NCBI GenBank assembly: GCA_963789635.1
Contig: CAWBLF010000003.1
Span: 204,364-268,363, forward strand
Direction: 5' to 3'
DNA length: 64,000 bases
DNA from: an uncultured bacterium
GTDB taxonomy: Bacteria > Patescibacteriota > Minisyncoccia > Phycocordibacterales > Zambryskibacteraceae
The notes below the pieces were generated by a model that had not been told where the DNA came from, did not search any database, and saw nothing but the letters and a program-made list of their open reading frames with translations. Positions 1 through 64,000 of the stretch are shown here, piece by piece. Within the stretch, counting starts at the first letter, position 1. Each line of letters starts with the position of its first letter. A program made the position numbers and the translations under genes.

Positions 1-355
1 GATAGGCATTACCAGACTAATGGGTCTTTTGGTAGAGAAGTTTGCAGACGAAAAGGGAATTGTCTGGCCGGCTTCGGTTGCGCCGTTTGATGTGCATCTG
101 ATTGAAATATCGGGTAAAGATGAGAAAGTAAAAAAGACCGCTCAAAAGATTTATAAAAAATTTGAAGAAAATGGAACGGAAGTGCTTTATGACGACAGGG
201 ATATAAGAGCAGGGGAGAAGTTTGCTGACGCCGATCTCATCGGGATACCAAGACAGATAATCATCTCAGAACGAGGACTTGCCGATGACAGTGTGGAGGT
301 TAAGGATAGGAAATCCGGAAAGGTGACTGTTGTAAAATTGAAAGATTTGAAATAA
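1..355 (+). CDS. proS: prolyl-tRNA synthetase, C-terminal fragment (gene begins upstream of window)
   Basis: Frame open from window edge; tail ...IVWPASVAPFDVHLI...YDDRDIRAGEKFADADLIGIP...VEVKDRKSG looks like the class II anticodon-binding domain of ProRS. Confidence 0.7.
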   Translation, partial: IGITRLMGLLVEKFADEKGIVWPASVAPFDVHLIEISGKDEKVKKTAQKIYKKFEENGTEVLYDDRDIRAGEKFADADLIGIPRQIIISERGLADDSVEVKDRKSGKVTVVKLKDLK

Positions 356-361
356 GTAAAT

Positions 362-1429
362 ATGATAAAAATTCCCCAAATTGAAAAGCTCAGAAGGCTC
401 GTGTCTAATGACATCGGTATCGATCTCGGAACAGCTAACACACTGGTCTATGTCAGAGGCGCCGGAATCGTAATCAACGAGCCATCGGTCGTCGCGGTAA
501 ATCAAAAAACAGGCCGTGTTGTAGCCGTCGGCAGTGAGGCCAAACAAATGCTCGGACGCACCCCGACGCATATTATGGCCATCAAACCGCTTGTTGACGG
601 GGTCATATCCGATTTTGAGGTAACGGAAGAAATGATTACGTATTTGTTGAACAATGCCCAAAAAGAAAACAAAAAAATTTTTGGGCCGAGAGTTGTTGTA
701 GGAGTACCATCGGGTATTACCAATGTGGAGATAAGAGCGGTACGCGATGCCACCCACAACGCCGGCGCCGGACAGGTGCATATTGTGGAAGAACCTATGG
801 CTGCAGCCATAGGTATGCACCTTCCTGTCAGGGAACCCATAGGAACTATGGTTATCGATATTGGCGGTGGGACTTCGGATATTGCCGTCATATCGCTTTC
901 CGGAGTAGTCCGCGCAAAAAATTTGCGCATTGCTGGCGACAAACTAAATCAAGATATTATCGGTTATATCAGAAATGAATTTAAAATTTCGGTGGGCGAA
1001 AAAACCGCCGAAGATATTAAAATTGCCATTTGTTCGGTAATTCCCGGAGATTCCACTCTTGAAGCATCTGTAAAAGGGCGCGATTTGGTGACCGGTCTTC
1101 CTCGAGAAGTTATAATCACTGATGCCGATATTCGCGAAGCAATCTCTTCATCTATAGGGAGTCTCATAGAAAGTACGCGCGAAGTGTTGGAAACTACGCC
1201 ACCGGAAGTGCTCTCAGACATAATGAATAGGGGAATATATTTGGCAGGCGGTGGAGCTCTCATCAGAGGATTGGCGGAACTCATTGCAGACGAATTGAAA
1301 ATTCCAGTGCATGTGGACATTGATCCTCTTTCGGCTGTTGCTCGCGGAACAGGAATTATTTTGGAAAATCTTGATGACTTCTCGGATGTATTGATACAAA
1401 ACGAAGATGAATTACCCACTCAAGCCTAA
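362..1429 (+). CDS. mreB: rod-shape determining actin homologue MreB
   Basis: 355 aa; actin-fold motifs GIDLGTANT, DIGGGTSD, LAGGGALIRGL; followed by mreC/mreD/mrdA. Confidence 0.92.
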   Translation: MIKIPQIEKLRRLVSNDIGIDLGTANTLVYVRGAGIVINEPSVVAVNQKTGRVVAVGSEAKQMLGRTPTHIMAIKPLVDGVISDFEVTEEMITYLLNNAQKENKKIFGPRVVVGVPSGITNVEIRAVRDATHNAGAGQVHIVEEPMAAAIGMHLPVREPIGTMVIDIGGGTSDIAVISLSGVVRAKNLRIAGDKLNQDIIGYIRNEFKISVGEKTAEDIKIAICSVIPGDSTLEASVKGRDLVTGLPREVIITDADIREAISSSIGSLIESTREVLETTPPEVLSDIMNRGIYLAGGGALIRGLAELIADELKIPVHVDIDPLSAVARGTGIILENLDDFSDVLIQNEDELPTQA

Positions 1430-2195
1430 ACGAATAAAGAGTACGTCATTCAATCACGCGCTTACTGTTGTTATAACTTTATTTATTTTTTGTGTGTTAA
1501 TTTATGCGTTTCATCTGACATTCCTTACATCAATGTTTGGTTTGGTCGGAAAACCCTTGTGGTATGAAGAGTCGGTTGTGACCGATTATTTGAGCTCCCA
1601 CATAGGCTTTTTTAAGGGTTCCGCTCTGCTGCTCGAGGAAAATTCTACACTGAAATCTCAAATGGCTGATTATTCGGCTATGAATATAGACAGAACCGTG
1701 CTACGGCAAGAAAATGATGCTCTTAAGAAAGTGGAGACAAACCAAGGCGAGGTAGCTCGAGTCTTGTCCGGTCCGGCAGAGTCATATTATGACGTCATTG
1801 TGCTTGAGCTGGCTCCAAATTCATTGGCGCAGATAGGCGACTATGTGTATGGACCCGATGATGTCATCTTGGGGACGATAATTATGCGCGCTGGCAATCT
1901 TGCCAAAGTAAAACTTTTTTCCAGCCCTGGAGAGACCACGACGGTAAGATTGTCCAGGACCGGTACGACGCTTTATCTTACCGGACGAGGCGGAGGAAAT
2001 TTTTTTGTTGAGGTTCCACGTTCGTTGGATATTGCGGCTGGTGATGCCGTCGTTTTGCCCAATTTTACCACAAGCATTTTGGGTACAGTCGTCTCTGTCC
2101 AACCCGGTCGAGCAGATTCTTATAACAATGTTTATATTTCTGACCCTCTAAACGTCTTTGCGTTGACCTGGGTTAATATCGTCCATGCGCAATAA
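1407..2195 (+). CDS. mreC: rod-shape protein MreC-like
   Basis: Overlaps mreB end by 23 nt; N-terminal TM helix, coiled-coil-like segment, beta-rich C-terminal half; conserved position. Confidence 0.65.
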   Translation: MNYPLKPKRIKSTSFNHALTVVITLFIFCVLIYAFHLTFLTSMFGLVGKPLWYEESVVTDYLSSHIGFFKGSALLLEENSTLKSQMADYSAMNIDRTVLRQENDALKKVETNQGEVARVLSGPAESYYDVIVLELAPNSLAQIGDYVYGPDDVILGTIIMRAGNLAKVKLFSSPGETTTVRLSRTGTTLYLTGRGGGNFFVEVPRSLDIAAGDAVVLPNFTTSILGTVVSVQPGRADSYNNVYISDPLNVFALTWVNIVHAQ

Positions 2196-2457
2196 ACGAA
2201 GAATATTTTTTGATGTGCTTCTATTTATTTCGGTTCTCTTTTTTCCGTGGTGGATTTCTATCGGATTGATTGCCGTGGGTATTTTTATTTTTGATTTATA
2301 CTATGAGTCTCTGGTTGCCGCGTTTATTATGGATGGACTGTACTCACTTTTTGGCGTATCGTTTCTATCTACATTTCCCATGACAGTTGGAGTGAGCGTG
2401 CTCTTTTTGGTATCATTCCTTGTGAAAGAACATTTTTCTTTCAACCATAACCTGTGA
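2185..2457 (+). CDS. mreD: small polytopic membrane protein, MreD-like by position
   Basis: 90 aa, 3 hydrophobic helices, overlaps mreC end and mrdA start. Confidence 0.45.
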   Translation: MRNKRRIFFDVLLFISVLFFPWWISIGLIAVGIFIFDLYYESLVAAFIMDGLYSLFGVSFLSTFPMTVGVSVLFLVSFLVKEHFSFNHNL

Positions 2458-4154
2458 CCCTTAGACAACTTAAAAAATTATTCAAATCATCGGGCGGAAA
2501 TAACGAAATAGATCCCGATGAAATTTTTCTTGATTCTCGCAATCTGCCAAATTTTGACGTGCATCAATTCGAAGGTCGTATAGAAAAGCCGATTTCAAAA
2601 AATGTTTTTCGTGGCTTCGTTGTCGTCTTTTTTATTTTTACTTGTTTATTTTTTGGAAAGCTTTGGATTTTGCAGATAAACATGGGTCAGGCGTATGAAA
2701 TACGAAGCGCAAACAACAGTCTCCGGAACGATACTATTTTTGCCGAACGGGGAATTATTTATGATAGAAATCATGTGCCACTTGCGTGGAATGTATTAAA
2801 TCCCGGTGATGATTTTTCCCGAAGAGTTTACTCGACGACCACCGGTCTGGCCGATCTGATAGGTTCAATAAAATATCCCCAAAAGGATTCGTCCGGAGTC
2901 TATTATAATGAGCAATATCAAGGCGTGGGCGGAGTAGAAGCCTATTTTGATTCAAATCTGGAGGGTCAAAATGGCTTGAAAATTACAGAGACCGACGTTG
3001 CCGGGCATGTCGTGTCTGAGAGCACTATTTCTCCGCCAGCGGACGGCAAAAACCTTACTCTCACCATCGATTCGAGGGTGCAGTCGGAACTTTATGATGT
3101 CATCGCTAAAATTTCCCAAGACCACGACTATACCGGTGGATCCGGAATCATTATGGACGTTCATACTGGAGAAATTTTGGCGATGACCAGTTATCCGGAA
3201 TATGATTCAAACATAATGAGTGATGGCACTGATACCGCCGCCATAAATAAATTTCTAACCAACAAAGACAATCCTTTTATAAATCGTGCAATCTCCGGTC
3301 TTTACATACCAGGTTCTATTATCAAACCATTTATTGCTATGGGAGTGCTTGAAGAAGGTATTATCAGTCCCACGAAAAAACTTTTGAGTACGGGAGCAAT
3401 CAGCATTCAAGATCCGTATGATCCATCAAAAAGAAGTTATTTTCGAGACTGGGAAGCTCATGGTTGGATAGACTTGAGGCAAGCTATTTCGCAATCAAGT
3501 GATGAATATTTTTACATGGTCGGCGGTGGTTATGGTGATCAAAAAGGTCTTGGTATAGACAATATAGACAAATACGTCAACCTTTTTGGCATCGGAGGAA
3601 GGACCGGTATCAATCTTTTTGGAGAAGCGGTGGGCAATATCCCAAGTCCGGAATGGAAAAAAGTAACATTCAACGGCGAACCGTGGTATTTGGGCGATAC
3701 CTATCACAGTTCTATCGGTCAATACGGATTTCAAGTTACACCCATTGAGATGGTGCGGGCAATAGCGTCATTTGCAAATGGTGGAAAATTGGTTACGCCC
3801 AGTATTACTTTTGTTGATCCGGCAAATGCCACAACTACCGTGCAGTTGCCATTTTCTCCAGAAAATTATCAAATTATTCGAGAGGGAATGCGGCTATCGG
3901 CCACTGTGGGCGTGGCATCGGGACTCAATATGCCCAATCTCGCTGTCGCTGCAAAATCGGGAACTGCTGAGCTTGGAGTCAGAAAAATTTATGTCAACTC
4001 TCTTATAGAAGGATATTTTCCTTACGATAATCCTCGCTACGCTTTTATCATCATTTTGGAGCACGGGCCAAAGGGTAACACCGTCAACGCTACTTATGCC
4101 ATGAGGCAAGTCCTTGATTGGATGACGTTAAACACGCCGGAGTATACGAAATAG
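2454..4154 (+). CDS. mrdA: penicillin-binding protein 2 (elongation transpeptidase)
   Basis: GTG start overlapping upstream stop; N-terminal TM; transpeptidase motifs PGSIIKP (SxxK) and KSGTAE (KTG-like); follows mreBCD. Confidence 0.85.
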   Translation: MTLRQLKKLFKSSGGNNEIDPDEIFLDSRNLPNFDVHQFEGRIEKPISKNVFRGFVVVFFIFTCLFFGKLWILQINMGQAYEIRSANNSLRNDTIFAERGIIYDRNHVPLAWNVLNPGDDFSRRVYSTTTGLADLIGSIKYPQKDSSGVYYNEQYQGVGGVEAYFDSNLEGQNGLKITETDVAGHVVSESTISPPADGKNLTLTIDSRVQSELYDVIAKISQDHDYTGGSGIIMDVHTGEILAMTSYPEYDSNIMSDGTDTAAINKFLTNKDNPFINRAISGLYIPGSIIKPFIAMGVLEEGIISPTKKLLSTGAISIQDPYDPSKRSYFRDWEAHGWIDLRQAISQSSDEYFYMVGGGYGDQKGLGIDNIDKYVNLFGIGGRTGINLFGEAVGNIPSPEWKKVTFNGEPWYLGDTYHSSIGQYGFQVTPIEMVRAIASFANGGKLVTPSITFVDPANATTTVQLPFSPENYQIIREGMRLSATVGVASGLNMPNLAVAAKSGTAELGVRKIYVNSLIEGYFPYDNPRYAFIIILEHGPKGNTVNATYAMRQVLDWMTLNTPEYTK

Positions 4155-4168
4155 AAGTGTGAATTAGG

Positions 4169-4242
4169 AATAATGAATAACGAATAAATTTGTATTCAAA
4201 ATACTCAATATATTAGCTATATTTTATTCGCTATTCATTATT
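4169..4242 (+). terminator. long AT-rich inverted repeat after mrdA (possible terminator)
   Basis: aataatgaataacgaataaa (4169-4188) pairs with tttattcgctattcattatt (4223-4242), 19/20 complementary. Confidence 0.35.
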
Positions 4243-4315
4243 AGATATTCTATATTTCTTATATTTTTTACCCCCTTGCTTTTTATTTGATTATCTATAG
4301 AATGACTCGAAATAT

Positions 4316-4774
4316 ATGTCAGAACACGAGTATTTAACCCAATCAAAGTTTGATGAGTTCAAAAAGGAACTTGAATATTTGAAGACAACGCGTCGCAAAG
4401 AAGTGGCGGAGAATCTTGAATATGCAAAAGCACTTGGAGATCTTTCGGAGAACGCCGAATATCACGAGGCGCGGGATATGCAAGCGGCAACCGAAGACCG
4501 TATTGCTCATCTGGAAAGAATACTTAAATCAGCGACAATTGTTTCTTCTTATAAAACAGATTTTGTGACGATTGGTTCTTCTGTAACCATTAAAAAAGAT
4601 AAAATGGAGCAGACCTTTACTATTGTCGGCTCCGAGGAAGCTGACATGACCCACGGCAAAATTTCGGTGAAATCGCCACTAGGCTCCTCTATTCTTGGTA
4701 AGAAGAAAGGTGACTCATTCTCTTTCAAAACCCCGTCTGGTATGATGGAGTATGTAGTAGTAAAAATTCAATAG
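4316..4774 (+). CDS. greA: transcription elongation factor GreA
   Basis: 152 aa; N-terminal coiled coil with LSENAEYHEARD acidic-tip motif, C-terminal FKBP-like domain. Confidence 0.9.
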   Translation: MSEHEYLTQSKFDEFKKELEYLKTTRRKEVAENLEYAKALGDLSENAEYHEARDMQAATEDRIAHLERILKSATIVSSYKTDFVTIGSSVTIKKDKMEQTFTIVGSEEADMTHGKISVKSPLGSSILGKKKGDSFSFKTPSGMMEYVVVKIQ

Positions 4775-4831
4775 CTTTTAGCCTTCTATAAGCTATAAGC
4801 CCTTACCTATAATCTGCAAGCTTGCATACTT

Positions 4832-6307
4832 ATGGCCTCAATAGACGATATCAGGAATACGAGGATCGAAAAGATCAAAAAACTGCGAGACGCGGGAATA
4901 GACCCTTATCCCGTCAGTTCAAATCAAGAATTTGAAATTTCTTTTACGGTAAAAAATTTTTCAAAGCTGGCAAAATCAAAAAATAAAAAATATACATTGG
5001 TTGGCAGAGTGATGTCTCTACGGCCACAAGGCGCGATTATTTTCTTTAATTTTTATGACGGCACGGATAAATTTCAAGCTCTTCTCAAGAAGGGCGAAAA
5101 AATTGCCGATAAAAGTTTCGATTTGTTTGCCGACACTGTAGACGTAGGTGATTTTGTGGAAGTTTCCGGGACGTTGTTTCTTACGAAAAGAAAAGAAAAA
5201 ACTATCCAAGTAAATAGTTGGAAAATGCTTAGCAAGTCTTTGCGACCGCTTCCAGAAAAGTGGCATGGTCTGACGGACATTGAAGAGCGTTTCAGAAAAA
5301 GATATCTCGATACCCTGATGAACTCAGAGGTTAAAGAGAGATTTGTCATCCGTACCAGAGTGGTGTCGGAAATCAGGCGTATTTTGGATCAATCGGGATA
5401 TATTGAAGTTGAAACCCCAGTGTTTCAGCCGTTGTATGGAGGCGCTTCGGCAGAACCTTTTAAGACCCATCACAAGGCGCTTGATACACCATTTTTCCTT
5501 AGAATATCCGATGAACTTTATTTGAAACGTCTGTTGGCCGGCGGTTTTCCCAAGGTGTATGAGATAGCCAGAGATTTTAGAAATGAAGGGATAGACGCCA
5601 CTCATAATCCAGAATTTACAATGCTTGAATTCTATGAGAGTTATAGCGACGCGGGAAAGCAGATGGCTTTTGTAGAAAAAATGTTTAAGACTTTGGTAAA
5701 AAATATTTTTGATACTACCAATATAGTCTGGGGTGATGAGACAATAGATATGAAAAAGAAATTTACTGTTATTAAATTTTATGACCTCTTAAAAAAATAC
5801 GCTCTTTTGCCGAACATTGAGACAATGAGCAGGAGCGATGTGGCGATTTCCGCCGAGCGACTGGGAGTCAAAGTCGACACATCTGACTCATTGGACAAAA
5901 TTTTGGATAACATATACAAAAAGACCTGCAGACCGAAGCTCGTTCAGCCGACATTTATAATCGATTACCCTCCAAATTATTTGCCTTTGGCGAAAAAGAA
6001 AGAAGGTCAAGAAACGGTGGTGGACGCGTTTCAGCTAGTGATTGGGGGCACGGAAATAGCAAAAGCATTTTCGGAGCTGAATGACCCATTGGACCAACGC
6101 GCCAGATTTGAAAATCAAGAAAAGAAAAAAAGTGAAGGAGATGCGGAAGCTCAACCTATCGATGAAGATTTTATAGAATCTATGGAATACGGCATTCCGC
6201 CGGCTGGGGGAGTAGGTATCGGGATTGACCGTCTGGTGATGCTTTTGACCAATGTCAAAAATATTAAAGAGGTAATTCTGTTTCCAACTCTTAAACCAAA
6301 AAATTAA
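4832..6307 (+). CDS. lysS: lysyl-tRNA synthetase, class II
   Basis: 491 aa; OB-fold N-domain, class II motifs (FRNEG..HNPEFTMLE, GIPPAGGVGIGIDRLVM). Confidence 0.95.
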   Translation: MASIDDIRNTRIEKIKKLRDAGIDPYPVSSNQEFEISFTVKNFSKLAKSKNKKYTLVGRVMSLRPQGAIIFFNFYDGTDKFQALLKKGEKIADKSFDLFADTVDVGDFVEVSGTLFLTKRKEKTIQVNSWKMLSKSLRPLPEKWHGLTDIEERFRKRYLDTLMNSEVKERFVIRTRVVSEIRRILDQSGYIEVETPVFQPLYGGASAEPFKTHHKALDTPFFLRISDELYLKRLLAGGFPKVYEIARDFRNEGIDATHNPEFTMLEFYESYSDAGKQMAFVEKMFKTLVKNIFDTTNIVWGDETIDMKKKFTVIKFYDLLKKYALLPNIETMSRSDVAISAERLGVKVDTSDSLDKILDNIYKKTCRPKLVQPTFIIDYPPNYLPLAKKKEGQETVVDAFQLVIGGTEIAKAFSELNDPLDQRARFENQEKKKSEGDAEAQPIDEDFIESMEYGIPPAGGVGIGIDRLVMLLTNVKNIKEVILFPTLKPKN

Positions 6308-7018
6308 ATGGAAGGTCTTGCGGAAAAAAATGAAGGGAACCCAGAAAAAGATAAATTTTCCAAACTATTGAGTATAGTTAAAGCGATTGAAGAAATTAGC
6401 AATCAGGATAATATTTCTCCAGAAGAATTCGAAAAGCAATCAAAAGATTTGGTGGAACAATTGCTATCACACCTTGATTCTGATTTGCACATGGAATTAT
6501 CAAGCGATGTCACGGCAATTTACTCCGAGATGTCGAACGAAAATCTTTTGGCGCGGGTTGAAAAAATCGTGAATGTGGTCAAATGTCTTGCTGAGGGCTC
6601 ACCGATTATCGTCGGGAAAAACGACCATCATCATGCGAACTCGGTTACGGCCGATCCTATAGGTCTTAGGATTGCCATGGCAGAGGCTGATGCGATAGGA
6701 CCTCTGCGTCTTCTGGTGGGCCTTGATGTCAAGTCACTTGTCGGCTTTAAACACGATCACGTGTCGGTGACTGAGATTGATCACGATGAATTCGACGTAA
6801 GAGATACTATGCTACGTGAAGCACTTTGCAGGCATATTAAAGGTGAGATTCATCGTGAAGATATAAGATATGTAATAATCAGAATTCCAAGGCATCTTTT
6901 TCCTAAAGAGATGCTCCTCAAAGATGAAACCGAGACGCGAAGTCAATTTATTTTTCGTGGGGCAAAGATTCCTAATGTAGCTTTTGAAATAGAAGAAGAA
7001 AGAAAAGAAGCGGCCTAG
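6308..7018 (+). CDS. hypothetical protein
   Basis: 236-aa ORF starting at the nucleotide after the lysS stop; no motif recognised. Confidence 0.5.
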   Translation: MEGLAEKNEGNPEKDKFSKLLSIVKAIEEISNQDNISPEEFEKQSKDLVEQLLSHLDSDLHMELSSDVTAIYSEMSNENLLARVEKIVNVVKCLAEGSPIIVGKNDHHHANSVTADPIGLRIAMAEADAIGPLRLLVGLDVKSLVGFKHDHVSVTEIDHDEFDVRDTMLREALCRHIKGEIHREDIRYVIIRIPRHLFPKEMLLKDETETRSQFIFRGAKIPNVAFEIEEERKEAA

Positions 7019-7082
7019 CTTTACAAAATTGGTTTAATATAGTAGACTATTTCCAGTAAATAGTACCCAAACAAGAGGGCTT

Positions 7083-7433
7083 ATGGCTAAGATTCTCGTC
7101 CTTGACGATGATGCTTGCGTGGGAGACAGGTTGTCGAAAATCCTCACAAGCACATCCAACGAGGTGTCTGTTTGCCGATCGGTTTCCGATGCGGAAACCG
7201 CAGAAGCGAATACCCCTACCGGTCATTTTGACCTCTATATATGCGGCCCTGTAGGTAAGTATTCTGACGGTCTCATATTTGCTCTTGATAGAGCGCAGAA
7301 GGGCCGAAAGGTAGTCATTGTGGCAAACAGAAGGAAGTTTTCCCGTTTGCCATTCCTAAACAAAGGGGAACTACAAAGCAAAGACGGCAGAGTTTCAAGT
7401 CTGATCAGCCATATTTTGACGGGAGGGCAATGA
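7083..7433 (+). CDS. CheY-like pseudo-receiver domain protein
   Basis: 116 aa; KILVLDDD acidic pocket start, but the canonical phospho-acceptor Asp position (FDLYICG) is not conserved; followed by a strong terminator. Confidence 0.45.
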   Translation: MAKILVLDDDACVGDRLSKILTSTSNEVSVCRSVSDAETAEANTPTGHFDLYICGPVGKYSDGLIFALDRAQKGRKVVIVANRRKFSRLPFLNKGELQSKDGRVSSLISHILTGGQ

Positions 7434-7453
7434 ACAGCCCTCCCGTTTTTTTT
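7421..7453 (+). terminator. rho-independent terminator
   Basis: gggagggc / gccctccc 8-bp GC stem followed by T8 run. Confidence 0.75.
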
Positions 7454-7552
7454 GGAAAAAAATTATCAAATTAATGGCACCGGACTTCTCACCGATGCCA
7501 TTTTTGAGTGTATTTCAGATGCGTATATGGTGTACTACAGTTCACTAAAAAG

Positions 7553-7619
7553 GTGGATAAAAAGATACAGATAGTGGGACAAAGTGTTTTATACTTTATG
7601 GTAAGTGGGAAGAAGTGGG
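7553..7619 (+). promoter_or_regulatory. phased GTGG(G/A) direct repeats, candidate MraZ operator
   Basis: GTGGA 7553, GTGGG 7574, GTGT 7584, GTGGG 7605, GTGGG 7615; spacing 10 or 21 nt; about 170 nt upstream of mraZ. Confidence 0.45.
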
Positions 7620-7789
7620 AAATCTTTTTATCTTTACAAAAAAGATTTCAGACCAAACAAAGAGCATTTTTGTATGGCCGATGATTTGGAAGAGTTGGTT
7701 CCAAATTGTCACGACACGGCCAAGCAGAAAAAATCACTCACAGTTTGATAAATATTTTCTAACCCGCTTACGCCTGTAAAAATCAGCAA

Positions 7790-8224
7790 ATGTTTATTGG
7801 AGAATACACACACACCGTCGATGAGAAAAAGAGAATCTCTTTGCCGGGAAGATTCAAGAAAGACTTGGGAAAAAAGGTTGTTGTAACCCGGGGTCTTGAT
7901 TCGTGCCTTCTTCTTTATCCATTGAAGTCTTGGGAAAGCATAGCTTCAAAACTTGGAAGTTTGCCAATGGGACAAAAGGACAAGCGAGATATCGGCAGAT
8001 TTATGCTCTCGGGCGCGCAGGAAGTGGAGGTTGACAGTATCGGCCGAATACTTGTTCCGGAATTTTTGCGAAATTATGCCGGTCTAAAAGGCAAAGTAAT
8101 TTTTGCAGGAATCTTTGACCGTATTGAAATATGGAATGACAAGAAATGGGCCGAATATAGTGCTCGTATTGAGAAACAAGCCGATACGGTGGCGGAGAAG
8201 CTTGGAGATATGGGGGTCTTTTAA
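7790..8224 (+). CDS. mraZ: transcriptional regulator MraZ
   Basis: 144 aa; two SpoVT/AbrB-like halves (VDEKKRISLP and VDSIGRILVP); heads the dcw cluster. Confidence 0.95.
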   Translation: MFIGEYTHTVDEKKRISLPGRFKKDLGKKVVVTRGLDSCLLLYPLKSWESIASKLGSLPMGQKDKRDIGRFMLSGAQEVEVDSIGRILVPEFLRNYAGLKGKVIFAGIFDRIEIWNDKKWAEYSARIEKQADTVAEKLGDMGVF

Positions 8225-8232
8225 TCCAAGCG

Positions 8233-9132
8233 TTGATCGTTATGAAGCATGTACCAGTTCTTTTACATGAAGCGGTAGAGGGTCTCAAAGTTCACAATGG
8301 TGGTGTCTATGTAGATGGAACCGTTGGTAACGGAGGCCACAGTGAGGCAATACTTTCGGCAAACGATTCGGTCAGAGTAATAGCCTTTGATCTCGACGCA
8401 GACGCTCTACACCGTAGCCGTGAACGTTTGGTCCACTTCGGGGAGCGCATCACTTTTGTCAATGATTCATTTCGAAACATAAAGAAGGTGATAAATGCTA
8501 TGGGAATCGAAAGTGTGGATGGAATAATTTTTGATTTCGGATTGTCCTCAAATCAGATTGAGGAGTCCGGTAGGGGATTCAGCTTCCAAAATGATGAACC
8601 ACTACTCATGACCTTCGGTAAAGAAGTTAGCGAACATACTCTTACCGCCAAAGACGTAGTCAACACATGGAGTGAAGAATCTTTGCGGACAATTATCAAA
8701 GGTTTCGGCGAAGAGAGATACGCCGGTCGCATAGCCAGAGTGATTACCGAGAGACGAGAAATCAAACCGTTTGAAACTACAGGAGAGCTCGTCGACGCCA
8801 TAGAGTTCGCTGTGCCAGCCCTCTATCGCAAAGGACGCATTCATCCGGCCACTAGGACATTCCAAGCGATAAGAATCGCCGTCAACGACGAGCTTAGAGC
8901 TATCGAAGAAGGTTTGGCCAGTGGCTATCAGATACTCAATTCTACCGGAAGAATGGTAGCCATCTCTTTCCACAGTTTGGAGGACAGAATTGTAAAAAGA
9001 TATTTTAGGTTATTGCATTCAGACGGATTGGCAATGCTTATTACCAAGAAGCCGATAGTCCCGACCTTAACCGAAATTAAAGATAATCCCCGTTCAAGAA
9101 GCGCAAAATTGAGAATTTTGGAAAAAATATAA
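8233..9132 (+). CDS. rsmH: 16S rRNA m4C1402 methyltransferase RsmH
   Basis: HVPVLL..., GGHSE, FDFGLSSNQ, SFHSLEDR motifs; true start may be the ATG at 8242. Confidence 0.95.
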   Translation: MIVMKHVPVLLHEAVEGLKVHNGGVYVDGTVGNGGHSEAILSANDSVRVIAFDLDADALHRSRERLVHFGERITFVNDSFRNIKKVINAMGIESVDGIIFDFGLSSNQIEESGRGFSFQNDEPLLMTFGKEVSEHTLTAKDVVNTWSEESLRTIIKGFGEERYAGRIARVITERREIKPFETTGELVDAIEFAVPALYRKGRIHPATRTFQAIRIAVNDELRAIEEGLASGYQILNSTGRMVAISFHSLEDRIVKRYFRLLHSDGLAMLITKKPIVPTLTEIKDNPRSRSAKLRILEKI

Positions 9133-9225
9133 CACAAAAACAATTTTTTAAAAAAGTCAGTAAAGTCGAAATTTTTATCATCAATATCAAATCGAAAAGG
9201 ATTGAAATAAGCAATATTAAATAGA

Positions 9226-9543
9226 ATGAACACCAAAACTATAAACCTCCCTCAATATAAGCATCTTTTTTATATACTTTGCGCTATTTCGATAGCATCC
9301 CTTTTTGTATACATATATTGCATCAATATGACTGTGCGCAATGTGGTGGTGCGTTCGTCCATAGAAAAGCAACTGACCAAGGTGACCTCCGCAAACAGTG
9401 AAAAAGAATTTGAATATATAGCCGAAAAAAATACGATAGATATGAGCAAGGCGCTATCTATGGGTTTTAAACCCACCAATCAAGAAATTTTTGTTTCTCG
9501 TCAACCATCGGTTGCTTTTGTCGATGTGAATGTCAGTCAATAG
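9226..9543 (+). CDS. ftsL: FtsL-like single-pass membrane protein
   Basis: 105 aa, one TM helix, sits between rsmH and ftsI; call is positional. Confidence 0.5.
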   Translation: MNTKTINLPQYKHLFYILCAISIASLFVYIYCINMTVRNVVVRSSIEKQLTKVTSANSEKEFEYIAEKNTIDMSKALSMGFKPTNQEIFVSRQPSVAFVDVNVSQ

Positions 9544-9610
9544 GATAAATTTGGGTATTTAACAATCAAAATCGACGATAAACTTATAGAAGTGTTATAG
9601 TAGTTTAAAT

Positions 9611-11335
9611 ATGAAAGTAAATGCAGGGTCTCGCATAAGGTTTTTATCATTTTGCATTTTGATATTTGCTCTTTTTTTAATTGGCAGACTTTATATTTTG
9701 CAAATCGTAGATAGCGCCGAATTGAAGAGCAAAGCAAATCATCAATACGTCCAATCCACTTATGATTATTTTAACAGGGGGAATATTTTTTTTAAGACAA
9801 AAGATGGAGACCTTGTCCCAGCGGCCACTTTGAAATCGGGATATATACTGGCCATCAACCCGACTCTCATAGTCGATCCGGCCAATACCCTAAAGGAGCT
9901 TTTGACAATAATTCCGACTATTGACCCGACCGATTTTATGACAAAGGCGGCCAAAGTAAATGATCAGTATGAGGAAATTGCCAAATATGTCCCATTGGAA
10001 GACGCGGACCCAATCACCGCCATGAAACTTCCCGGCGTCTATCTTTATAAGGAGCGATGGCGATATTATCCAGGCAATTCTATGGCGGCCCAAACTATTG
10101 GATTTTTGGCATACGACAACAGTAGTGGTAGCGGCACCCTCGCCGGCCGCTACGGACTGGAACGATCCTATGAAGATGTCTTGCACAGAAATAATGACAA
10201 CGTTTATGTCAATTTTTTTGCCGAAATGTTTTCCAATATAAAGAATTCTTTTTCAACAAATTCGTCCATGCAAGGAGACATAGTCACGACTATCGAACCG
10301 TCGGTGCAATCTTATCTTGAACACGAATTGATCGGTGTGGAAAATGATTGGCATGCCGATTTTTCCGGTGGCATAATCATGGACCCGACAACCGGTGCTA
10401 TCTATGCCATGGCTTCAAACCCGACTTTTGATCTCAATAATTTTCAACAAGAAAAAGATCCATCAATTTTTTCTAATAACCTTGTCGAACATGTCTATGA
10501 AATGGGTTCAATTGTCAAACCTCTTACAATGGCTGCCGGCATAGACAGTGGAGCAATAACCGAACAAACAACTTACGATGATACCGGGCATGTCACGTAC
10601 AACGGCAGTACCATAGGCAACTATGACGGCAGAGCCCGCGGAGTCATCCCCATGCAACAAATCTTGAGCCAGTCTCTCAACGTGGGCGCCGCATGGGTCG
10701 AACAAAGGACAGGTAACGCGACGTTTGCGAAATATATGCTTTCTTACGGGCTCGGCTCAACTACGGGCATTGATTTGCCAAACGAAACTCCGGGCTTGGT
10801 GGGCAATTTGAAAAGTCCGCGTGACATCGAATATGCCACGGCGGCGTTTGGCCAAGGGGTGGCTTACACCCCAATGGAAATGATTCGCGCGCTCGCGGTA
10901 TTGGCAAACAACGGGGTACTGGTCACTCCGCACCTTGTAAACGAGGTTGATTATAGTGTCGGCGGAGCAAAAATTATCAATCCACCACCAGGACCGCAGG
11001 TATTGAAAAAAAGCACCACTGACACTCTCACCAATATGTTGGTCACCGTCGTGGATCAGGCGCTTTTGAACGGCACAGTGAAGATGGCCCACTATTCTAT
11101 CGCCGCAAAAACCGGGACAGCCCAAATCTCTGAAGGAAATGGCCACGGATATTATCCCGACAGATATTTGCACACATTTTTTGGTTATTTCCCAGCGTAT
11201 AAACCGAGATTTATAATCTTTCTCTTTAACTATTATCCCAAAGGAGCCAAGTACGCCTCTGAAACTTTGACACCGACGTTTATCAATTTGGCCAAGTTTT
11301 TGATAAACTACTACCAAATCCCGCCTGACAGATAA
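9611..11335 (+). CDS. ftsI: division transpeptidase FtsI/PBP3-like
   Basis: N-terminal TM; SxxK (GSIVKP), SxN (SLN), KTGTAQ. Confidence 0.85.
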   Translation: MKVNAGSRIRFLSFCILIFALFLIGRLYILQIVDSAELKSKANHQYVQSTYDYFNRGNIFFKTKDGDLVPAATLKSGYILAINPTLIVDPANTLKELLTIIPTIDPTDFMTKAAKVNDQYEEIAKYVPLEDADPITAMKLPGVYLYKERWRYYPGNSMAAQTIGFLAYDNSSGSGTLAGRYGLERSYEDVLHRNNDNVYVNFFAEMFSNIKNSFSTNSSMQGDIVTTIEPSVQSYLEHELIGVENDWHADFSGGIIMDPTTGAIYAMASNPTFDLNNFQQEKDPSIFSNNLVEHVYEMGSIVKPLTMAAGIDSGAITEQTTYDDTGHVTYNGSTIGNYDGRARGVIPMQQILSQSLNVGAAWVEQRTGNATFAKYMLSYGLGSTTGIDLPNETPGLVGNLKSPRDIEYATAAFGQGVAYTPMEMIRALAVLANNGVLVTPHLVNEVDYSVGGAKIINPPPGPQVLKKSTTDTLTNMLVTVVDQALLNGTVKMAHYSIAAKTGTAQISEGNGHGYYPDRYLHTFFGYFPAYKPRFIIFLFNYYPKGAKYASETLTPTFINLAKFLINYYQIPPDR

Positions 11336-11358
11336 TTATTTTTCAACTTAATCCATAT

Positions 11359-12657
11359 ATGAAATCACTGTTAAAAAATATTGTAATAAAAATTTTGACT
11401 TGGGAATCAAAAGTTGTAATAAAAAAATACAATCCAAAAATTATCGCCATTACCGGCAGTGTCGGCAAAACTTCCACAAAAGATGCCATATTTTGTGTTC
11501 TCGAGCCGTTTTTTTTCGTGCGTAAAAGCGAAAAGAGTTTTAATAGCGAGGTGGGGGTGCCATTGACAATTCTCGGTATCCCAAACGGTTGGAACAATCC
11601 GTTTATCTGGCTAAAAAATATATTTGAAGGGTTGGCTCTTATCATTCTGCCAAATAATTATCCAAAATGGCTGGTAATTGAAATAGGGGCAGATGCCCCT
11701 GGGGACATTCTTAAAATCACGGAGTGGATAAAGCCGGACATAACTGTGGTGACAAGACTTTCCAAAGTCCCTGTGCACGTGGAATTCTTCCCGTCACCTG
11801 AGGACGTCTTCAGAGAGAAGAGTTATTTGGTCAGCGCCTTGAAAAAAGACGGAGTCCTAGTCATTAATTCCGATGATGAAGATGTCTTGGCTTTCAGGTC
11901 GTTGGTTGATAATAAAACTATTTTGTTTGGCGTGGGTAGTTCTGCTGAAGTAGTCGGAAGTAATTTGCATATTGTATACAGCGAGCAAGATGGAAGAAAA
12001 GAGCCCACCGGCGTAGCGTTTGAAGTCGTCTATGGAAAGGACGGAGGGGAAGTGATGATCCGAAACGGGCTTGGAATACAACAAATGTATCCGGCTCTCG
12101 CCGCCGTGGCGGTGGGAGTGGCTTTGTCGATTCCACTCGACAAAATAATTGCTTCGTTTGAGAAACATTCGCCGTCACTGGGAAGAATGCGAATCATAAA
12201 AGGTATCAAAAACAGTATTATCATAGATGATACGTACAACTCTTCGCCTGTCGCTCTGGCTGAAGCGCTCAATACTTTGGTGAGCTTAAAGACAAGCGGG
12301 AGGAAAATAGCGGTACTCGGCGATATGCTAGAGCTTGGAATTTTTTCTGCTGATGAGCATAAAAAGGCTGGGGCAAATGTGACATTTGCCGATTTGTTAT
12401 TTACGGTAGGTATTCGCGCTCGAAGAATTGCAGAAGGTGCTCTCAACGCCGGTATGAGCGAAACAAAAATTTTTCAATATGAATCATCCCGTGAAGCCGG
12501 AAGAGATTTGGAAATTATGATGAAAGAAGGGGACGTCGTCCTCGTAAAGGGTTCGCAGGGGGTGCGAATGGAGAGGGTGGTGGAGGAGGTGATGGCGGAG
12601 CCAGAACACAAATGGAAACTTCTTGTGCGACAGGACAGTGAGTGGGCAAAACGTTGA
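11359..12657 (+). CDS. murF: UDP-MurNAc-tripeptide--D-Ala-D-Ala ligase
   Basis: Mur ligase P-loop GSVGKTSTKD, DDTYNSSP motif, dcw position. Confidence 0.85.
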   Translation: MKSLLKNIVIKILTWESKVVIKKYNPKIIAITGSVGKTSTKDAIFCVLEPFFFVRKSEKSFNSEVGVPLTILGIPNGWNNPFIWLKNIFEGLALIILPNNYPKWLVIEIGADAPGDILKITEWIKPDITVVTRLSKVPVHVEFFPSPEDVFREKSYLVSALKKDGVLVINSDDEDVLAFRSLVDNKTILFGVGSSAEVVGSNLHIVYSEQDGRKEPTGVAFEVVYGKDGGEVMIRNGLGIQQMYPALAAVAVGVALSIPLDKIIASFEKHSPSLGRMRIIKGIKNSIIIDDTYNSSPVALAEALNTLVSLKTSGRKIAVLGDMLELGIFSADEHKKAGANVTFADLLFTVGIRARRIAEGALNAGMSETKIFQYESSREAGRDLEIMMKEGDVVLVKGSQGVRMERVVEEVMAEPEHKWKLLVRQDSEWAKR

Positions 12658-12706
12658 ACTGTCCAATTCTTGATTAGCTCTCATATATTGGTTATTGTTG
12701 CGTAGC

Positions 12707-12778
12707 GGCCCTATCGTCTAACGGCTAGGACGAAGCCTTCTCAAGGCTTAAATCAGAGTTCGATTCTCTGTAGGGTCA
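12707..12778 (+). tRNA. tRNA-Glu (anticodon CUC)
   Basis: Hand-folded cloverleaf. Acceptor GGCCCTA/TAGGGTC (one G-U). D-stem GTCT/GGAC. Anticodon stem AAGCC/GGCTT with loop TTCTCAA. T-arm CAGAG-TTCGATT-CTCTG. No encoded CCA. Confidence 0.85.
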
Positions 12779-12787
12779 CAACTAGAT

Positions 12788-12816
12788 CTTGCCGAGGCTT
12801 AACCTCGGCAGATTAG
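12788..12816. repeat. palindromic repeat copy 1 (cttgccgagg-cttaa-cctcggcag-attag)
   Basis: Identical 29-mer recurs at 13548-13576. Confidence 0.9.
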
Positions 12817-12825
12817 AAAAATAAT

Positions 12826-13380
12826 ATGAAGGCAAAATTTATTTTACACGGTGGATTTGCTAAAGGAAAAACTGATGAAGATAACAGTGAATTTTATACT
12901 GAAATTTTGAAAGGTGCTCCAGAAAATGCCAAAGTACTTTTGGTTTGTTTTGCTAAGGATGACGATAGGGTGCCAGATGCTATAACTGAGGTTATGTCTG
13001 AATTTAATAAAAATAAATGGCAAAAAGAAATCGCTTTTGAGATCGCAAGCAAAAAATCATTTTTGAAACAAATAAAATTAACCGACGTAATTTATTTTTT
13101 TGGTGGTAGAACTTTTAAATTACTCGAAGCCCTAAAGGATTTTCCTGATTTTCGGAACTTGTTCGATGGAAAAACTGTTGCTGGTGAATCTGCCGGGGCG
13201 AATGTGTGGGCAAAATATTTTTACAGCCCAAATGCCGATAGTGTTGGTGAAGGATTGGGTTTCCTTTCGCTTAAAATTATTCCTCACTATACAGAACAAT
13301 ACAAAGGTAAACTTGATAGCGTTGGAAAGGATTTAGAAGAACTGGATTTGCTCGAATATCAGTATAGAGTTTTTAATTAG
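12826..13380 (+). CDS. peptidase S51 (dipeptidase E-like) family protein
   Basis: 184 aa; IYFFGGRTFKLL and nucleophile-elbow VAGESAGANV resemble PepE/cyanophycinase family. Confidence 0.65.
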   Translation: MKAKFILHGGFAKGKTDEDNSEFYTEILKGAPENAKVLLVCFAKDDDRVPDAITEVMSEFNKNKWQKEIAFEIASKKSFLKQIKLTDVIYFFGGRTFKLLEALKDFPDFRNLFDGKTVAGESAGANVWAKYFYSPNADSVGEGLGFLSLKIIPHYTEQYKGKLDSVGKDLEELDLLEYQYRVFN

Positions 13381-13389
13381 AGACCCTAA

Positions 13390-13418
13390 AATCTGCCGAG
13401 GTTAAGCCTCGGCAGATT
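13390..13418. repeat. palindromic repeat copy 2 (12-bp perfect stem, ttaag loop)
   Basis: aatctgccgagg ttaag cctcggcagatt, 10 nt after the S51 stop. Confidence 0.9.
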
Positions 13419-13420
13419 AA

Positions 13421-13543
13421 GGTGCTTGCCGAGGCTTAACCTTGGCAAGTCATTCTAGTAGAAACCGCCATATGTGTGTGCACATTACCAAAGCCTCTTG
13501 ACATTGTTATTGATAGGGTGTATAATATAGCGAGTTCTTTTTA
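13421..13543 (+). repeat. promoter cassette, copy A (about 120 bp direct repeat)
   Basis: Near-identical to 14171-14290; begins with palindrome copy 3 (13425-13449) and contains a consensus promoter. Confidence 0.9.
13498..13526 (+). promoter_or_regulatory. consensus sigma70-type promoter (TTGACA-17-TATAAT)
   Basis: TTGACA 13498-13503, 17-nt spacer, TATAAT 13521-13526. Confidence 0.7.
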
Positions 13544-13547
13544 TGGG

Positions 13548-13576
13548 CTTGCCGAGGCTTAACCTCGGCAGATTAG
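13548..13576. repeat. palindromic repeat copy 4 (in the 5' leader of ORF 13653)
   Basis: Identical to copy 1. Confidence 0.9.
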
Positions 13577-13652
13577 ACTGGCTATTGACGTTTTGATAAT
13601 GTTTGATATCTTGACCAAGGATTTCTCGTTCTATCTTTAAACCTCTGCCAGG

Positions 13653-14123
13653 ATGGTTGCGATGCCTTCGTTTCTGTATTCAAATATCGATCGAGCGATT
13701 GTCGCGACACAGTATGATCTACGTGGCTTTTGGCACCCTTTGGGATTTCGTATGCCCAAAGAATCGGCAAAAAGCCTGCACGCGACCACGACCAACTTCA
13801 TGAACTTCGCCGCGGGTTGTGCTAAGGAAGACTCCTCTGGGCCGACCGATGAAAACTATGTGCGCTGGCATAAATGCACCCACGAGGAATATCTCGCAAT
13901 GTGCAAGCGGTTGGTCAACGACTGTGATCTGTCCGAGAAGGAGGCAATTCAGCTCATCATCAAGGACATCGCCGAGCAGATGGAAGGTTTGCGGGCGAAG
14001 AAGGAGCGTGGCGAAACGAATTCGGGGTACGTGATGACCATGGACAAGGACAACCGATGGGGCATGGTTATCCTCGCTTTGGCCGAGGCGTTCGAGGTGT
14101 CGCTGGAAACAGTAACGACGTAG
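13653..14123 (+). CDS. GC-rich orphan hypothetical protein A
   Basis: 156-aa ORF (alternative start 13662); codons visibly G/C-ending unlike neighbours; own promoter cassette and terminator. Confidence 0.55.
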   Translation: MVAMPSFLYSNIDRAIVATQYDLRGFWHPLGFRMPKESAKSLHATTTNFMNFAAGCAKEDSSGPTDENYVRWHKCTHEEYLAMCKRLVNDCDLSEKEAIQLIIKDIAEQMEGLRAKKERGETNSGYVMTMDKDNRWGMVILALAEAFEVSLETVTT

Positions 14124-14134
14124 ATTGTAGTAAT

Positions 14135-14170
14135 GCCGGTATCCTATAACAGGATACCGGCAATTTTGTT
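14135..14170 (+). terminator. rho-independent terminator
   Basis: gccggtatcct ataac aggataccggc followed by aattttgtt. Confidence 0.7.
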
Positions 14171-14290
14171 GGTGCTTGCCGAGGATTAACCTCGGCAGGT
14201 CAGTCTAGTAGAAACCGCCATATGTGTGTGCACATTACCAAAGCCTCTTGACATTGTTATTGACAGGGTGTATAATATAGTGAGCTCTTT
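14171..14290 (+). repeat. promoter cassette, copy B
   Basis: Direct repeat of 13421-13543; starts with palindrome copy 5 (14175-14199). Confidence 0.9.
14248..14276 (+). promoter_or_regulatory. consensus sigma70-type promoter (TTGACA-17-TATAAT)
   Basis: TTGACA 14248-14253, TATAAT 14271-14276. Confidence 0.7.
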
Positions 14291-14306
14291 TATAGTTTAC
14301 TTGTAA

Positions 14307-14357
14307 TCGCCACAGCTTTCAGTGTTTCAAAACTTGGAATGTTGAAAGCTGTGGCGA
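14307..14357 (+). promoter_or_regulatory. 15-bp perfect stem-loop in the leader of ORF B
   Basis: tcgccacagctttca (14307-14321) / tgaaagctgtggcga (14343-14357), 21-nt loop, no U-tract. Confidence 0.5.
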
Positions 14358-14427
14358 CAATCCGTTGCCGAGCCCCCACAACCTCGGGCAGAGGGAAGCC
14401 AAGCGCTTTGAGCGCAAGGAGATTTCG

Positions 14428-14991
14428 ATGGCAAAGTACAACGATGTGACCCACGGTCAGACTGAAGCCTGCATCAACCGCATGGGCGGTTGGGACAACT
14501 TCCTCCGCTTCATCGGCGGGTCGGGCAGGATCGTGTTCGACACGATTCTCACCCTCATACGCGAAGTGAGACTCGGCGCGCAACAGGCCGTCACCACTTC
14601 CAAGAAGTTCTGGGAGGATGCTGGCGTGAAGTGGATGGGGGAGAATTTCGAGGCCCAGTTTATTGGCCTAGATGTTCCCGCCACTCCCGCCACGGACCTC
14701 TGCGTTCGTAAGTTGGAGCAGAACTCACTCGACGCTCTCATCATCGCCGAACTCGGCGGTGAAGAGAAAGCCGAGACCAGCATCTCTCACTTCAAGGACT
14801 TCCTTTCGAAGAATCGGAAGTCCACGGAGTGGTTCATCTTTTACCTCAAAGGTAAGGATGGAAACCTCTGGGCAGTGAACGCGCCCTGGGACTCCGGCCG
14901 CGACGGTTGGTATGTCTATGCCTACTCGGTGACGGATCCGCGCAGCTGGGGTGCTGGTCGCCAGGTTGTCTCTAGCAAGTTGACCGTGTGA
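14428..14991 (+). CDS. GC-rich orphan hypothetical protein B
   Basis: 187 aa from the ATG at 14428, preceded by AAGGAG 7 nt upstream (track ORF starts at 14365, inside leader structure); G/C-rich codons; terminator follows. Confidence 0.6.
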   Translation: MAKYNDVTHGQTEACINRMGGWDNFLRFIGGSGRIVFDTILTLIREVRLGAQQAVTTSKKFWEDAGVKWMGENFEAQFIGLDVPATPATDLCVRKLEQNSLDALIIAELGGEEKAETSISHFKDFLSKNRKSTEWFIFYLKGKDGNLWAVNAPWDSGRDGWYVYAYSVTDPRSWGAGRQVVSSKLTV

Positions 14992-15026
14992 ACCTTGGGG
15001 TCTGTCACTTAGACCCTTTGACACTA

Positions 15027-15080
15027 TGACCCTTTGGAATTTCTGCGATTGTCGCATGAGTCCAAAGGGTCATTTCTTTT
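15027..15080 (+). terminator. rho-independent terminator
   Basis: tgaccctttgga ... tccaaagggtca, then tttctttt. Confidence 0.65.
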
Positions 15081-15235
15081 GGAAAAATTTGATATAATTT
15101 TCTTGAAGCAATGTGATACAGAATGGCTAAGGCTTTTCCGTCATAACCTTAAGATATTTTTTGTGAGAGTTATTCTGGGCACGCCTTGAGCAAGGGTGCA
15201 AAAAATAATCTTTAAAAATAAAAACAAAACTTAAG

Positions 15236-15260
15236 TCTGCCGAGGTTAAGCCTCGGCAGA
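15236..15260. repeat. palindromic repeat copy 6
   Basis: tctgccgagg ttaag cctcggcaga. Confidence 0.9.
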
Positions 15261-15295
15261 GATAGGGGTAATGGTTTATCTGATATAATTTCAAT

Positions 15296-16489
15296 ATGAA
15301 CAAGCCCTCGCTCAAAGTCCATCCGGATGTAATCAAACTGGGGTTTGTTTCATTCCTGACTGACGTTTCGTCGGAGGCCATATTTTCTGTCTTCGCGGTA
15401 TTCTTCACGGTCATTGCCGGAGCCTCGGTAGCATTGCTCGGACTGGTGGAGGGAGTGGCCGATTTTTCTGCTTCGTCTTTGGACTATATTTCGGGCTGGC
15501 TGTCCGACAGAAGTGGCAAGCGCAAGATTTTTGCCGTTGTCGGATATGGATTCTCGACTTTGGCTAAGATATTTCTGGTCGTTGCCAACTCGGTGACCGC
15601 TCTGGCACTATTCCGAGTCGTCGAGCGCCTCGGCAAGAGCTTCAGAGGACCACCGCGAGACGCTTGGCTCTCTGATGCGGCCGACCAAGCCAACCGTGGT
15701 TACTCATTTGGTGTTCACAAAGCGATGGACAAAGCCGGCGCCGTGGCCGGGCCACTCCTGGCTTACGCACTTTTGATTTGGCTCGGCCAGACGGAGGGGA
15801 CTTTTCATATATTATTCGTCGGGGCGGCGATAGTCGCGGCTTTGGCCGTCGTCGTCCTCCTTGTCATGAAGGATAGACCGGGAGTGTCGCATAGTCGCGA
15901 GAATATTTTCAAATCATGGACGGTGCTTAGCCCAGGATTCAAGGCATACCTGGTGCCAGCTTGTGTATTCTCCTTGGCGTATTTCAGCTTTGGCTTCTTG
16001 CTCCTCAAGGCTTACGCGGTAGGATTTTCCATTGAAGATGTGGTATTGCTCTATGCTTTGTTTAATCTGGCTTTTGTCCTCGTGTCTGCGCCGATAGGAG
16101 CACTGGGCGATATCATCAGCCGAAAGTATGTCATCATGCTCGGCTACTTCATATACGCTGTCATGTCGGTGGGCTTTATGTTTGCTACTTACAAATGGGA
16201 GATCATCGTTCTTTTTGTTTTGTTTGGTATCTTCTACAGTATCGACGAAGCCCAGACCAAAGCTTTCATCGCGGATATAGAACGCGACAGACGGGGGAGC
16301 GCCATAGGTCTGTACAACTTCCTGACAGGACTTGTCTATCTACCAGCATCGCTAATCGCCGGAGGATTGTGGATGGTGCGACCTGAGTATGCCTTCGGCT
16401 TTGCGGCTGTGCTGGCTATGGTGGCGTTGATTATATTTGTCAGCTTGCGAGGGAAGTATCAGATTCTTATGCAGAAGGAGCCGATGTAA
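15296..16489 (+). CDS. MFS transporter
   Basis: 397 aa, about 12 hydrophobic helices, MFS motif-A-like GWLSDRSGKRKIF; TGaTATAAT box ends 6 nt before the ATG. Confidence 0.8.
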   Translation: MNKPSLKVHPDVIKLGFVSFLTDVSSEAIFSVFAVFFTVIAGASVALLGLVEGVADFSASSLDYISGWLSDRSGKRKIFAVVGYGFSTLAKIFLVVANSVTALALFRVVERLGKSFRGPPRDAWLSDAADQANRGYSFGVHKAMDKAGAVAGPLLAYALLIWLGQTEGTFHILFVGAAIVAALAVVVLLVMKDRPGVSHSRENIFKSWTVLSPGFKAYLVPACVFSLAYFSFGFLLLKAYAVGFSIEDVVLLYALFNLAFVLVSAPIGALGDIISRKYVIMLGYFIYAVMSVGFMFATYKWEIIVLFVLFGIFYSIDEAQTKAFIADIERDRRGSAIGLYNFLTGLVYLPASLIAGGLWMVRPEYAFGFAAVLAMVALIIFVSLRGKYQILMQKEPM

Positions 16490-16490
16490 G

Positions 16491-16515
16491 TCTGCCGAGG
16501 TTAAGCTTCGGCAGA
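16491..16515. repeat. palindromic repeat copy 7
   Basis: tctgccgagg ttaag cttcggcaga (one mismatch), starts 2 nt after the MFS stop. Confidence 0.85.
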
Positions 16516-16524
16516 GATATTGAT

Positions 16525-17010
16525 ATGTTTAAAGGAAAAATTAGGGAATTAAATAATGATGATTTAAACGCCGTTGAGGGGATCCTTGGCATGTATTGGT
16601 TTGGTGAGCTCAAAGATAGATTTTTGAAAAGAATAAAGGATTTTGTAGAGCAAACGCCGGAATCATTGGAACAAAAATATATGTATTTTGTGGCTGAAGA
16701 AAATGGAGAAGTGGTCGGTTTTGCTGGAATGAGAAAGGCACCTGAACACATGAAAAAATATGCAACAACAGATAATCCTGCAGAATTTTATATATCAGCG
16801 GCAAAATATAAAGGAAAGGGTATAGGTATGGCACTACGGTCTGCCAGAATCGAAGAAGCAAAGAAACTTGGATTTACAGAAGCGATATTTTTTAGTCCTG
16901 AAAGTCACAAAGATTCTTAGCCTTTTCATGACAGCGGTGGTTTCAAGAGAGTTGGTTCCGCCACTGCGCCCAATGGCGAAGCTGGCCAAATCTGGAGGAT
17001 TGTTTTTTGA
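16525..17010 (+). pseudogene. GNAT N-acetyltransferase interrupted by an in-frame TAG
   Basis: Acetyl-CoA motif VVGFAGM...YKGKGIGMAL. TAG at 16918-16920. The same frame continues PFHDSGGFKRVGSATAPNGEAGQIWRIVF to the TGA at 17008-17010, which looks like the normal GNAT C-terminus. Confidence 0.6.
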
Positions 17011-17018
17011 GTAGTAAG

Positions 17019-17043
17019 TCTGCCGAGGTTAAGCTTCGGGAGG
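17019..17043. repeat. palindromic repeat copy 8 (degenerate)
   Basis: tctgccgagg ttaag cttcgggag. Confidence 0.7.
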
Positions 17044-17141
17044 GGGGATTAATTTTTTATAGGAGATTTACATTTATGATATTTCTGATATTCTCCATTT
17101 AGAATAAAAGTTCAATATTGCCTAAGTATGGAGGTACAGTA

Positions 17142-17609
17142 ATGAACGAACACTGGACAGAAACGGAAGTGGAGGCCCTAAAAACCGCTGACACTTTTGA
17201 AGAAGTGGCAGAAATAGCGATTACGATACTTTCTCGTATGAGCAAAGCTGGACTAGAAATAGTGCAGATATGCGGGCCAATGTCTACCGGTGGTCTGGGT
17301 AATCTAGCGGACAATATGGCTCGTTTTCAGCTGGCGATTGAAAGAGCATTTGCAAACGGGCTTTTGGTTTTTGACCAGCTCCCGTTTCAAGAAGTAATCA
17401 TCCGTCTCAGTGGATTTCAAGAAGGACGCAGTAATTACAACTGGGATATTCTCGAGATTTTTTATAAGAGAATTTTTGAGTCCGGATATGTGCGTCGAAC
17501 TCTCTTCATTCCTGGCTGGGGTGGATCAACTGGGGCAAGTTGGGAACGCCAAATGGTGACGAAACTTGGGCTTATAGTGGAAGAATACCCAATAGAGTGG
17601 CTCAAATGA
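17142..17609 (+). CDS. hypothetical protein, possibly nucleoside deoxyribosyltransferase-like fold (DUF4406-like)
   Basis: Start chosen at the ATG preceded by GGAGG (track start 17118); ICGPMSTGG resembles the AGPMxG motif of that fold; function call weak. Confidence 0.4.
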   Translation: MNEHWTETEVEALKTADTFEEVAEIAITILSRMSKAGLEIVQICGPMSTGGLGNLADNMARFQLAIERAFANGLLVFDQLPFQEVIIRLSGFQEGRSNYNWDILEIFYKRIFESGYVRRTLFIPGWGGSTGASWERQMVTKLGLIVEEYPIEWLK

Positions 17610-17638
17610 CCCAGACAATTGTCCGGGTCATTGTTTTT
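17607..17638 (+). terminator. rho-independent terminator
   Basis: tgacccagac aatt gtccgggtca (9/10 bp), then ttgttttt. Confidence 0.65.
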
Positions 17639-17684
17639 ACCTTGAAAAATAGTACTTGTAGTGGTTTAATGTTGTGAATAAATC

Positions 17685-18032
17685 ATGAACAGAATTGATG
17701 AATTAACAAAAAGGATAATTGCTTTTAGGGACGCAAGAGATTGGAAACAGTTTCACACTCCCAAAGATGTAGCGCTGTCTCTTGTGCTCGAGGCAACTGA
17801 AGTCATGGAACATTTCCAGTGGAAAAATAAAGAGGAGATGGAGAAATATGTTGTCAAAGCTAGAGCAGAAATAGGTGAGGAGTTAGCCGACGTCCTATAC
17901 TGGGTGCTCCTTATGAGTCACGATCTCAATATTGATGTACTTGATGCACTGGATAAGAAAATGAAAAAGAATGAAGCTAAATATCCGGTCGAAAAAGCAA
18001 AAGGTAAGCATACTAAATACAATAAACTTTAA
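17685..18032 (+). CDS. MazG-like nucleoside triphosphate pyrophosphohydrolase (dCTPase-like)
   Basis: 115 aa all-alpha; RDWKQFHTPK...LEATEV.EHFQW...EELADVLYW motifs typical of small MazG/DCTPP1-like enzymes. Confidence 0.75.
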   Translation: MNRIDELTKRIIAFRDARDWKQFHTPKDVALSLVLEATEVMEHFQWKNKEEMEKYVVKARAEIGEELADVLYWVLLMSHDLNIDVLDALDKKMKKNEAKYPVEKAKGKHTKYNKL

Positions 18033-18034
18033 TT

Positions 18035-20359
18035 ATGAGACTTTATTCAGGATCTTCGACTCAGTTTTTGGATGATACTATCCATAACGAAATTGGTGAC
18101 AAACTTAAAGAGTCTTTTTTCCAATATTTTCGTTACCATCCTTCTCCCAACGAAGTACAATCTTGGAGAAATTCACTCAGAGCAGTATCACAAGTGTTTG
18201 AATATTCCAAACTTGATGACCACGGAGTTATTCTTGAATATCAACTTCCACAAACATCCAAACGTCTCGATTGCATGATAATGGGTAAAGACTTACATGG
18301 AAGTGACCGAGCAGTTATAATTGAGTTAAAGCAATGGGAAAAGTGTGAAGCTTCTGATGGAGAAAATGAAGTTTCAACATGGGTTGGTGGCGGAAAGAGA
18401 GAAGTACTACATCCATCTGTTCAGGTTGGACAATATAAAATGTATTTACAGGATTTACATCCTGCATTTGATGGTGGTAATGCTATTAAACTTGATGCAG
18501 TTTCGTATCTACACAACTACTCTCCTATAAAGAACGATGAATTACTTTCCTCAAAATTTACTGAAAAAATTAAAAATAATCCAATTTTTTGTGCGGATGG
18601 AGTGGACACTTTTAGTGAGTATCTTACGGCCAAGCTTTCAGCTGGTGGAGGGTTACCTATACTTGAGCGTGTTGAAAAAACAGAATATAAGGTGAGCAAG
18701 AAGCTCATGGATCACGTCAGTAAAACGATTAAGGAAAGAAGCGAATATGTACTAATTGACGAGCAACTTGTTGTATATGACAAGGTCATCTCCCTTGTTA
18801 AAAATCAACTTGGTAGCAAAAAGAAGTCAGTTGTAATAATTAGCGGTGGTCCAGGAACAGGGAAGTCAGTAATTGCAATCAATCTCATGGCAGATTTGTT
18901 GAGGTTGGGGTATGACACAAATTATGCTACTGGATCTAAGGCTTTTACAGAAACTCTAAGAAAAAAAATTGGTACACGTGGGGCCGTCCAGTTTAAGTAT
19001 TTTAATAGTTATATGAATTCTAGCAAAGACATTTTGGATGTCCTTATTGCTGACGAAGCACATCGCATTAGAGAGACTAGTAATAATAGGTTTACAAGAA
19101 AAGAAATGCGCTCAGACACCCCGCAAATTGAAGAACTAATAAAGGCGTCAAAAATCGGTGTATTTTTTATTGATGATAATCAAAATGTTCGTCCAAACGA
19201 AACAGGATCAGCAGAGTTTATAAAAGATACGGCAATAAAGATGGGTTGTGATGTTCACGAGTATGAGCTTGAGGCTCAGTTTAGATGCAGTGGTTCTGAC
19301 GCATTTGTAAACTGGGTAAACAATACATTGGGAATAAAACGCACAGCAAATGTCATTTGGGATCAAAAAGAAGAGTTTGACTTTCAAATTGTAGATTCCC
19401 CTCTAGAGCTATATTCAAAAATAAAACAAAAAAGTGATGAAAAAGCAGGTTCAGCCAGACTTGTAGCAGGTTTTTGCTGGCCATGGAGTAATCCAAATTC
19501 AGATGGAACATTAGTAAATGACGTTAAAATTGGTGACTTTCAAATGCCCTGGGAAGGTAAGGACGGGCACAAACTTGCTCCGGGAATACCCCCAGCTTCA
19601 CTATGGCCAAATGATCCAAACGGAGTCAACCAAATAGGTAGTATTTATACGATTCAAGGATTTGAATTTGATTATGTCGGGGTCATTATCGGCCCTGATC
19701 TTGTTTATAATTTTGACAATCAAACATGGATTGCATTAAGAGAAAAATCTGCTGACGGTGTTGTAAAACGTTCTGGAGAAAAACTTGAAGAACTTCTTAA
19801 AAATACATATAGAGTGCTTTTGACTCGAGGAATGAAGGGATGCTATGTATATTTTGTAGATAAAGAAACAGAGAAGTTTTTTAAAAGTAGAATTGAGGGA
19901 ACAAAATCAATGCCAACAATGGTAACTAAGAAGATACCTTCTCCTTTCACAATAGAAATGATTAGAGTTCCTTTGGTCGGATCTGCTCCATGTGGTAATC
20001 CACTTCTTGGCGAAGAGAATATTGAGGAATATATCGAAGTGGAAAAAAATAAAATAAAACCAGGTGCAAAGTATTTCATAGTTAGAGCAAGCGGAGATTC
20101 AATGAATAAGGCGGGAATTAATGATAATGATTTAGTTTTATGTCGTTATTCTGAAAAGGGTGAGACTGGTGATAAGGTGGTTGCTCTTCTTGGTGGTGAA
20201 AATGTAACGATAAAATATTATGACAAAAAGGACGGACGTAGGATTTTGTTACCAAAAAGTACTAATCCTATACATCAACCAATCATTCCAGAAGAAGGAG
20301 ATGTATTACAAGGTATTGTTCAAGAAGTTATAGTTAATCCAGGAGCAGATAATTTATGA
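18035..20359 (+). CDS. DUF2075-type nuclease/P-loop ATPase fused to a C-terminal LexA/UmuD-like S24 peptidase domain
   Basis: N-terminus ILEYQLPQTSKRLDCMIMG...AVIIELKQW (PD-(D/E)xK-like, typical DUF2075 start). Walker A GGPGTGKS, Walker B LIADEAHR, GCYVYFVD tail. C-terminus VPLVGSAPCGNP...RASGDSMNKAGI...VTIKYY. Confidence 0.75.
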   Translation: MRLYSGSSTQFLDDTIHNEIGDKLKESFFQYFRYHPSPNEVQSWRNSLRAVSQVFEYSKLDDHGVILEYQLPQTSKRLDCMIMGKDLHGSDRAVIIELKQWEKCEASDGENEVSTWVGGGKREVLHPSVQVGQYKMYLQDLHPAFDGGNAIKLDAVSYLHNYSPIKNDELLSSKFTEKIKNNPIFCADGVDTFSEYLTAKLSAGGGLPILERVEKTEYKVSKKLMDHVSKTIKERSEYVLIDEQLVVYDKVISLVKNQLGSKKKSVVIISGGPGTGKSVIAINLMADLLRLGYDTNYATGSKAFTETLRKKIGTRGAVQFKYFNSYMNSSKDILDVLIADEAHRIRETSNNRFTRKEMRSDTPQIEELIKASKIGVFFIDDNQNVRPNETGSAEFIKDTAIKMGCDVHEYELEAQFRCSGSDAFVNWVNNTLGIKRTANVIWDQKEEFDFQIVDSPLELYSKIKQKSDEKAGSARLVAGFCWPWSNPNSDGTLVNDVKIGDFQMPWEGKDGHKLAPGIPPASLWPNDPNGVNQIGSIYTIQGFEFDYVGVIIGPDLVYNFDNQTWIALREKSADGVVKRSGEKLEELLKNTYRVLLTRGMKGCYVYFVDKETEKFFKSRIEGTKSMPTMVTKKIPSPFTIEMIRVPLVGSAPCGNPLLGEENIEEYIEVEKNKIKPGAKYFIVRASGDSMNKAGINDNDLVLCRYSEKGETGDKVVALLGGENVTIKYYDKKDGRRILLPKSTNPIHQPIIPEEGDVLQGIVQEVIVNPGADNL

Positions 20360-21057
20360 AAAAAATTCAGGATGACATATTAAGTTATCGGGAAATGTGT
20401 GATGCAGAAAATTCTCAGACAATGCAAAGAGGAATGAATTTTAGAATGAATCCAAATTACTCAGTTATATTAATGTCACAAAGACCAAATGCGCCGTATA
20501 AAGATACAATATATTCAGACGGAATAACAATTGAATATGAGGGACATGATAATACAAGAAGTGGTTTGAACCACGATTCTTCTTTTGACGATCAGTCTTC
20601 GAGATTACCATCCGGAAAATTAACTCAAAATGGGATGTTTATTAATTCAATTGTTGATCATAAAACAAAGAAACTAAAACCTGAATTAGTTAAAGTATAT
20701 GAAAAAATATTACCAGGTACGTGGTCTTTAAAAGGATATTTTGATTTGATTGATTATAAGAAAGTAAATGATGGAAAAAGAAATGTATATAGATTTATTC
20801 TTAAATTATCAGACCGAAAAGAAAATGTAGTAAATTTAAATCAACTCAATATAGAGCATACGAGATTGATACCATCTGAAGTTAAAAGAGAGGTCTGGAA
20901 AAGGGATGGCGGTAAATGTGTTATATGTGGTGATTCAAAAAATCTTCACTTTGATCATGATTTGCCCTTTTCTAAAGGGGGTACGAGTTTGTCTTCTAAA
21001 AATGTACGTTTATTGTGTATGAAACATAATTTACAAAAGTCGGATAAAATTGAATAA
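20356..21057 (+). CDS. HNH endonuclease with SRA/YDG-like N-terminal domain (candidate modification-dependent nuclease)
   Basis: ATGA overlap with the upstream gene. C-terminus CVICGDSKNLHFDHDLPFSKGG...NVRLLCMKHNLQKSDK (McrA-type HNH). N-terminus GMNFR..YSVILMSQ...IEYEGHD...WSLKGYFDLIDYKKVNDGKRNVYRFILKL resembles the SRA pattern. Confidence 0.6.
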   Translation: MKKIQDDILSYREMCDAENSQTMQRGMNFRMNPNYSVILMSQRPNAPYKDTIYSDGITIEYEGHDNTRSGLNHDSSFDDQSSRLPSGKLTQNGMFINSIVDHKTKKLKPELVKVYEKILPGTWSLKGYFDLIDYKKVNDGKRNVYRFILKLSDRKENVVNLNQLNIEHTRLIPSEVKREVWKRDGGKCVICGDSKNLHFDHDLPFSKGGTSLSSKNVRLLCMKHNLQKSDKIE

Positions 21058-21065
21058 TTAAATTT

Positions 21066-21530
21066 ATGAGCATAGATTTTTCAAGAAAATTAATAAAAGG
21101 AAAAATTACAGAGGTTATATTTGAACAAATGATTCGTGAAGAGGGTAAGTACACAGTAATTCCTTTTGGTTATGAGCATACGGTTCCCACCCTGTCACAA
21201 TTTCAGCATTTGGCAGTAGTGAGGCAAATTATGAACAATATTTCTGATGCCCCAGATTTTGCATTAATTTCAGAAGATAAAACAAAGGTTTATCTAGTAG
21301 AGGTAAAATTTCAAAATAAACTCAATATTGAAAAGTTAGAAGAATATGCAACTAAATTACAAGATAGATGGGAATACCCGTGGCTTTTTGTTGCAACACC
21401 AGAAAGATTTTATAACGGATTGTGCAGAGATATTATTAAAGAGAAACGAATTCCTAATTTAACGGAAAATTGGGTTGCTAAAGAACTACAAGATCAATAT
21501 TTAAAATTACTTAATGAATTTGAGAAATAG
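21066..21530 (+). CDS. small PD-(D/E)xK-like (restriction-endonuclease fold) protein
   Basis: 154 aa; E..FE helix, PDFALI, YLVEVKF = D...(D/E)xK arrangement; 8 nt after the HNH gene. Confidence 0.45.
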   Translation: MSIDFSRKLIKGKITEVIFEQMIREEGKYTVIPFGYEHTVPTLSQFQHLAVVRQIMNNISDAPDFALISEDKTKVYLVEVKFQNKLNIEKLEEYATKLQDRWEYPWLFVATPERFYNGLCRDIIKEKRIPNLTENWVAKELQDQYLKLLNEFEK

Positions 21531-21565
21531 AATGAATCAACCCATGATCTAACTAACGAAATATA

Positions 21566-21700
21566 ATGGACGACGAAATATTTGAAAAAGCAAAAGAAGA
21601 GGACTTGAGCCAAGATGAAGCACAGGAATTTCAGGACTTTGTGGATGAAACAGGTTTTGATGTTGATAATGCATACGAGCTTTGGGAAGAGTCACAGTGA
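21566..21700 (+). CDS. 44-aa highly acidic small protein (not in ORF track)
   Basis: MDDEIFEKAKEEDLSQDEAQEFQDFVDETGFDVDNAYELWEESQ; directly followed by a terminator. Confidence 0.35.
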   Translation: MDDEIFEKAKEEDLSQDEAQEFQDFVDETGFDVDNAYELWEESQ

Positions 21701-21710
21701 GCTTACCGAG

Positions 21711-21744
21711 CCCTCCCTTCGGTATTGAGGAGGGAGGGGTTTTT
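21711..21744 (+). terminator. rho-independent terminator (shared with the convergent minus-strand gene)
   Basis: ccctccct ... agggaggg followed by gttttt. Confidence 0.75.
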
Positions 21745-22222
21745 AATAAAGACCAACGGAACGTCGTCTTTCTTTCAAATGTTTGATGTCTTTTGTTGGT
21801 AAAAGTGTACGTTTTTTGTTTTTTACTCTATATTGGGTCCCGTATATTTGGGTCTTACCTTCATGAATCAAAATCCGATCTTGCAAGTATGCAATATTTT
21901 TGACCGACGCATCACCCTTTGGGATTTTTTTCATCATGTTTAGGCACTTCCTTTGAAATCTGACATCGAAATCAGCGTGTTGAACAAGTAGCCAAGCGTT
22001 GTTTGAACCTTTTTTGCCAACTTTAGATATAGTCGGCCAACCGATCTTAGCGATTATTGTTTTCGTTATTTTTGTGTTGGCACGATCTACTGATTGGTCA
22101 AATAGATTCCAGTCTTTCACAGCTTTCTTGCGCATTTTTTGGTCAATCTTGACCATATCATTAATTTTCTTGGCAATCTTAGGATAGAGGATTTTTCTTT
22201 TGTTTAATTTTTTTCTTGGCAT
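21743..22222 (-). CDS. hypothetical protein (only convincing minus-strand gene in the window)
   Basis: 159-aa basic protein, motif NAWLLVQHADFD; no function assigned. Confidence 0.6.
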   Translation of the reverse strand: MPRKKLNKRKILYPKIAKKINDMVKIDQKMRKKAVKDWNLFDQSVDRANTKITKTIIAKIGWPTISKVGKKGSNNAWLLVQHADFDVRFQRKCLNMMKKIPKGDASVKNIAYLQDRILIHEGKTQIYGTQYRVKNKKRTLLPTKDIKHLKERRRSVGLY

Positions 22223-22498
22223 TTAGATCAGATTATATTATTACAGAGAAATATGAATACATTGGGTTCATACAAATATAATCAATATAAATAGTTAAAA
22301 CAAGCATAATTAAGGCCCTCACACCGTTGGATGTGAGGGCCATTGTCAGGCTATTTCTCTGGCAAGCAGTGCATCAATTATCGCGTTGGTTGCACCCTTA
22401 CCGAGTCCTCCCCTCAGTAAATTGAAGTGGTACTCACATATTCTACTAAGGTAAAAATGCAGATGATGCTATAATAAAACTGAAACATTGTAATACTT

Positions 22499-25273
22499 AT
22501 GGACTCAAACTCATTTTCTACGGAGAGGCCTATAACCAATCCAACAGAAGAAAAAAATTTTATAAACCAAGAAGTCGCTCGTCGTGAGGCTATTCGGGTT
22601 TCTGAGGGTGTTCCGCATACTCGCGAAGAAGTCATCGGTGAGACATTGAAGGAATACAAACAAATCCCGTCAAATGAGATATTGCACAAGAGTATGGATG
22701 TCGGTGAGGATATCCACACAATCGTCGGTAATCTTTCTCCAGAGACTCACGACAGGAAGATAGCCGAACTTTTGAAAATTCTCAACACCAAAGGCATCAA
22801 AAATGTAATTTCCGTTATTGAAAAAATGGGCGACGAACATTTGGAGGATGATTTTCATCGTTTTCTCATCCAGTATGTAAAAAAGGGTATGGTCGTCAAA
22901 GGTCTACCGCCCAAAGCTCCCATTTCCAAGGCGCTCCATATGACGCTCTACGAAGTGGTGCTTCCCGAGGTAGACAAGGAAAAAAATCCAGAGCGATTGA
23001 AGGAGTTGGTTTCCGGTATGGAGCAATTTTACGCCGGTATGCTCTCTGTTTCTTCTGACAAAAATCCTGGCGAGCGACATATCGCTTTGGAAATTGTAAA
23101 TAGCAATGGCAGTGAATCAGTCGTATTTTATGTGGCGGTGCCAAATGAAAAGCGTGATTTGTTTGAAAAACAAATTGTTTCTGTTTTTCCCAACGCGCAT
23201 TTTAGTGAAGCCAGTGATGACCACAATATTTTCAACGAGGAGGGAGAATCGGCCGGCTCTGTGGCTGTCTCGGTAGGCAACCCCATTTTCCCGATACGCA
23301 CATATGATTCGTTTGACCATGACCCTATGAACGCGGTCATTCAGGGTTTTTCTAAACTGTCCAAGAATGGTGAGGGAGCTTGTCTTCAGATTTTGATCAA
23401 GCCGGCAGGGGATAGCTACACGAAGTCGTATCAAAAAGCGCTTGTCCAAATCGAAAAAGGTGTTCCGATAAATGAGGCCGCGCCGACCGGTATAGATGTC
23501 AAAGGCGCCATCTTCAGTATTGCCAAAGAAATTTTTTCGTCCGGCAAAAAGAAAGGTGACAAGGAATCCGAAAAGAAACCGCCAAGTCCGGTAGTCATCG
23601 ACGCCATTAACGAAAAAATTTCACGACCCATTACAAGCACCACGATCCGTCTGGTAACTTCGGGAGCATCCAAGGCGCGGGCAGAAGCCATCCTTTCTGA
23701 CCTGGAATCAAACTTTAATCAGTTCAATAATCCTCAAGGCAACTCACTTCGTTTCAACCGGTTCAAAGGAGGCCGACTGACCAAATTTTTCCGTAATTTT
23801 GCTTTTCGATCATACGACCAGACCGAGTCGATACCGCTCAATGTCAAAGAACTTTCCACATTGATGCATTTCCAGACAGGTCTTATAGAAGGGGCGTCTC
23901 AATTGAAGACGGCAAAGTCTGGTGATGCTCCGGCGCCGATGGATTTGCCAAGTGAAGGAACCTTGCTTGGAATAAACACGTACAGAGCCACGGACACAAA
24001 GGTGTTCATTACAGACGAAGACCGTTTGAGGCATATATATACCATCGGGCAGACCGGCACCGGTAAGACGACACTTCTCAAAAATATGATTATTCAGGAT
24101 ATAGAGAAGGGCAACGGCGCCTGCATGATTGACCCTCACGGTTCGGATATTCTCGATGTCTTGGCGCACGTGCCGCCGGAGAGACAAAAAGATGTCATTT
24201 ATTTTGACCCGTCTTACTCGGAGCGACCGATGGGTCTAAACATGCTTGAGTATGACCGCAGCAAACCCGAACAAAAGACTTTTGTGGTGAACGAACTTTT
24301 CAGTATTTTCCAGAAGCTTTACGGAGGCGTGCCGGAGTCTATGGGCCCGATGTTCGAACAATATTTCCGAAACGCCACGATGCTCGTAATTGAAGACCCG
24401 GATACTGGATGCACACTACTTGATGTGTCGCGGGTTATGTCAAACAAAGAATTTCGCCAGATGAAACTTTCGCACTGCAAAAATCCGATTGTTGTCCAAT
24501 TCTGGACGGAAATCGCCGAGAAAGCCGGCGGGGAAGGAGCGCTTGCCAATATCGTGCCTTACATCACCAGTAAGTTCGATGTTTTCTTGGCCAATGACAT
24601 CATGCGACCGATTATCGCGCAGGAAAAATCGGCATTCAATTTTCGCGATATCATGGATAACAAGAAAATTCTCCTCGTCAATCTTTCCAAAGGTCGTCTC
24701 GGTGATATCAACGCCAATCTCATCGGCCTCATACTTGTCGGCAAGATTTTGATGGCTGCGCTTTCGAGGGTGGATATCGTCGGCACAAATTTTGCGCCGT
24801 TTTATTTGTATATTGATGAATTTCAAAATATCACTACACCGTCGATATCTACTATTCTTTCCGAGGCACGCAAATACAAACTTTCACTTTTTATAGCCCA
24901 TCAGTTTATTGGCCAGCTTTCCGATGACATCAAGAACGCGGTGTTCGGTAATGTGGGCAACATGGTCGTGTATCGTGTCGGCGCTGACGATGCGGAATAT
25001 TTGGTCAAACAATTTGAACCGGTATTTACAGCTTCACAAATAATGAATATTGATAATTTCAACGCGCTTATAAAAATGTTGGTACACGGCAAGCCATCAA
25101 AACCCTTCAATATAAAAGCTATGCCATCCCCGCCTCCGACTGGCATTGATGTAGAAGCAGTAAAACAACTTTCATATCTTACATACGGCAGAAACAGAGA
25201 CGAGGTTCAGGCGGAAGTGATGAAGAAATATGAGAAATTGAAACCGCCAGAGTCACAATCCACGGCTTTATAA
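22499..25273 (+). CDS. TraD/VirD4-like (type IV coupling protein-like) FtsK/HerA-superfamily ATPase with a long unknown N-terminal region
   Basis: 924 aa; Walker A GQTGTGKTT, Walker B LYIDEFQN, RKYKLSLFIAHQ arginine-finger-like segment in the C-terminal half. Confidence 0.65.
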   Translation: MDSNSFSTERPITNPTEEKNFINQEVARREAIRVSEGVPHTREEVIGETLKEYKQIPSNEILHKSMDVGEDIHTIVGNLSPETHDRKIAELLKILNTKGIKNVISVIEKMGDEHLEDDFHRFLIQYVKKGMVVKGLPPKAPISKALHMTLYEVVLPEVDKEKNPERLKELVSGMEQFYAGMLSVSSDKNPGERHIALEIVNSNGSESVVFYVAVPNEKRDLFEKQIVSVFPNAHFSEASDDHNIFNEEGESAGSVAVSVGNPIFPIRTYDSFDHDPMNAVIQGFSKLSKNGEGACLQILIKPAGDSYTKSYQKALVQIEKGVPINEAAPTGIDVKGAIFSIAKEIFSSGKKKGDKESEKKPPSPVVIDAINEKISRPITSTTIRLVTSGASKARAEAILSDLESNFNQFNNPQGNSLRFNRFKGGRLTKFFRNFAFRSYDQTESIPLNVKELSTLMHFQTGLIEGASQLKTAKSGDAPAPMDLPSEGTLLGINTYRATDTKVFITDEDRLRHIYTIGQTGTGKTTLLKNMIIQDIEKGNGACMIDPHGSDILDVLAHVPPERQKDVIYFDPSYSERPMGLNMLEYDRSKPEQKTFVVNELFSIFQKLYGGVPESMGPMFEQYFRNATMLVIEDPDTGCTLLDVSRVMSNKEFRQMKLSHCKNPIVVQFWTEIAEKAGGEGALANIVPYITSKFDVFLANDIMRPIIAQEKSAFNFRDIMDNKKILLVNLSKGRLGDINANLIGLILVGKILMAALSRVDIVGTNFAPFYLYIDEFQNITTPSISTILSEARKYKLSLFIAHQFIGQLSDDIKNAVFGNVGNMVVYRVGADDAEYLVKQFEPVFTASQIMNIDNFNALIKMLVHGKPSKPFNIKAMPSPPPTGIDVEAVKQLSYLTYGRNRDEVQAEVMKKYEKLKPPESQSTAL

Positions 25274-25355
25274 ATTTATTGTTTAAAAATATAGCCACAT
25301 GTGCTATACCTAGTTGAGAACTGCACAACCACCGATTCATCCATATGGAGGACTG

Positions 25356-25637
25356 ATGTCTAACGCGCCGAGGACAATTTTTGTCGAGCCGTGTGATGGG
25401 TACACGAACCAGGTCATAGCGACCCAATTACTCACGGAAGAGGAACATTTTTATCGGGACAAGCTGGCAAATGACGGGTCGGAACATTCGGTCTGGGAGT
25501 TTGACCATACGAACCTGCGTAAACTCATGACACTTTTGTACAATACCGAGGCCCGATTTTATCTCTTTCGGGAAAACGGCGCAGGTAGACTGGTATCAGT
25601 TTCCAGAGTGAAAATCCTGTATCCCAACGTACGATGA
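25356..25637 (+). CDS. orphan hypothetical protein
   Basis: Start at the ATG preceded by GGAGGA (track start 25314); relatively GC-rich; terminator follows. Confidence 0.45.
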   Translation: MSNAPRTIFVEPCDGYTNQVIATQLLTEEEHFYRDKLANDGSEHSVWEFDHTNLRKLMTLLYNTEARFYLFRENGAGRLVSVSRVKILYPNVR

Positions 25638-25656
25638 GTTGAAGATTAAAAATAAT

Positions 25657-25690
25657 TTGCCGCATGAGCGAGTCTCATGCGGCAAATTTT
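25657..25690 (+). terminator. rho-independent terminator
   Basis: ttgccgcatgag cgagt ctcatgcggcaa, then atttt. Confidence 0.75.
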
Positions 25691-25762
25691 GCTATAATCA
25701 TTGAAAATCATGGAAAGAAATAAAAATTTTTTGGGTATAAAAAAGTTTGCCGAGCGGGTGAC

Positions 25763-25996
25763 GTGATATCGTCCGTGATCATCCCAAAGGGCAAAACCAT
25801 GAGCTATTCTGAAGTCGCAAAAAGGGCCGGAAGCCCAGGGGCGGCACGCGCCGTCGGCAATATTATGGCTAATAACTTTGATAAATCTGTGCCATGTCAT
25901 CGAGTCATCTGCGCCAATGGAAAAATCGGTCGTTATAATCGTGGAGGAGAAAGCCGTAAACGAAGTTTGTTAATAAAAGAAGGAGTAAAAATCTAG
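25763..25996 (+). CDS. MGMT/Ogt-family DNA-binding domain protein (methylated-DNA--protein-cysteine methyltransferase-like); 5' end uncertain
   Basis: IPKGKTMSYSEVA...AARAVGN...VPCHRVI active-site motif. The expected N-terminal helix (MERNKNFLGIKKFAERV) lies in another frame, from the ATG at 25710. Confidence 0.7.
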   Translation: MISSVIIPKGKTMSYSEVAKRAGSPGAARAVGNIMANNFDKSVPCHRVICANGKIGRYNRGGESRKRSLLIKEGVKI

Positions 25997-26071
25997 CTTT
26001 AGTGCTGACTTCTGAGATTTGCGCCGGTTACAAATAAACTTGTATAAGTGGACTAGTGGTATAATAGTGTT

Positions 26072-26875
26072 ATGTATATCCTCTTTGATATCGGTGGCAC
26101 AAAAACACGGATAGCAAAAACAGATTCGATTGACAGTTTCAATGAACCGATAGTTTTTGATACGCCACAAAAGTATGAAGAAGGCGTGGCTCTCATAAAG
26201 AAAACTATCCTGTCACTTTCCAAAGGAGATCAAATTCAAAAAATTGTCGGTGGAATAGCGGGACCGTTTAGCCAAAAAAGCGGAACCATGATTGAAAGTC
26301 ATAACTTGAGTGATTGGACAAATAAATCGTTTAAGTTTGAGCTCGCAAATTTTTTTCATACAACAGTATTTATGGATAACGAGGCGGCGATGAGTGGTCT
26401 CGGAGAAGCGGTTTTTGGCGCCGGCAAAGGTTTTTCTATTGTTGCCTACATTACAGTATCGACTGGGGTCGGTGGCGCGCGAATTGTCAACGGAGCGATT
26501 GACGAACGAACGATTGGTTTTGAACCGGGTAAGCAAATTATGGACGAACAAGGACTTATTCTTGAGGACATTATTTCCGGCAGGGCTGTGGAAGAAAGAC
26601 TTGGCAAAAAACCACAGGAAATTAATGATCCGGTTTTCTGGGACTCGATGGCCAAATCTTTGGCATTCGGTTTAAATAATGTCGTTGTAGACTGGTCGCC
26701 CGATGTTGTCGTTCTTGGAGGTTCAATGTTAAAGACGGTTGGTATTCCGGTGGACGCCGTAGAAAATTATCTAAAAGAAACACTAAAGGTATTTCCAGAA
26801 ATTCCTCAAATAAAGAAGGCAGTGCTAGGTGATCTCGCAGGTTTGTATGGCGCTTTGGCATACTTAAGAAAATAG
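26072..26875 (+). CDS. ROK-family sugar kinase (glucokinase-like)
   Basis: LFDIGGTKTRIA N-terminal ATPase motif; DNEAAMSGLGE; actin-fold kinase length. Confidence 0.7.
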   Translation: MYILFDIGGTKTRIAKTDSIDSFNEPIVFDTPQKYEEGVALIKKTILSLSKGDQIQKIVGGIAGPFSQKSGTMIESHNLSDWTNKSFKFELANFFHTTVFMDNEAAMSGLGEAVFGAGKGFSIVAYITVSTGVGGARIVNGAIDERTIGFEPGKQIMDEQGLILEDIISGRAVEERLGKKPQEINDPVFWDSMAKSLAFGLNNVVVDWSPDVVVLGGSMLKTVGIPVDAVENYLKETLKVFPEIPQIKKAVLGDLAGLYGALAYLRK

Positions 26876-26936
26876 ATTTTATTTTATAAACAGCAAAAAT
26901 AGCTTTTTGTTTCGCAGTTCGTTATAGTTTTGTCCT

Positions 26937-27935
26937 ATGTCGCTATCCATCGGTATTGTCGGGCTTCCAAATGTGGGCAAATCAACGCTGTTCAACGCGC
27001 TGACCAAAAAATCCGTGCCTGCGGAAAATTATCCTTTTTGCACCATTGATCCATCTGTCGGTATCGTGCCGGTGCCAGACCCGAGATTGGATAAATTATC
27101 CAAATTTAGCAATTCGGCCAAAACTATTCCCGCAGTGGTGGAATTTGTGGACATTGCCGGTCTGGTGAAGGGCGCTTCGGAAGGAGAAGGTCTTGGCAAT
27201 AAATTTCTTTCCAATATCCGCGAAGTGGATGCCATAGCCGAAATGGTGAGAGTGTTTGAAGACCCAGACATCATTCATGTTGCAGGAAAAATTGACCCAT
27301 TGTTTGATATTGAAATAATTAATTTTGAATTAATTGCGGCAGATTTGCAGACTGTGACCAAGCGACTTGATACATTGGGCAAAGATGTAAAGGCTGGAAA
27401 CAAAGATGCGATTGGTCAACACTCGGTGTTGACCAAGGTTAAACCAATACTTGAAGCGGGCAAGCTTGCGTCAGGCGCTATGCTCAGTGAAGAAGAGACT
27501 CTTGTTCTGAAAGGTCTTCATCTTCTGACTACTAAGCCGTTTCTATATGTGCTAAACACTTCTGAAGCGGGAGAGAAAGCGCTTAATGATTTTACAAAGA
27601 TTCCCGGCGCGTATGTAGAAGTGGACCCAATTTTCGGTACTGGCATGGATAATTTGATTACCGAAAGTTACAAGCTTCTCAATTTGATGACATACTTTAC
27701 TACCGGTGAAGATGAGACAAGGGCGTGGACAATACCAGTCGGTTCAACAGCACCAGAGGCCGGAACCGCTATTCACACGGATTTCAAAGATAAATTTATT
27801 CGGGCTGAGGTCATTGAGTGGGACAAGCTTCTTGAAGCAGGTTCTTATGGGAAAGCGCGAGAGAAAGGCTGGGTGCGAACAGAAGGCAAAGATTATATTG
27901 TGAAGGATGGTGATGTCGTAGAGTTCAAAATCTAG
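26937..27935 (+). CDS. ychF: ribosome-binding ATPase YchF
   Basis: GIVGLPNVGKSTLFNALT, NYPFCTIDP, DIAGLVKGAS, C-terminal TGS-like GKDYIVKDGDVVEFKI. Confidence 0.9.
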   Translation: MSLSIGIVGLPNVGKSTLFNALTKKSVPAENYPFCTIDPSVGIVPVPDPRLDKLSKFSNSAKTIPAVVEFVDIAGLVKGASEGEGLGNKFLSNIREVDAIAEMVRVFEDPDIIHVAGKIDPLFDIEIINFELIAADLQTVTKRLDTLGKDVKAGNKDAIGQHSVLTKVKPILEAGKLASGAMLSEEETLVLKGLHLLTTKPFLYVLNTSEAGEKALNDFTKIPGAYVEVDPIFGTGMDNLITESYKLLNLMTYFTTGEDETRAWTIPVGSTAPEAGTAIHTDFKDKFIRAEVIEWDKLLEAGSYGKAREKGWVRTEGKDYIVKDGDVVEFKI

Positions 27936-28084
27936 CAAGATTTTGAACCGAGATCCTGAGCTTGTGAAGGGTGGTTAGAGTTCAAAATCTAGCAAGATTT
28001 TGAACCGAGATCCTGAGCGTAACGTAGTATGACGGAGTTTAAGATTTAAACGAATTCGACCATCCTGAGCGTAGCGTAGTATAT
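27898..28084 (+). repeat. tandem repeats duplicating the 3' end of ychF and its hairpin
   Basis: Unit 1 at 27898-27961, unit 2 at 27962-28018 (57 nt, near-identical), degenerate unit 3 at 28019-28070, then a partial unit. Units 1 and 2 contain gttcaaaatc/gattttgaac; unit 3 keeps only a degenerate remnant. Confidence 0.85.
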
Positions 28085-28115
28085 ATTGAGTTAAAATTTG
28101 ATATAATTGATAATC

Positions 28116-28652
28116 ATGCCAAACCAAAAATCACGCGTTCTAAAATGGTCACTTATTTTCGGTATCGTTATTGTTATAAATCTTTTTTTCAATTACACAC
28201 TGTCTTTGGTCTATCAAGAACCTCAGTATGAAGCATTTTGCCCTAACAATGCGCAAGTAGTCCCTACGGCTACATCCCAATCCGAATGTTTGGCTCAAGG
28301 TGGACAATGGAACGGAACTATGTATCAGCCGGCTTCGGCCGACAAGACAGTTCCCGCCGGATATTGCGACCTCAATTTTACCTGTGGCAACAATTTTCAA
28401 GATGCTCAGAGAGTGTATGATCGCAATGTTTTTATTACACTTGTTTTGCTAGGTGCACTATGTGTGGCAGCAGGAAATTTTCTCAAGGGAAATACACTTC
28501 TCGGTCAAGCACTTTCACTTTCAGGTGTTCTCTCGTTTGTGGTGGCATCGATGCGATATTGGTCATACGCTGACAATTTGGTAAAGGTGGTCATTCTAGC
28601 GATTGCTCTTGCGATTTTGATTGCCGTCGCCTTAAAAAAGTTTAAGGACTAA
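28116..28652 (+). CDS. hypothetical membrane protein with Cys-containing extracytoplasmic segment
   Basis: N- and C-terminal TM helices; start set at the ATG at 28116, 8 nt after a TGaTATAAT box (track start 28107). Confidence 0.55.
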   Translation: MPNQKSRVLKWSLIFGIVIVINLFFNYTLSLVYQEPQYEAFCPNNAQVVPTATSQSECLAQGGQWNGTMYQPASADKTVPAGYCDLNFTCGNNFQDAQRVYDRNVFITLVLLGALCVAAGNFLKGNTLLGQALSLSGVLSFVVASMRYWSYADNLVKVVILAIALAILIAVALKKFKD

Positions 28653-28751
28653 AAAATCATTCAGAAAAATAATCCAAGGCGTAACCTTAAGCAAAAAGCA
28701 CGCATCTAGTCTATGTGTGTTTTTTCTTGTATGATTGAAAATAATCAGCCC

Positions 28752-31142
28752 ATGAAATCATACGATCCAGCAAAAATTGAAAAAAAATGGCAAAAAAAGT
28801 GGGAAAAAGAAAAGCTTTTTCACGCTGATAACAATTCAACTAAGCCCAAATACTATTCACTCATAGAGTTTCCATATCCGTCGGGTGACGGTCTGCACGT
28901 AGGTCACCCAAGGCCGTATATCGGCATGGATGTCATTTCACGTAAACGTCGGGCTGAGGGTTTTAATGTTTTGTATCCTATCGGCTGGGACGCCTTTGGA
29001 CTCCCTACTGAAAACTATGCCATCAAGACAGGTAAAGATCCTCGGGAGGTAACCAAAGAAAATACAGATACTTTTCGTAAACAAATCCAATCATTGGGTA
29101 TTTCGTTTGACTGGTCGCGGGAGATAAATACTACCGATCCGGAATATTATCGCTGGACCCAGTGGATGTTTTTGCAATTTTTGAAGGAAGGTTTGGCATA
29201 CAAAGCCAAGATACCTATCAACTGGTGTCCCAAAGACAAGATTGGCCTTGCCAACGAAGAGGTTGTAAACGGACGTTGCGAGCGATGCGGTACTCCAGTG
29301 GAAAAACGTGAAAAGGAGCAATGGATGATGGCTATTACCAAGTACGCCGACAGGCTGGATAAAGATCTTGATATGGTAGACTTTTTGCCACAAATTAAAC
29401 AACAGCAAAGAAATTGGATAGGGAAGAGCGATGGGGCAGAAATAAATTTTCAATTTTTGAACAACACCGACGGACGTCCGACGTCCGTCACGGTATTTAC
29501 CACCAGACCCGATACTATTTTTGGCGCCACTTTTGTCGCGGTATCTCCGGAGTTGGCAAAAACGTGGCTTGATAACGGCTGGTCGGCGGGTGACGAAATA
29601 AAAAAATATGTCAAAGAGACTGTCGATGAAAGACTCAAAGGGGGTTTTGAGGAAAAAGAGAAAAATGGAATAGCTACGGGATTTGGCGCTATCAATCCAG
29701 CCACAAAGGAGGAAATACCTGTTTGGATAGTCAATTACGTGCTCGGCGATGTAGGCACTGGTGCCATTATAGCTGTGCCTGCTCACGATGAACGTGATTT
29801 TGAATTTGCAAAGAAATATAATCTTCCGATTAAATATGTCGTAGCGCCATATTTCTTGGACAGCACAGAAAACAGTAAACCAAGGAGTGATGCTGAAACA
29901 AAAGATAGAACAATTGGTGTAGGAATTGTAAAACATTGGTCAGAAGATAAGTATTTGATGCTTAACTGGAAAAACGGTTGGACTGGATTTATTACTGGAG
30001 GGGTAGAATCCGGTGAGGATTTAGAGAAATCCATTATTCGTGAAATTCAAGAAGAAACTGGTTATACGAATGTTCGTTTTGTGCGCCACTTAGGTGGTCC
30101 GAATGTATCCGATTTTTATGCACCGCACAAAAAATTTAATCAGCATGTTTTCGGTTATGGGATGTACTTGGAGCTTGTTGATGACAAGCAAGAAATAGTG
30201 GCTGACGAAGAACACGCGAAGCATGAGGTTATTTGGGTTGAAAAAAAAGAAGTCCTTCCTTTTCTCAAGAAGGGTTCTCCTATGGGAGATTCACGATATT
30301 CAGAAATGTTTTGGGATAGATTCCAAACTGGTAATTTTGTTTGGACAGGAGATGGTACATTGCTGAATTCAGAGAAATTTGATGGAAAAACTTCTGAAGA
30401 GGCAAAAAAGGAAATTACATACTTTGTCGGAGGAAAAATGGTTACTCGATACAAACTTCGAGACTGGGTTTTTTCTCGACAGCGATATTGGGGTGAGCCG
30501 ATACCGGTCATACATTGTGAGAAATGCGGTATTGTGCCAGTTCCGGAAAAGGATTTGCCTGTAGAACTGCCAAAGGTTAAAAAATATGAGCCCACAGATA
30601 CTGGTGAGTCACCACTAGCCGCCATTGATAAATGGGTAAATGTGAAATGTCCAAAGTGTGGTGGCAATGCGAAACGTGAGACAGATACGATGCCACAATG
30701 GGCAGGTTCCTCCTGGTATTTTCTTCGTTATGCTGACCCAGAAAATAAGAAGGAATTTGCAAGTAAAGAAGCACTCAAATATTGGACACCGGTTGACTGG
30801 TATAACGGAGGGATGGAGCATACCACCCTTCACCTTTTGTATTCACGTTTTTGGAATAAATTTTTGTTTGACCAGGGATTGGTGCCGACATCAGAGCCTT
30901 ACAAAAAAAGAACCTCACACGGATTCATTCTTGGTGAAGGTGGAGAAAAAATGTCTAAATCTCGTGGCAACGTCATCAACCCCGATGATGTGGTGAAGCT
31001 ATATGGCGCCGATACTCTTCGAGTTTACGAAATGTTTATGGGTCCGTTTGAGCAGGCTATCGCGTGGTCAACCGAAAGTATTATCGGATCACGAAGGTTT
31101 TTGGAGAGGGTTTGGAAATTGCGACGAGCGAATAACAAATGA
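28752..31142 (+). CDS. leuS: leucyl-tRNA synthetase, main part (catalytic + CP1 editing + inserted Nudix domain)
   Basis: HVGHPRPY (HIGH), [12 protein letters not shown] and [13 protein letters not shown] (CP1), KMSKSRGN. Likely start is [13 protein letters not shown] at 28752. Ends at a TGA overlapping the next ATG. Confidence 0.9.
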
Positions 31143-31639
31143 CGACTTCGGCAGTATCAAAAGAGGAAAAAACAAAACTGGAATATCTTTTGAATCAGAC
31201 GATTCAAAAGGTGAGTGAAGACATTGAGTCGATGAGATTTAATACAGCTATATCCACCTTGATGATATTTGTAAATGAGTGTGATCGTCACGCCCTTATC
31301 CCATATTCCGTATTTGTCGGCTTTTTGAAAGTGTTAGCGCCATTTGCGCCCCATATTGCCGATGAACTATGGAGCGAGCTTGGTAATTCTGACACGATTC
31401 ATATGGCCGGCTGGCCAAAAGTAGATGCGGGAAAACTGACCTCTGGTACGACGACTATAGCCGTACAAATAAATGGCAAGACTCGGGCGGTCATGAACAC
31501 TCAAAGGGAAAGGGATGAGGCCACTATTATAGCTGAGGCAAAAGGTTTGGATGCAGTTAAAAAATGGATTGACGGCAAAAATATCGTAAAGACGATTTAT
31601 ATACCGGATCGTATCCTTAATATTGTTGTCGGTGAATAA
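31139..31639 (+). CDS. leuS: leucyl-tRNA synthetase, C-terminal anticodon-binding part (separate ORF or frameshift)
   Basis: [40 protein letters not shown] match the LeuRS C-terminus; frame -1 relative to the upstream part, ATGA junction. Confidence 0.85.
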
Positions 31640-31750
31640 TCTTCCACCCCTTGACTTATTCTTGTCATGGTGATAAAAATGAATACACTAGACAAAAGTC
31701 GGTAAAAAGCTTATAATTATCATTAGCAAAATAAGAAAAGCCAGATTTTT

Positions 31751-32794
31751 ATGAACAGCGCCATTACTATCAAGTTCAAACCAAAACAGGTTACCAAACG
31801 ACTACTCTCAGTTCTTTCTGATCGTGGCCGAGATGTCATTGAAAAGCGATATGGACTTGATGAAACCACCAAACGTATGACGCTTGATGCTATTGGTAAG
31901 AAATACGGCATTACCCGCGAACGTGTTCGCCAGATTGAAAATCACTCTATTATAAATATCAGGAAGTCAAAGGAATTTTCTAAGGAAAGTTTGGCGTTTG
32001 GCCAGCTAAAAGAATATATTAAGTCGCTTGGGGGAGTGGTGTCCGAAGAAGATTTGCTAAAGCACATAAGTCACGACAAAAGCACTCAAAACCATGTTTA
32101 TTTCATGCTCATTGTCGGGGATGAATTTACTAGAGAAAAGGAAGATGACACTTTCAAACATCATTGGCATGTAGATAAAGCGCTTTCAGAAAAAATTCAC
32201 AGCGCATTGAAGAAGTTGTATAGTTCTCTTTCGGACGACGAGCTGGTACTTGAGAATGATATGATTGATTCGTTTTTGGAGTATGTCAAAGACGTTTCAG
32301 ACGAATACAAAAATGACGAGGTCATCAAACGCTGGCTTTCACTTTCAAAAAGAATTGGCAAAAACCCGTTGGGTGAATGGGGAAGAGCCGAATCTCAAAA
32401 TGTGCACGCCAAGGGTATGCGTGACTATGCCTATCTTGTCATTCGCAAGCACGGTTCGCCGATTCACTTTAAAGAAGTGGCCAAAGCTATTACCACATAC
32501 TTCAACAAAAAGGCTCATGTCGCTACCACTCACAATGAGCTTATCAAAGACCCTCGTTTTGTACTTGTCGGCCGTGGACTATATGCTCTTTCTGAATGGG
32601 GCTATATGTCCGGAGTAGTAAAGGATGTCATTAAGAAAATCATAGAGAAGAACGGCCCACTGCCAAAGGATAAGGTGATTGAAAAAGTTCTCAAGGAGCG
32701 TTATGTCAAAGAAAATACGATTCTTGTTAATCTGCAAAATCCAAAGTATTTCTATAAAGACAAGGAAGGCAAGTATCATGTTGTAGAAAAGTAA
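31751..32794 (+). CDS. sigma-70 region-4-like HTH plus HARE-HTH-like DNA-binding protein
   Basis: RMTLDAIGKKYGITRERVRQIENHSI (region 4.2-like). C-terminal YAYLVIRKHGSPIHFKEVAK...FVLVGRGLYALSEWGY is HARE-HTH-like. Confidence 0.6.
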   Translation: MNSAITIKFKPKQVTKRLLSVLSDRGRDVIEKRYGLDETTKRMTLDAIGKKYGITRERVRQIENHSIINIRKSKEFSKESLAFGQLKEYIKSLGGVVSEEDLLKHISHDKSTQNHVYFMLIVGDEFTREKEDDTFKHHWHVDKALSEKIHSALKKLYSSLSDDELVLENDMIDSFLEYVKDVSDEYKNDEVIKRWLSLSKRIGKNPLGEWGRAESQNVHAKGMRDYAYLVIRKHGSPIHFKEVAKAITTYFNKKAHVATTHNELIKDPRFVLVGRGLYALSEWGYMSGVVKDVIKKIIEKNGPLPKDKVIEKVLKERYVKENTILVNLQNPKYFYKDKEGKYHVVEK

Positions 32795-32882
32795 TTTGAG
32801 TGTTACATGGTAAGCAAAATTGCCCACTCGTGGGCTTTTTTGTTGTAGTTTTTGAAAATAAACTACGTTACAATACATACAT

Positions 32883-34124
32883 ATGATTTCATTGTTTTAT
32901 AACGCACTTTTCGCGAATGGCGCTTTGTCTTCTGCCTTTGGCATTTTTTTGTCTTTCGCTTGGTTTTGGCTACCGATTGTTCTCATAAGCTTGTTTTTGG
33001 AAACGTGGTTTAGATATGTGCGCACGAAATACATTATGGAACAAGGATCTGTCCTTCTTGAGCTACGCTTAGCCAAAGAAATGCTCAAATCACCGGTATC
33101 AATGGAGATGGTTTTGGGTGCGTTATCCCAACCCAGTGTCGGAAGCTATTTGGATGTGTTTTTAAAAGGCAGGATTCGCCCATGGTTTTCTCTTGAACTT
33201 GTCTCTTTAGGTGGTGAAGTGCATTTTTATATTTGGGCTCAAAAGAAATGGAAAAACATTATTGAATCGCATATATATTCACAGTTTCCCAATATGGAAA
33301 TTTACGAAGTTCCGGATTATACCTTTGGAATCGAATTTGATCCTGCGAAATTCAATCTTTTCGGCATGCAACTAAAACTAAACAAAGCCGATGTTTATCC
33401 GATAAAGTCATACATTGAATACGGATTAGGCGAAGACCCGGAGGAAGAGGTCAAAGTTGATCCGATCACTCCACTTATTGAGTTTCTCGGGAGTCTCAAA
33501 CCCGGAGAGCAAGCTTGGATACAAATATTGATTCAAGCTCACAGAAAAGAAAATCTCAAGGATCTGCGTATCAACGAAAAACCGGATTGGAAAAAAAGCG
33601 TTAGTAAAGAAATTAAAAAAATTGTTGAAGAACAGTCAATATTTAAAGCCGAAGAAGGCAGAGCTATGACTACTATGTCATTGACGAAGCAACAAATGGA
33701 AGTGGTCACCTCAATCCAAAGAAATGTTGGAAAACCGGCTTTTGAGACCATGATTAGAGGTCTTTATATTGCGCCTATCGAAATATATAATCCGGGAAAT
33801 ATCGCCGGACTGACAGGAGGTTTCAAGCAGTTTGGTTCAGATTATTTGAACAGTTTTTCTCCAAAACTTACAACTTCCTTTGATTATCCATGGCAAGACC
33901 CGACAGGTTCACGATTATCAAAGATAAAGAGATCACTTTTTTATGCTTATAGACAGCGTTCGTTTTTCCACCCGCCGTATAGAAACTACCACGGTAAACA
34001 TTTTATTTTGAGCGCGGAAGAACTTGCGACACTTTTTCATTTTCCTGGAGCTGTGGCTGCCACACCGACCTTGGTTCGTACCCCGTCAAAGAAAGCGGAA
34101 GCGCCGGCCAATATTCCGGTATAG
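32883..34124 (+). CDS. hypothetical membrane-anchored protein
   Basis: 413 aa, two N-terminal TM helices, no recognised motif. Confidence 0.5.
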   Translation: MISLFYNALFANGALSSAFGIFLSFAWFWLPIVLISLFLETWFRYVRTKYIMEQGSVLLELRLAKEMLKSPVSMEMVLGALSQPSVGSYLDVFLKGRIRPWFSLELVSLGGEVHFYIWAQKKWKNIIESHIYSQFPNMEIYEVPDYTFGIEFDPAKFNLFGMQLKLNKADVYPIKSYIEYGLGEDPEEEVKVDPITPLIEFLGSLKPGEQAWIQILIQAHRKENLKDLRINEKPDWKKSVSKEIKKIVEEQSIFKAEEGRAMTTMSLTKQQMEVVTSIQRNVGKPAFETMIRGLYIAPIEIYNPGNIAGLTGGFKQFGSDYLNSFSPKLTTSFDYPWQDPTGSRLSKIKRSLFYAYRQRSFFHPPYRNYHGKHFILSAEELATLFHFPGAVAATPTLVRTPSKKAEAPANIPV

Positions 34125-34136
34125 ACAAATCCAATA

Positions 34137-35012
34137 ATGCCCGAAAAAATACTTCTTATATTATTTGGATTGTTTGTCATTGTCGCTACGGTTTCCGTCA
34201 CACTGGGATCACCTCCAACCCAATTTCCTACAAAGCAAACAATTCATATCGCAGAAGGGACCTCGTTGAACCAGGTTGCGGATGAACTTGTCGGCGTTAA
34301 TGTCATTCGCTCGGCTTTTTTGTTCAAAGCTTTGATAGTTTTACAGAGTGGACAAAAATCAGTAATCGCCGGTGATTATTATTTTGATAAACCGGAAACA
34401 CTCGGTATGATAGCCAGTCGTATGGCGAAAGGCGACTTTCGACTTGTGTCGGTCAAGGTGACTATTCCAGAAGGTTGGACAAATGTTCAAATTGCAAAAT
34501 ATTTGAGCCAGAAATTGTATCGCTTCAATGTGAATTCATTTTTGGCTACCGCTCCACAAGGATATTTATTTCCAGACACATATTATTTTTTCCCTGATAC
34601 CGGTACCAATGGTGTCATCGGTCGGATGGAGGATGTGTTTAACACCAAAACCGCTTCTCTAAAAGAGCAGGTTCAAGCTCAAGGTAAAAACTTTGCAAAC
34701 GTTGTGGTGATAGCGTCTATTCTTGAAGAGGAAGCCAAAACCGTTCAAGACAAAGAGATTATTGCCGGCATTTTGCTTAAAAGGCTTTCTATCGGTATGC
34801 CTCTGCAAGTGGATTCTGCCACCAGCACGTATACAACCAAGGGTTTACCTTTGGTCCCGATTTCAAATCCCGGATTAACCTCACTAGAGGCGGCCTTTAA
34901 CCCGACTCCTACGGATTATTTGTATTATCTTTCGGACCTGTCCGGTAATATTTATTACGCCAAGACTTTTGCGGAACACGAACAGAACAGGATTAAATAT
35001 TTGGGAAAGTAA
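34137..35012 (+). CDS. mltG: endolytic murein transglycosylase MltG (YceG-like)
   Basis: N-terminal TM; IPEGWT, ASILEEEA, LPPxPISNPG-like (LPLVPISNPG) motifs. Confidence 0.85.
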   Translation: MPEKILLILFGLFVIVATVSVTLGSPPTQFPTKQTIHIAEGTSLNQVADELVGVNVIRSAFLFKALIVLQSGQKSVIAGDYYFDKPETLGMIASRMAKGDFRLVSVKVTIPEGWTNVQIAKYLSQKLYRFNVNSFLATAPQGYLFPDTYYFFPDTGTNGVIGRMEDVFNTKTASLKEQVQAQGKNFANVVVIASILEEEAKTVQDKEIIAGILLKRLSIGMPLQVDSATSTYTTKGLPLVPISNPGLTSLEAAFNPTPTDYLYYLSDLSGNIYYAKTFAEHEQNRIKYLGK

Positions 35013-35048
35013 TTTAGTTTTTCCATTTTTTCTGGTAGACTCTCGGTC

Positions 35049-36206
35049 ATGATCAAGTCAGAAAGACAATCCGGCCAAGGCTTAACCTTGGCAATAAAAA
35101 AACAAGGCAAACAAACGGTTTTTGTCGGGCTTTCCGGAGGAGTGGACTCCGCGGTATCGGCGGCCATACTAAAAAGGGATTTTAATGTCGTCGGTGTGTT
35201 CATCAAAGTATGGACTCCTGATTTTTTGCCTTGCACATGGAGAGAGGATAGACGTGACGCCATGCGTGTCTGCGCGCATTTGGATATTTCTTTTCTTACG
35301 TTGGATTTGGAAAAAGAATACAAAAAGGAAGTTGTTGATTATATGATTCGCGAGTATAAAGAGGGAAGGACCCCAAATCCTGATGTAATGTGCAATAAAG
35401 AAATAAAATTCGGTGCATTTTATGATTTTGCGATGAAACACGGTGCAGACTATATAGCCACCGGACATTATGCCTTGACTCACACATCTGAAGAAAACGA
35501 TTTTGAATTGAGAGAAGCCAAAGATAAAGCCAAAGAACAAAGCTATTTTTTGTGGAATATTAAAAAAGAACAACTTCCTCATATTTTGTTTCCAATAGGG
35601 AAAATGAACAAATCAGAGGTTAGAAAACTGGCGAAAAAATTTAAATTGCCCAACGCGGAGAAGAAAGACAGCCAAGGACTTTGTTTTATTGGGAAAGTCG
35701 ATATGAAAGATTTTCTTCATCATTTCATTAAAGAAAAAAATGGCAACGTGCTTGACGTGAAGGGTAAAAAAATCGGCACTCACAGTGGAGTGGCTTTTTT
35801 GACTATTGGTCAACGACACGGTTTTGTCGTCGATAATAAGAAAACTTCATCAAAACCACTTTATATAATCGCTAAAAATATCAAAAGAAACACAATTACT
35901 GTTTCAGAACTTAAATCGAAAGACGTGAGAGAGATTGGAGAAAAAATTTGTCTTTTGGAAAAAACAAATTGGTTAGCAGAACCGGATAAAAACAAAAGTT
36001 ATGATATTCGTTTCAGATACCATCAGACTCCATTAGAAGGAAAGATAGAAAAATATTATGCTGAGAAGCATAAAAATGGTTCAAGAAATGCGGTTTCAAA
36101 CCTGTGGCAGGTCAAGCTCTCAAAGCCATTTGCGGGTATTTCTCCCGGGCAGTCCGCGGTCGTTTATGACAAACAACGACTGATAGGCGGAGGAATAATT
36201 TTGTAG
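35049..36206 (+). CDS. mnmA: tRNA 2-thiouridine(34) synthase MnmA
   Basis: PP-loop VGLSGGVDSAV, KDQSYFL-like KEQSYFLW. The first 13 codons overlap a palindrome copy (35072-35095), so the TTG at 35088 is an alternative start. Confidence 0.85.
   Translation: MIKSERQSGQGLTLAIKKQGKQTVFVGLSGGVDSAVSAAILKRDFNVVGVFIKVWTPDFLPCTWREDRRDAMRVCAHLDISFLTLDLEKEYKKEVVDYMIREYKEGRTPNPDVMCNKEIKFGAFYDFAMKHGADYIATGHYALTHTSEENDFELREAKDKAKEQSYFLWNIKKEQLPHILFPIGKMNKSEVRKLAKKFKLPNAEKKDSQGLCFIGKVDMKDFLHHFIKEKNGNVLDVKGKKIGTHSGVAFLTIGQRHGFVVDNKKTSSKPLYIIAKNIKRNTITVSELKSKDVREIGEKICLLEKTNWLAEPDKNKSYDIRFRYHQTPLEGKIEKYYAEKHKNGSRNAVSNLWQVKLSKPFAGISPGQSAVVYDKQRLIGGGIIL
35072..35095. repeat. diverged copy of the island palindrome
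   Basis: ggccaagg cttaa ccttggca, against tgccgagg cttaa cctcggca; both arms changed in a compensatory way. Confidence 0.6.
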
Positions 36207-36293
36207 ATTCTAGTTTATACAATCATTTTTTAGCTTTGGTGGTATGCCAATCGCTGGCTAGAAGCTTTATACTCTTTCGGTTATACTAATGAA

Positions 36294-37127
36294 ATGAATC
36301 AAAATAACCATATAACGGTAATAAAAGCGAGTGGACAAAAGCAGTTTTTTGACAGTGACAAATTTCTTGGCTCGCTTGTATCTGCTGGGGCAGATCCCAA
36401 AACAGCTGAAGGAATAGTCGATCATATTACCGAGGAGATCAAAGACGGAATGTCTACGAATCAAATTTTCAAACACGCTTTTTTTCTTTTGAGAAAATCC
36501 CAAAAGCACGTTGCTGCCAGATATTCATTGCGTAGAGCTATTATGGATCTTGGACCGTCGGGTTTTCCATTTGAAAATTATGTGTCAGAAATTTTGAAGC
36601 AAAAGGGATATAACGTGCTGACCGACCAGCATGTGCTTGGTGGTTGTGTTGAACACGAGATCGATGTGGTGGCTTGGAATGAAAACAAACTAATTATGGC
36701 TGAGGCCAAATTTCATAATGAATTGGGTTTGAAAAGCGATCTCAAGGTGGCGCTTTATGTCAAAGCAAGAATGGATGATCTTAAGGAAATGAAATATCAT
36801 TACGGCAAAGATCGTCAAGTGGATGAAGGATGGCTTATTACGAACACAAAATTTACGGAAACAGCCATACATTATGGCGAATGCAAGGGGTTAATCATGA
36901 TTGGTTGGAATTATCCAAACAAAGGCAATCTTCAGGATATGATTGAAGACGGAGATCTGCATCCATTGACTTGTCTTTCCACTTTGTCCGGTTCACAAAA
37001 AAACTCGCTTTTATCCAGAGGTATTGTTTTATGCAAGAATCTAAAAGATGATAGCTCGTTACTTCGATCACTCGGTTTAAATAAAGAAAAGTCGGATAAA
37101 GTTTTGGATGAAATCACAAATTTATAA
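36294..37127 (+). CDS. ATP-cone domain fused to Mrr-like restriction-endonuclease-fold domain
   Basis: N-terminus ITVIKASGQKQFFDSDKF...STNQIF (ATP-cone pattern); centre EIDVVAW...IMAEAKF (D...ExK). Confidence 0.65.
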   Translation: MNQNNHITVIKASGQKQFFDSDKFLGSLVSAGADPKTAEGIVDHITEEIKDGMSTNQIFKHAFFLLRKSQKHVAARYSLRRAIMDLGPSGFPFENYVSEILKQKGYNVLTDQHVLGGCVEHEIDVVAWNENKLIMAEAKFHNELGLKSDLKVALYVKARMDDLKEMKYHYGKDRQVDEGWLITNTKFTETAIHYGECKGLIMIGWNYPNKGNLQDMIEDGDLHPLTCLSTLSGSQKNSLLSRGIVLCKNLKDDSSLLRSLGLNKEKSDKVLDEITNL

Positions 37128-37129
37128 CA

Positions 37130-37945
37130 ATGTCTCAGTATTATAATTCACGAAGAACAAAAAACCTTTTTGATCCGAAAAGCAAAGAACCTTTTCGGTT
37201 TTCCAGATCGAAAATTGATCTGTTTGTTCAGTGTCCACGTTGTTTTTATTTTGACCAGCGTTTGGGTGTGGGGCGACCATCGAGTTTTCCTTTGACGCTA
37301 AATAATGCGGTAGACGAGTTGATGAAAAAAGAGTTTGATATTCACCGTGTAGCGAAAAGTCAACATCCTTTGATGAAAACTTACGGCATTGACGCGATAC
37401 CGCTGGACGATCCTCGTATGGATGAGTGGCGTGATGCGTTGAGACGGGGCATTTCGTATCACGATAAGGAACTCAATATAATATTGCGGGGCGGGGTGGA
37501 TGATGTATGGGTAAATCCAAAAGGCGACTTAATTATCGTTGACTACAAAGCTACAAGTAGTAAAAACGAGGTTACCCTTGATGACGAGTGGAAAATTCAA
37601 TATAAGAGACAAATGGAGATTTACCAGTGGCTTTTTATGAAAAATGGCTTCAAGGTGTCAAATACGGGTTATTTTGTCTATGTAAACGGCAAAACAGACA
37701 AAAAAGCTTTGGATGGCAAACTGGAGTTTGATGTGACTGTGATTCCATACACTGGAAATACGGATTGGGTAGAAGGCATTCTAGTGAATTTAAAGAAGTG
37801 TCTTGTGGATGACCGTATACCCAAAGCCAATCCGGATTGCGATTATTGCAGTTATATTGAATCAATAAATAATGTCGCGCGGGAAAGAGCCACCAAAAAA
37901 ATTGAAACAGGAAAAGCAGATGACAATAAAAAGACTTTATTCTAA
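37130..37945 (+). CDS. Cas4/RecB-like PD-(D/E)xK nuclease with Cys cluster
   Basis: CPRC near the N-terminus and CDYC near the C-terminus, GGVDDVW...IIVDYK, QYKRQMEIYQW (QxxxY). Confidence 0.65.
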   Translation: MSQYYNSRRTKNLFDPKSKEPFRFSRSKIDLFVQCPRCFYFDQRLGVGRPSSFPLTLNNAVDELMKKEFDIHRVAKSQHPLMKTYGIDAIPLDDPRMDEWRDALRRGISYHDKELNIILRGGVDDVWVNPKGDLIIVDYKATSSKNEVTLDDEWKIQYKRQMEIYQWLFMKNGFKVSNTGYFVYVNGKTDKKALDGKLEFDVTVIPYTGNTDWVEGILVNLKKCLVDDRIPKANPDCDYCSYIESINNVARERATKKIETGKADDNKKTLF

Positions 37946-39762
37946 TGAAGAAAAATTTTTCCACAGATACAACATTGCTCGATTATTTGAACAGCACCTA
38001 CCTTAAACTTCACGAAGAGTATGAAAAGCTATTTTGGGTTTCTTATATGGGAGACCATAGTGTAGATAAAAAAATGACACAAGCAATGAAGTCTACAGAT
38101 TCTTTTCGGTCAAACAAAAAACTTAAAACAGAGGTAGAAAGTCATATAAAAAATTCAAAAGGAGAGATAAAAGACCGACTTGAGGTTTGGAACAAGTTTT
38201 TTGGCATTTTTCAGATTCCCAAAAACGCCGCCACGATCAAAGCCAAGGCCATCGAGTTGGAGTCAGAAGTCATGAAAAAACATTCAAAAAGAAAAGAAGG
38301 TTATATAGATCCGGACTCAGGAAAATTTATTGAAGCGTCTAGGAATAAAATGTCTTTCCTGATGAGGACAAACAACAATGAAAAAGTAAGAAAGGCATGT
38401 TTTGAGAGTTTGGAAAGACTGGCTCTCGATTCCGTAAGCGATTTTGTCAAACTTGTTAAATTAAGAAATAAATTTGCGAAAGTTCTTGGTTATGAGGATT
38501 TTTATGACTACAAAATTCACCTTGATGAGGGGATGAGCAAAAAGGAAATATTTTCGATTTTTGAGGATGTTTACAGTAAGACAAAATATGCTTTTAAAAA
38601 TGTACGAAAATTGGAAAAAATTTACCCTGATATTAAGAAACCTTGGAATTTTTCGTTTGTTCTCGTTGGTGATTTTGTTAAAGAAGAAGACCAATATTTC
38701 CAGTTTGAAAACGCGCTTATGCTATGGGGAAAATCTTTCCAGGCGCTTGGAGTAGATTATCGTGGCGGTTCCATAAATTTGGATTTGATTGACAGAAAAG
38801 GCAAACACAGCAACGGTTTTTGCCATTGGCCGACGCCGGTACATTTTGAACATGGCAAAAGAATTCCTGGAGTATGCGATTTTACATCAAACGCCGTCGT
38901 CAACCAGATTGGGTCAGGGATAAACGGCATTAATACCATTTTTCACGAGGCAGGTCATGCCGCTCACTTGTTAAATTCGGAGCAAAAAGATTGCTGTCTT
39001 AATACCGAATATCCTCCTTCGACTGTTTCGTGGGCAGAAACTCAAAGCATGTTTTTAGATTCTGTATCTTCTAGTATTGAATGGAGAACCAGGTACGCAA
39101 AAAATAAAAAAGGGGAGCCATATCCATTTGCGCTTTATGAAAAAAAGATCAGGAAAATGCAACCATTGATTCCACTCGATATGATGAGCCTAATGTTTGT
39201 AGTTTTTTTTGAAAAGGAAATATATGAATGCAAGAATCTCACTGCGGACAAAGCCGTTAAAATTGCAAAAAAAATGTATAAAAAATATTTTGACCGTCAC
39301 TACGATTCGGTATCGGCTTTTAATGTGCCGCACATTTATAACTGGGAAAGCTCGGCGTATTATCACGGGTATGGGCTTGCCGATCTTGGAGTTGATCAGT
39401 GGAGAGAATATTTTTACAAAAAATACGGCTACATTGTAGATAATCCGAATGTCGGCAAGGAAATGCGTGAAGTTTGGAAATATGCTGCGCTTTATACGTC
39501 TCGTGAATTTATAAAAATGGCCACCGGCAAACCGCTTGGACCGGATGCTTATATAAAAAGTGTTACAAAATCCATAGATCAAATTTTGTCAGAAGCAAAA
39601 TTAAAAATTAAAAGGCTAAAAAAAGTTCCCAAAGTGAATAGGGCGGTAAAATTGAACGCACAGATTTCTATGTACCATGGTAAAAAGAAAATTGCCGACA
39701 ATAAAAAAAGTTTTGAAAATATGGATAGGACTTACCGAGCGTGGCTAAAAACTGTAAAATAA
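37945..39762 (+). CDS. M3-family oligoendopeptidase (PepF-like)
   Basis: 605 aa; Zn site FHEAGHAAH; overlaps the upstream stop. Confidence 0.7.
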   Translation: MKKNFSTDTTLLDYLNSTYLKLHEEYEKLFWVSYMGDHSVDKKMTQAMKSTDSFRSNKKLKTEVESHIKNSKGEIKDRLEVWNKFFGIFQIPKNAATIKAKAIELESEVMKKHSKRKEGYIDPDSGKFIEASRNKMSFLMRTNNNEKVRKACFESLERLALDSVSDFVKLVKLRNKFAKVLGYEDFYDYKIHLDEGMSKKEIFSIFEDVYSKTKYAFKNVRKLEKIYPDIKKPWNFSFVLVGDFVKEEDQYFQFENALMLWGKSFQALGVDYRGGSINLDLIDRKGKHSNGFCHWPTPVHFEHGKRIPGVCDFTSNAVVNQIGSGINGINTIFHEAGHAAHLLNSEQKDCCLNTEYPPSTVSWAETQSMFLDSVSSSIEWRTRYAKNKKGEPYPFALYEKKIRKMQPLIPLDMMSLMFVVFFEKEIYECKNLTADKAVKIAKKMYKKYFDRHYDSVSAFNVPHIYNWESSAYYHGYGLADLGVDQWREYFYKKYGYIVDNPNVGKEMREVWKYAALYTSREFIKMATGKPLGPDAYIKSVTKSIDQILSEAKLKIKRLKKVPKVNRAVKLNAQISMYHGKKKIADNKKSFENMDRTYRAWLKTVK

Positions 39763-39767
39763 GACTT

Positions 39768-41516
39768 ATGGATTCAAACCAAATAAGAAAAAGATTCTTG
39801 GATTTTTTTGAAAAAAGAGGGCATAAGGTTATTCCTTCGGCTTCGCTTGTACCGGCCAATGATCCGTCGGTGCTTTTTAACACAGCAGGTATGCAACCAC
39901 TTGTGCCGTATCTCCTCGGCGAACCGCATCCGTCAGGAAAACGTTTGGTCAATTTTCAAAAATGCGTAAGAACACAAGATATTGACGAAATAGGGGACAA
40001 CACCCATGTAACATTTTTTGAAATGCTCGGCAATTGGTCGCTCGGTGATTATTTCAAAGAAGACGCTATTATGTGGAGCTATGAATTGCTCACTTCAAAA
40101 TCCGAAGGTTTTGGGTTGGATGCTAGTCGTCTCTATATAACTGTCTTTGAAGGTGATGAAAATGCTCCCAAGGACGAAGAGTCGGCCGAATTTTGGGAAA
40201 AAGCCGGAATTTCCAAAAAACGAATTTATTTTGTGTCTGCAAAGTCAAACTGGTGGAGTGCCGGAAACAGTGGACCATGCGGGCCCGACACGGAAATGTT
40301 TTATGACATCACTCTGGAAGGGTTGGGAGATTTGACCAAAGAGCAATTTATTGAAGCCGACTCTAAACAGAAGGTTGTTGAAATTTGGAATAATGTGTTT
40401 ATGGAATATGAAAAAAGAGACGGGAAAGTAACCGGCAAACTTAAAAATAGAAATGTTGACACCGGTATGGGGTTAGAGCGAGTAGCGATGGTCTTGCAGA
40501 ACAAAGATAATATTTTTGAAACAGATTTGTTTGATTCGGTTATAAACATAATAAAAAAGGAATCAAAAAATTATAACGAAAAATCGGCAAGAATCGTCGC
40601 AGACCATATTCGTACCGCAGTATTCATAATTGCCGATGGAGTCGTACCCAGCAATACCGACAGGGGATATATCCTTCGCAGATTGTTACGAAGAGCAATA
40701 CGTTTTTCTGATACTTTGCAGATTGACAGTGGTTCGTTGATTGAAATTGCCAAAGCCGTTGTCATTAAGTATTCATCCATTTATCCGGAGTTGGTGGAAA
40801 ACGCAAACAATATAAATATTGAGATTGGGGCAGAAGAACAAAAATTTCGAGAAACCTTGTCACGCGGGATGAAAGAATTTGAAAAGGGGACAGACGCTTT
40901 TACTTTGTTTACCACATACGGTTTTCCATTTGAATTGACAGAAGAATTGGCAAAAGAAAAAGGACAAACCATAGACCGCGCCGAATTTGACGAGAAAATG
41001 AAAAGTCACCAAAGACTTTCTCACACATCCTCAGCAGGAATGTTTAAAGGGGGCCTGGCCAACCAAAATGAACAGACTGTGAGGCTTCACACGGCGCACC
41101 ATCTTCTCCTATCTGCTTTAAAAGAAGTTCTTGGAAAAGAAGTGAAGCAGAAGGGAAGCAACATTACCGAAGAACGTTTAAGAATGGACTTTCTATTTCC
41201 GCGCAAAATGACAGAAGAGGAGAAACAAAAAGTGGAAGATATTGTAAATCAAAGGATAAAATCCGATTTGGTGGTAGTTCGAAAGGAAATGCCAAGAATC
41301 GAAGCAGAGACCCTGGGTGCCGAGATGGAATTTGGCGCAAAGTATCCTGACGTAGTCTCCATATATTTTATTCAGGACAAAGATGGCAACGTGATTTCCA
41401 AAGAATTTTGCGGAGGTCCGCATGTGGAACATACTGGAATTTTAGGAACATTTAAAATTCAAAAAGAAGAAGCGGTTTCTGCTGGTGTGAGAAGAATCAA
41501 GGCGACTTTGCAGTAA
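39768..41516 (+). CDS. alaS: alanyl-tRNA synthetase, short form (catalytic + editing, no C-Ala domain)
   Basis: FNTAGMQP, WSLGDYF, GPCGPDTEMFYD, editing HTAHHLL and CGGPHV; start at MDSNQIRKRF (track start 39741). Confidence 0.9.
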   Translation: MDSNQIRKRFLDFFEKRGHKVIPSASLVPANDPSVLFNTAGMQPLVPYLLGEPHPSGKRLVNFQKCVRTQDIDEIGDNTHVTFFEMLGNWSLGDYFKEDAIMWSYELLTSKSEGFGLDASRLYITVFEGDENAPKDEESAEFWEKAGISKKRIYFVSAKSNWWSAGNSGPCGPDTEMFYDITLEGLGDLTKEQFIEADSKQKVVEIWNNVFMEYEKRDGKVTGKLKNRNVDTGMGLERVAMVLQNKDNIFETDLFDSVINIIKKESKNYNEKSARIVADHIRTAVFIIADGVVPSNTDRGYILRRLLRRAIRFSDTLQIDSGSLIEIAKAVVIKYSSIYPELVENANNINIEIGAEEQKFRETLSRGMKEFEKGTDAFTLFTTYGFPFELTEELAKEKGQTIDRAEFDEKMKSHQRLSHTSSAGMFKGGLANQNEQTVRLHTAHHLLLSALKEVLGKEVKQKGSNITEERLRMDFLFPRKMTEEEKQKVEDIVNQRIKSDLVVVRKEMPRIEAETLGAEMEFGAKYPDVVSIYFIQDKDGNVISKEFCGGPHVEHTGILGTFKIQKEEAVSAGVRRIKATLQ

Positions 41517-41576
41517 AAAACACAATTTTAGTTTTTGACTACTGACTACGGGACACTATTCAGTTATAATGTAATT

Positions 41577-42773
41577 ATGTTTGGAACTAAACATGATCAC
41601 CTGTCACTGGTTTGCTACATAGGAAGCGCCACAGTAAGCGCCAGCGTTGTTCGTTTTTCAGAAAAAGTAAAACCGACAATACTGGCGAGTGTCTCACTTC
41701 CTATTTCACTTGTTGATGACCACAAGGTCGCTAGCCTTGAAACAAAAGTTCTCAGTCTAATGGAGCAAGCGTTGGTCTCCCTTGTTTCTAAGGAGATTCC
41801 AAAGCTGGGCTCTGCTGTCATTAAGCGAAAAAAAATAGGTTATGCCCAAGTGGTACTTTCCTCTCCTTGGTATATTTCAAAATCAGCGCAAATCAATATC
41901 AGTAAGGAAAAATCTTTCGTACTTAACGATAGTATCTTGCATGAAACTTTGAGTGAACAAGAAAAAATTTTTGAAAAAGAGACTTTGGAGGGCAACTATC
42001 AGTCTATGGCAGGGGAAGATATTCATATGATTGAAAGAGAGGCGTTGTCCGTGTCATTGAACGGATACAACACGCCCAATCCTTATGACAAACATACTAG
42101 GTATGCGGATTTATCGTTGTATATGAGCTTAGCGCCACAAAAATTTTTGACAAAAATAAGCGAAATCGTCAAAAAACATTTTCACATTTACAAGATTAAA
42201 TTTCACACCACATCTTTGGTTTTTTTCAGAACAATTTCATCACTTTTCCCGCACGAATCAGAAGCTTTACTTATAGAAGTGGATGGAGAGTCATCTCAGG
42301 CCACTCTTGTTTCTGGCAATAGCATTGTGAGTTCCGAAAATTTTGGATACGGCCGAAATAACACATTAAGAGAAATGATGGATAAACTTGGCGTCACACA
42401 GGAGATCGCCATTTCATCACTGCGTCTTATGGAATCTGGGACACTTGGTGATGAGGCAAAAATTAGTTTGCAAAAAGCACTATCGGATGATGCCAATAAT
42501 TGGAACAATAGACTGACCGGTCTTTTGAGCGAAATTAAAATTCATAAACCACTGCCTTCTGTCTGTTTTCTGCTTTGTGACGAAGATGTATCCACCGTTT
42601 TTATGGAAAGGGTGAAAGAAGTTGGTTCAAAGTTTGATATTTCACACATTATTGCCGTAAATGCAAAAGTGTTAAATACTCACGTTGCCATCGGAAAATT
42701 TGTCGTGGCCAATGATTTTACTCTTCTTCATTCCCTATATTTTATGTTGAATGATGTTTACACAGGTTGGTAA
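41577..42773 (+). CDS. hypothetical protein, possibly actin-fold (FtsA/PilM-like) ATPase
   Basis: ATG at 41577, 6 nt after TATAAT; YIGSATVSA and LIEVDGESSQATLV resemble phosphate-1/2 motifs; weak call. Confidence 0.4.
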   Translation: MFGTKHDHLSLVCYIGSATVSASVVRFSEKVKPTILASVSLPISLVDDHKVASLETKVLSLMEQALVSLVSKEIPKLGSAVIKRKKIGYAQVVLSSPWYISKSAQINISKEKSFVLNDSILHETLSEQEKIFEKETLEGNYQSMAGEDIHMIEREALSVSLNGYNTPNPYDKHTRYADLSLYMSLAPQKFLTKISEIVKKHFHIYKIKFHTTSLVFFRTISSLFPHESEALLIEVDGESSQATLVSGNSIVSSENFGYGRNNTLREMMDKLGVTQEIAISSLRLMESGTLGDEAKISLQKALSDDANNWNNRLTGLLSEIKIHKPLPSVCFLLCDEDVSTVFMERVKEVGSKFDISHIIAVNAKVLNTHVAIGKFVVANDFTLLHSLYFMLNDVYTGW

Positions 42774-42831
42774 TGCTATTTTGTTTAAAATGTATTAGAA
42801 TACAGGGAAGTTAAATATTTAATTACAAGTA

Positions 42832-44202
42832 ATGGCTAAGAATATTTTGCAAGACATCGTTCCGCCGGAAAAACGTTCAATCAGGAACATCCCCGTGCCG
42901 GCGCGCAGAAGACCATTTATCCAGGCACCGCTATCAACGCCTAGAGAATTTGCCAATGATGTTCGTTCAGAAAGGGATACCGAAGCAAAAGACAATGATT
43001 CGATCGAGTCTGATAATAATGTCGCTCGCGTGTATCCGTACAATGAAGAGGTGGGGACAGGTTCAAAACGTCCCAAAAAGGGTATTTGGATTGTATCCGG
43101 AATTGTTGTAGTTATTTTGCTTTTAACGATATTTTCTTTGTTTACCAGTGCGACCGTCACAGTAACCCCGAACAAAGAAACCTTAAATGGAGGTAATACT
43201 GTGTTTTCCGCTTACCAAGGTGACCACGGTAGCGGCGTTCCTTACAAAATTGTAAAAATTACTCAAAATCTTGGCCAGACTGTTCCTGCAACGGGCGAAG
43301 TAAACCAATCCACAAAGGCAAGCGGACAAATAGTTATTTACAATAATTACAGTTCAAGTTCACAAAAATTGGTGGCTAATACGCGCTTTGAGACACCGGA
43401 GGGTTTAATTTTTAGAATCAACCAAGCCGTTGTGGTGCCTGGAAGTAGTACTAAGAATGGTATTATTTTGCCCGGCTCATTGACTGTCACCGTGTATGCG
43501 GACCAACCCGGTGACACATACAATATTCCTCTCAAAGACTTTACTATCCCTGGTTTGAAGAATGATCCACGTTACAAATATATTTATGCCCGCTCAAAGA
43601 CACCGATGACAGGTGGTTTTGTAGGAACAGTCAAAAACGTATCACCATCCGATCTTGCTACAGCAGAAGCGACTATAGACGCAAACTTGAAGGTGGCTCT
43701 TATGCAGGAGATTACTTCTCAAGTGTCTAGTAGTTCTGTGGTATTCCCCGACGGAATATTTACCACTTTTTCTTCTCTGCCACAGTCGCAAGGCTCGGAC
43801 AAATCTGTGCAAGTCAATGAACAAGGCACATTAACAGCGATTGTGTTTGACCAAAGTGCTTTGACCAATTATATAGAACAGACACTCAGTTCTAAATATG
43901 TGAACACTCCAAATCATATTGCTTCCATATCAGCATTACCGTTTGCCATACAAAACAAAGCCACCTTCGATCCAAATCGTGATACCTTGTTTACATTTAC
44001 TTTGACCAGCGATATCAATGTCGTAGCGGATTTTGATCAAACCAAGCTTGCAAGCGATTTGGCGGGGAAACCCAAGTCGAGCATTGAAGCAATTCTTGGT
44101 CAGTATCCAGGGATAGCATCAATTCGAGCAGTCATCAGTCCTTTCTGGAAAGGTTCGTTCCCGACTGACACAAAGAAGATTTCTATTGTTATTGCAAAGT
44201 AG
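42832..44202 (+). CDS. hypothetical membrane-anchored protein
   Basis: 456 aa, one TM helix near residue 90, beta-rich Ser/Thr-rich ectodomain. Confidence 0.5.
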   Translation: MAKNILQDIVPPEKRSIRNIPVPARRRPFIQAPLSTPREFANDVRSERDTEAKDNDSIESDNNVARVYPYNEEVGTGSKRPKKGIWIVSGIVVVILLLTIFSLFTSATVTVTPNKETLNGGNTVFSAYQGDHGSGVPYKIVKITQNLGQTVPATGEVNQSTKASGQIVIYNNYSSSSQKLVANTRFETPEGLIFRINQAVVVPGSSTKNGIILPGSLTVTVYADQPGDTYNIPLKDFTIPGLKNDPRYKYIYARSKTPMTGGFVGTVKNVSPSDLATAEATIDANLKVALMQEITSQVSSSSVVFPDGIFTTFSSLPQSQGSDKSVQVNEQGTLTAIVFDQSALTNYIEQTLSSKYVNTPNHIASISALPFAIQNKATFDPNRDTLFTFTLTSDINVVADFDQTKLASDLAGKPKSSIEAILGQYPGIASIRAVISPFWKGSFPTDTKKISIVIAK

Positions 44203-44229
44203 AGGAAGTATTATAGTCAAACTATCTAA

Positions 44230-44454
44230 ATGGATATCAAAACCAAAGGAAAAGACACAATTATCATAGGTATTATTACGGAAGCTCTTCCCAATACACA
44301 CTTTCGCATCCAGCCAGAAGGTGGTGGTGACATTATTATGGCTTACCTTGGCGGTAAAATGAAGATGCACAAGATAAGGGTTTTGGTAGGCGACAAGGTA
44401 GAAGTGCTTATAGACCCGTATGGCGGTAAAGGAAGGATTATTAGAAGACTATAG
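44230..44454 (+). CDS. infA: translation initiation factor IF-1
   Basis: 74 aa S1-like; ALPNTHFRI...ILAYLGGKMKMHKIRVLVGDKV pattern. Confidence 0.92.
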   Translation: MDIKTKGKDTIIIGIITEALPNTHFRIQPEGGGDIIMAYLGGKMKMHKIRVLVGDKVEVLIDPYGGKGRIIRRL

Positions 44455-44570
44455 CGATAAGATGGCATCCCCACGATTGGGGCTAAAAAGCTTGACAAAA
44501 TAAGCCACTATATTAGAATAGCTCATTACATTGTCCCAATGGGCTTTTGTGTTTGTATTTTTATATTTTT

Positions 44571-44687
44571 ATGAAAGTTAGAGCTTCAGTCAAAAAAATA
44601 TGTTCACAATGTCAGGTAGTTCGCAGAAAGGGCTACGTGTATGTGATTTGCAAGGCAAATGCAAGACACAAACAAAGACAGGGATAG
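44571..44687 (+). CDS. rpmJ: ribosomal protein L36 (not in ORF track)
   Basis: [38 protein letters not shown], 38 aa. Confidence 0.92.
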
Positions 44688-44744
44688 TATGATATCGGTT
44701 TCATGCATTTATCTATATATAGTTTATCCATACAAAAATAAACA

Positions 44745-45125
44745 ATGCGTATTCTAGGCATAACTCTTCCGGAAAACAAAAGAATTGAAATTGGACTCAC
44801 TGCAGTCTACGGTATTGGACGTCCCAGAGCTCATATTATTTTGGACAAAGCAAAGGTAGATCCTGGTTTGAAGCCCAAGGATATCTCCGTCTCACAAGAA
44901 AATGAAATCAGAAAAATTGTAGAGACCATGAAGCTCGAAGGGGATTTGAAACGTGAAGTCGCAGGCAACATAAAGCGTCTCAAAGATATCAAATCTTATC
45001 GGGGTCTGCGTCATGGCAAAGTTCTTCCGGTTCGTGGACAACGCACAAAAACAAATTCACGCACACGCCGTGGTAACGTGCGTAAAACCATGGGCACAGG
45101 ACGTAAGGTAGCTGAAAAGACATAA
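44745..45125 (+). CDS. rpsM: ribosomal protein S13
   Basis: MRILGITLP...YGIGRPRA...YRGLRH. Confidence 0.95.
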   Translation: MRILGITLPENKRIEIGLTAVYGIGRPRAHIILDKAKVDPGLKPKDISVSQENEIRKIVETMKLEGDLKREVAGNIKRLKDIKSYRGLRHGKVLPVRGQRTKTNSRTRRGNVRKTMGTGRKVAEKT

Positions 45126-45126
45126 A

Positions 45127-45561
45127 ATGGGAAAAAAAAGAATTGTAAAAAATAATGAAGCAGAAGGGAGTGAGTCGGAAGCACCTCAAGCAGTTTCTTC
45201 TGTTTCAAAGAAACACGCTGATAGTGGCATACTTTCTGTTCAGTCTACTTATAACAACACCAAAATTGTGTTGACTGACACAAAAGGCAACACACTTTCA
45301 TGGTCGTCTTCTGGATCACTCGGTTTTAGAGGAGCTAAAAAGGGAACACCATTTGCCGCCGCAAAAGTGGGAGAGATTGTTGGAGCCAAAGCCCAGGCTA
45401 TAGGCATCAAAGAGGTGTCTGTAGTAGTGCGAGGAGTGGGATCGGGTCGTGAGTCAGGGATTCGTGGTTTCCTTTCTAAGGGTATTAATCTTGTTTCAAT
45501 CAAAGATACTACACCGGTGCCGCACAACGGACCAAAACCAAAAAAGCCTCGAAGAGTTTAA
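45127..45561 (+). CDS. rpsK: ribosomal protein S11
   Basis: NNTKIVLTDTKGNTLSWSSSGSLGFRGAKKGTPFAA. Confidence 0.95.
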   Translation: MGKKRIVKNNEAEGSESEAPQAVSSVSKKHADSGILSVQSTYNNTKIVLTDTKGNTLSWSSSGSLGFRGAKKGTPFAAAKVGEIVGAKAQAIGIKEVSVVVRGVGSGRESGIRGFLSKGINLVSIKDTTPVPHNGPKPKKPRRV

Positions 45562-45570
45562 GATACTAAT

Positions 45571-46176
45571 ATGAAAATCGGACCAAAATACAAAATTGCG
45601 CGAAGACTGGGGGCTCCAATATTTGAGAAAACTGAAACTCAGAAATTTGCCCTATCTCAAGCTCGTAAAGAAAAGAGCGGAAAGAATTTTTCTCGCCCAA
45701 AATCCGAATTCGGTTTGCAGTTACTTGAAAGCAGAAAGCCAGGTCTACTTATGCGGTTACAGAAAAGCAATTTTCAAAATACGCCAGAAGCTCTGGCCAA
45801 AAACAGACAAGCATTGTCACGATTGTATTCTTCTCTTGAACTTAGATCCGACAACGTCGCGTATCGAGCAGGATTTGCGCCTACGCGTTTGGCGGCCAGA
45901 CAAATGGTTTCTCACGGCCACCTTTTGGTAAATGGCAAGCGCATAACGATCCCTTCCTATAGACTGAGCGAAGGTGATGTCTTGTCACAACGCGTGGCAA
46001 GCGCCAGTAAACCACTTTTTGCCTCTCTCAATGAGAGGGTGAAGGGTATGAATCATCCGGCTTGGCTTCGTTTTGATAAGGAAAAGAATTCTGCCACCGT
46101 CATAGCTATACCGAAGTATGAACCGTCGGATTCTTTGTTTGATATGAATGCCGTGTTGGAATTTTATAGTCGTTAG
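45571..46176 (+). CDS. rpsD: ribosomal protein S4 (ORF intact, but about 19 codons appear out of frame; see findings)
   Basis: SDNVAYRAGFAPTRLAARQMVSHGHLLVNGKRITIPSY, EFYSR end. The conserved EKQK..Y....EKQF motif is encoded in a different frame at 45729-45785. Confidence 0.9.
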   Translation: MKIGPKYKIARRLGAPIFEKTETQKFALSQARKEKSGKNFSRPKSEFGLQLLESRKPGLLMRLQKSNFQNTPEALAKNRQALSRLYSSLELRSDNVAYRAGFAPTRLAARQMVSHGHLLVNGKRITIPSYRLSEGDVLSQRVASASKPLFASLNERVKGMNHPAWLRFDKEKNSATVIAIPKYEPSDSLFDMNAVLEFYSR

Positions 46177-46226
46177 TAATCATATTTTAATATTTTAATC
46201 TTATTAATTAATTTAACTTAATTTTT

Positions 46227-47191
46227 ATGTCAGACCATTCAATCATTTTGCCATCTAAACCAAAAATTGTTTCAGAGGACAAATTTGTTGGTAGTTATGA
46301 GATAGACGGATTGTATCCGGGATACGGACACACTCTGGGTAATTCGCTTCGCAGAATTATTTTGTCTTCACTTCCCGGGGCAGCCATAACTTCCGTAAAA
46401 ATTGCCGGAGTGGAACATGAGATTTTCTACGATTGCCGGAGTAAAAGAAGATGTCATCACTTTACTTTTGAATTTGAAAAAGATTCGTATCAAGATGCTC
46501 ACAGACGAACCTCAAACTCTGACAATCCACGCAAAAGGTATTGGTGAAGTAACTGCTGGCAATATAGAAGCTGTGGGGCAGATTGAAATTCTCAATCCGG
46601 ATTTGGTTATTGCCCATATCACGGAAAAAAGCACCGATCTTTCAATAGAAATGGTGGTGGAGCGGGGTATGGGATATGTTTCTCGCGCAAGTTTTACAAA
46701 AGAATCGCGTCGATGTGGGAGTTATTTCTTTGGACGCTATTTTTACTCCGATTCGACGCGTCAGTTATGAAGTTGAAAATATGCGTGTGGGTGATCGTAC
46801 CGATTTCAACCGTTTGAAAATATTTATTGAAACCGATGGCACTATAACAGCAAAGGAAGCATTGGAATCTTCGATTGAAATTATGATCAACCAGCTCAAG
46901 GCTATTGTCGGCTTCAAAGAACCTTCGGAAATTGTTGAATCTGCTGATACGAACAAATCGGAAAACAGTTCATCGAAAGCAGAAATTGATTCTGAAGTAT
47001 TAAAGACAAGGATTGAATCGATAAATCTATCGGCCAGAACGGTCAATGCTTTGATAGGTGGCAATATTCGAACAGTCGGAGGCCTTGCTCGCAAAAAGGA
47101 AAGAGACCTTCTTGATATAGATGGTCTGGGGGCAAAAGGTATTCAGGAAATTCGCACTGTTCTTGCCGGATTGGGTATTACTTTGAGATAA
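46227..47191 (+). pseudogene. rpoA: RNA polymerase alpha subunit, split over three frames (two +1 shifts)
   Basis: Frame 1 gives ...[25 protein letters not shown]. Frame 2 gives [19 protein letters not shown]...ERGMGYVSRA. Frame 3 gives VGVISLDAIFTPIRRVSYEVENMRVG...CTD. Confidence 0.85.
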
Positions 47192-47197
47192 ATTAAA

Positions 47198-47600
47198 ATG
47201 AGTTACCACAGAACAAAAAGGGCATTAAGCCGTAAGACAGGACAACGGAAAGCGCTTCTCAAAGCTCTTGCCGTGGCTTTGGTGATGGAGGAAAAGATTC
47301 AGACATCCGAACCAAAAGCCAAAGAATTGCGTCCATTCATCGAACGCTTGATTACTCAAGGTAAAAAAGGTAACGAGCTTGTATGCGTTTTATTGTGTGT
47401 TGTTTGTTTTCTTGATTGGAAAGGGTAACCTAGCTTCGTATCGCACCGTTATAAAATACATTGGTCCGGTAGCCGGAAAGAAGTTGTTTACCGATATTTC
47501 TCCTCGTTACAAGGATAGAAAAGGAGGATACACTCGCATTACAAAACTTATCGCCCGTAAAGGAGATGGAAGCGCCAGGGCATACATTGAGTTGGTTTAA
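47198..47600 (+). pseudogene. rplQ: ribosomal protein L17 interrupted by a 55-bp insertion
   Basis: N-part ...[20 protein letters not shown] and C-part NLASYRTV...[20 protein letters not shown]...YIELV, separated by 47375-47429, which shifts the frame. Confidence 0.8.
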
Positions 47601-47609
47601 TAAACTAAA

Positions 47610-47954
47610 ATGAAATACTCCATTGACGCAAAAGATAAAAAGATTGGACGCTTGGCGAGTGAAATCGCCATTTTGCTGATGGGTAAGAATAGTACAGCTT
47701 TCCAACGCAATATCGCGCCAAAAATTGAGGTCCTAGTCACAAACGCAAATCAAATGAGTATCACAGAAGCAAAAAAGAAATCAAAAGAATACAAACACTA
47801 TTCTGGGTACCCTGGTGGTCTGCGCGAGGAAAAAATGGAGCACGCGCTGACAAAGAAGGGAGCCGGAGAAGTGCTCCGTAAGACCGTATACGGCATGCTT
47901 CCAAAGAATAAACTAAGAAGCATTATGATAAAAAATCTTAAAATAACCAATTAA
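47610..47954 (+). CDS. rplM: ribosomal protein L13
   Basis: IDAKDKKIGRLASEIA..., YKHYSGYPGGLRE. Confidence 0.92.
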   Translation: MKYSIDAKDKKIGRLASEIAILLMGKNSTAFQRNIAPKIEVLVTNANQMSITEAKKKSKEYKHYSGYPGGLREEKMEHALTKKGAGEVLRKTVYGMLPKNKLRSIMIKNLKITN

Positions 47955-47955
47955 C

Positions 47956-48360
47956 ATGGCTGACTCCACTTCTAAATATATAGAAACCGTAGGACGACGC
48001 AAGACATCCATTGCTCGTGTCCGAATGACCGAAGCTCCTAAGAATTCTTTTGTAATTAACGAAAAAGAAATTGAGGTTTATTTTCCGACCGCAGAATTGC
48101 AAAAAGTAGCAAAGGAAGCTCTTGTGATATCAAAATTACCGCAAAAATTCAAAATCACTGTGCATGTAAAAGGGGGAGGAATAAGTTCTCAGGCAGGTGC
48201 GGTGCGTCATGGCATAGCCAGAGCTCTTGTAAAATCAGATGAAAATCTTCGTAAAAATATGAAAGACCCCGGTTTCCTAAAACGAGATCCTCGTTCCAAA
48301 GAGAGACGAAAATTTGGTCTAAAGAAAGCTCGCAAGGCTCCACAGTGGAGTAAGAGGTAG
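47956..48360 (+). CDS. rpsI: ribosomal protein S9
   Basis: GRRKTSIARV..., GGGISSQAGAVRHGIARAL, ...KAPQWSKR end. Confidence 0.95.
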   Translation: MADSTSKYIETVGRRKTSIARVRMTEAPKNSFVINEKEIEVYFPTAELQKVAKEALVISKLPQKFKITVHVKGGGISSQAGAVRHGIARALVKSDENLRKNMKDPGFLKRDPRSKERRKFGLKKARKAPQWSKR

Positions 48361-48366
48361 CAAGCC

Positions 48367-48396
48367 AATCCGCTCCGCATCCGCGGAGCGGATTTT
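48367..48396 (+). terminator. rho-independent terminator after rpsI
   Basis: aatccgctccgc atcc gcggagcggatt, then tt; immediately followed by TGgTATAAT (48396-48404). Confidence 0.7.
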
Positions 48397-48411
48397 GGTA
48401 TAATAAAAAAT

Positions 48412-48999
48412 ATGAAAAAAAACGATGACAATTCCGATGATGTAATTCTGGATACCGATTCAGATCTCGACGATTCGGTCGTCGCAGAAACACATCAAGG
48501 TGATACTATTAAGAAACTTCGGGAGAAGCTAAAGAAGGCGGAAGCCGAAGCCAAGGAATATCTGGACGGTTGGCAAAGAGCAAAGGCCGATTTTATAAAT
48601 ATCCGCAAGCGGGATGAGGAGGCAAAGCAGGAATTTGTGAAATTTTCCAAAGAGGAAATCGTTTCAGATTTAATACCTGTTTTAGACAGCTTTGATCTAG
48701 CTTTTCGCAATAAAGAGGCGTGGCAATCATTACCTAAAGACTGGCGAATGGGGATGGAGTCCATATATAATCAACTTTTATCAGCGCTATCTTCCCACGG
48801 CGTGCAAAAAATGATTCCTGACGGCGAAAAATTCGACCCGAAATTGCATGAAGCTGTAGAAATGGTGCCAGTTTCGGACGAGAACGAAGATGGTAAAATT
48901 TTGGAGGTCATTCAACCGGGTTATTCTCTTGCCGGCAAGGAAGTCAGAGCGCCAAAAGTAAAAGTGGGGACCGTGAATGTTACGAATGAGAACGAATGA
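48412..48999 (+). CDS. grpE: nucleotide exchange factor GrpE
   Basis: Coiled-coil N-terminus, RA.ADF.N.RKR pattern (RAKADFINIRKR), C-terminal beta domain; precedes dnaK. Confidence 0.9.
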   Translation: MKKNDDNSDDVILDTDSDLDDSVVAETHQGDTIKKLREKLKKAEAEAKEYLDGWQRAKADFINIRKRDEEAKQEFVKFSKEEIVSDLIPVLDSFDLAFRNKEAWQSLPKDWRMGMESIYNQLLSALSSHGVQKMIPDGEKFDPKLHEAVEMVPVSDENEDGKILEVIQPGYSLAGKEVRAPKVKVGTVNVTNENE

Positions 49000-49061
49000 T
49001 GTGAATTGATTCAGACATCCGATGTCATGATGCATTTGGACATCGGATGTTTGAAAAATGT

Positions 49062-49090
49062 TTGACAAAGGGAGTTAATTTAGCTAAAAT
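49062..49090 (+). promoter_or_regulatory. sigma70-type promoter upstream of dnaK
   Basis: TTGACA 49062-49067, 17-nt spacer, TAAAAT 49085-49090. Confidence 0.5.
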
Positions 49091-49144
49091 GCCGACAAGT
49101 TTGTGTAGAAACCTTGTAATTTAACAGCTAATTTTCAAAAAACC

Positions 49145-51028
49145 ATGTCTAAAATCATTGGAATCGATCTTGGAACTACCAATTCAGCAGTCGCAATCAT
49201 GGAATTGGGAAATCCGAAAATAATTGAAAATGCGGAAGGCGCCAGAACCACTCCTTCTATAGTGGCCATCTCCAAAACTGGCGAGCGAATCGTGGGGATG
49301 CTTGCCAAACGCCAAGCAGTTACCAATCCCAAGAACACTGTCTTTGGGATTAAACGCTTTATTGGCCACACTTTTGATGACCCGGCCGTTCAGAAGGATA
49401 AGGCTGCGGTGCCATACGAAGTTACTGCCGGCAGTAATGGTGGTGTAGAGGTAACTTTGGACGGGAAAAAGTATCGTCCGGAAGAAATTTCCGCGATGAT
49501 TTTGCAAAAATTGAAAAATGATGCGGAAGCGAAGCTCGGTGAGAAAATTACAGAAGCTATCGTGACTGTACCGGCTTACTTCAACGATGCACAGCGTCAG
49601 GCGACAAAAGATGCTGGCAAAATTGCCGGTCTTGATGTAAAACGCATCATCAACGAACCTACTGCCGCAGCCTTGGCGTACGGTTTCAATAAAAAGAAAA
49701 ACGAAAAAATCGCAGTATACGATTTTGGCGGAGGAACGTTTGATATTTCCATACTTGAAGTGGGAGATGATGTTGTGGAAGTGAAATCGACCGACGGTGA
49801 CAGTCACTTGGGCGGAAAAGATATTGATCAGAAAATCATCACATGGCTTGCCGATGAATTTAAAAAAGAGTCGGGAATTGATGTTCGCAAGGACCCACTG
49901 GCTCTCCAACGGCTAGATGAGGCTGCTGAAAAGGCCAAAATCGAGCTTTCTACGGCTTTGGAGACGGAAGTGAACATTCCTTTCATTACCTCGGATTCCA
50001 GTGGTCCGAAGCATTTTCTCATCAAAATGAGCCGTGCCAAACTTGAGGAATTATGTAAAGAATTTATTGACCGCTCCATAGAAATTACCACCCGCGCTAT
50101 AGCGGCTTCGCCCTTCAAGGTGAATGAAATTGATGAAGTTGTTCTCGTCGGCGGTCAGACACGAATGCCTGCTATTGAGCTGGCAGTAAAAAATCTCTTT
50201 GGTAAAGAACCAAACAAAACTATTAATCCCGATGAAGTGGTTGCACTTGGTGCTGCGTTACAAGGAGGAATTATCGCAGGGGACGTCAAAGATATCCTTC
50301 TGCTTGATGTTATTCCCCTTTCTCTTGGTATTGAAACTCTTGGTGGTGTGGCTACGAAGCTGATCGAGAAAAATACCACTATTCCGGCATCAAAATCCCA
50401 AGTGTTTTCTACCGCCGCTGACAATCAAACTTCGGTGGAAATAAAAATTGTTCAAGGTGAGCGACCAATGGCAAGTGACAATAAAAATCTCGGTACATTT
50501 ATTCTTGATGGAATTCCACCGGCCCCACGCGGTATGCCACAAGTTGAAGTAACATTCGATATTGATGCAAACGGCATACTCAATGTCAAAGCCAAAGACA
50601 AATCAAGTGGCAAAGAACAATCAATTCGTATTGAAGCCCGTTCAGGTCTTACTCCGGCTGATATTGAAAGAATGCAAAAGGAAGCTGAGCTTCACGGTGA
50701 TGAGGACAGGAAAAAGAAAGAAACTGCTGAGGCGAGAAATCTTGCCGAGCAATTGGTTTACACAGCGGAAAAAGCTCTTAAGGATGCCGAAGGAAAAATT
50801 CCGGCAGATTTGGCGCAAAGTGTTCAGGTTAAAATAGACGCTCTGAAGAAAGAGAATGCTGGAGGCACCGCAGATTCAATCAAAAAGGCGACAGAAGAAC
50901 TTTCAACCGAAATCCAGAAGATAGGAACGGCAATGCAAAGCAACACGCCACCACAAGGAGGCAGTACTCAGCCCGAAGCGCCAAAGGATGCAAATTTTGA
51001 AGAGAAAAAAGACGAAGGTACGGTATAA
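49145..51028 (+). CDS. dnaK: chaperone DnaK (Hsp70)
   Basis: [19 protein letters not shown], full-length 627 aa. Confidence 0.97.
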
Positions 51029-51123
51029 GATTTGGGCGAGGCATTTAGAGGTTTAGCCTTGGTGAATCTTCTTAATGCTGATACCTCAAAGACCCTGCCC
51101 GCCCAAAACTTACAATAATTAAT

Positions 51124-52197
51124 ATGTCCAAAGACTACTATCAAATTTTAGGTGTGCAAAAAAATGCGTCAAAGGAAGAAATCAAAAAAGCCTTTCGTAA
51201 ACTTGCGCATGAATATCATCCGGACAAAAAATCTGGAAATGAAGCAAAGTTTAAAGAAGTAAACGAAGCCTATTCTGTTTTGTCGGATGATCAAAAACGT
51301 TCCCAATACGACACCTTTGGTAATTCGCAATTTGGCGGTACCGGTGGACAAGGTTTTGGTAACGGTTTTGGGGGCTTTGATTTCAGCGGTTTTCAGCAAG
51401 GCGCAAACGGCGGGGTCGAGTTTGATTTGGGAGACATATTTGGAGACATTTTTGGAGGAGGTAGACAACAGGCTCGTCGCGGAAGAGATATTTCGATAGA
51501 TATTACGCTATCATTTCAAGAGGCGGTGTTTGGTGTGGAAAGAACAATAATGCTCAATAAGGTTTCGCAATGTGAGACTTGCCACGGTACGGGTGCTAAA
51601 AAGGGAAGTGAGATGATGACGTGTCAGGTTTGCAATGGTAAAGGGAAAATTAACGAGGTCAGACGTTCAATCATCGGATCATTTTCTTCGGTGCGAACTT
51701 GTGATACTTGCCATGGTACTGGGAAGGTTCCCAAAGAAAAATGTGAAGTATGCAGAGGGGCGGGAGTGTTGAAGCGTGACCAAGATATTAAAGTATCCAT
51801 ACCGGCAGGAATTGACGATGGTGAAATGGTGAGACTTCATGGTATGGGCGAGGCGGTAACCGGTGCGCAATCCGGAGATCTATATATCAAGGTTCACGTT
51901 GAACGCCATTCCGTTTTTATAAAGGAAGGTAATAATTTGTTGATGGATTTACACATAAAACTTTCAGATGCGTTGCTTGGCACAAAAATTGACATAAAAA
52001 CACTTGACGGATCTATCACTCTTTCTATTCCCGAGGGAATAAACTTTTTTGAAGTATTAAGAGTCAAGGGTAAGGGTGTGCCAATAAACACAAGTCGTCG
52101 TGGAGATTTGCTTGTAAAAGTTATTATTGATATGCCGAATAAATTATCACGAGATGTGAAGAAGTCGTTCGAAGAATTGAGAGAAAAGGGTATTTAA
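51124..52197 (+). CDS. dnaJ: co-chaperone DnaJ
   Basis: J-domain HPD, G/F-rich linker, four CxxCxGxG zinc repeats. Confidence 0.95.
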
Positions 52198-52296
52198 GTT
52201 CATTTGACACGATAAGTTTATGAGTGTAGCCTTTTAGACAGAAAGATTTGTCATTTTGGCCTCTTTTTTGTACCTTTAAACAAGGAGGTGATAAGG

Positions 52297-52455
52297 GTGG
52301 GCGAACACAACTTTGACAAGCCAGACGCTGCCAAGGAAACTGACACGTCTACGAGCAAGGTGAGTGAAGCGTGGCATGATGCACGAGAAGCCGCGCAGAA
52401 GTCCGGTGAACTTCCTGAAAGGGAAGCGAGCAAAGAATCAAAGAAAGGTAAGTAG
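52297..52455 (+). CDS. 52-aa hydrophilic small protein (GTG start; not in ORF track)
   Basis: AAGGAGGTGA 5 nt upstream of the GTG; terminator follows; preferred over the antisense track ORF 52251-52502. Confidence 0.45.
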   Translation: MGEHNFDKPDAAKETDTSTSKVSEAWHDAREAAQKSGELPEREASKESKKGK

Positions 52456-52465
52456 CAGTTGATTA

Positions 52466-52499
52466 AAGAGTGAAGTTGAATCTGACTCCACTCTTTTTT
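52466..52499 (+). terminator. rho-independent terminator
   Basis: aagagtg ... cactctt followed by a T-run. Confidence 0.6.
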
Positions 52500-52516
52500 C
52501 ATGATAAAATTATAAT

Positions 52517-52774
52517 ATGAAGAAAAATAATAAGATCGTTATTCATAGCATTTTATGGCAAGATGCGGCTTTTTCAATGGCAACAAAGTTACCAATTGGT
52601 CACCCTTTGCCAACACTGACAGTAGGCTATATTTATTCTAAAAACAGAAAATTTACAAATATTTCCACAAGTTTTTCATATAAAAATGAAGTGATTATAC
52701 CTAAGGATGGTTTTCTAATTCCCAATAAATCTATTATTAAAATTAGTAAAATTGGTAAACATGAAAAAAAATAA
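52517..52774 (+). CDS. small hypothetical protein, paralogue 1
   Basis: 85 aa; shares the I..I.W.DA...........P...P..T.G pattern with the next ORF. Confidence 0.5.
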   Translation: MKKNNKIVIHSILWQDAAFSMATKLPIGHPLPTLTVGYIYSKNRKFTNISTSFSYKNEVIIPKDGFLIPNKSIIKISKIGKHEKK

Positions 52775-53009
52775 AAAAACAATTGAAGTTTTTTGGACTG
52801 ATGCGGTTATATATAAAGCAAACTCAACGATTCCTACGAATTTGCCAATAGTGCAAACAATTGGTGAAAAAATTGAAAAAACAAAGAATTATGTTTTGTT
52901 AAAAAACACAAAAAGCCATCTTACCTCAAGAAAGAGCAAACTTCCAAAAGATAAAGCAAGGTTTTACTTTATTCCGATTGGAATGATAGAAAAAATCAGG
53001 AATTTATAA
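52761..53009 (+). CDS. small hypothetical protein, paralogue 2
   Basis: MKKNKKTIEVFWTDAV...; overlaps paralogue 1 end (track start 52752). Confidence 0.5.
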   Translation: MKKNKKTIEVFWTDAVIYKANSTIPTNLPIVQTIGEKIEKTKNYVLLKNTKSHLTSRKSKLPKDKARFYFIPIGMIEKIRNL

Positions 53010-53054
53010 TTTGTGTATAAAGAGCTAGGGATGTAGTGGTATAATATCAGGGTT

Positions 53055-53555
53055 ATGCAGATACCACAGGAGGTTCTCAAATCATTACTTTCGGCATCAT
53101 CAGATACGATTATAATAGCAGTCCTTATTGGTCTAGGTTTTGCATTTAGTTTTTTTCTCGGCAAGAGACGCGCAATTGCCTTCATACTTTCCTTCTACCC
53201 GAGCATTTTTATATATAAATATTTGCCATTTTTAAGGATGTTTGTCATCAGTAATCCGGTAAATCAAAATCAAGCAGTGATTCCTGTGGTATTGTTTGCG
53301 GGTATATTTTTGCTAATAAATATGGTCATTTATTCTTTTATTTCCGCTGATTTTTCATTTTCTAAGTCAGGCAAACTCATCGAATCACTTGTTTTTGGAA
53401 CAGTCATCGCAAGTTTAGTTTTGTTGTTTTCATATCAAGTCATTAATATGAGTGTTTTCCATCATTTTTCCTCGACCATTAATTTCCTTTTTTCTGATGC
53501 GAATTTTGCATGGTGGCTCATTATTCCATTTCCAGTAATGTACTATTTCAGGTAG
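53055..53555 (+). CDS. hypothetical polytopic membrane protein
   Basis: 166 aa, 4-5 hydrophobic helices. Confidence 0.5.
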   Translation: MQIPQEVLKSLLSASSDTIIIAVLIGLGFAFSFFLGKRRAIAFILSFYPSIFIYKYLPFLRMFVISNPVNQNQAVIPVVLFAGIFLLINMVIYSFISADFSFSKSGKLIESLVFGTVIASLVLLFSYQVINMSVFHHFSSTINFLFSDANFAWWLIIPFPVMYYFR

Positions 53556-53658
53556 ATGTTTATTGAGTCTTTTGAGGCAAATGTTGCTTTGTTGGCCAAA
53601 CTAATTAGTCCCAATTTTGGCTATATTATGCAATATTTTCTGTGCTAAGATAATACTA

Positions 53659-54627
53659 ATGAACAAAGATCGTGTTGTAAAAATATTGGAATTGGCGGTA
53701 AGGGCACCATCCACTCACAATAGTCAACCATGGCTTTTTAAGATCACTGGTAATAGAGTTGAAGTTTTTTTTAACCCAAAATATTTTTTACCATTTGCCG
53801 ACAAAGAAACCCGCGATTTGCATATTAGCATTGGATGCATGCTTGAAAATTTTGTGATTGCGGCTTCAGCCGATAACCTAAAAAGCGTAATTTCGTACGG
53901 ACCGTTTGAAAACAAGACAAAACTTGCAGAAATTATCCTCGAAGAAGCGAGAAATGAACAAACGGAATTATCGGAAAGATTGTTAAAAACAATACCAAAC
54001 CGTGTAAATGCTCGGGGTATTTTTGTTGATGAAAAAATACCTGAAGATGTTTTTAATAAAATTAATTCACTGAATACTAATAATGATCTCGTTATTAGTT
54101 TTTTGAACAAAAAAGAGGATGTCAACAAAATTGCTCAAATCACGGCTTCATCAATTGTGGATGCCTACAGTGAAAAAGGTTTTAGAAAAGAAATGTCTCA
54201 TTGGATGAATAGCAACCTTTCTACTAAAAAAGAAGGTCTTCCCGGTTACTCACTTAAAATGCCTCTTGTTGTGTCCATAGTAATCCCTTTGTTAATCAGA
54301 TATTTTAATCTGGGTAAATTTTTGGCCAAATTGAATATAAAAAGCATCAGTTCAGCTCCACTTATTGTTGTAATCTCAGGTAACGACGGAATTGTTTCCT
54401 GGATGGAAGTTGGCAAGCTTGCTGAGAGAATTATGCTTTACTTGCAATCGTTGGGTTTTCAGACATCCATATACGTCGGATCCATTGAAATAAATGATAA
54501 ATATTTGGAAGTAAAAAAAATTATAAGCACAAAAGACAGACCCCAATTCATTTTTGCTGTTGGGCATATTTTAGGCAAACATAAGATTACCCCAAGGCAT
54601 AGTGTTGAGGATAAAATAATCACATAA
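53659..54627 (+). CDS. two-lobed nitroreductase-family FMN oxidoreductase (Acg / Rv1355c C-terminal-like)
   Basis: ILELAVRAPSTHNSQPWLFKI..., DLHISIGCMLEN; start at the ATG at 53659 (track TTG 53617). Confidence 0.6.
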   Translation: MNKDRVVKILELAVRAPSTHNSQPWLFKITGNRVEVFFNPKYFLPFADKETRDLHISIGCMLENFVIAASADNLKSVISYGPFENKTKLAEIILEEARNEQTELSERLLKTIPNRVNARGIFVDEKIPEDVFNKINSLNTNNDLVISFLNKKEDVNKIAQITASSIVDAYSEKGFRKEMSHWMNSNLSTKKEGLPGYSLKMPLVVSIVIPLLIRYFNLGKFLAKLNIKSISSAPLIVVISGNDGIVSWMEVGKLAERIMLYLQSLGFQTSIYVGSIEINDKYLEVKKIISTKDRPQFIFAVGHILGKHKITPRHSVEDKIIT

Positions 54628-54634
54628 TAAATTT

Positions 54635-55717
54635 ATGAACAAAAATATGGATTACAAACCGGAGTTATTTAATCTTAATGACAAGAAAGAGTTTGAATTA
54701 TTTGAAAAGTTCAAAAAAGTTCACAAAGACTTGGTCTATGTCGATACTCTTGGTGAGCAAAAACACGAATTGATGTTGGTGCGAGATCCATCAATTATTT
54801 CTCATAATTCTCTTGACCCTAGAAACACTGTAGATGTCGCTGACAACGAAGGCGTTTGGGTGTATTTTCCTTGGAAAAGTACCGTAGTGCGAGTATTAAC
54901 GGAATCGGAATACGAAGAGCTAAGGCTTTCCAGAAATAAAAATTTAATAACTTCCGATGAACAAGAAAAACTTTCAAAATCACGCATTGCTATTGCTGGT
55001 CTAAACGTAGGTAATCCCGGGGCAATCTGCATAACTCTTGAAGGGATTTCAAATAAAATAAAATTATCAGATTTTGATCCGTTATCAGTATCAAATTTAA
55101 ATAGATTTCGTGCCGGGCTTCCTGAGCTTGGAATTAATAAAGCGCATATTTCGGCCAGGCAGATGTACGAAATAAATCCGTATGCTGAAATTGAAGTGTA
55201 CAGCGACGGAATTACTCCAGATAATACTGAGGCATTTTTGAATGAACCGAGAATTGATCTTTTGGTTGAAGAAATTGATAATTTGAAGTTAAAGATATCG
55301 ATGCGTGAAAAAGCGCGTGAATTAAAAATACCAGTCGTTATGGTAACAGGGAACGGAGAAAATGTGCTTGTGGACGTTGAACGTTATGACCTCGAGCCAG
55401 AATTACCCATACTTGCCGGTTATTTGGACAAGACTGTCATTGAGCGAATATCCAATATTAAACCCAAAGAGGGAACATACAAGGAACGTATTGATTTGGC
55501 GCGAGATTTCATGGGGACAAATTACCTGGATAAAAGACTTGTATCTTCATTTGATGAAGTGGGCACCACTCTTGCTGGTATTCCTCAATTAGCTGAGTCC
55601 TCTTTTTTAAGAGGTGCTGCTATAGCGCACTTTGCAAAAAAAATATTACTTAAAGAAGCTGTGCCGTCTGGTAGGTATTCGATTTTGATTTCTGGAAACA
55701 TATTTAAAAATGATTAA
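54635..55717 (+). CDS. ThiF/E1-like adenylyltransferase-family protein (Rv1355c N-terminal-like)
   Basis: Rossmann-like IAIAGLNVGNPGAICITLEG, LSDFDPLSVSNLNR, LLVEEIDN resemble the ThiF/MoeB/HesA family. Confidence 0.55.
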   Translation: MNKNMDYKPELFNLNDKKEFELFEKFKKVHKDLVYVDTLGEQKHELMLVRDPSIISHNSLDPRNTVDVADNEGVWVYFPWKSTVVRVLTESEYEELRLSRNKNLITSDEQEKLSKSRIAIAGLNVGNPGAICITLEGISNKIKLSDFDPLSVSNLNRFRAGLPELGINKAHISARQMYEINPYAEIEVYSDGITPDNTEAFLNEPRIDLLVEEIDNLKLKISMREKARELKIPVVMVTGNGENVLVDVERYDLEPELPILAGYLDKTVIERISNIKPKEGTYKERIDLARDFMGTNYLDKRLVSSFDEVGTTLAGIPQLAESSFLRGAAIAHFAKKILLKEAVPSGRYSILISGNIFKND

Positions 55718-56750
55718 AGAAATAAAACCAAAACACAATAAATATTATTCAAAACATCATAAAGTTTTCTATTTTGAAGATAAAAAGGTAAACCTTAGAG
55801 GTTACATTGCATTGCATAAACTAGTAAACGGTTCTGCAACGGGTGGAACGAGACTATACGATTATAAAAGCAGTAAAGATGCTCTTACGGATGTTTTGAA
55901 ACTTTCAAAAGCTATGACTTACAAATGTGTCATTTCAGGAATACCGTTTGGGGGAGGAAAAGCGGTAATCATACGGACTATAAAATTGAAATCAAAAGAT
56001 TTTTTGAAATCATATGCAAAAATTATTGATTCGTTAAATGGCAAGTATACAACTGGGACCGATGTAGGTATTTCCGATGAGGATACAAAATATATGTCCA
56101 CAATTACGCCATATATATTGAGGGGGTCTGGTGGTCATACGACGACATCTTTGATGGCAGCAAAGGGAGTATACGAAGGGATTATTTCATCTATTCATTT
56201 ACTTTTGCCAAAGAAGGAAAATAAATCTATATCTATAGCAATCAAAGGGACTGGAAAAATTGGTTCAGAACTTATACGACTCTTATACAAGCACAATTTT
56301 CAAATATATGCCGGAGAAAAAAATAGCAAAAGTTTAATGGAAATTAAAAAACGTTTTCCAAAAGTAAAAATAGTTAATTACAAAAACATTCACAAGATAA
56401 AAGTGGATATATATTCACCTTGCGCAATGGGAGGTGAGTTTGATAAAAAGACTATAGAGGAATTGAATTGTTACATTATAGCGGGTGGAGCCAATAATCA
56501 GTTTGTAAATGAAGAAGATGAGGCAATAGTTTTTAAAAGAAATATTTGGTATATACCAGACTATTTATTGAATGCAGGAGGTTTGATACAGATTGTTGAT
56601 GAACTTAATAAAGGGGGGTACAATACAAAGCGAGTAAGAAATAATATAAAAAATATTGGGACTACAACCTCACGTTTGATCAAGGAGTCAAGAAGAACAG
56701 GAATTTCTATGCTTAATATTGCGAATAAAATAGTCCATGAAAAAATATAA
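55710..56750 (+). CDS. Glu/Leu/Phe/Val-type amino-acid dehydrogenase
   Basis: GGTRLY..., KAMTYKCVISGIPFGGGKAVI (catalytic-Lys region), GTGKIG NAD(P) fold; overlaps upstream by 8 nt. Confidence 0.7.
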   Translation: MIKEIKPKHNKYYSKHHKVFYFEDKKVNLRGYIALHKLVNGSATGGTRLYDYKSSKDALTDVLKLSKAMTYKCVISGIPFGGGKAVIIRTIKLKSKDFLKSYAKIIDSLNGKYTTGTDVGISDEDTKYMSTITPYILRGSGGHTTTSLMAAKGVYEGIISSIHLLLPKKENKSISIAIKGTGKIGSELIRLLYKHNFQIYAGEKNSKSLMEIKKRFPKVKIVNYKNIHKIKVDIYSPCAMGGEFDKKTIEELNCYIIAGGANNQFVNEEDEAIVFKRNIWYIPDYLLNAGGLIQIVDELNKGGYNTKRVRNNIKNIGTTTSRLIKESRRTGISMLNIANKIVHEKI

Positions 56751-58182
56751 TGGCAATAACGATCTTGCTCCAAACGCCAATGCCTTTGGAGTTTTTGAAA
56801 GGGCGTCAAAAAGCGTACCGGCTTACAAAAAATTTTTAAATGAATATGGAGTAGATTATAAAAAAATTTTGAGAACAAAAGATTTTGACGGTATTCCAAT
56901 TGTTACAAAAGATAATTATCTCAAAGCATTCAGACCGATAGATTTGGTCAAGGATAGAATATTTCCACCTATGGTGTCGGCAAGCTCGGGGTCTTCGGGT
57001 ACACCATATTATTGGCCAAGAGGAGATGAACAAGAAAGGTTTGGAGAACAAGTGCACAGAATTATTCTTGAACAAATATTTAAGTTACAAAAAAAACGAA
57101 CTTTGGCTATCATTTGTTTTTCAATGGGCAATTGGATTGCAGGAACATACACCCTTACTTCGCTTCGTGAAGTGGAACGCACTAACAAGCAATTTCGATT
57201 AACCACAATTACTCCTGGCATCGACAAAGATGATGCTATATCAACGCTGAGAGATCTCGCCCCAATGTTTGATTCTGTAATATTGCTTGGTTATCCTCCA
57301 TTTATTATGGATGTTGTTATAAGCGCAAAAGAATATGGAGTTGATCTCAAAAAATTGGATTTGTACTATATTTTAGCCGGAGAAAATTTTTCAGAAAAAT
57401 GGAGATCCATGCTTCTAAAAGTTTCTGGCACGCCACAAGAAAATAATCGTGTTGTTTCAATTTATGGAACTGCCGATGCCGGCTCCTTGGGGCATGAAAA
57501 CCCTTTTACTGTCGCACTACGCAAGCTTTCTTTGGAACACAAAGAGTTTAGAAAGGAGTTATTTGGTGATATGACTTTTATACCCACTGTCGTTGGATAC
57601 TATCCCGATCAAACTTTTTTTGAGCTAGTGAACGGAGAACTTGTTTTTACGACTGAATCCGGAATACCGCTTATTCGTTACAACATAAAAGACCACGGCT
57701 TATTGATGACGCATAAATATGTCATTTCTTTGCTCAAAAAGCATAATTTATATAAAAGTTTGCCAAAAGAAGTGAAAAAATGGAAAAATCCTCTAGTTAT
57801 CTTAAAAGGGAGAAATGATGTTTCTGTAACTTTTTATGCTTTGAATATTTACCCCGAAAATCTTAAAGCAGGGCTTGAAGACGACGCTGTGTTAACTTTT
57901 GCAACAGGAAAATACATTGCCCGTACCGAACAATCAAATAATTTTAGAGACCAAATCTTTTATGTTGATGTTGAACTTAAGCAAGGGATTAAGCCAACAG
58001 AAAAAATAAGGGAGATTATTTCCTCATCAATTTTTGAGCATTTGATTGAACTAAATTCTGAATACAGAAAATTGTATAATTCAATTCACGAAAAAGCGTT
58101 ACCAAATGTAAGATTGATAAATCATGGTCACGAACAATTTGTCATCAAGAAAGCCAAACATCGTTGGGTTAATAAAAATTAA
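56737..58182 (+). CDS. adenylate-forming enzyme (phenylacetate-CoA ligase / F390 synthetase-like)
   Basis: SASSGSSGTPYYWPR (AMP-binding core motif variant), YGTADAG; overlaps upstream by 14 nt. Confidence 0.55.
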   Translation: MKKYNGNNDLAPNANAFGVFERASKSVPAYKKFLNEYGVDYKKILRTKDFDGIPIVTKDNYLKAFRPIDLVKDRIFPPMVSASSGSSGTPYYWPRGDEQERFGEQVHRIILEQIFKLQKKRTLAIICFSMGNWIAGTYTLTSLREVERTNKQFRLTTITPGIDKDDAISTLRDLAPMFDSVILLGYPPFIMDVVISAKEYGVDLKKLDLYYILAGENFSEKWRSMLLKVSGTPQENNRVVSIYGTADAGSLGHENPFTVALRKLSLEHKEFRKELFGDMTFIPTVVGYYPDQTFFELVNGELVFTTESGIPLIRYNIKDHGLLMTHKYVISLLKKHNLYKSLPKEVKKWKNPLVILKGRNDVSVTFYALNIYPENLKAGLEDDAVLTFATGKYIARTEQSNNFRDQIFYVDVELKQGIKPTEKIREIISSSIFEHLIELNSEYRKLYNSIHEKALPNVRLINHGHEQFVIKKAKHRWVNKN

Positions 58183-58190
58183 AATTAGTA

Positions 58191-59774
58191 ATGGATATCG
58201 GTTTTACTTTCACTTTAATAGTAAGTTTTGCAATCCTATTTATAGGTGTTTTAACAACCTATCATGACAAAAAGAGTGTAACAAATAAATTATTCGCCTA
58301 TATTAGTTTGGTAACCGTAGCGTGGTCTTTTGCAAATTATTTTTCTCTCGAACCAATTTTGTTTTCACAGATTGTTTGGGTTAGGTTGGTTATCTTTTTG
58401 GCAGTTCCACACGTAATTCTTTTTTATCTATTTGTCAGAAATTTTCCTAAAATAAATTTCAGCATACCAAAATACGAGTTTGCTACTTTAAGTGTGCTGG
58501 GTATTTGCATGATGGCTCTCAGTATGACGCCATATGTTTTTTCCGGTCTGAGAATCGTTGGTGGAAACGCAATTCCAGTGCCCGGATTGCTAATAATGGT
58601 GTTTGGTATTTTTGTCATCGCCATGCTTATCAGTGGTGTATTTTTAATAATCAAAAAATATGGCAAGGCAGATCGCAAGGATAAAACTAGTTGGCGAGCA
58701 ATGTTGGTTGGGTTTGTTTTAAGTTATACCCTTCTAATCATCACAAATTTTGTTTTGGTCAATACCAATGGTGATACTGGTTTTATAGTTTACGCACCTC
58801 TATTTATGCTGCCGTCTATTATGGGCACGGCGTATTCTATTATTAGATATAGACTTCTCAATGTAAAAACTATTACGACTGAGATTATAATATTTGTTCT
58901 TTTGACTGTAACGCTAGTCCAAATTACCTTATCTCAAACAACAGCTCAATTTATTTTCAACTCGGTACTGTTTTGTGTCTTTATGATTATTGGGATCTTT
59001 CTTATTAGAAGTGTCATAAAAGAAGTTGAACTTAGAGAATCATTGCAAATTGCAAATACAAAACTACGAGAACTTGATGAACTAAAATCACAATTTTTGT
59101 CATTTGCCAGCCACCAGCTTCGTTCGCCACTGACTGCCATACAAGGTTACACATCTATGCTTCTTGAAGGTGATTTTGGCGAAATGTCCGAGCCGGTTAG
59201 GAACTCTGTCAAAACTGTCGACCAGTCATCAAAAAGTCTAATCACGATAGTCAACGAGTTTCTCGATGTGTCGCGAATTGAGCAGGGAAGAATGAAATAT
59301 GATGTTTCAGATTTTGATATCAAAAAGCTTGCGGAAGAGGTCTTTACTGAGTTGAAACCAAATGCGGAAAAGAAGGGTTTGAAGTTTGAATTTTTGGCTG
59401 ATAACGATGCCGGTTGTATTGTCAATGCGGATCAAGGAAAAATAAAACAAGTAATTGGCAACATCATCGATAATTCAATCAAATATACGGAGACCGGCGG
59501 AATAAAAGTGCAATTGGAACATAAGGATAAAAAAGTTCAAATCAAAGTTTCGGACAGCGGAATTGGTATTGAACCTTCAGAAATTCCGAAACTTTTTTCT
59601 ATGTTCACTCGCGCGGCGGATGCGCATAAAACAAATGTTAGTGGTACGGGGCTCGGGCTTTATGTGGCCAAACAGATGGTGGAGGCCCAAAAGGGAAGAG
59701 TTTGGGTTGAATCTCCTGGCAAAGGAAAAGGATCCACTTTCTATATTGAACTCCCGTTAAAAACCAATAACTAA
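58191..59774 (+). CDS. membrane sensor histidine kinase
   Basis: About 7 N-terminal TM helices; H-box FASHQLRSPL; N box DNSIKYT; G boxes DSGIGI, GTGLGL. Confidence 0.85.
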   Translation: MDIGFTFTLIVSFAILFIGVLTTYHDKKSVTNKLFAYISLVTVAWSFANYFSLEPILFSQIVWVRLVIFLAVPHVILFYLFVRNFPKINFSIPKYEFATLSVLGICMMALSMTPYVFSGLRIVGGNAIPVPGLLIMVFGIFVIAMLISGVFLIIKKYGKADRKDKTSWRAMLVGFVLSYTLLIITNFVLVNTNGDTGFIVYAPLFMLPSIMGTAYSIIRYRLLNVKTITTEIIIFVLLTVTLVQITLSQTTAQFIFNSVLFCVFMIIGIFLIRSVIKEVELRESLQIANTKLRELDELKSQFLSFASHQLRSPLTAIQGYTSMLLEGDFGEMSEPVRNSVKTVDQSSKSLITIVNEFLDVSRIEQGRMKYDVSDFDIKKLAEEVFTELKPNAEKKGLKFEFLADNDAGCIVNADQGKIKQVIGNIIDNSIKYTETGGIKVQLEHKDKKVQIKVSDSGIGIEPSEIPKLFSMFTRAADAHKTNVSGTGLGLYVAKQMVEAQKGRVWVESPGKGKGSTFYIELPLKTNN

Positions 59775-59841
59775 CATATTCTTATCCCCACTTTAAGGAT
59801 ACTCATATTCTCGAGATTACAAGAATTGTTATAATGATGAG

Positions 59842-60132
59842 GTGAAAAAAGGCGAACCGAAAAATTCAAGACAGATGGAAAGACATCTAAAAGGTGTTGC
59901 TAATCATTATCGCATTGATATTTTGCTTTTATTGAAAAGTAAAGGAGTGCTAACCCTAGACGACATTGCTGATAACCTGAACGCAAACATAAAAACGGTA
60001 TCGGGGCATACTGTTAAATTGGTTCATTCAGGTTTATTAAATAAAAAATACGCAGGAAATTCGGTTGAACATTCTTTGTCGCCTTACGGTAAAATTTTTG
60101 TTGATTTCCTGCAAACATTCTCTAATTCTTGA
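59842..60132 (+). CDS. ArsR/SmtB-like winged-helix regulator
   Basis: 96 aa, GTG start; RIDILLLLKSKGVLTLDDIADNLNANIKTVSGH. Confidence 0.55.
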   Translation: MKKGEPKNSRQMERHLKGVANHYRIDILLLLKSKGVLTLDDIADNLNANIKTVSGHTVKLVHSGLLNKKYAGNSVEHSLSPYGKIFVDFLQTFSNS

Positions 60133-60209
60133 GAAAACAAGAATGATTGAATATATTTAAGGCTGAACGATACTTTGAAATAAACCACAAAATTGGTATT
60201 ATCTTGCAT

Positions 60210-61193
60210 ATGACAAACGAGGAGAAAATAATGCTTTCCGGGGTCCAACCGACAGGCAAACCGCATATCGCCAACTATTTCGGCGCAATGAAGCAGTTTG
60301 TTGATTTGCAGAATGAATACAAAAGTTATGTATTTATTGCTGACCTTCACGCTTTGACCAGTATTCAGAATCCCAAGGAAATGAGCAGTAACATTTTGAG
60401 TGTGGCCACTGATTATCTGGCAATTGGTTTGGACCCAAAGAAGACCACGATATACAAACAATCGGATGCACCACAAGTGGCCGAGTTGGCTTGGGTTTTT
60501 GAGTGTATTACCACAATGCCGTATCTTATGCGTGCCCACGCATTCAAGGACGCTTCGGCCAAGAACAGGGAAATCAATGTGGGAGTATACAACTATCCTA
60601 TGTTGATGGCTGCCGATATTCTCATACACGACCCCGATATTGTACCGGTTGGTCTGGACCAAAAGCAACATGTAGAAATTGCTCGGGACACGGCAGAAAA
60701 GTTTAATCGCATTTTCGGAGAAACTTTCAAGGTGCCAAAACCTCTGATAATGGAAAATGTTCAAACTATAGTTGGCACAGACGGACGAAAAATGAGTAAA
60801 AGCTACAAAAATACGATTGAGCTTTTTGCTTCGGACGAAGAAATAAAAAAAGCTGTAATGTCCATTGCCACAGATTCAAAGGGAGTAGATGAGGCAAAGG
60901 ATACAGAAAAAGATAATGTCTTCGCACTTCACAAATTATTCACCGAAGGACCAGAATTTGAAGAGCTCAAAGACCGATACGAATCAGGAGGCATTGGTTA
61001 CAAAGAATCAAAAGAAATTTTGATTAAAAATATTATCAAGTATGTGTCACCACTTCGCGATAAAAGAAAGAAGTTTGAGGATAATCCGGGTTTGGTCAAA
61101 GAAATTTTGACTGAAGGTGGTAAAAAAGCCAGAATTGAGGCCGAAGAAAAAATGGAAGAAATACGAGAAAAGGTTGGTACAAAATTGTCATGA
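60210..61193 (+). CDS. trpS: tryptophanyl-tRNA synthetase
   Basis: SGVQPTGKPHIANYFG, KMSKS; start at 60210 or 60231 (track start 60147 unlikely). Confidence 0.9.
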   Translation: MTNEEKIMLSGVQPTGKPHIANYFGAMKQFVDLQNEYKSYVFIADLHALTSIQNPKEMSSNILSVATDYLAIGLDPKKTTIYKQSDAPQVAELAWVFECITTMPYLMRAHAFKDASAKNREINVGVYNYPMLMAADILIHDPDIVPVGLDQKQHVEIARDTAEKFNRIFGETFKVPKPLIMENVQTIVGTDGRKMSKSYKNTIELFASDEEIKKAVMSIATDSKGVDEAKDTEKDNVFALHKLFTEGPEFEELKDRYESGGIGYKESKEILIKNIIKYVSPLRDKRKKFEDNPGLVKEILTEGGKKARIEAEEKMEEIREKVGTKLS

Positions 61194-62539
61194 AAAGAAC
61201 ACTAATAAAAGATCTCAACGAACATATTGGTAAAGAGGTAACCATTTCTGGATGGGTAAATATAAGACGCGACCAGGGTAAAATGGTCTTTTTTGATATG
61301 CGTGATATGTCAGGTTCCGTCCAGTGTGTTGCGTTACCAAGTCGTGTCCAGGTTATTGAAGTTGCAAAAGAATTTAGGTCAGAATGGGTTCTCAAGATTC
61401 AAGGTCTGGTAAATAAAAGACCGGAAAAAAATATCAGTGAAGGAATTCAAAACGGAAATATTGAAATTGAAGCCGTAAATATTGAAGTCCTTGCAAAATC
61501 TGAACCATTACCATTTGACATCTCACTCAACGGTTACAACCTAGATATTACTACAGAGCTAGACAATCGGGCACTCGTACTAAGACAGCCCAAAATCCAA
61601 GCAATTTTTAAAGTTCAAGAAACAATCATTGATTCCTTCAGAGAATTTATGAAACAGAATAGTTTCTTTGAATTTCAAGCTCCAGCAATTACACCAGCTA
61701 CCGCTGAGGGGGGGGCGGAAGTTTTTCAAATTGACTATTTTGGCAAAAAAGCTTTTTTGACCCAATCACCTCAGCTTTACAAACAAATCGTGATGTCGGC
61801 TTTTGAACGTTGTTTTTCCGTAAACAAAGTATTTCGGGCAGAGCCCTCTTCGACCACAAGACACCTTACAGAAGTGGTTTCGCTGGACGCTGAAATGGGT
61901 TTTATTGATTCATGGACCGACGTTCGCGATATGGCCGAAGAAACCGTGAGACATATGCTCAAGCAAGTTGAAACAAAAAACAGTGAACATCTAAAAATTC
62001 TGGCGCGACAGATCTCCTGTAATGATTGAAAAAACACCGAACACTCTCGCTTCGCGAGGTTCAACAAAAAATATTTGAGACATACGGGAGAGATGTTCGA
62101 GGAGAAAAGGATACCAATCCTCAAGACGAAAGGGAGATTTGTGAAATAGTAAAAAAGGAAACTGGTTCGGATTTTGTATTTATTTATGGTTACCCATCAC
62201 GCAAGAAACCTTTTTATGTTTATCCAAACCCAAAAGAACCAGAGTTTAATGAAGGTATGGATCTTATTTGTCGCGGGGTGGAGTGGCTTTCAGGAGGTAG
62301 AAGGGTTAATGATTATAATCAACTTCTGGAGCAAGTGAAGACTTGGAATATGGATCCAAATAAAATTACCATGTTTCTTCAAGCCTTTAAATATGGTGTG
62401 CCTCCTGAAGGCGGTTTTGCGCTTGGGGCTGAGCGAATAACCATGCAAATTTTGGAGTTGAAAAATATTCGTGAGGCTTCGAATATTTCCACGTGATATG
62501 AATCGGATTGATGAGAGGTTAAATAGTGATGGATTTTAG
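61190..62539 (+). pseudogene. aspS: aspartyl-tRNA synthetase (archaeal/type-2-like) with several frame disruptions
   Basis: OB-fold N-terminus, FRAEPS motif 2, GGFALGAERI motif 3. Frame changes occur around 62005-62040. The conserved end IFPRDMNRI is in frame +1 from about 62482. Confidence 0.8.
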
Positions 62540-62541
62540 TA

Positions 62542-63316
62542 ATGGATGAAATTGATTTTTAAATCAAAACTGAGACGTTTGAAGGGCCACTTGAGCTTCT
62601 GCTTTCTCTTATAGAAAAACGCAAACTGTTTATCAATGACATTTCACTGGCCCAAGTAGCAGATGATTATATAGAACACATTCACAAACAAACGGAGTTT
62701 CCGATGGGGATGACCGCGCATTTTATTCTCATTGCATCCACACTTCTTCTTATAAAATCAAAATGTCTTTTGCCATCGCTCGATTTGACCGAGGATGAGG
62801 AAGGAAGCATTGAGGATTTGGAAGGTAGGCTTAAAGATGTATCAAAAAGTACGGGATGTTTCAAAACAGTTGGAAAAGATTTTTGGAAAAGAAATAATTT
62901 TTTCAAAAAACAGAGAGAAAAACATTACCCCGGTATTTTCTCCAACCGATCAGTTGCAAACACTCAATATTCTTGAATCTATGAAAAGGGTGATTAACTC
63001 ATTACCCAAGATCGAATTTCTCCCGAAAGTGGTCGTCAAAAAAATTGTAAGTTTGGAAGAAATGATTGACCGTCTGACTGAAAGAGTAAAATCAAATCTC
63101 AAAATGAATTTTAGTGAGTTCGCCAAGACGCAAGGAGAAGCAAAATCAAAAGGAGCAAGTCACAAAGCCAATAAAGCCGATAAAGTGGCTATTATTGTGA
63201 GTTTCTTGGCTATGCTTGAATTAGTAAAGCAAGGACTCATAAACGTTCATCAAGAAAATTTTTCCGAGGATATCTCTATGGAAACTCAAAATTTTGAGGT
63301 TCCAAATTATCACTAA
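62542..63316 (+). pseudogene. scpA: segregation/condensation protein ScpA with an in-frame TAA and a +1 frameshift
   Basis: MDEIDF-TAA(62560-62562)-IKTETFEGPLELLLSLIEKRK...; frame changes at about 62836 (..EDLEGRLK / MYQKVRDVSKQLE..). Confidence 0.8.
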
Positions 63317-63338
63317 ATTTGTTAGAGTTCAAAGCACT

Positions 63339-63895
63339 ATGGAAATTTCAGATGACAAAAAAATTGAAGCGATTCTATTTTTTCGCGGTGAAGTGACCTC
63401 GATTGACGATTTGGTCAGATACACGGGAAAGTCAAAAAGCGAGGTGGAATCGGCTATCAAAACTCTAAGTGAGAAGCTTACCGATAGGGGACTATGCTTG
63501 GTACAGGCTCGGCGGGGTGTTATGCTTGGGACCGCGCCGGATTTGAGCCCTGTTATTGAGCAAATTGCAAAAGATGAGCTTTCTAGGGATATTGGCCGGG
63601 CAGGGCTTGAAACGCTTGCTATAGTGCTATATAAAGGCTTTGCGAGCAAGCGTGAGATAGACTACATCCGTGGGGTGAATTCGGGCTTTATTTTGAGAAA
63701 TCTTCTGTAATCAGGGGGTTAATCAACAGGGAAGAAAGAGAGGGAGAAAGAGGGTGCATATACACACCAACTATCGACCTTTTGTCGCATATGGGGATTT
63801 CAAAAACCTCTATGTACCCGAATTTGAGTCCATGGAAAACGAACTTAAAAATTTTTTGAAAAAGTCAGCCGATGAACCGACCGAAAACCAATGAT
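63339..63895 (+). pseudogene. scpB: segregation/condensation protein ScpB with two -1 frameshifts
   Basis: KKIEAILFF...IDYIRGVNSGFILRNLL, then VIRGLINREE...IYTPTIDLLSHMGIS in frame -1 (from about 63707), then LYVPEFESMENELKNFL in a further -1 frame (A5 run 63802-63806). Confidence 0.75.
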
Positions 63896-64000
63896 ACCGC
63901 TTCAAAGTGAAATCAAAACACAATTGATAATAGACGATTGATAAACTTGGCGTTGATGCTTGTTTTAGTGTTGTCTCTGTTTGCTTTGGTTTCTTTGTCT

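Follow-up and report, generated by a model that had tools for sequence, protein, structure and literature searches.

Short palindromes at the joints of a tRNA-Glu-linked island in a Patescibacteria bacterium: a probable REP-type family

Introduction

What are the short palindromes that recur between the genes of a small region beside a tRNA gene in a Patescibacteria bacterium, and how did they come to lie there? The host is an ultra-small bacterium with a reduced genome, and the window (the whole 64-kb stretch of DNA that was analysed) is chromosomal. A preliminary description listed eight copies between positions 12788 and 17043 and a diverged copy at 35072-35095, all of which we recovered, and offered REP-like elements, RNA hairpins, protein-binding sites or recombination sites delimiting gene cassettes as explanations. 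Systems of repetitive extragenic palindromes with their transposases (REP/RAYT) are known mainly from work on Proteobacteria, and we found no paper linking them to Patescibacteria/CPR in the literature searched. To our knowledge, few mobile elements are known in Patescibacteria.

Results

A family of nine palindromes

A search of the window with GCCGAGGTTAAGCCTCGGC, allowing up to three mismatches, returned nine sites, and the core GCCGAGG-TTAAG-CCTCGGC has nine copies in 64 kb versus 0.01 expected by chance (dinucleotide shuffles). The search pattern suggested earlier, GCCGAGGNTTAANCCTCGGC, is one base too long and has zero matches. Of these, eight fall in 12788-17043 and the ninth is at 35072-35095; with filters off, a covariance model of all nine revealed no tenth copy in the window. 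Eight of the nine sit within 20% of the window's intergenic bases (P ~2e-5), so the clustering is real. On the + strand, the loop is TTAAG in the ‘A’ type (cores at 13395, 15239, 16494 and 17022) and CTTAA in the ‘B’ type (cores at 12791, 13428, 13551, 14178 and 35074), which gives the order B A B B B A A A along the island (four A, four B).

The repeats are 25-33 bp long and form near-perfect hairpins with symmetric arms and an odd centre of 5 or 7 nt. Variants retain pairing: 92% of cells are paired and three pairs are changed on both sides. Two changes give G.U pairs on the + strand, another is a compensatory double change, and the outer arms covary. Copies with hybrid arms (TCTGCC...GGCAAG) exist alongside both pure types. 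In the orientation-normalised alignment neither a GTAG nor a CGTC tag is present, and the stem is preceded by TAA or TGA. As had been proposed, the palindromes are not classical terminators, since no copy was flagged with a T-tract on the + strand; a T-rich tail occurs at the 15236 copy only, on the - strand.

Such hairpins might act purely at the RNA level, as stem-loops that stabilise or insulate transcript ends, or that pause or terminate transcription without a U-tract, and might have spread by local duplication and gene conversion only. The predicted hairpins are very stable (-18 to -25 kcal/mol on the + strand; z-scores -4 to -8), and all one-sided stem changes are G.U on the transcribed strand. 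The eight island copies are all extragenic, with three of them 1-9 nt behind stop codons and two in 5' leaders. Phages and other bacteria use the same core, with a T-tract behind it, as a terminator, and a promoter duplication in the island (see below) shows that local duplication happens. However, near-identity of sequence, and not of structure alone, reaches into the unpaired flanks. Two copies, B3 and B5, lie upstream of promoters, B5 moreover behind a bona fide T-tract terminator, so that both are probably little transcribed, and classical terminators end both island genes that have promoters of their own. The same palindrome family also surrounds a transposase gene in another genome, and we regard a role confined to RNA as rather improbable.

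The dyad symmetry and the conserved half-sites of 12-14 nt would also suit operators through which a dimeric DNA-binding regulator controls the island genes together, as would the position of B3 and B5 ~50 nt upstream of the -35 boxes of two consensus promoters. Most copies, however, lie behind genes or in leaders, away from promoters, and they have no associated regulator gene. Compensatory stem changes favour pairing over base-specific contacts, and the association with a RAYT-like gene described below points elsewhere, which leaves operators a very improbable explanation.

A mosaic island beside tRNA-Glu

The palindrome array occupies the first 4.3 kb of a strain-specific island of 9.65 kb (12780-22428), the left border of which is the 3' end of tRNA-Glu(CTC) (12707-12779, + strand); no palindromes occur in the island's other 5.3 kb. 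In L017, a relative with a 91% identical MurF, 50 bp take the place of the island. The island segments are compositionally mosaic (34 to 57% GC), and a palindrome is present at each module junction of the 4.3-kb patchwork.

B1 (12788-12816, - strand; CTTGCCGAGG-CTTAA-CCTCGGCAG; model score 49.9 bits) lies 9 nt past tRNA-Glu and 10 nt ahead of the ATG of module 1, an S51-family peptidase gene (12826-13380, + strand; 34% GC). This gene is enclosed by an inverted pair, with A2 (13390-13418, + strand; loop TTAAG, perfect 12-bp stem) placed 9 nt behind its stop codon. A2 is 100% complementary to B1 and B4 over 25 nt. A 6-nt spacer separates A2 from B3 (13425-13449, - strand; arms CTTGCC...GGCAAG, one G.T pair on the + strand), and this inverted doublet (13390-13449) resembles a REPIN; the other seven copies are singlets.

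B3 is the opening element of a 121-nt promoter repeat, copy a of which (13421-13541, + strand) combines a B-type palindrome with a perfect TTGACA-17-TATAAT promoter ahead of module 2, orf156 (13653-14123, + strand; 53% GC; unknown function; own promoter). The 5' leader of orf156 contains B4 (13548-13576, - strand), which begins 6 nt beyond the right-hand limit of the promoter duplication. B1 and B4 had been described as identical 29-mers, and their identity in fact extends across 30 nt. Behind the T-tract terminator of orf156 (14134-14170) follows B5 (14175-14199, - strand; loop ATTAA), the opening element of copy b of the promoter repeat (14171-14291, + strand), which is 94% identical to copy a. 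Homology to L031 shows copy b to be the native promoter of the orf187 family.

Module 3, orf187 (14428-14991, + strand; 57% GC), is an orphan variable protein of a diversity-generating retroelement (DGR). An imperfect hairpin at 14363-14392 (+ strand) had been called a degenerate relative of the palindromes. It belongs instead to a 5' leader that is conserved in the gene family of orf187 (a DGR target) and also precedes the orf187 homologues in L031 and L032, both without palindromes; the covariance model gives it no score, and we rejected it as a family member.

A6 (15236-15260, + strand) lies in the leader of module 4, an MFS transporter gene (15296-16489, + strand; 51% GC), ~24 nt beyond the end of homology to intact DGR loci, and MFS-linked homology starts 12-17 nt downstream of it. 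The MFS gene is bounded by direct copies, A6 and A7 (16491-16515, + strand; G.U variant GCTTCGG), the latter 1 nt behind the MFS stop and 9 nt ahead of the start of module 5, a GNAT acetyltransferase gene (16525-17010, + strand; 36% GC). Direct copies also bound the GNAT gene, the second being A8 (17019-17043, + strand), which has the GCTTCGG variant in common with A7 and carries one stem mismatch. The placement of TTAAG-loop copies just behind stop codons, as first proposed, therefore holds for the S51 and MFS genes but not for A6; A8 lies 8 nt behind the TGA that closes the GNAT frame, and does so only if the in-frame TAG at 16918 is read through.

The ninth copy, outside the island (35072-35095, - strand; 40.6 bits), reads GCCAAGG-CTTAA-CCTTGGC and contains the compensatory double change. 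Its neighbours are yceG and the conserved part of mnmA, and it may fall inside the first 14 codons of the latter gene.

The arrangement invites the idea, raised in the preliminary description, of gene cassettes. The palindromes would then be core sites of attC- or pdif-like recombination: a recombinase encoded elsewhere would add single-gene cassettes one after another beside tRNA-Glu, and every insertion would leave one site copy behind at its junction. The array begins 9 nt past the tRNA gene within a strain-specific island and is significantly clustered, gene-sized segments each have their own GC content, and palindromes stand at all junctions of the mosaic. The mapped breakpoints (both ends of the promoter duplication, the DGR truncation and the MFS left border) fall 2-24 nt from a palindrome. 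Direct pairs surround single genes (A6/A7 and A7/A8), the identical B1 and B4 enclose the S51 gene with a promoter, hybrid-arm copies occur beside pure types, and the overall 11-7-11 geometry is compatible with the core site of a tyrosine recombinase. Against these points, no recombinase of any kind was detected in the island or window (Pfam, ~60 of the 71 called ORFs), and the mixed orientation is neither uniform as in attC arrays nor alternating as in pdif modules. The near-perfect 25-33-bp hairpins differ from attC sites of 55-141 bp and lack the distinct arms of an 11-6-11 site (PMC13141974). In the parental copy of the promoter duplication, no palindrome marks the right breakpoint, and an independent assembly crosses A6-A8 uninterrupted and without variants. 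Palindrome copies are absent from the loci of the closest MFS homologues (84% and 76%) and of the orf187 homologues (68-72%) in other genomes, and the public data searched held no site-bearing cassette pool. The cassette idea gains partial support only: the palindromes lack the defining features of attC and pdif sites, and serial cassette insertion by such a recombinase appears rather improbable.

The same palindrome beside a transposase gene

RAYTs are single-copy Y1/HUH tyrosine transposases related to IS200. Searching relatives for the motif, as had been suggested, yielded no copies of this family at syntenic loci, but the covariance model of the nine copies matches the Patescibacteria MAG H32-bin006_1 (L001) twice, in inverted orientation (31.1 and 26.4 bits). 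The two palindromes flank an ORF of 235 aa that contains the HUH (NHFHIL) and YIHLNP motifs and scores 36.2 bits against Pfam Y1_Tnp (gathering cut-off 23). Its sole NCBIfam match is NF047646, REP-associated tyrosine transposase (E 1.9e-10), with a score of 40.8 that is below the equivalog cut-off of 80. An inverted pair around a RAYT-like Y1 gene is the signature arrangement of REP/RAYT systems and gives direct support to the REP-like option among those first offered.

Beyond L001, scans of 185,579 species genomes and of 241 million metagenome records for the exact 19-mer, and of 2.9 million viral contigs for an 18-mer variant, brought up no family members. The 21 other loci that bear the exact 19-mer (the 18-mer pattern in five viral loci) are mostly T-tract terminators of phages and other bacteria, and none has a second comparable copy; the arrangement in L001 is therefore no by-product of how it was found.

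Two further loci carry palindromes of their own. In L024, a relative, a different family of three copies occupies the same MurF/tRNA-Glu variable region, as expected if REP families are species-specific. On the viral contig L037, a 26%-identical Y1 protein lies between palindromes of a separate family of its own, in keeping with the rule of one REP type per RAYT (PMC3337134). Within the 64-kb window, no Y1/RAYT homologue was detected (tblastn E<=10; Pfam on ~60 of the 71 called ORFs).

Discussion

The repeats match those flanking the L001 transposase gene, so the most likely identity is a new family among the known selfish REP elements and not a new kind of system. Our preferred reading, to which we assign a probability of about 0.55, is that the palindromes form a new, lineage-specific REP family tied to a RAYT, with additional roles as stem-loops at mRNA ends and as recombination joints. 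On the REP/RAYT paradigm, each copy would fold into a hairpin of single-strand DNA, which a transposase encoded elsewhere in the genome would recognise and copy in trans, and copying would lead to build-up at tolerated extragenic sites, as singles or inverted doublets. Copies transcribed on the + strand may form stable stem-loops that shield mRNA ends and do not terminate transcription. The identical repeats of 25-30 bp may further serve as joints for recombination of unrelated gene modules, which would account for a palindrome at each module boundary of the patchwork.

Several observations count against REP elements. The copies are clustered (eight of nine in 4.3 kb) and not dispersed in the 64 kb analysed, part of a contig that spans at least 269 kb; there is a single doublet, no GTAG/CGTC tag and no RAYT in the window; and the link to a RAYT is one locus, in a different lineage and with an NCBIfam score below the equivalog level. 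The GTAG and CGTC tags mark two large REP super-families (PMC3733652), so their absence excludes those two and not REPs as a class.

A more speculative proposal, which we judge improbable, is that a RAYT-like HUH enzyme acting in trans moves whole ‘cargo REPIN’ cassettes as single-stranded circles. Palindrome pairs would then bound single genes (B1-S51-A2, B5-orf187-A6, A6-MFS-A7 and A7-GNAT-A8), in parallel to the two copies around the L001 transposase gene. If true, cargo REPINs would constitute a hairpin-based gene-cassette system that builds mosaic islands at a tRNA-linked hotspot.

As a REP family, in turn, the palindromes would show that such elements, with a recognisable RAYT-like partner, occur in ultra-reduced genomes, here with copies at the joints of a patchwork island. 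They would offer a handle on the shuffling of accessory genes at the MurF/tRNA-Glu hotspot in Patescibacteria, and the covariance model and the partner protein could be used for genome-wide surveys.

Comparison with known systems

Like intrinsic (Rho-independent) terminators, several palindromes place a GC-rich stem-loop right behind a stop codon, and an identical hairpin core is joined to a T-tract in phages and other bacteria. They differ in the missing T-tract on the transcribed strand, in the position of several copies in leaders or upstream of promoters, and in sharing sequence and not shape alone.

Integron attC sites are 55-141 bp long, carry R''-L''/L'-R' boxes and extrahelical bases, and are co-oriented. 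With attC arrays and integrase-less attC clusters (CALINs) the island shares single, co-oriented and compositionally unrelated genes, each followed by a hairpin repeat, and the loop region GTTAAGC matches the GTTRRRY core. The palindromes, however, have less than half the minimum attC length, mixed orientation, and neither R''/L''-L'/R' boxes nor extrahelical bases. The island contains no IntI integrase, attI or Pc promoter (no Phage_integrase match among ~60 of 71 ORFs), and two of its modules have their own promoters and terminators.

The pdif sites of Acinetobacter plasmids, which are recognised by XerC/XerD, are 28 bp long with distinct arms, a 6-bp spacer and strictly alternating orientation (PMC13141974). 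As in pdif modules, small gene modules lie between short dyad-symmetric sites with no recombinase inside, and both inverted and direct site pairs are present. Here, by contrast, the arms are symmetric, the centre is odd (5 or 7 nt), the orientation is not alternating, the array sits on the chromosome beside a tRNA gene, and MFS and orf187 homologues on other replicons are not bounded by the palindrome.

From the REP/REPIN and RAYT systems of E. coli and Pseudomonas (PMC3337134, PMC3733652) the family differs in lacking a GTAG/CGTC tag, in its reduced-genome Patescibacteria host, in the packing of copies into a 4.3-kb mosaic island within the 64 kb seen, and in having no RAYT in the window, the L001 protein being 235 aa long and below the NCBIfam equivalog cut-off. 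Typical REPs lie downstream of ORFs, with units in opposite orientation (PMC3733652). The palindromes described here are likewise short (25-33 bp, REPs being imperfect palindromes of about 20-40 bp), extragenic, lineage-specific and multi-copy; they lie mostly just downstream of ORFs, in part as an inverted doublet, and keep their pairing in variants, and in L001 they flank, in inverted orientation, a Y1/HUH RAYT-like gene.

Strain-specific island behind tRNA-Glu

The window represents a Parcubacteria/Zambryskibacteria-like Patescibacteria chromosome, with almost all genes on the + strand. The tRNA-Glu(CTC) gene at 12707-12779 comes after a set of cell-wall and division genes, MurF (11359-12657) among them. 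L017, a relative (MurF 91% identical), aligns as far as the final tRNA base (12779) and resumes at 22429. Because L017 has only 50 bp in between, 12780-22428 constitutes a 9.65-kb strain-specific island. The more distant relatives L018, L024 and L026 have quite different content at the same site, which is therefore a hotspot. No repeat of the tRNA 3' end (att duplication) was found at the right island border, and plasmid and phage databases gave no match to the region or to its palindromic element.

Palindromes are absent from the second half of the island (17.1-22.4 kb). The defence-like genes there include those for a MazG-like protein, an HNH nuclease and a fusion of a Schlafen-type helicase with an S24 peptidase. 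Positions 17685-21530 resemble a small defence island, with the MazG-like pyrophosphatase, the HNH nuclease, a restriction-enzyme-like ORF and an SLFN-group-3 helicase with a LexA-like S24 domain (PADLOC matches PDC-S41, AbiO and Nhi). L030, an independent assembly from run ERR12035936, is 100% identical to the window until the MazG-like gene ends and then diverges; its allele of the helicase/S24 peptidase gene (3803-5605, against 18033-20359 in the window) aligns over only 192 nt at 84%, which indicates strain-level replacement of a defence-like gene.

Outside the island, homology to L017 is interrupted across 27919-28018, at the 3' end of ychF, where a 43-nt segment with the palindrome GTTCAAAATCTAGCAAGATTTTGAAC occurs twice, 57 nt apart. 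The essential genes for LeuRS (28713-31639), AspRS (61190-62496) and probably RpoA (46227-47191) appear split, and the GNAT gene of the island has an in-frame TAG at 16918; these reflect either assembly indel or base errors, or gene decay.

Palindrome family

We inspected 12600-17200 by direct reading and searched the window for the 19-mer core GCCGAGG-TTAAG-CCTCGGC, allowing up to 3 mismatches. There are nine sites, against 0.01 expected from dinucleotide shuffles, which bears out the eight island copies and the diverged copy near 35 kb listed in the preliminary description; the 20-nt pattern suggested there for searching is one base too long and has 0 matches. Four sites are of the A type, with the loop TTAAG on the + strand (13395, 15239, 16494 and 17022), and five of the B type, with CTTAA on the + strand (12791, 13428, 13551, 14178 and 35074). 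The copies starting at 12788 and 13548 share 30 identical nt, and over 25 nt both are perfectly reverse-complementary to the copy at 13390. A single inverted doublet, with a 6-nt spacer, lies at 13390-13449.

Five of the six single island copies are predicted to form RNA hairpins of -18 to -27 kcal/mol (z -4 to -6). The fold of A8, the last copy of the array, has a stem mismatch and is weaker (-13.7 kcal/mol, z -1.8), and the doublet reaches a predicted z of -8. No copy has a T-tract on the + strand, in agreement with the earlier view that these are not classical terminators. Hairpins acting as RNA only would be one explanation for such stems, but it accounts for fewer of the observations than the reading as repetitive extragenic palindromes (REPs) discussed below.

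A covariance model built from all nine copies found no tenth copy in the window with filters off. The segment 14363-14392, previously considered a degenerate relative, receives no score from the model; it is part of a conserved 5' leader, which also precedes the orf187 homologues of the palindrome-free loci L031 and L032. Pairing is kept in stem variants (92% of cells paired overall), with two G.U changes on the + strand, a compensatory double change in the 35-kb copy and covarying outer arms (TCTG/CAGA versus CTTG/CAAG). The best match of the covariance model outside the family (14.8 bits) is a 15-bp perfect palindrome, AATTTGCCGCATGAG-cgagt-CTCATGCGGCAAATT, at 25654-25688, whose outer arms (TTGCCG/CGGCAA) resemble those of the B type. 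Directly 3' of the L017 tRNA lies a mini-palindrome, CTTGTTAGGCAAG, which might be a decayed copy.

Palindromes at module joints

Eight of the nine copies lie in a stretch that holds 20% of the intergenic bases of the window (P about 2e-5). The modules of this first island half form a GC patchwork: S51 peptidase 34%, orf156 53%, orf187 57%, MFS transporter 51% and GNAT 36%. orf187 encodes the variable protein of a diversity-generating retroelement (DGR). In L032 and L033, the orf187 homologue is followed by a template repeat and then a reverse transcriptase gene, and all 16 mismatches between template repeat and gene 3' end fall at template adenines. The window orf187 has neither template repeat nor reverse transcriptase gene.

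It is an orphan DGR target (14428-15235; compare L032 8433-8930 and L031 8001-9000): besides this gene, the window retains only about 220 nt of the spacer, where relatives have a VR/TR pair and an RVT_1 gene. Rfam returned only the tRNA and a sub-threshold RT-9 match at 15116-15229 (33.7 bits, gathering cut-off 46.1), the latter explained by the retained DGR spacer.

Homology to intact DGR loci ends at about 15212, and the palindrome at 15236 follows 24 nt later; homology of the MFS gene to its closest relative (L028, 84% identical) starts 12-17 nt past the same palindrome, and the next copy lies 1 nt after the MFS stop codon. Upstream, a 121-nt repeat (14171-14291) serves the orf187 gene family as its native promoter, and the duplicate of this repeat (13421-13541) extends from 2 nt past palindrome A2 to 6 nt short of palindrome B4. 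From the mapped breakpoints, a palindrome is therefore located within 0-24 nt of all junctions. The 121-nt duplication contains two perfect 12/12 sigma-70 consensus promoters (TTGACA-17-TATAAT; 13498-13526 and 14248-14276), which drive orf156 and the DGR target orf187, respectively, both of higher GC and unknown function. A reading of the palindromes as operators likewise accounts for fewer of the observations.

An assembly artefact was rejected: the independent Logan assembly L030 matches 14234-18032, a segment with three palindrome copies, at 100% identity, so the structure is real and not visibly heterogeneous in that sample.

A site-specific cassette system, with the palindromes as attC- or pdif-like sites, is a less likely alternative, favoured by the array beside the tRNA gene, the single-gene modules, the pairs of direct repeats and the copies with hybrid arms. 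However, the features that define attC and pdif sites were checked and are lacking, the orientation of the sites is mixed, and homologous genes occur elsewhere without a site. There is also no recombinase in the island, and comparison of its ORFs of unknown function with Pfam, PHROGs, PADLOC, NCBIfam, PDB and HUH motifs uncovered no hidden one. In the clustering of the MFS protein, the representative P0243 is an unrelated 39-aa fragment and was discarded as an artefact.

Association with a RAYT-like gene in L001

The exact 19-mer was scanned in species-representative genomes and metagenome records, and the 18-mer variant GCCGAGGTTAAGCYTCGG in viral contigs, yielding single matches in 5 genome, 11 metagenome and 5 viral contigs. 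All matched loci except L001 are unrelated, and nearly all matches are ordinary T-tract terminators or coding sequence. None of the 21 other loci with the exact core (19-mer; 18-mer in the five viral ones) has a second comparable copy, and L037, described below, is the only locus besides L001 that encodes a Y1 protein.

In L001, from the Patescibacteria MAG H32-bin006_1, the covariance model identified two inverted copies (31.1 and 26.4 bits) that flank a 235-aa ORF, the B-oriented one 33 nt upstream of the ATG and the A-oriented one at the 3' end. The ORF matches Pfam Y1_Tnp (IS200-like transposase; 36.2 bits, cut-off 23), and its sole NCBIfam match is NF047646, ‘REP-associated tyrosine transposase’ (RAYT; E 1.9e-10, under the equivalog cut-off). 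It has HUH (NHFHIL) and tyrosine (YIHLNP) motifs. The palindrome family is thus associated with a RAYT-like gene in another Patescibacterium. In this part of L001 (1115-1883 and 2733-2795), the RAYT-like gene with its flanking copies is accompanied by a diverged pair, CAAGGTTTAACCTTG and GCAAGGTTAAACCTTGC, located behind the adjacent gene ksgA.

A transposase gene bracketed by inverted short palindromes, with its own palindrome type per transposase, is the defining REP/RAYT arrangement (PMC3337134, PMC3733652). L037, a distant relative on a viral IMG/VR contig that was fetched deliberately, is a candidate for another such pair: its Y1 transposase, 26% identical, is flanked by a different palindrome family (three copies, core CGATGA...TCATCG, at 2794-2952 and 3561-3593).

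Comparison with REP/RAYT systems

The hairpin family is repeated, junctional and extragenic, and clusters in a strain-specific mosaic island. It most likely represents a new REP family in Patescibacteria, RAYT-associated by analogy with L001. We propose that the copies would be made in trans by a Y1/HUH transposase that works on single-strand hairpins, and that they would be tolerated in dispensable DNA and build up there. They may be transcribed as end-protecting stem-loops rather than terminators; both island genes with their own promoters have classical T-tract terminators. Sequence identity could turn the copies into recombination joints. Enterobacterial REPs are known to serve as join-points in duplications and as insertion-sequence targets.

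The lack of a RAYT within the 64-kb window counts against a REP family. Unlike GTAG/CGTC REPs, the copies carry no GTAG or CGTC tag, and unlike typical REPs they are tightly clustered, although REP clusters around RAYT genes are known. The arrangement of B1, the S51 peptidase gene and A2 mimics the B-RAYT-A layout of L001; a role of REP pairs in moving whole genes as cassettes is improbable. The main value of the family lies in the phylum and in how clearly its copies mark the seams of a mosaic island.

REP-like features are the extragenic copies just downstream of ORFs, the inverted doublet and the lineage specificity. A further likeness is the unrelated three-copy family ACTTGGAAAC-NNN-GTTTCCAAGT that occurs at this variable MurF/tRNA-Glu region in L024 (11400-11426, 12774-12814 and 15472-15508; MurF 73% identical; the same in L025), whose outer stem extensions vary in sequence and stay self-complementary.

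What the first reader, a model, noticed from the sequence alone, without database searches (positions are those of the whole stretch)
45727..45789. Hidden compensated frameshift inside ribosomal protein S4
The annotated rpsD ORF is uninterrupted, but it reads LLESRKPGLLMRLQKSNFQNTPEALAK across 45727-45789.

The frame starting at 45729 reads KQKARSTYAVTEKQFSKYA. This is the universally conserved S4 motif; compare B. subtilis [20 protein letters not shown].

Entry into this frame needs one base fewer in gaaag (45727-45731). Return to the main frame needs one extra base (or two fewer) near 45786.

So ~19 codons of a highly conserved rRNA-binding segment are out of frame without creating a stop. 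An ORF caller would never flag this. It also explains the long alternative-frame ORF at 45596-45931 as a by-product of the region.
Basis: partly seen in the sequence, partly recalled or inferred. Interest (0 to 1): 0.55.

Follow-up and report, generated by a model that had tools for sequence, protein, structure and literature searches.

The report
Compensated frameshift artefact in rpsD
The ribosomal protein S4 gene of this Paceibacteria (candidate phyla radiation) metagenome-assembled genome does carry a hidden, self-cancelling frameshift that scrambles about 20 conserved residues, but it sits in a patch of indel damage that also breaks rpoA and rplQ, so it is almost certainly a sequence or assembly error.

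Summary
rpsD (45571-46176) stays open, but 45729-45785 encodes the conserved S4 motif KQKARSTYAVTEKQFSKYA in another frame. Reading that frame raises the profile scores by about 30 bits.

The two closest relatives (87% and 79% DNA identity, same gene order) show what is missing from the window:
- one base at about 45730;
- two bases at 45786 (a Lys codon);
- three more bases, in frame, at about 45803.

None of the other 119 listed S4 homologues carries the shifted peptide. Substitutions against relatives are synonymous in the hidden frame (6:1 and 9:2) and not in the annotated frame (1:5 and 1:9). The shift is therefore younger than nearly all of that divergence.

It is not an isolated event. 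Within the next 1.7 kb, rpoA has two uncompensated +1 insertions, and rplQ holds 55 extra bases made of a degraded duplicate plus GT-rich junk. The other 16 kb covered by relatives is clean. A second patch (61.99-63.72 kb) damages a class II aminoacyl-tRNA synthetase, scpA and scpB.

Verdict: patchy sequence or assembly error in a public genome assembled from a metagenome, not biology. The true protein is most likely a canonical 203-residue S4. Low interest, apart from quality control.

The parts
45571..46176 (+). rpsD (ribosomal protein uS4) as an ORF caller sees it: 201 aa, uninterrupted.
   Evidence: It matches NCBIfam NF003717 and Pfam PF01479. It is identical to the public protein P0001. 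It sits in the infA-rpsM-rpsK-rpsD-rpoA-rplQ-rplM-rpsI order shared with L001 and L002.
45727..45732 (+). Entry lesion. One base is missing from an A run: the window reads GAA-AGC, whereas relatives read GAA AAA C(AA).
   Evidence: DNA alignments to L001 and L002. A TGA at 45726-45728 in the motif frame pins the switch to 45729 or later.
45729..45785 (+). Nineteen codons whose ancestral frame is offset from the annotated one. They encode KQKARSTYAVTEKQFSKYA, the conserved rRNA-binding N-terminal motif of S4. The annotated frame reads SRKPGLLMRLQKSNFQNTP here.
   Evidence: Codon differences against L001 are 6 synonymous to 1 non-synonymous in this frame, and 1 to 5 in the annotated frame. Against L002 they are 9 to 2 and 1 to 9.
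45786..45787 (+). Return lesion. Two bases of a Lys codon are missing: the window reads GCC A|GAA, relatives read GCN AAA GAR. This restores the annotated frame.
   Evidence: Relatives read FSKYAKEALAK.
45802..45805 (+). Third lesion, an in-frame 3-base deletion. Relatives read AAA AAA GAT AGA (KKDR); the window reads AAA AAC AGA (KNR). This accounts for 201 aa against 203 aa.
46422..46422 (+). Extra base in rpoA (GAG-A-TTTT), the first uncompensated +1 frameshift.
   Evidence: RpoA of L001, residues 1-65, maps to 46227-46421 in one frame. Residues 66-158 map to 46423-46701 in the next frame.
46688..46701 (+). Second uncompensated +1 insertion in rpoA, at about 46691. rpoA is left as three ORFs: 46227-46547, 46402-46770 and 46676-47191.
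   Evidence: Relatives have one 320-aa rpoA.
47375..47420 (+). Junk insertion in rplQ, 55 net extra bases. It consists of a degraded copy of GGTAACCTAGCTTCGTATCG (two deletions, two substitutions), then a unique GT-rich 35-mer (47385-47419), then the good copy. It splits L17 into two ORFs.
   Evidence: The 35-mer occurs only once in the window.

Best explanation
The deposited sequence of this Paceibacteria/Patescibacteria metagenome-assembled genome contains patches of indel errors. One patch (45.73-47.42 kb) runs through rpsD, rpoA and rplQ.

In rpsD the errors happen to be a 1-base and a 2-base deletion 55 nt apart, followed by a 3-base deletion. Together they remove 6 bases. The ORF stays open, and gene callers emit a 201-aa S4 in which the true 20 residues (KQKARSTYAVTEKQFSKYAK) are replaced by 19 residues of wrong-frame text.

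The organism most likely makes a canonical 203-aa S4. Nothing functional is encoded by the shift.

Shown here: the hidden frame is the ancestral, selected frame; the lesions are unique to this record; and they cluster with lethal-looking lesions in neighbouring essential genes. Inferred: the lesions arose during sequencing, assembly or polishing rather than in the cell. One possibility is a low-coverage or unpolished stretch, or a filled gap.
For: 1. Reading the hidden frame adds about 30 bits against three independent S4 profiles. It also gives a full-length alignment to solved uS4 structures.

2. L001 (87.4% DNA identity over 8.3 kb, same gene order) and L002 (about 79%) define the -1, -2 and -3 lesions.

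3. Of the 120 listed S4 homologues, 118 match the motif pattern E[KR]Q[KR].R..Y. P0045 has the conservative variant EKQKAKYTY. Only the window's own product has the shifted words. P0001 is a singleton seen on one contig.

4. Differences from relatives within the segment are synonymous in the hidden frame (6:1 and 9:2) and non-synonymous in the annotated frame (1:5 and 1:9). Across rpsD, rpoA and rplQ, 76-88% of mismatches fall at third positions of the ancestral frames, the same as in intact neighbours. So there has been no period of relaxed selection and no selection in the new frame.

5. rpoA is cut into three frames and rplQ into two. Each piece is 95-97% identical to L001.

6. The rplQ lesion is an error-laden duplicate followed by GT-rich junk, which looks like a bad join or a bad read end.

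7. All six lesions in the 17.9 kb covered by relatives fall within 1.7 kb (scan statistic about 4e-5). The other genes give single full-length matches.

8. A second patch (61.99-63.72 kb) has at least four indels in a class II aminoacyl-tRNA synthetase that is a continuous 446-448 aa ORF in 12 relatives. It also has frameshifts in scpA and scpB. leuS is probably split as well.

A free-living cell cannot carry broken rpoA, rplQ and synthetase genes as its majority genotype.
Against: No reads, quality values or assembly metadata were available, so the error was not observed directly.

The indels are not simple homopolymer-length errors. The two rpoA insertions are non-homopolymer bases placed in front of TTTT. 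A8 and T8 runs inside genes covered by relatives are intact. No specific sequencing platform is therefore implicated.

No independent assembly of the same species was found that shows the intact gene.
Confidence: 0.87

Rival explanations
1. A genuine, very recent pair of compensating frameshift mutations, plus an in-frame deletion, in the living population. The organism would then really make an S4 with 19 unrelated residues in its N-terminal rRNA-binding region.
For: The net change is a multiple of three and the ORF is intact. The lesions lie in A-rich sequence where replication slippage is plausible. Compensated frameshifts are known to occur in protein evolution (general knowledge, not tested here).
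Against: No relative shares the shift. The substitution pattern shows no evolution in the new frame. The segment is the most conserved part of the S4 N-terminal domain: the Pfam score falls below its cut-off when the segment is shifted. The same 1.7 kb also holds uncompensated frameshifts in rpoA and rplQ, which cannot be tolerated. Accepting this lesion as real while calling its neighbours artefacts is not parsimonious.
Confidence: 0.08
2. Programmed recoding. The ribosome would shift -1 at about 45729 and +1 at about 45786, or RNA polymerase would slip, so that canonical S4 is made from the shifted DNA. rpoA and rplQ would be rescued in a similar way.
For: Translational 'correction' of indels by frameshifting is documented in some bacteria (review PMC5009743, found). 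The entry site lies in an A-rich stretch.
Against: Read directly from the sequence, there is no X XXY YYZ slippery heptamer in the zero frame at CTT GAA AGC. There is no prfB-like +1 site at GCC AGA AGC. There is no homopolymer of 7 or more bases for transcriptional slippage, since the run is A3. Relatives have no shift at any of these sites, so nothing is conserved. At least five independent events in three adjacent essential genes would each need high efficiency. The rplQ lesion is a 55-nt junk insertion that no frameshift can repair.
Confidence: 0.02
3. The annotated frame is correct and the S4-like motif in the other frame is coincidence.
For: The annotated ORF is open and still passes the NCBIfam S4 cut-off.
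Against: The hidden peptide is 18/19 identical to the nearest orthologue. It gives a gain of about 30 bits in three profiles. The DNA is collinear with relatives apart from the indels.
Confidence: 0.005

Closest known systems
Indel errors in draft or metagenome-assembled genomes that split or silently corrupt genes
   Same: The lesion is unique to one record. The indels are clustered and of both signs. Adjacent essential genes are broken, and junk sequence sits at a probable join. Purifying-selection signatures in the original frames are intact.
   Different: Here two of the errors cancel within 57 nt. No stop appears, so neither an ORF caller nor a pseudogene flag reveals the problem. The only symptom in the public protein is the missing PF00163 domain hit.
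Evolutionarily fixed compensatory frameshift pairs in protein-coding genes
   Same: The geometry is the same: a -1 indel and a -2 indel a few tens of bases apart, leaving a short stretch of novel peptide inside an otherwise conserved protein.
   Different: Fixed pairs are shared by a clade, and later substitutions respect the new frame. Here the shift is a singleton and substitutions respect the old frame.
Programmed ribosomal frameshifting (prfB +1, dnaX -1) and transcriptional slippage rescue of indels
   Same: A conserved protein sequence continues in another frame.
   Different: There is no slippery site, no long homopolymer and no conservation of the shift in relatives. Two opposite shifts would be needed within 57 nt.
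Bacterial ribosomal protein uS4 (rpsD) in the rpsM-rpsK-rpsD-rpoA-rplQ (alpha) operon
   Same: The gene order is the same. After repair both Pfam domains are present and the protein is about 96% identical to the nearest relative's S4 outside the lesions.
   Different: As deposited, residues 54-72 are wrong-frame text and the protein is two residues short.

Membership tests
Bacterial ribosomal protein uS4 (rpsD) | N-terminal Ribosomal_S4 domain (PF00163) above the curated cut-off | tested here: met
   The repaired protein scores 46.9 bits against a cut-off of 23. The annotated protein fails at 17.5 bits.
Bacterial ribosomal protein uS4 (rpsD) | C-terminal S4 RNA-binding domain (PF01479) and a full-length equivalog match | tested here: met
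   PF01479 scores 64.6 bits. NF003717 scores 182.8 bits (repaired) or 149.9 bits (annotated) against a cut-off of 116. The repaired protein aligns over its full length to solved uS4 chains.
Bacterial ribosomal protein uS4 (rpsD) | Position in the rpsM-rpsK-rpsD-rpoA-rplQ gene order | tested here: met
Programmed ribosomal frameshift or transcriptional slippage site | A slippery heptamer, a +1 shift-prone site, or a homopolymer of about 7 bases or more at the shift point | tested here: not met
   The sequence at 45722-45735 is TACTTGAAAGCAGA and at 45780-45792 is TACGCCAGAAGCT. Neither contains any of these elements.
Programmed ribosomal frameshift or transcriptional slippage site | The shift is conserved in orthologues | tested here: not met
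   L001 and L002 are unshifted. None of the other 119 listed homologues carries the shifted peptide.
Evolutionarily fixed compensatory frameshift | Both indels are shared by related lineages | tested here: not met
   The product is a singleton cluster seen on one contig. The relatives are canonical.
Evolutionarily fixed compensatory frameshift | Substitutions after the event are constrained in the new frame | tested here: not met
   The synonymous to non-synonymous counts are 6:1 and 9:2 in the old frame, against 1:5 and 1:9 in the annotated frame.
Sequence or assembly indel artefact | Co-occurrence with other lesions that would be lethal if real, clustered in patches | tested here: met
   Lesions in rpoA (two) and rplQ lie within 1.7 kb, and the surrounding 16 kb is clean. 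A second patch lies at 61.99-63.72 kb.
Sequence or assembly indel artefact | Reads or an independent assembly contradict the deposited bases | not testable with these tools
   No reads are available. Exact-pattern scans of genome and metagenome contigs found no second copy.

The most novel reading that the evidence does not exclude
The S4 lesion is real while its neighbours are artefacts. A candidate-phyla-radiation bacterium would then live with an S4 whose most conserved N-terminal rRNA-contacting stretch (EKQKxRxxYGxxExQF) has been replaced by 19 unrelated residues through a very recent compensated frameshift. That would imply unexpected tolerance at the S4-16S rRNA assembly interface.
Probability: 0.04. 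Interest if true: 0.6.

Novelty: not a real feature. Interest (0 to 1): 0.1.

Why it matters
As biology it does not matter. The organism almost certainly has an ordinary S4.

As data quality it is a useful cautionary case. A compensated frameshift leaves no stop codon, so the corrupted protein has entered public protein collections as a normal-looking S4 (P0001). It would distort alignments and marker-gene phylogenies that use S4. The same contig also carries broken rpoA, rplQ, synthetase, scpA and scpB genes.

A simple symptom flags such cases: loss of an expected domain hit in a universally conserved protein, together with a profile match in another frame.

Tried and rejected
- Exact look-ups of the window's S4 product among indexed contigs returned nothing. 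The source record and its neighbours could therefore not be fetched.
- An exact 45-mer across the entry site gave no hit in the GTDB species-representative genomes. A gapped pattern that accepts either the shifted or the repaired form gave no hit in the JGI metagenome contigs. No independent copy of this species was found.
- A protein search with the 166-aa C-terminal leuS ORF returned mostly contig-end fragments. It settled natural split versus frameshift only indirectly, through fragments that read continuously across the junction.
- Two literature searches gave background only. I used the recoding review PMC5009743 for the criteria.
- The idea that ORF 45596-45931 is a by-product of the shift was rejected, because it is in a different frame.
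- Platform-specific homopolymer error was rejected as a sufficient cause. A8 and T8 runs inside genes covered by relatives are intact, and the rpoA insertions are not homopolymer extensions.

Full report
**What is in the sequence**

The ORF 45571-46176 (+) is open for 201 codons and reads ...EFGLQLLESRKPGLLMRLQKSNFQNTPEALAKNRQALS.... The frame that starts at 45729 directly follows a TGA at 45726-45728. It reads KQKARSTYAVTEKQFSKYA and then runs on to a stop at about 45837.

That ORF lies in the remaining third frame.

**Is it more than chance?**

I spliced the hidden-frame peptide into the protein and scored both versions against curated profiles:
- Pfam PF00163 (S4 N-terminal domain) rises from 17.5 bits, which is below its 23-bit cut-off, to 46.9 bits.
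- NCBIfam NF003717 rises from 149.9 to 182.8 bits.
- TIGR01017 rises from 134.6 to 164.8 bits.

The repaired protein aligns end to end with solved uS4 chains, including lql.EKQKAR.Y.V.EKQF.Y..EA.

That the wrong frame stays open is not surprising. In this window's own genes, 32% of 20-codon stretches in that offset lack a stop.

**Relatives**

A search of 5.8 billion protein clusters returned the exact 201-aa product as a singleton from one 269,280-bp NCBI/ENA contig (P0001). It is the only one of the 120 listed hits without a PF00163 annotation.

The nearest homologues are P0002 (87%) and P0003 (82%). Both are 203 aa and read LLEKQKARFTYAVTEKQFSKYAKEALAKKDRQALS.

Of the 120 listed hits, 118 match E[KR]Q[KR].R..Y and one has the conservative variant EKQKAKYTY. 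Only the window's own product contains the shifted words.

**DNA-level anatomy**

The contigs encoding P0002 (L001) and P0003 (L002) share the window's gene order, from the alanyl-tRNA-synthetase-like gene through infA, rpsM, rpsK, rpsD, rpoA, rplQ, rplM, rpsI, grpE, dnaK and dnaJ. L001 is 87.4% identical over 8.3 kb.

Alignment shows three deletions in the window within 75 nt:
- One base from GAA AAA C (window GAA-AGC, 45727-45732).
- Two bases of a Lys codon (window GCC A|GAA at 45786; relatives GCN AAA GAR).
- An in-frame triplet at about 45802-45805 (KKDR becomes KNR).

The total is -6 bases, which matches 201 aa against 203 aa.

**Which frame has selection acted on?**

Within 45729-45785, codon differences from L001 are 6 synonymous to 1 non-synonymous in the hidden frame, but 1 to 5 in the annotated frame. 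Against L002 the counts are 9 to 2 and 1 to 9.

Gene by gene, 76-88% of mismatches in rpsD, rpoA and rplQ fall on third positions of the ancestral frames, as in intact neighbours.

The shift is therefore younger than essentially all of the roughly 12% divergence from L001. It is either very recent or not biological at all.

**Context decides the cause**

tblastn of L001's proteins against the window shows the following (confirmed with L002):
- RpoA is broken into three frames: residues 1-65 at 46227-46421, residues 66-158 at 46423-46701, and residues 154-320 at 46688-47188. Each piece is 96-97% identical.
- L17 is broken into two: residues 1-59 at 47198-47374 and residues 57-115 at 47421-47597.

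The rpoA lesions are single extra bases at 46422 and about 46691.

The rplQ lesion is 55 extra bases. It starts with a degraded copy of GGTAACCTAGCTTCGTATCG carrying two deletions and two substitutions. A unique GT-rich 35-mer follows, and then the good copy. This is the signature of a bad join or a bad read end.

Every other gene in the 17.9 kb covered by relatives gives one full-length match. Six lesions confined to 1.7 kb of that span has a scan probability of about 4e-5.

**A second patch**

Near the window's 3' end, a class II aminoacyl-tRNA synthetase is a continuous 446-448 aa ORF in 12 Paceibacteria/Nomurabacteria relatives. In the window it passes through frames 2, 1, 0 and 1 within about 50 nt, as EHLKIL | GAT.L | PVMIEKTP | TLSLREV. 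It then changes frame again for its last 18 residues.

scpA and scpB each show a frame switch as well.

leuS is split into 809 + 166 aa at about 31140. Relatives' fragments read straight through that junction.

A8 and T8 runs inside genes covered by relatives are not shifted. The errors are therefore patchy rather than homopolymer-driven.

**Mechanism**

The best explanation, which I put at about 0.87, is local sequence, assembly or polishing error in a genome assembled from a metagenome. In rpsD the errors happen to sum to a multiple of three, so the damage is invisible to ORF callers.

A real compensated frameshift (about 0.08) would need this lesion to be genuine while its immediate neighbours in rpoA and rplQ are not. 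It would also place unrelated residues in the best-conserved stretch of the S4 N-terminal domain.

Programmed recoding (about 0.02) is disfavoured for four reasons:
- There is no slippery heptamer, no +1 site and no long homopolymer at either junction.
- Nothing is conserved in relatives.
- Several independent shifts would each need to be efficient.
- The rplQ junk insertion cannot be repaired by any shift.

The criteria come from the recoding review PMC5009743.

Coincidence is excluded.

**Comparison with what is known, and novelty**

The gene is an ordinary member of bacterial uS4 in the alpha-operon context. The lesion resembles evolutionary compensatory frameshift pairs in geometry only. 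It fails both of their defining tests, namely sharing by relatives and constraint in the new frame.

It belongs with indel artefacts of draft assemblies. It is not a real biological feature. Its only value is as a quality-control example, because the corrupted S4 is in public protein collections and would perturb marker-gene analyses.

**Not resolved**

No reads, qualities or assembly metadata were available. No independent assembly of the same species was found. The artefact is therefore inferred, not observed.

Noticed in passing
window 46227-47191: rpoA is split into three ORFs (46227-46547, 46402-46770, 46676-47191) by single extra bases at 46422 and about 46691. Each piece is 96-97% identical to the intact 320-aa RpoA of relative L001.
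   Followed up: yes
window 47198-47600: rplQ (L17) is split by 55 extra bases at 47375-47420. These consist of an error-laden duplicate of the following 20 nt plus a unique GT-rich 35-mer (GCGTTTTATTGTGTGTTGTTTGTTTTCTTGATTGG). It looks like a mis-join or a poor read end.
   Followed up: yes
window 61190-62536: A class II aminoacyl-tRNA synthetase (Asn/Asp type) is a continuous 446-448 aa ORF in 12 relatives. Here it carries at least three indels within about 50 nt (61995-62045, frames 2, 1, 0, 1) and another near 62482.
   Followed up: yes
window 62533-63856: scpA switches frame (62533-62943 against 62831-63313) and scpB switches frame (63318-63716 against 63707-63856) relative to the proteins of L004 and L005. 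Both belong to the same roughly 1.7-kb damaged patch as the synthetase.
   Followed up: partly
window 28713-31639: leuS is split into 809 aa + 166 aa with an ATGA overlap at 31139-31142. Relatives' LeuRS fragments read continuously through RRFLEKVWRL...TIKKVSEDIE, so this is probably another frameshift. A few other assemblies also have short stand-alone C-terminal pieces, for example P0166 from a Kaiserbacteria genome.
   Followed up: partly
window 28713-31142 (LeuRS residues 400-516): Pfam reports a NUDIX domain (E = 1.9e-13) inserted in LeuRS just after the editing domain. That is an unusual domain combination for a leucyl-tRNA synthetase.
   Followed up: no
window 45744-45746: Within the hidden S4 motif the window has Ser (TCT) where all 11 aligned relatives have Phe or Tyr (ARFTY/ARYTY). 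This is either a real substitution or one more base error in the patch.
   Followed up: no
window 18035-20359: A 774-aa protein combines a Schlafen group 3 DNA/RNA helicase domain (E = 5e-91) with a C-terminal S24 (LexA-like) peptidase domain. It may be a defence or stress-sensing fusion.
   Followed up: no
window 22499-25273: A 924-aa protein has weak matches to the TraG/VirD4/TrwB type IV coupling protein families. This hints at a conjugation-type or DNA-transfer ATPase in this small genome.
   Followed up: no
window 45596-45931: This 111-aa ORF overlaps rpsD but lies in the third frame, which is neither the annotated frame nor the hidden S4 frame. Many such shadow ORFs of 100 aa or more occur in the window, and I found nothing to suggest it is a gene.
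   Followed up: partly

Follow-up and report, generated by a model that had tools for sequence, protein, structure and literature searches.

A 64-kb stretch of DNA from an uncultured bacterium (the window) contains a five-gene module, four enzymes and a sensor kinase, that is conserved across the Patescibacteria (CPR), bacteria with tiny genomes. Most likely, its product is a small molecule of the oxazolone type built from amino acids, with a ligase in place of the acyltransferase of known pathways. We lean towards the more specific view that the module is a CPR-type relative, in split form, of the synthetases OxzB, TyzB/TyzC and TrzS, which make oxazolones, equipped here with its own substrate-supply enzymes and a cognate sensor kinase. 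To our knowledge, CPR genomes are very small and support almost no biosynthesis, and we know of very few natural-product or signalling pathways in these organisms. The module has apparently not been described in CPR before. A previous sequence-only reading had called such a pathway unexpected in a minimal CPR-like genome; this is not so, because the cluster is conserved in many CPR classes with conserved chromosomal synteny.

Table 1. Genes of the module in the window (product, position, strand, basis of assignment)
Nitroreductase-like gene, flavin oxidase (FDO)	53659..54627	+	Pfam Nitroreductase and TM1586_NiRdase; NCBIfam Acg family
ThiF/E1-like adenylating cyclase, 360 aa	54635..55717	+	NCBIfam Rv1355c family; Pfam ThiF
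ELFV amino-acid dehydrogenase, NAD(P)-dependent, Leu/Phe/Trp type, 346 aa	55710..56750	+	Pfam ELFV_dehydrog_N and ELFV_dehydrog
PaaK-fold (ANL superfamily) adenylate-forming ligase, 481 aa	56737..58182	+	AF2 model and Foldseek; ANL motifs
7TM sensor histidine kinase (HisKA_7TM-HisKA-HATPase_c), 527 aa	58191..59774	+	Pfam

An ORF listing reproduced the four enzyme genes of the earlier reading together with their spacing: a 7-nt gap between the nitroreductase-like gene and thiF (54628-54634), an 8-nt overlap between thiF and the dehydrogenase gene (55710-55717), and a 14-nt overlap between the dehydrogenase and ligase genes (56737-56750). The first frame has an alternative TTG start at 53617. 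These frames are not a product of chance: they are long, lie in a stretch of 35% GC and show conserved synteny. Since the kinase gene starts only 8 nt past the ligase stop codon, it is linked as tightly as the four enzyme genes. Profiles upheld all four domain assignments made previously (ThiF, nitroreductase, ELFV dehydrogenase, PaaK-like), the last by way of a structure model and motifs.

The neighbourhoods of 82 non-duplicate ligase loci were compared over 7 kb on each side of the ligase gene. Ligase and ThiF are co-located in 62 of these loci, and an FDO accompanies the two in 54. Where the flanks were long enough (35 CPR loci), ligase, ThiF, oxidase and 7TM histidine kinase occur together in 31; three different gene orders occur among the loci compared. 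The order found in the window (oxidase, ThiF, dehydrogenase, ligase, kinase) recurs at 52-64% identity in Nomurabacteria (L008) and Paceibacteria (L009), which places the proposed four-gene set in two further genomes. Apart from ligase, ThiF, FDO, histidine kinase, response regulator and deaminases, no family recurs in the 82 neighbourhoods. Functional linkage of the genes is also backed by natural fusions with the architectures ThiF-ligase, ligase-ThiF and dehydrogenase-ligase-ThiF (the proteins P0279, P0330 and P0355 join ThiF to ligase). The triple fusion, P0355, was found on two independent contigs (assemblies) and is itself flanked by genes for FDO and 7TM kinase. Two observations at other loci count against an oxazolone pathway: the Nocardia homologues comprise ligase and ThiF without an FDO, and no ThiF, nitroreductase or histidine kinase was detected near the Nostoc ligase.

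The ThiF-like protein matches the NCBIfam Rv1355c family (NF005901) with 316 bits (5.4e-94; profile positions 7-334 of 722), compared to at most 78 bits for all other ThiF families; the Pfam ThiF match has an E-value of 5.5e-18. Residues 1-356 are 35% identical to positions 1-334 of a member of this family from Rhodococcus (E 2e-62), and tblastn and BLASTP searches align the window protein to Rhodococcus members of this family at 97-99% query coverage and 34-35% identity. The homology to the N-terminal half of TrzS extends over the full length, including an N-terminal extension of ~95 aa. For the first protein of the module, the colinear counterpart is the C-terminal half of a Rhodococcus member of the family, at only 20% identity (E 5e-4). 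The suggestion that the first two proteins resemble the two halves of Rv1355c was correct. The accompanying statement that Rv1355c has no known function is outdated: this protein is the oxazolone synthase TrzS, whose substrate is N-acyl-tryptophan (PMC12856293). OxzB and the split form TyzB/TyzC have likewise been characterised (PMC10404671; bioRxiv 10.1101/2020.06.11.147165). In these systems, the pair of ThiF and FDO mediates ATP-dependent cyclisation and O2-dependent desaturation of N-acyl amino acids (PMC12856293; PMC10404671; review PMC12596934).

An alignment of 35 ThiF sequences revealed R100, N101, G122, G126, N154-R157, K169, E213, D215, K220 and R224 as invariant. The segment EEID215N lines up with EECD of the Rhodococcus protein. 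By motif and without direct alignment, D215 may be equated with D217 of TrzS; in the M. smegmatis enzyme, the mutation D217A abolishes cyclase activity. The adenylation and ATP-binding residues of the window protein, including this putative D217 equivalent, are intact. We consider it extremely improbable that this protein acts instead as an E1-type enzyme in protein conjugation or sulfur transfer (MoeB/ThiF/Ubl-like), or in an anti-phage E1-E2 system. Such functions would agree with the ThiF fold, with weak PADLOC E1-E2 matches (2e-6 or weaker), and with the presence of MoeB, ThiF and UBA5 among the PDB matches. However, the 35 aligned sequences share no invariant Cys or CxxC motif, models for MoeB, ThiF and TcdA score far below that for Rv1355c, and the 82 neighbourhoods show no recurrent partner of the ubiquitin-like, E2, JAB or rhodanese type.

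Judged by its sequence, the first protein is an Acg-type flavin oxidase. Both of its Pfam domains score above cut-off, the NCBIfam Acg-family FMN oxidoreductase model gives 179 bits (1.6e-52; below the cut-off of 199), and the profile of the Rv1355c C-terminal half gives 1.9e-18. A profile of the oxidase family (A3) matches MsAcg (2YMV) over the full length (E 8.4e-35), and this structure is also the closest to the FDO domain of TrzS (PMC12856293). The gene adjoins that of the ThiF protein, in line with the fused or adjacent FDO of oxazolone synthetases, and the enzyme is predicted to desaturate a C-alpha/C-beta bond. The best match to the Acg family (FDO-B), itself below cut-off, and the ~20% identity to the TrzS FDO domain count against the oxazolone model, as does the O2 requirement of known FDOs, given that many CPR bacteria are anaerobes.

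A ThiF protein and a flavin dehydrogenase could also modify a ribosomal peptide in a RiPP/TOMM- or microcin-like maturation pathway. Pairs of E1-like protein and FMN-dehydrogenase do occur in TOMM clusters, peptides are substrates of ThiF-like enzymes in several RiPP pathways (review PMC12596934), and two paralogous 85-aa ORFs (s1 and s2) upstream of the module might encode such a peptide. We regard this possibility as very unlikely. The nearest characterised relatives of the ThiF protein, the TrzS family, use small molecules, and neither YcaO nor any conserved small ORF recurs in the 82 neighbourhoods. The module is not a YcaO/TOMM system, in agreement with an earlier remark that YcaO is absent. 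The s1 and s2 ORFs were found at only 2 of the 82 loci (the window and L015) and were rejected as members of the system.

The ligase has no match in Pfam and matches NCBIfam PaaK models weakly (6e-6). Its AlphaFold (AF2) model (pLDDT 85.6) retrieved PaaK1, BT_0428, NatL2, AjiA1 and ClxA in Foldseek searches with E-values from 3e-20 to 2e-15, the best match being PaaK1 (2Y27, E 2.9e-20). Among these structural neighbours, some are CoA ligases and others work independently of CoA. Invariant residues in the family are S83-G88/P90, Y243-G244-x-A246-D247 (with T245 in between), Y315/D319, R359/D361 and K474, which we read as ANL motifs A3, A5, A7, A8 and A10. With 885 representatives at E<=1e-30 (50% identity clustering), mostly from CPR, the ligases form a distinct, uncharacterised family with the two-domain PaaK/ANL fold. 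This fold and intact adenylation motifs are shared with NatL2, AjiA1, ClxA (benzoxazole pathways) and PaaK1 (PDB 6TM4, 6WUQ, 9S45, 2Y27), but sequence identity to these enzymes is only 14-17% and all Pfam and NCBIfam models stay below their cut-offs. We predict that the ligase is an N-acylating, amide-forming enzyme. A precedent is provided by NatL2, AjiA1 and ClxA, which link their substrates through an ester or amide independently of CoA. In the 82 loci, no family of acyltransferases is found repeatedly within 7 kb of the ligase, and none was detected in a profile scan of nine window proteins (52517-60132).

Alternatively, the ligase could be an ordinary aryl-acetate or aryl-acid CoA ligase that serves the breakdown of amino acids, via 2-oxo acids, to acyl-CoA, with ThiF and nitroreductase doing something unrelated. 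Homologues are indeed annotated as phenylacetate-CoA ligases, the model has the PaaK fold, and flexirubin biosynthesis provides a precedent for pairing a tyrosine ammonia-lyase (TAL) with a CoA ligase: the window ligase has a weak NCBIfam match to FlxY, and lyases at related loci match FlxA best. Even so, we judge this explanation to be unlikely. The PaaK equivalogs score 24 bits (TIGR02155, cut-off 646) and 25 bits (NF041878, cut-off 700), the ligase is covalently joined to ThiF in three architectures besides its frequent co-location with it, and no downstream CoA-dependent enzymes recur. That the ligase may form CoA thioesters, as source annotations have it, counts against the oxazolone model.

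The dehydrogenase scores above cut-off for both ELFV domains (PF02812 and PF00208) and contains the catalytic-lysine motifs MTYK and GGGKAV. Its top NCBIfam match is the Trp dehydrogenase ScyB (1e-78; 265 bits vs a cut-off of 600), and the nearest structures are Nostoc TrpDH (5B37, E 7e-61, end to end) followed by Leu dehydrogenases. This enzyme is the least conserved part of the module and occurs at 3 of the 82 loci; L008 and L009 have the same slot filled. Its gene occupies a variable "deaminase" slot, filled at non-duplicate loci by four unrelated folds: MIO lyases (22 loci), class I/II aminotransferases (7), ELFV dehydrogenases (3) and IlvE-type aminotransferases (2). The slot enzymes are often encoded inside the cluster. 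About 40% of the clusters contain no recognisable deaminase, and this absence counts against the oxazolone model. Because the acrylic acids produced by lyases differ chemically from the 2-oxo acids produced by dehydrogenases and aminotransferases, the term "deaminated acyl donor" is a generalisation, which also counts against the model.

Without any change to the ThiF/FDO chemistry, these accessory enzymes might supply the amine partner instead of the acyl donor. In this scenario, which we regard as possible but doubtful, a dehydrogenase or aminotransferase converts a 2-oxo acid into an unusual amino acid, the MIO enzyme is an aminomutase, and the ligase acylates the amino acid with another carboxylic acid. 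ELFV dehydrogenases and aminotransferases are reversible, and the MIO enzymes score well on aminomutase models (Phe_D_beta_mut, 429 bits; Tyr 2,3-aminomutase, 392 bits). The TSG variant of the MIO motif, which is found in some aminomutases, occurs in 13 of 23 sequences. On the other hand, the best matches of the MIO enzymes are ammonia-lyases, in most cases the FlxA TAL (606-616 bits) and otherwise HAL. As far as we know, CPR genomes lack amino-acid biosynthesis, and 2-oxo acid precursors would therefore be scarce. Furthermore, a beta-amino acid would not give a five-membered oxazolone, and no second acid-supplying enzyme recurs at the 82 loci.

For the oxazolone pathway that we favour, we propose the following sequence. 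The ELFV dehydrogenase would oxidatively deaminate a Trp-, Phe- or Leu-type amino acid to the 2-oxo acid, a role that an MIO ammonia-lyase or aminotransferase may take elsewhere. The PaaK-fold ligase, standing in for the acyl-CoA-dependent N-acyltransferase of known systems, would adenylate the deaminated acid and transfer it onto an alpha-amino group to give an N-acyl amino acid. Adenylation of the free carboxylate by the ThiF-like enzyme would then allow the amide oxygen to close the 5(4H)-oxazolone ring, and the flavin oxidase would desaturate C-alpha/C-beta to afford a 4-ylidene-oxazolone. Finally, the translationally linked 7TM kinase may sense the product or control the pathway. The sequence-only reading was sound in its general idea, namely that an amino- or keto-acid is activated and modified. 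If our proposal is correct, the recently discovered chemistry of ThiF and flavin oxidase reaches well past the Actinomycetota and Proteobacteria, and the N-acyl amino acid precursor can be made by a second route, which uses ATP and probably no CoA. The proposal is also the first functional hypothesis for the PaaK-fold ligase family.

All three domains of the kinase (HisKA_7TM, HisKA and HATPase_c) score above the Pfam cut-off. Orthologues with 31-52% identity are encoded at 58 of the 82 loci. The kinase gene immediately follows the biosynthetic genes, separated from them by a median of 10.5 nt (<=30 nt in 32 of 56 loci). Together with the 8-nt gap in the window, this distribution makes the kinase a core fifth member of the module and not, as described before, a mere flank. 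No response regulator is encoded within the 64-kb window, a further point against the oxazolone model. That a probable small-molecule pathway is kept across many CPR classes, in a conserved position and tied to one kinase, suggests that the molecule is important to the lifestyle of these bacteria. One speculative extension, to which we assign a low probability, is that the module forms a chemical signalling system complete in itself, with a labile amino-acid-derived oxazolone as autoinducer and the coupled kinase as receptor. If true, CPR episymbionts would possess a dedicated cell-to-cell or symbiont-to-host signal. What oxazolones do in the physiology of their producers is still an open question (PMC12856293), and with a candidate receptor genetically linked to the pathway, a role in signalling can be tested directly. 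The authors of the OxzAB study likewise proposed such a role (bioRxiv 10.1101/2020.06.11.147165).

Comparison with known systems shows which parts of the module are shared. TrzAS from Mycobacterium (Rv1356c/Rv1355c; N-acyl tryptazolone; PMC12856293) has in common the cyclase domain with its N-terminal extension, an FDO of the nitroreductase superfamily with an Acg-like fold and, by our prediction, an amino-acid-derived carboxylate as substrate. In contrast to TrzAS, which occurs in mycolic-acid actinobacteria, the CPR module encodes ThiF and FDO separately, its FDO resembles the Acg profile more than the C-terminal half of TrzS, its conserved partner is the PaaK-fold ligase instead of a TrzA-type N-acyltransferase, and a deaminating enzyme as well as a 7TM histidine kinase belong to it. 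TyzACB (Rv2336-Rv2338c; N-acyl tyrazolone; PMC10404671) resembles the module in its stand-alone ThiF protein (TyzB) and monomeric FDO of ~340 aa (TyzC). However, TyzA, an acyltransferase that resembles AHL synthases and takes acyl-CoA as its donor, has no homologue in the window module, where the acyl donor probably derives from an amino acid via the dehydrogenase. OxzAB from Pseudoalteromonas rubra (bioRxiv 10.1101/2020.06.11.147165) employs ThiF and nitroreductase chemistry to make 4-arylidene oxazolones, but OxzB combines both parts in one fusion protein, works with the N-acyltransferase OxzA, and has no linked kinase. The flexirubin enzymes FlxA (tyrosine ammonia-lyase) and FlxY (acyl-CoA ligase) parallel the MIO lyase and ligase paired at 22 CPR loci, in that a deaminated aromatic acid is passed to an adenylating enzyme. 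The window differs in having an ELFV dehydrogenase instead of a lyase, no polyketide genes, and ThiF and FDO as downstream enzymes. In actinomycetes, stand-alone homologues of the ThiF cyclase are paired with other acyl-handling enzymes, namely GNAT and KAS III.

The ThiF-like protein (protein 2) is matched over its length by the N-terminal half of the Rv1355c family (NCBIfam, 5.4e-94, 316 bits), while the remaining ThiF-type models (MoeB, ThiF, TcdA, SAMP E1) all score 78 bits or less. Residues 1–356 align with residues 1–334 of a 710-aa protein from Rhodococcus qingshengii (35% identity, E 2e-62), and this alignment takes in an N-terminal extension and the motifs SNLNR, EE(I/C)D, DVER(Y/F)DLEP, PQL and SGR. 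By tblastn, the best plasmid matches to the ThiF-like protein are annotated Rv1355c-family proteins from Rhodococcus and Mycolicibacterium; TcdA-type proteins match far more weakly. The sequence-only reading had treated the function of the Rv1355c fusion as unknown. This view is outdated, since Rv1355c is the oxazolone synthetase TrzS (PMC12856293). Kleetz et al. reported in 2025 that the ThiF-like domain of TrzS catalyzes the ATP-dependent cyclization of N-acyl-tryptophan to an oxazolone, that the flavin-dependent oxidase (FDO) domain acts second in an O2-dependent desaturation, and that the adjacent Rv1356c (TrzA) converts acyl-CoA to the N-acyl amino acid (PMC12856293). Grigg et al. described a split version in 2023, consisting of TyzB (ThiF) and TyzC (FDO) with the acyltransferase TyzA (PMC10404671), and OxzAB had been discovered first by de Rond et al. 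(bioRxiv 10.1101/2020.06.11.147165). [quoted passage not shown] Stand-alone TrzS-like ThiF genes also overlap, by 4 nt, the start of a GNAT acetyltransferase gene on a Streptomyces plasmid and of a KAS III gene on a Kitasatospora plasmid. These pairs may be more variants of a scheme of acylating enzyme plus ThiF cyclase. The Kitasatospora ThiF contains an N-terminal region of ~290 aa without assignment.

Features of the window and of compared loci (L numbers) from other genomes or contigs; rows for proteins 1–4 and the kinase follow the ORF list
Locus	Feature	Position (nt)	Orientation or spacing
Window	s1, s2 (small ORFs, ~85 aa, W-x-D-A motif in both)	52517–52774, 52752–53009	overlapping paralogues
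Window	Multi-pass membrane protein, 166 aa	53055–53555	between DnaJ and cluster
Window	Nitroreductase-like (protein 1)	53659–54627; alternative TTG start 53617	co-directional with proteins 2–4
Window	ThiF-like (protein 2)	54635–55717	co-directional with proteins 1, 3, 4
Window	ELFV dehydrogenase (protein 3)	55710–56750	co-directional with proteins 1, 2, 4
Window	PaaK-like ligase (protein 4)	56737–58182	co-directional with proteins 1–3
Window	Histidine kinase, fifth gene	58191–59774	8 nt past ligase stop
Window	AspRS, two ORFs (279 aa, 156 aa)	61190–62496	
L006	Small ORFs, ~78 aa	3840–4076, 4063–4302	overlapping, upstream of cluster
L015	s1/s2-like ORFs	7179–7451, 7426–7677	overlapping, beside cluster
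L059	Membrane protein homologue	4735–5268	
L070	Two Ser/Thr protein kinases	3586–7521	beside ligase homologue
L072	nSTAND1-WD40 NTPase	4052–7810	beside ligase homologue
L089	ThiF and GNAT acetyltransferase	5707–7505	
L090	ThiF and KAS III	5137–8021	
L091	AspRS, intact, 448 aa	5196–6542	
L092, L093	Alpha/beta hydrolase	9732–10607, 4550–5425	

The spacing described from the sequence alone, with 7 nt between the first two genes and overlaps of 8 nt and then 14 nt, matches the ORF list, and all four domain calls (nitroreductase, ThiF, ELFV, PaaK-like) were upheld by Pfam and NCBIfam. Protein 1 belongs to the nitroreductase superfamily, with the Acg family of FMN oxidoreductases as its top NCBIfam model (1.6e-52, just under the cut-off) and the Rv1355c family, through its C-terminal half, as a weaker match (1.9e-18). 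Since a profile made from 30 CPR nitroreductase-like proteins spans the entire Acg structure from M. smegmatis (2YMV, 8.4e-35), we assign protein 1 to the monomeric, duplicated nitroreductase fold of the FDO type. It is colinear with residues 381–638 of the Rhodococcus protein at a pairwise identity of only 20%, and resembles the Acg profile more than TrzS. The published FDOs require O2.

Protein 4 found no match in Pfam and only marginal PaaK matches in NCBIfam, and a sequence-only search of the PDB returned nothing useful. An AlphaFold model built from 41 homologues (pLDDT 85.6) matches PaaK1, BT_0428 and the benzoxazole-pathway ligases NatL2, AjiA1 and ClxA (Foldseek E 3e-20 to 2e-15). The residues that we read as ANL motifs A3, A5, A7, A8 and A10 are invariant throughout the family. 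For the ligase and the ThiF-like protein alike, homologues number in the hundreds, and those with a named source come from Patescibacteria/CPR. Searching exhaustively with a profile of the ligase alignment, we recovered 885 representatives at E ≤ 1e-30, and the best 150 of these include three long proteins: a ThiF–ligase fusion (P0279, 880 aa), a ligase–ThiF fusion (P0330, 863 aa) and an ELFV dehydrogenase–ligase–ThiF fusion (P0355, 1242 aa). The gene for the triple fusion occurs in two independent NCBI assemblies, in both cases with the FDO gene ahead of it and genes for an alpha/beta hydrolase and the 7TM kinase behind. The existence of these fusions is strong evidence that dehydrogenase, ligase and ThiF act in one pathway. 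It also contradicts the reading of protein 4 as a plain catabolic CoA ligase which, with a score of only ~25 bits against the PaaK equivalog, we consider very unlikely. The hydrolase between the triple-fusion gene and the kinase may provide an extra tailoring or hydrolyzing step.

Gene contexts came from metagenome contigs and from scanning genomes at species level with the ligase alignment; the scan gave 276 confirmed relatives, and 80 loci were retained. We then compared 82 non-duplicate loci by BLAST and de novo clustering of every ORF within 7 kb of the ligase. ThiF is present in 62 of them, the 7TM kinase in 58, the FDO in 54 and a single-domain response regulator in 27; the 64-kb window itself encodes no response regulator. 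Among the 35 CPR loci with sufficient flank, 31 contain ligase, ThiF, FDO and kinase together. The ELFV dehydrogenase occurs only in the window and its nearest relatives (L008 and L009).

Protein 3 contains both ELFV domains (Pfam) with intact catalytic lysine motifs, and among solved structures it is nearest to Nostoc tryptophan dehydrogenase (7e-61), then to leucine dehydrogenases. Elsewhere, 22 loci encode a MIO aromatic amino-acid ammonia-lyase (Pfam 1e-161) with the flexirubin tyrosine ammonia-lyase FlxA or histidine ammonia-lyase as top NCBIfam model, an intact MIO triad (ASG, TSG or SSG) and, in all sequences except one, Ser-His at the selectivity-switch position. These residues do not clearly separate His from Tyr as the lyase substrate. 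Class I/II aminotransferases occupy seven loci and IlvE-type aminotransferases two non-duplicate loci, of which the one scanned (L001) exceeds the IlvE cut-off. These enzymes are often encoded inside the cluster, as in the order ThiF–ligase–lyase–FDO–kinase, and a recognizable deaminase is absent from about 40% of the clusters. The one property common to these four unrelated folds is that each converts between an amino acid and the corresponding deaminated acid. It is doubtful that the accessory enzymes provide the amine partner rather than the deaminated acid.

With the deaminated acid as the provided component, the published ThiF/FDO chemistry, an obligatory ligase, a deaminase slot and the absence of a recurrent acyltransferase are most economically accommodated by a four-step model, from which we infer substrates, amide formation and product; the homologies, motifs, gene linkage and fusions are direct observations. 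First, an amino acid would be deaminated to a 2-oxo acid, or to an acrylic acid in lyase-type clusters. The ligase would adenylate this acid and transfer it to an amino acid, at the amine. ThiF would then adenylate the resulting N-acyl amino acid, which would cyclize to an oxazolone, and finally the FDO would introduce an exocyclic double bond. The domain order of the triple fusion agrees with this proposed order of reactions. The cluster shares its ThiF/FDO core with the characterized oxazolone synthetases. Unlike those systems, it would form its precursor with an ATP-dependent ligase plus a deaminase, it includes a dedicated sensor kinase, and it occupies a new and broad range of lineages. 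Our literature searches found no publication on this cluster in CPR.

The core genes occur in three orders: FDO–ThiF–ligase–kinase, ThiF–ligase–FDO–kinase, and ligase–ThiF–FDO (reverse strand)–kinase. A median gap of 10.5 nt separates the kinase gene from the end of the biosynthetic genes. Because of this tight coupling, and because a signaling role has already been raised for oxazolones (PMC12856293; bioRxiv 10.1101/2020.06.11.147165), we speculate that the kinase senses the pathway product. Lineages with the cluster include Paceibacteria, Nomura-, Yanofsky-, Niyogi-, Jorgensen-, Terry-, Lloyd-, Wildermuth-, Magasanik-, Doudna-, Woese-, Andersen- and Berkelbacteria, and Saccharimonadales. Outside CPR, Nocardia contains ligase and ThiF without FDO, and a profile comparison of two candidate ORFs in these loci was negative. 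In Nostoc, the BLAST screen detected the ligase alone, with adjoining Ser/Thr kinases. The neighbors of the ligase homologues in Nocardia abscessus (an nSTAND1-WD40 NTPase) and Nostoc linckia (two Ser/Thr protein kinases) are signaling proteins, an echo of the CPR kinase linkage.

The same loci bear on two further readings. A TOMM or RiPP system is extremely unlikely, since the 82 loci contain neither YcaO nor a conserved precursor, and the two small upstream ORFs recur in only two of them. An E1/Ubl or E1–E2 defense system is scarcely credible: an alignment of 35 ThiF homologues, with invariant residues for nucleotide binding and adenylation, contains no conserved cysteine, and no partner protein is conserved. 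PADLOC models gave only generic E1 and HATPase matches, and we rejected the assignment as a defense system. The small ORFs s1 and s2 have no match in Pfam, NCBIfam or PADLOC. A similar pair (44% and 28% identity) adjoins the cluster in L015, and BLAST and tblastn found none in the remaining 80 loci. As core precursors or ubiquitin-like partners they were therefore rejected. The small ORFs upstream of the CPR cluster in L006 are unrelated to s1/s2 and, by sequence character, look like a toxin–antitoxin pair.

The GC content is 34.5–35.7% across window positions 52001–60000, covering s1/s2, the membrane protein and the cluster, versus 39–43% on either side. Despite this dip, the recurrent flanks (DnaJ upstream; CysRS, TrpRS or AspRS downstream; 7–9 loci each) suggest old, vertical inheritance, and the synteny kept in many CPR genomes makes recent horizontal acquisition unlikely. 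A promoter and terminator scan of 52100–60300 gave counts not above shuffled controls, and an Rfam scan of the window found one tRNA and no other match. The membrane protein has no family match; a homologue with 28% identity lies at the equivalent place in L059, where the order is DnaJ, membrane protein, lyase, ThiF, ligase. The AspRS gene, broken in the window, is intact in an independent Logan assembly from the same organism (L091). Small indels around window positions 62000–62040 distinguish the two, suggesting that the split is an assembly error or a strain frameshift.
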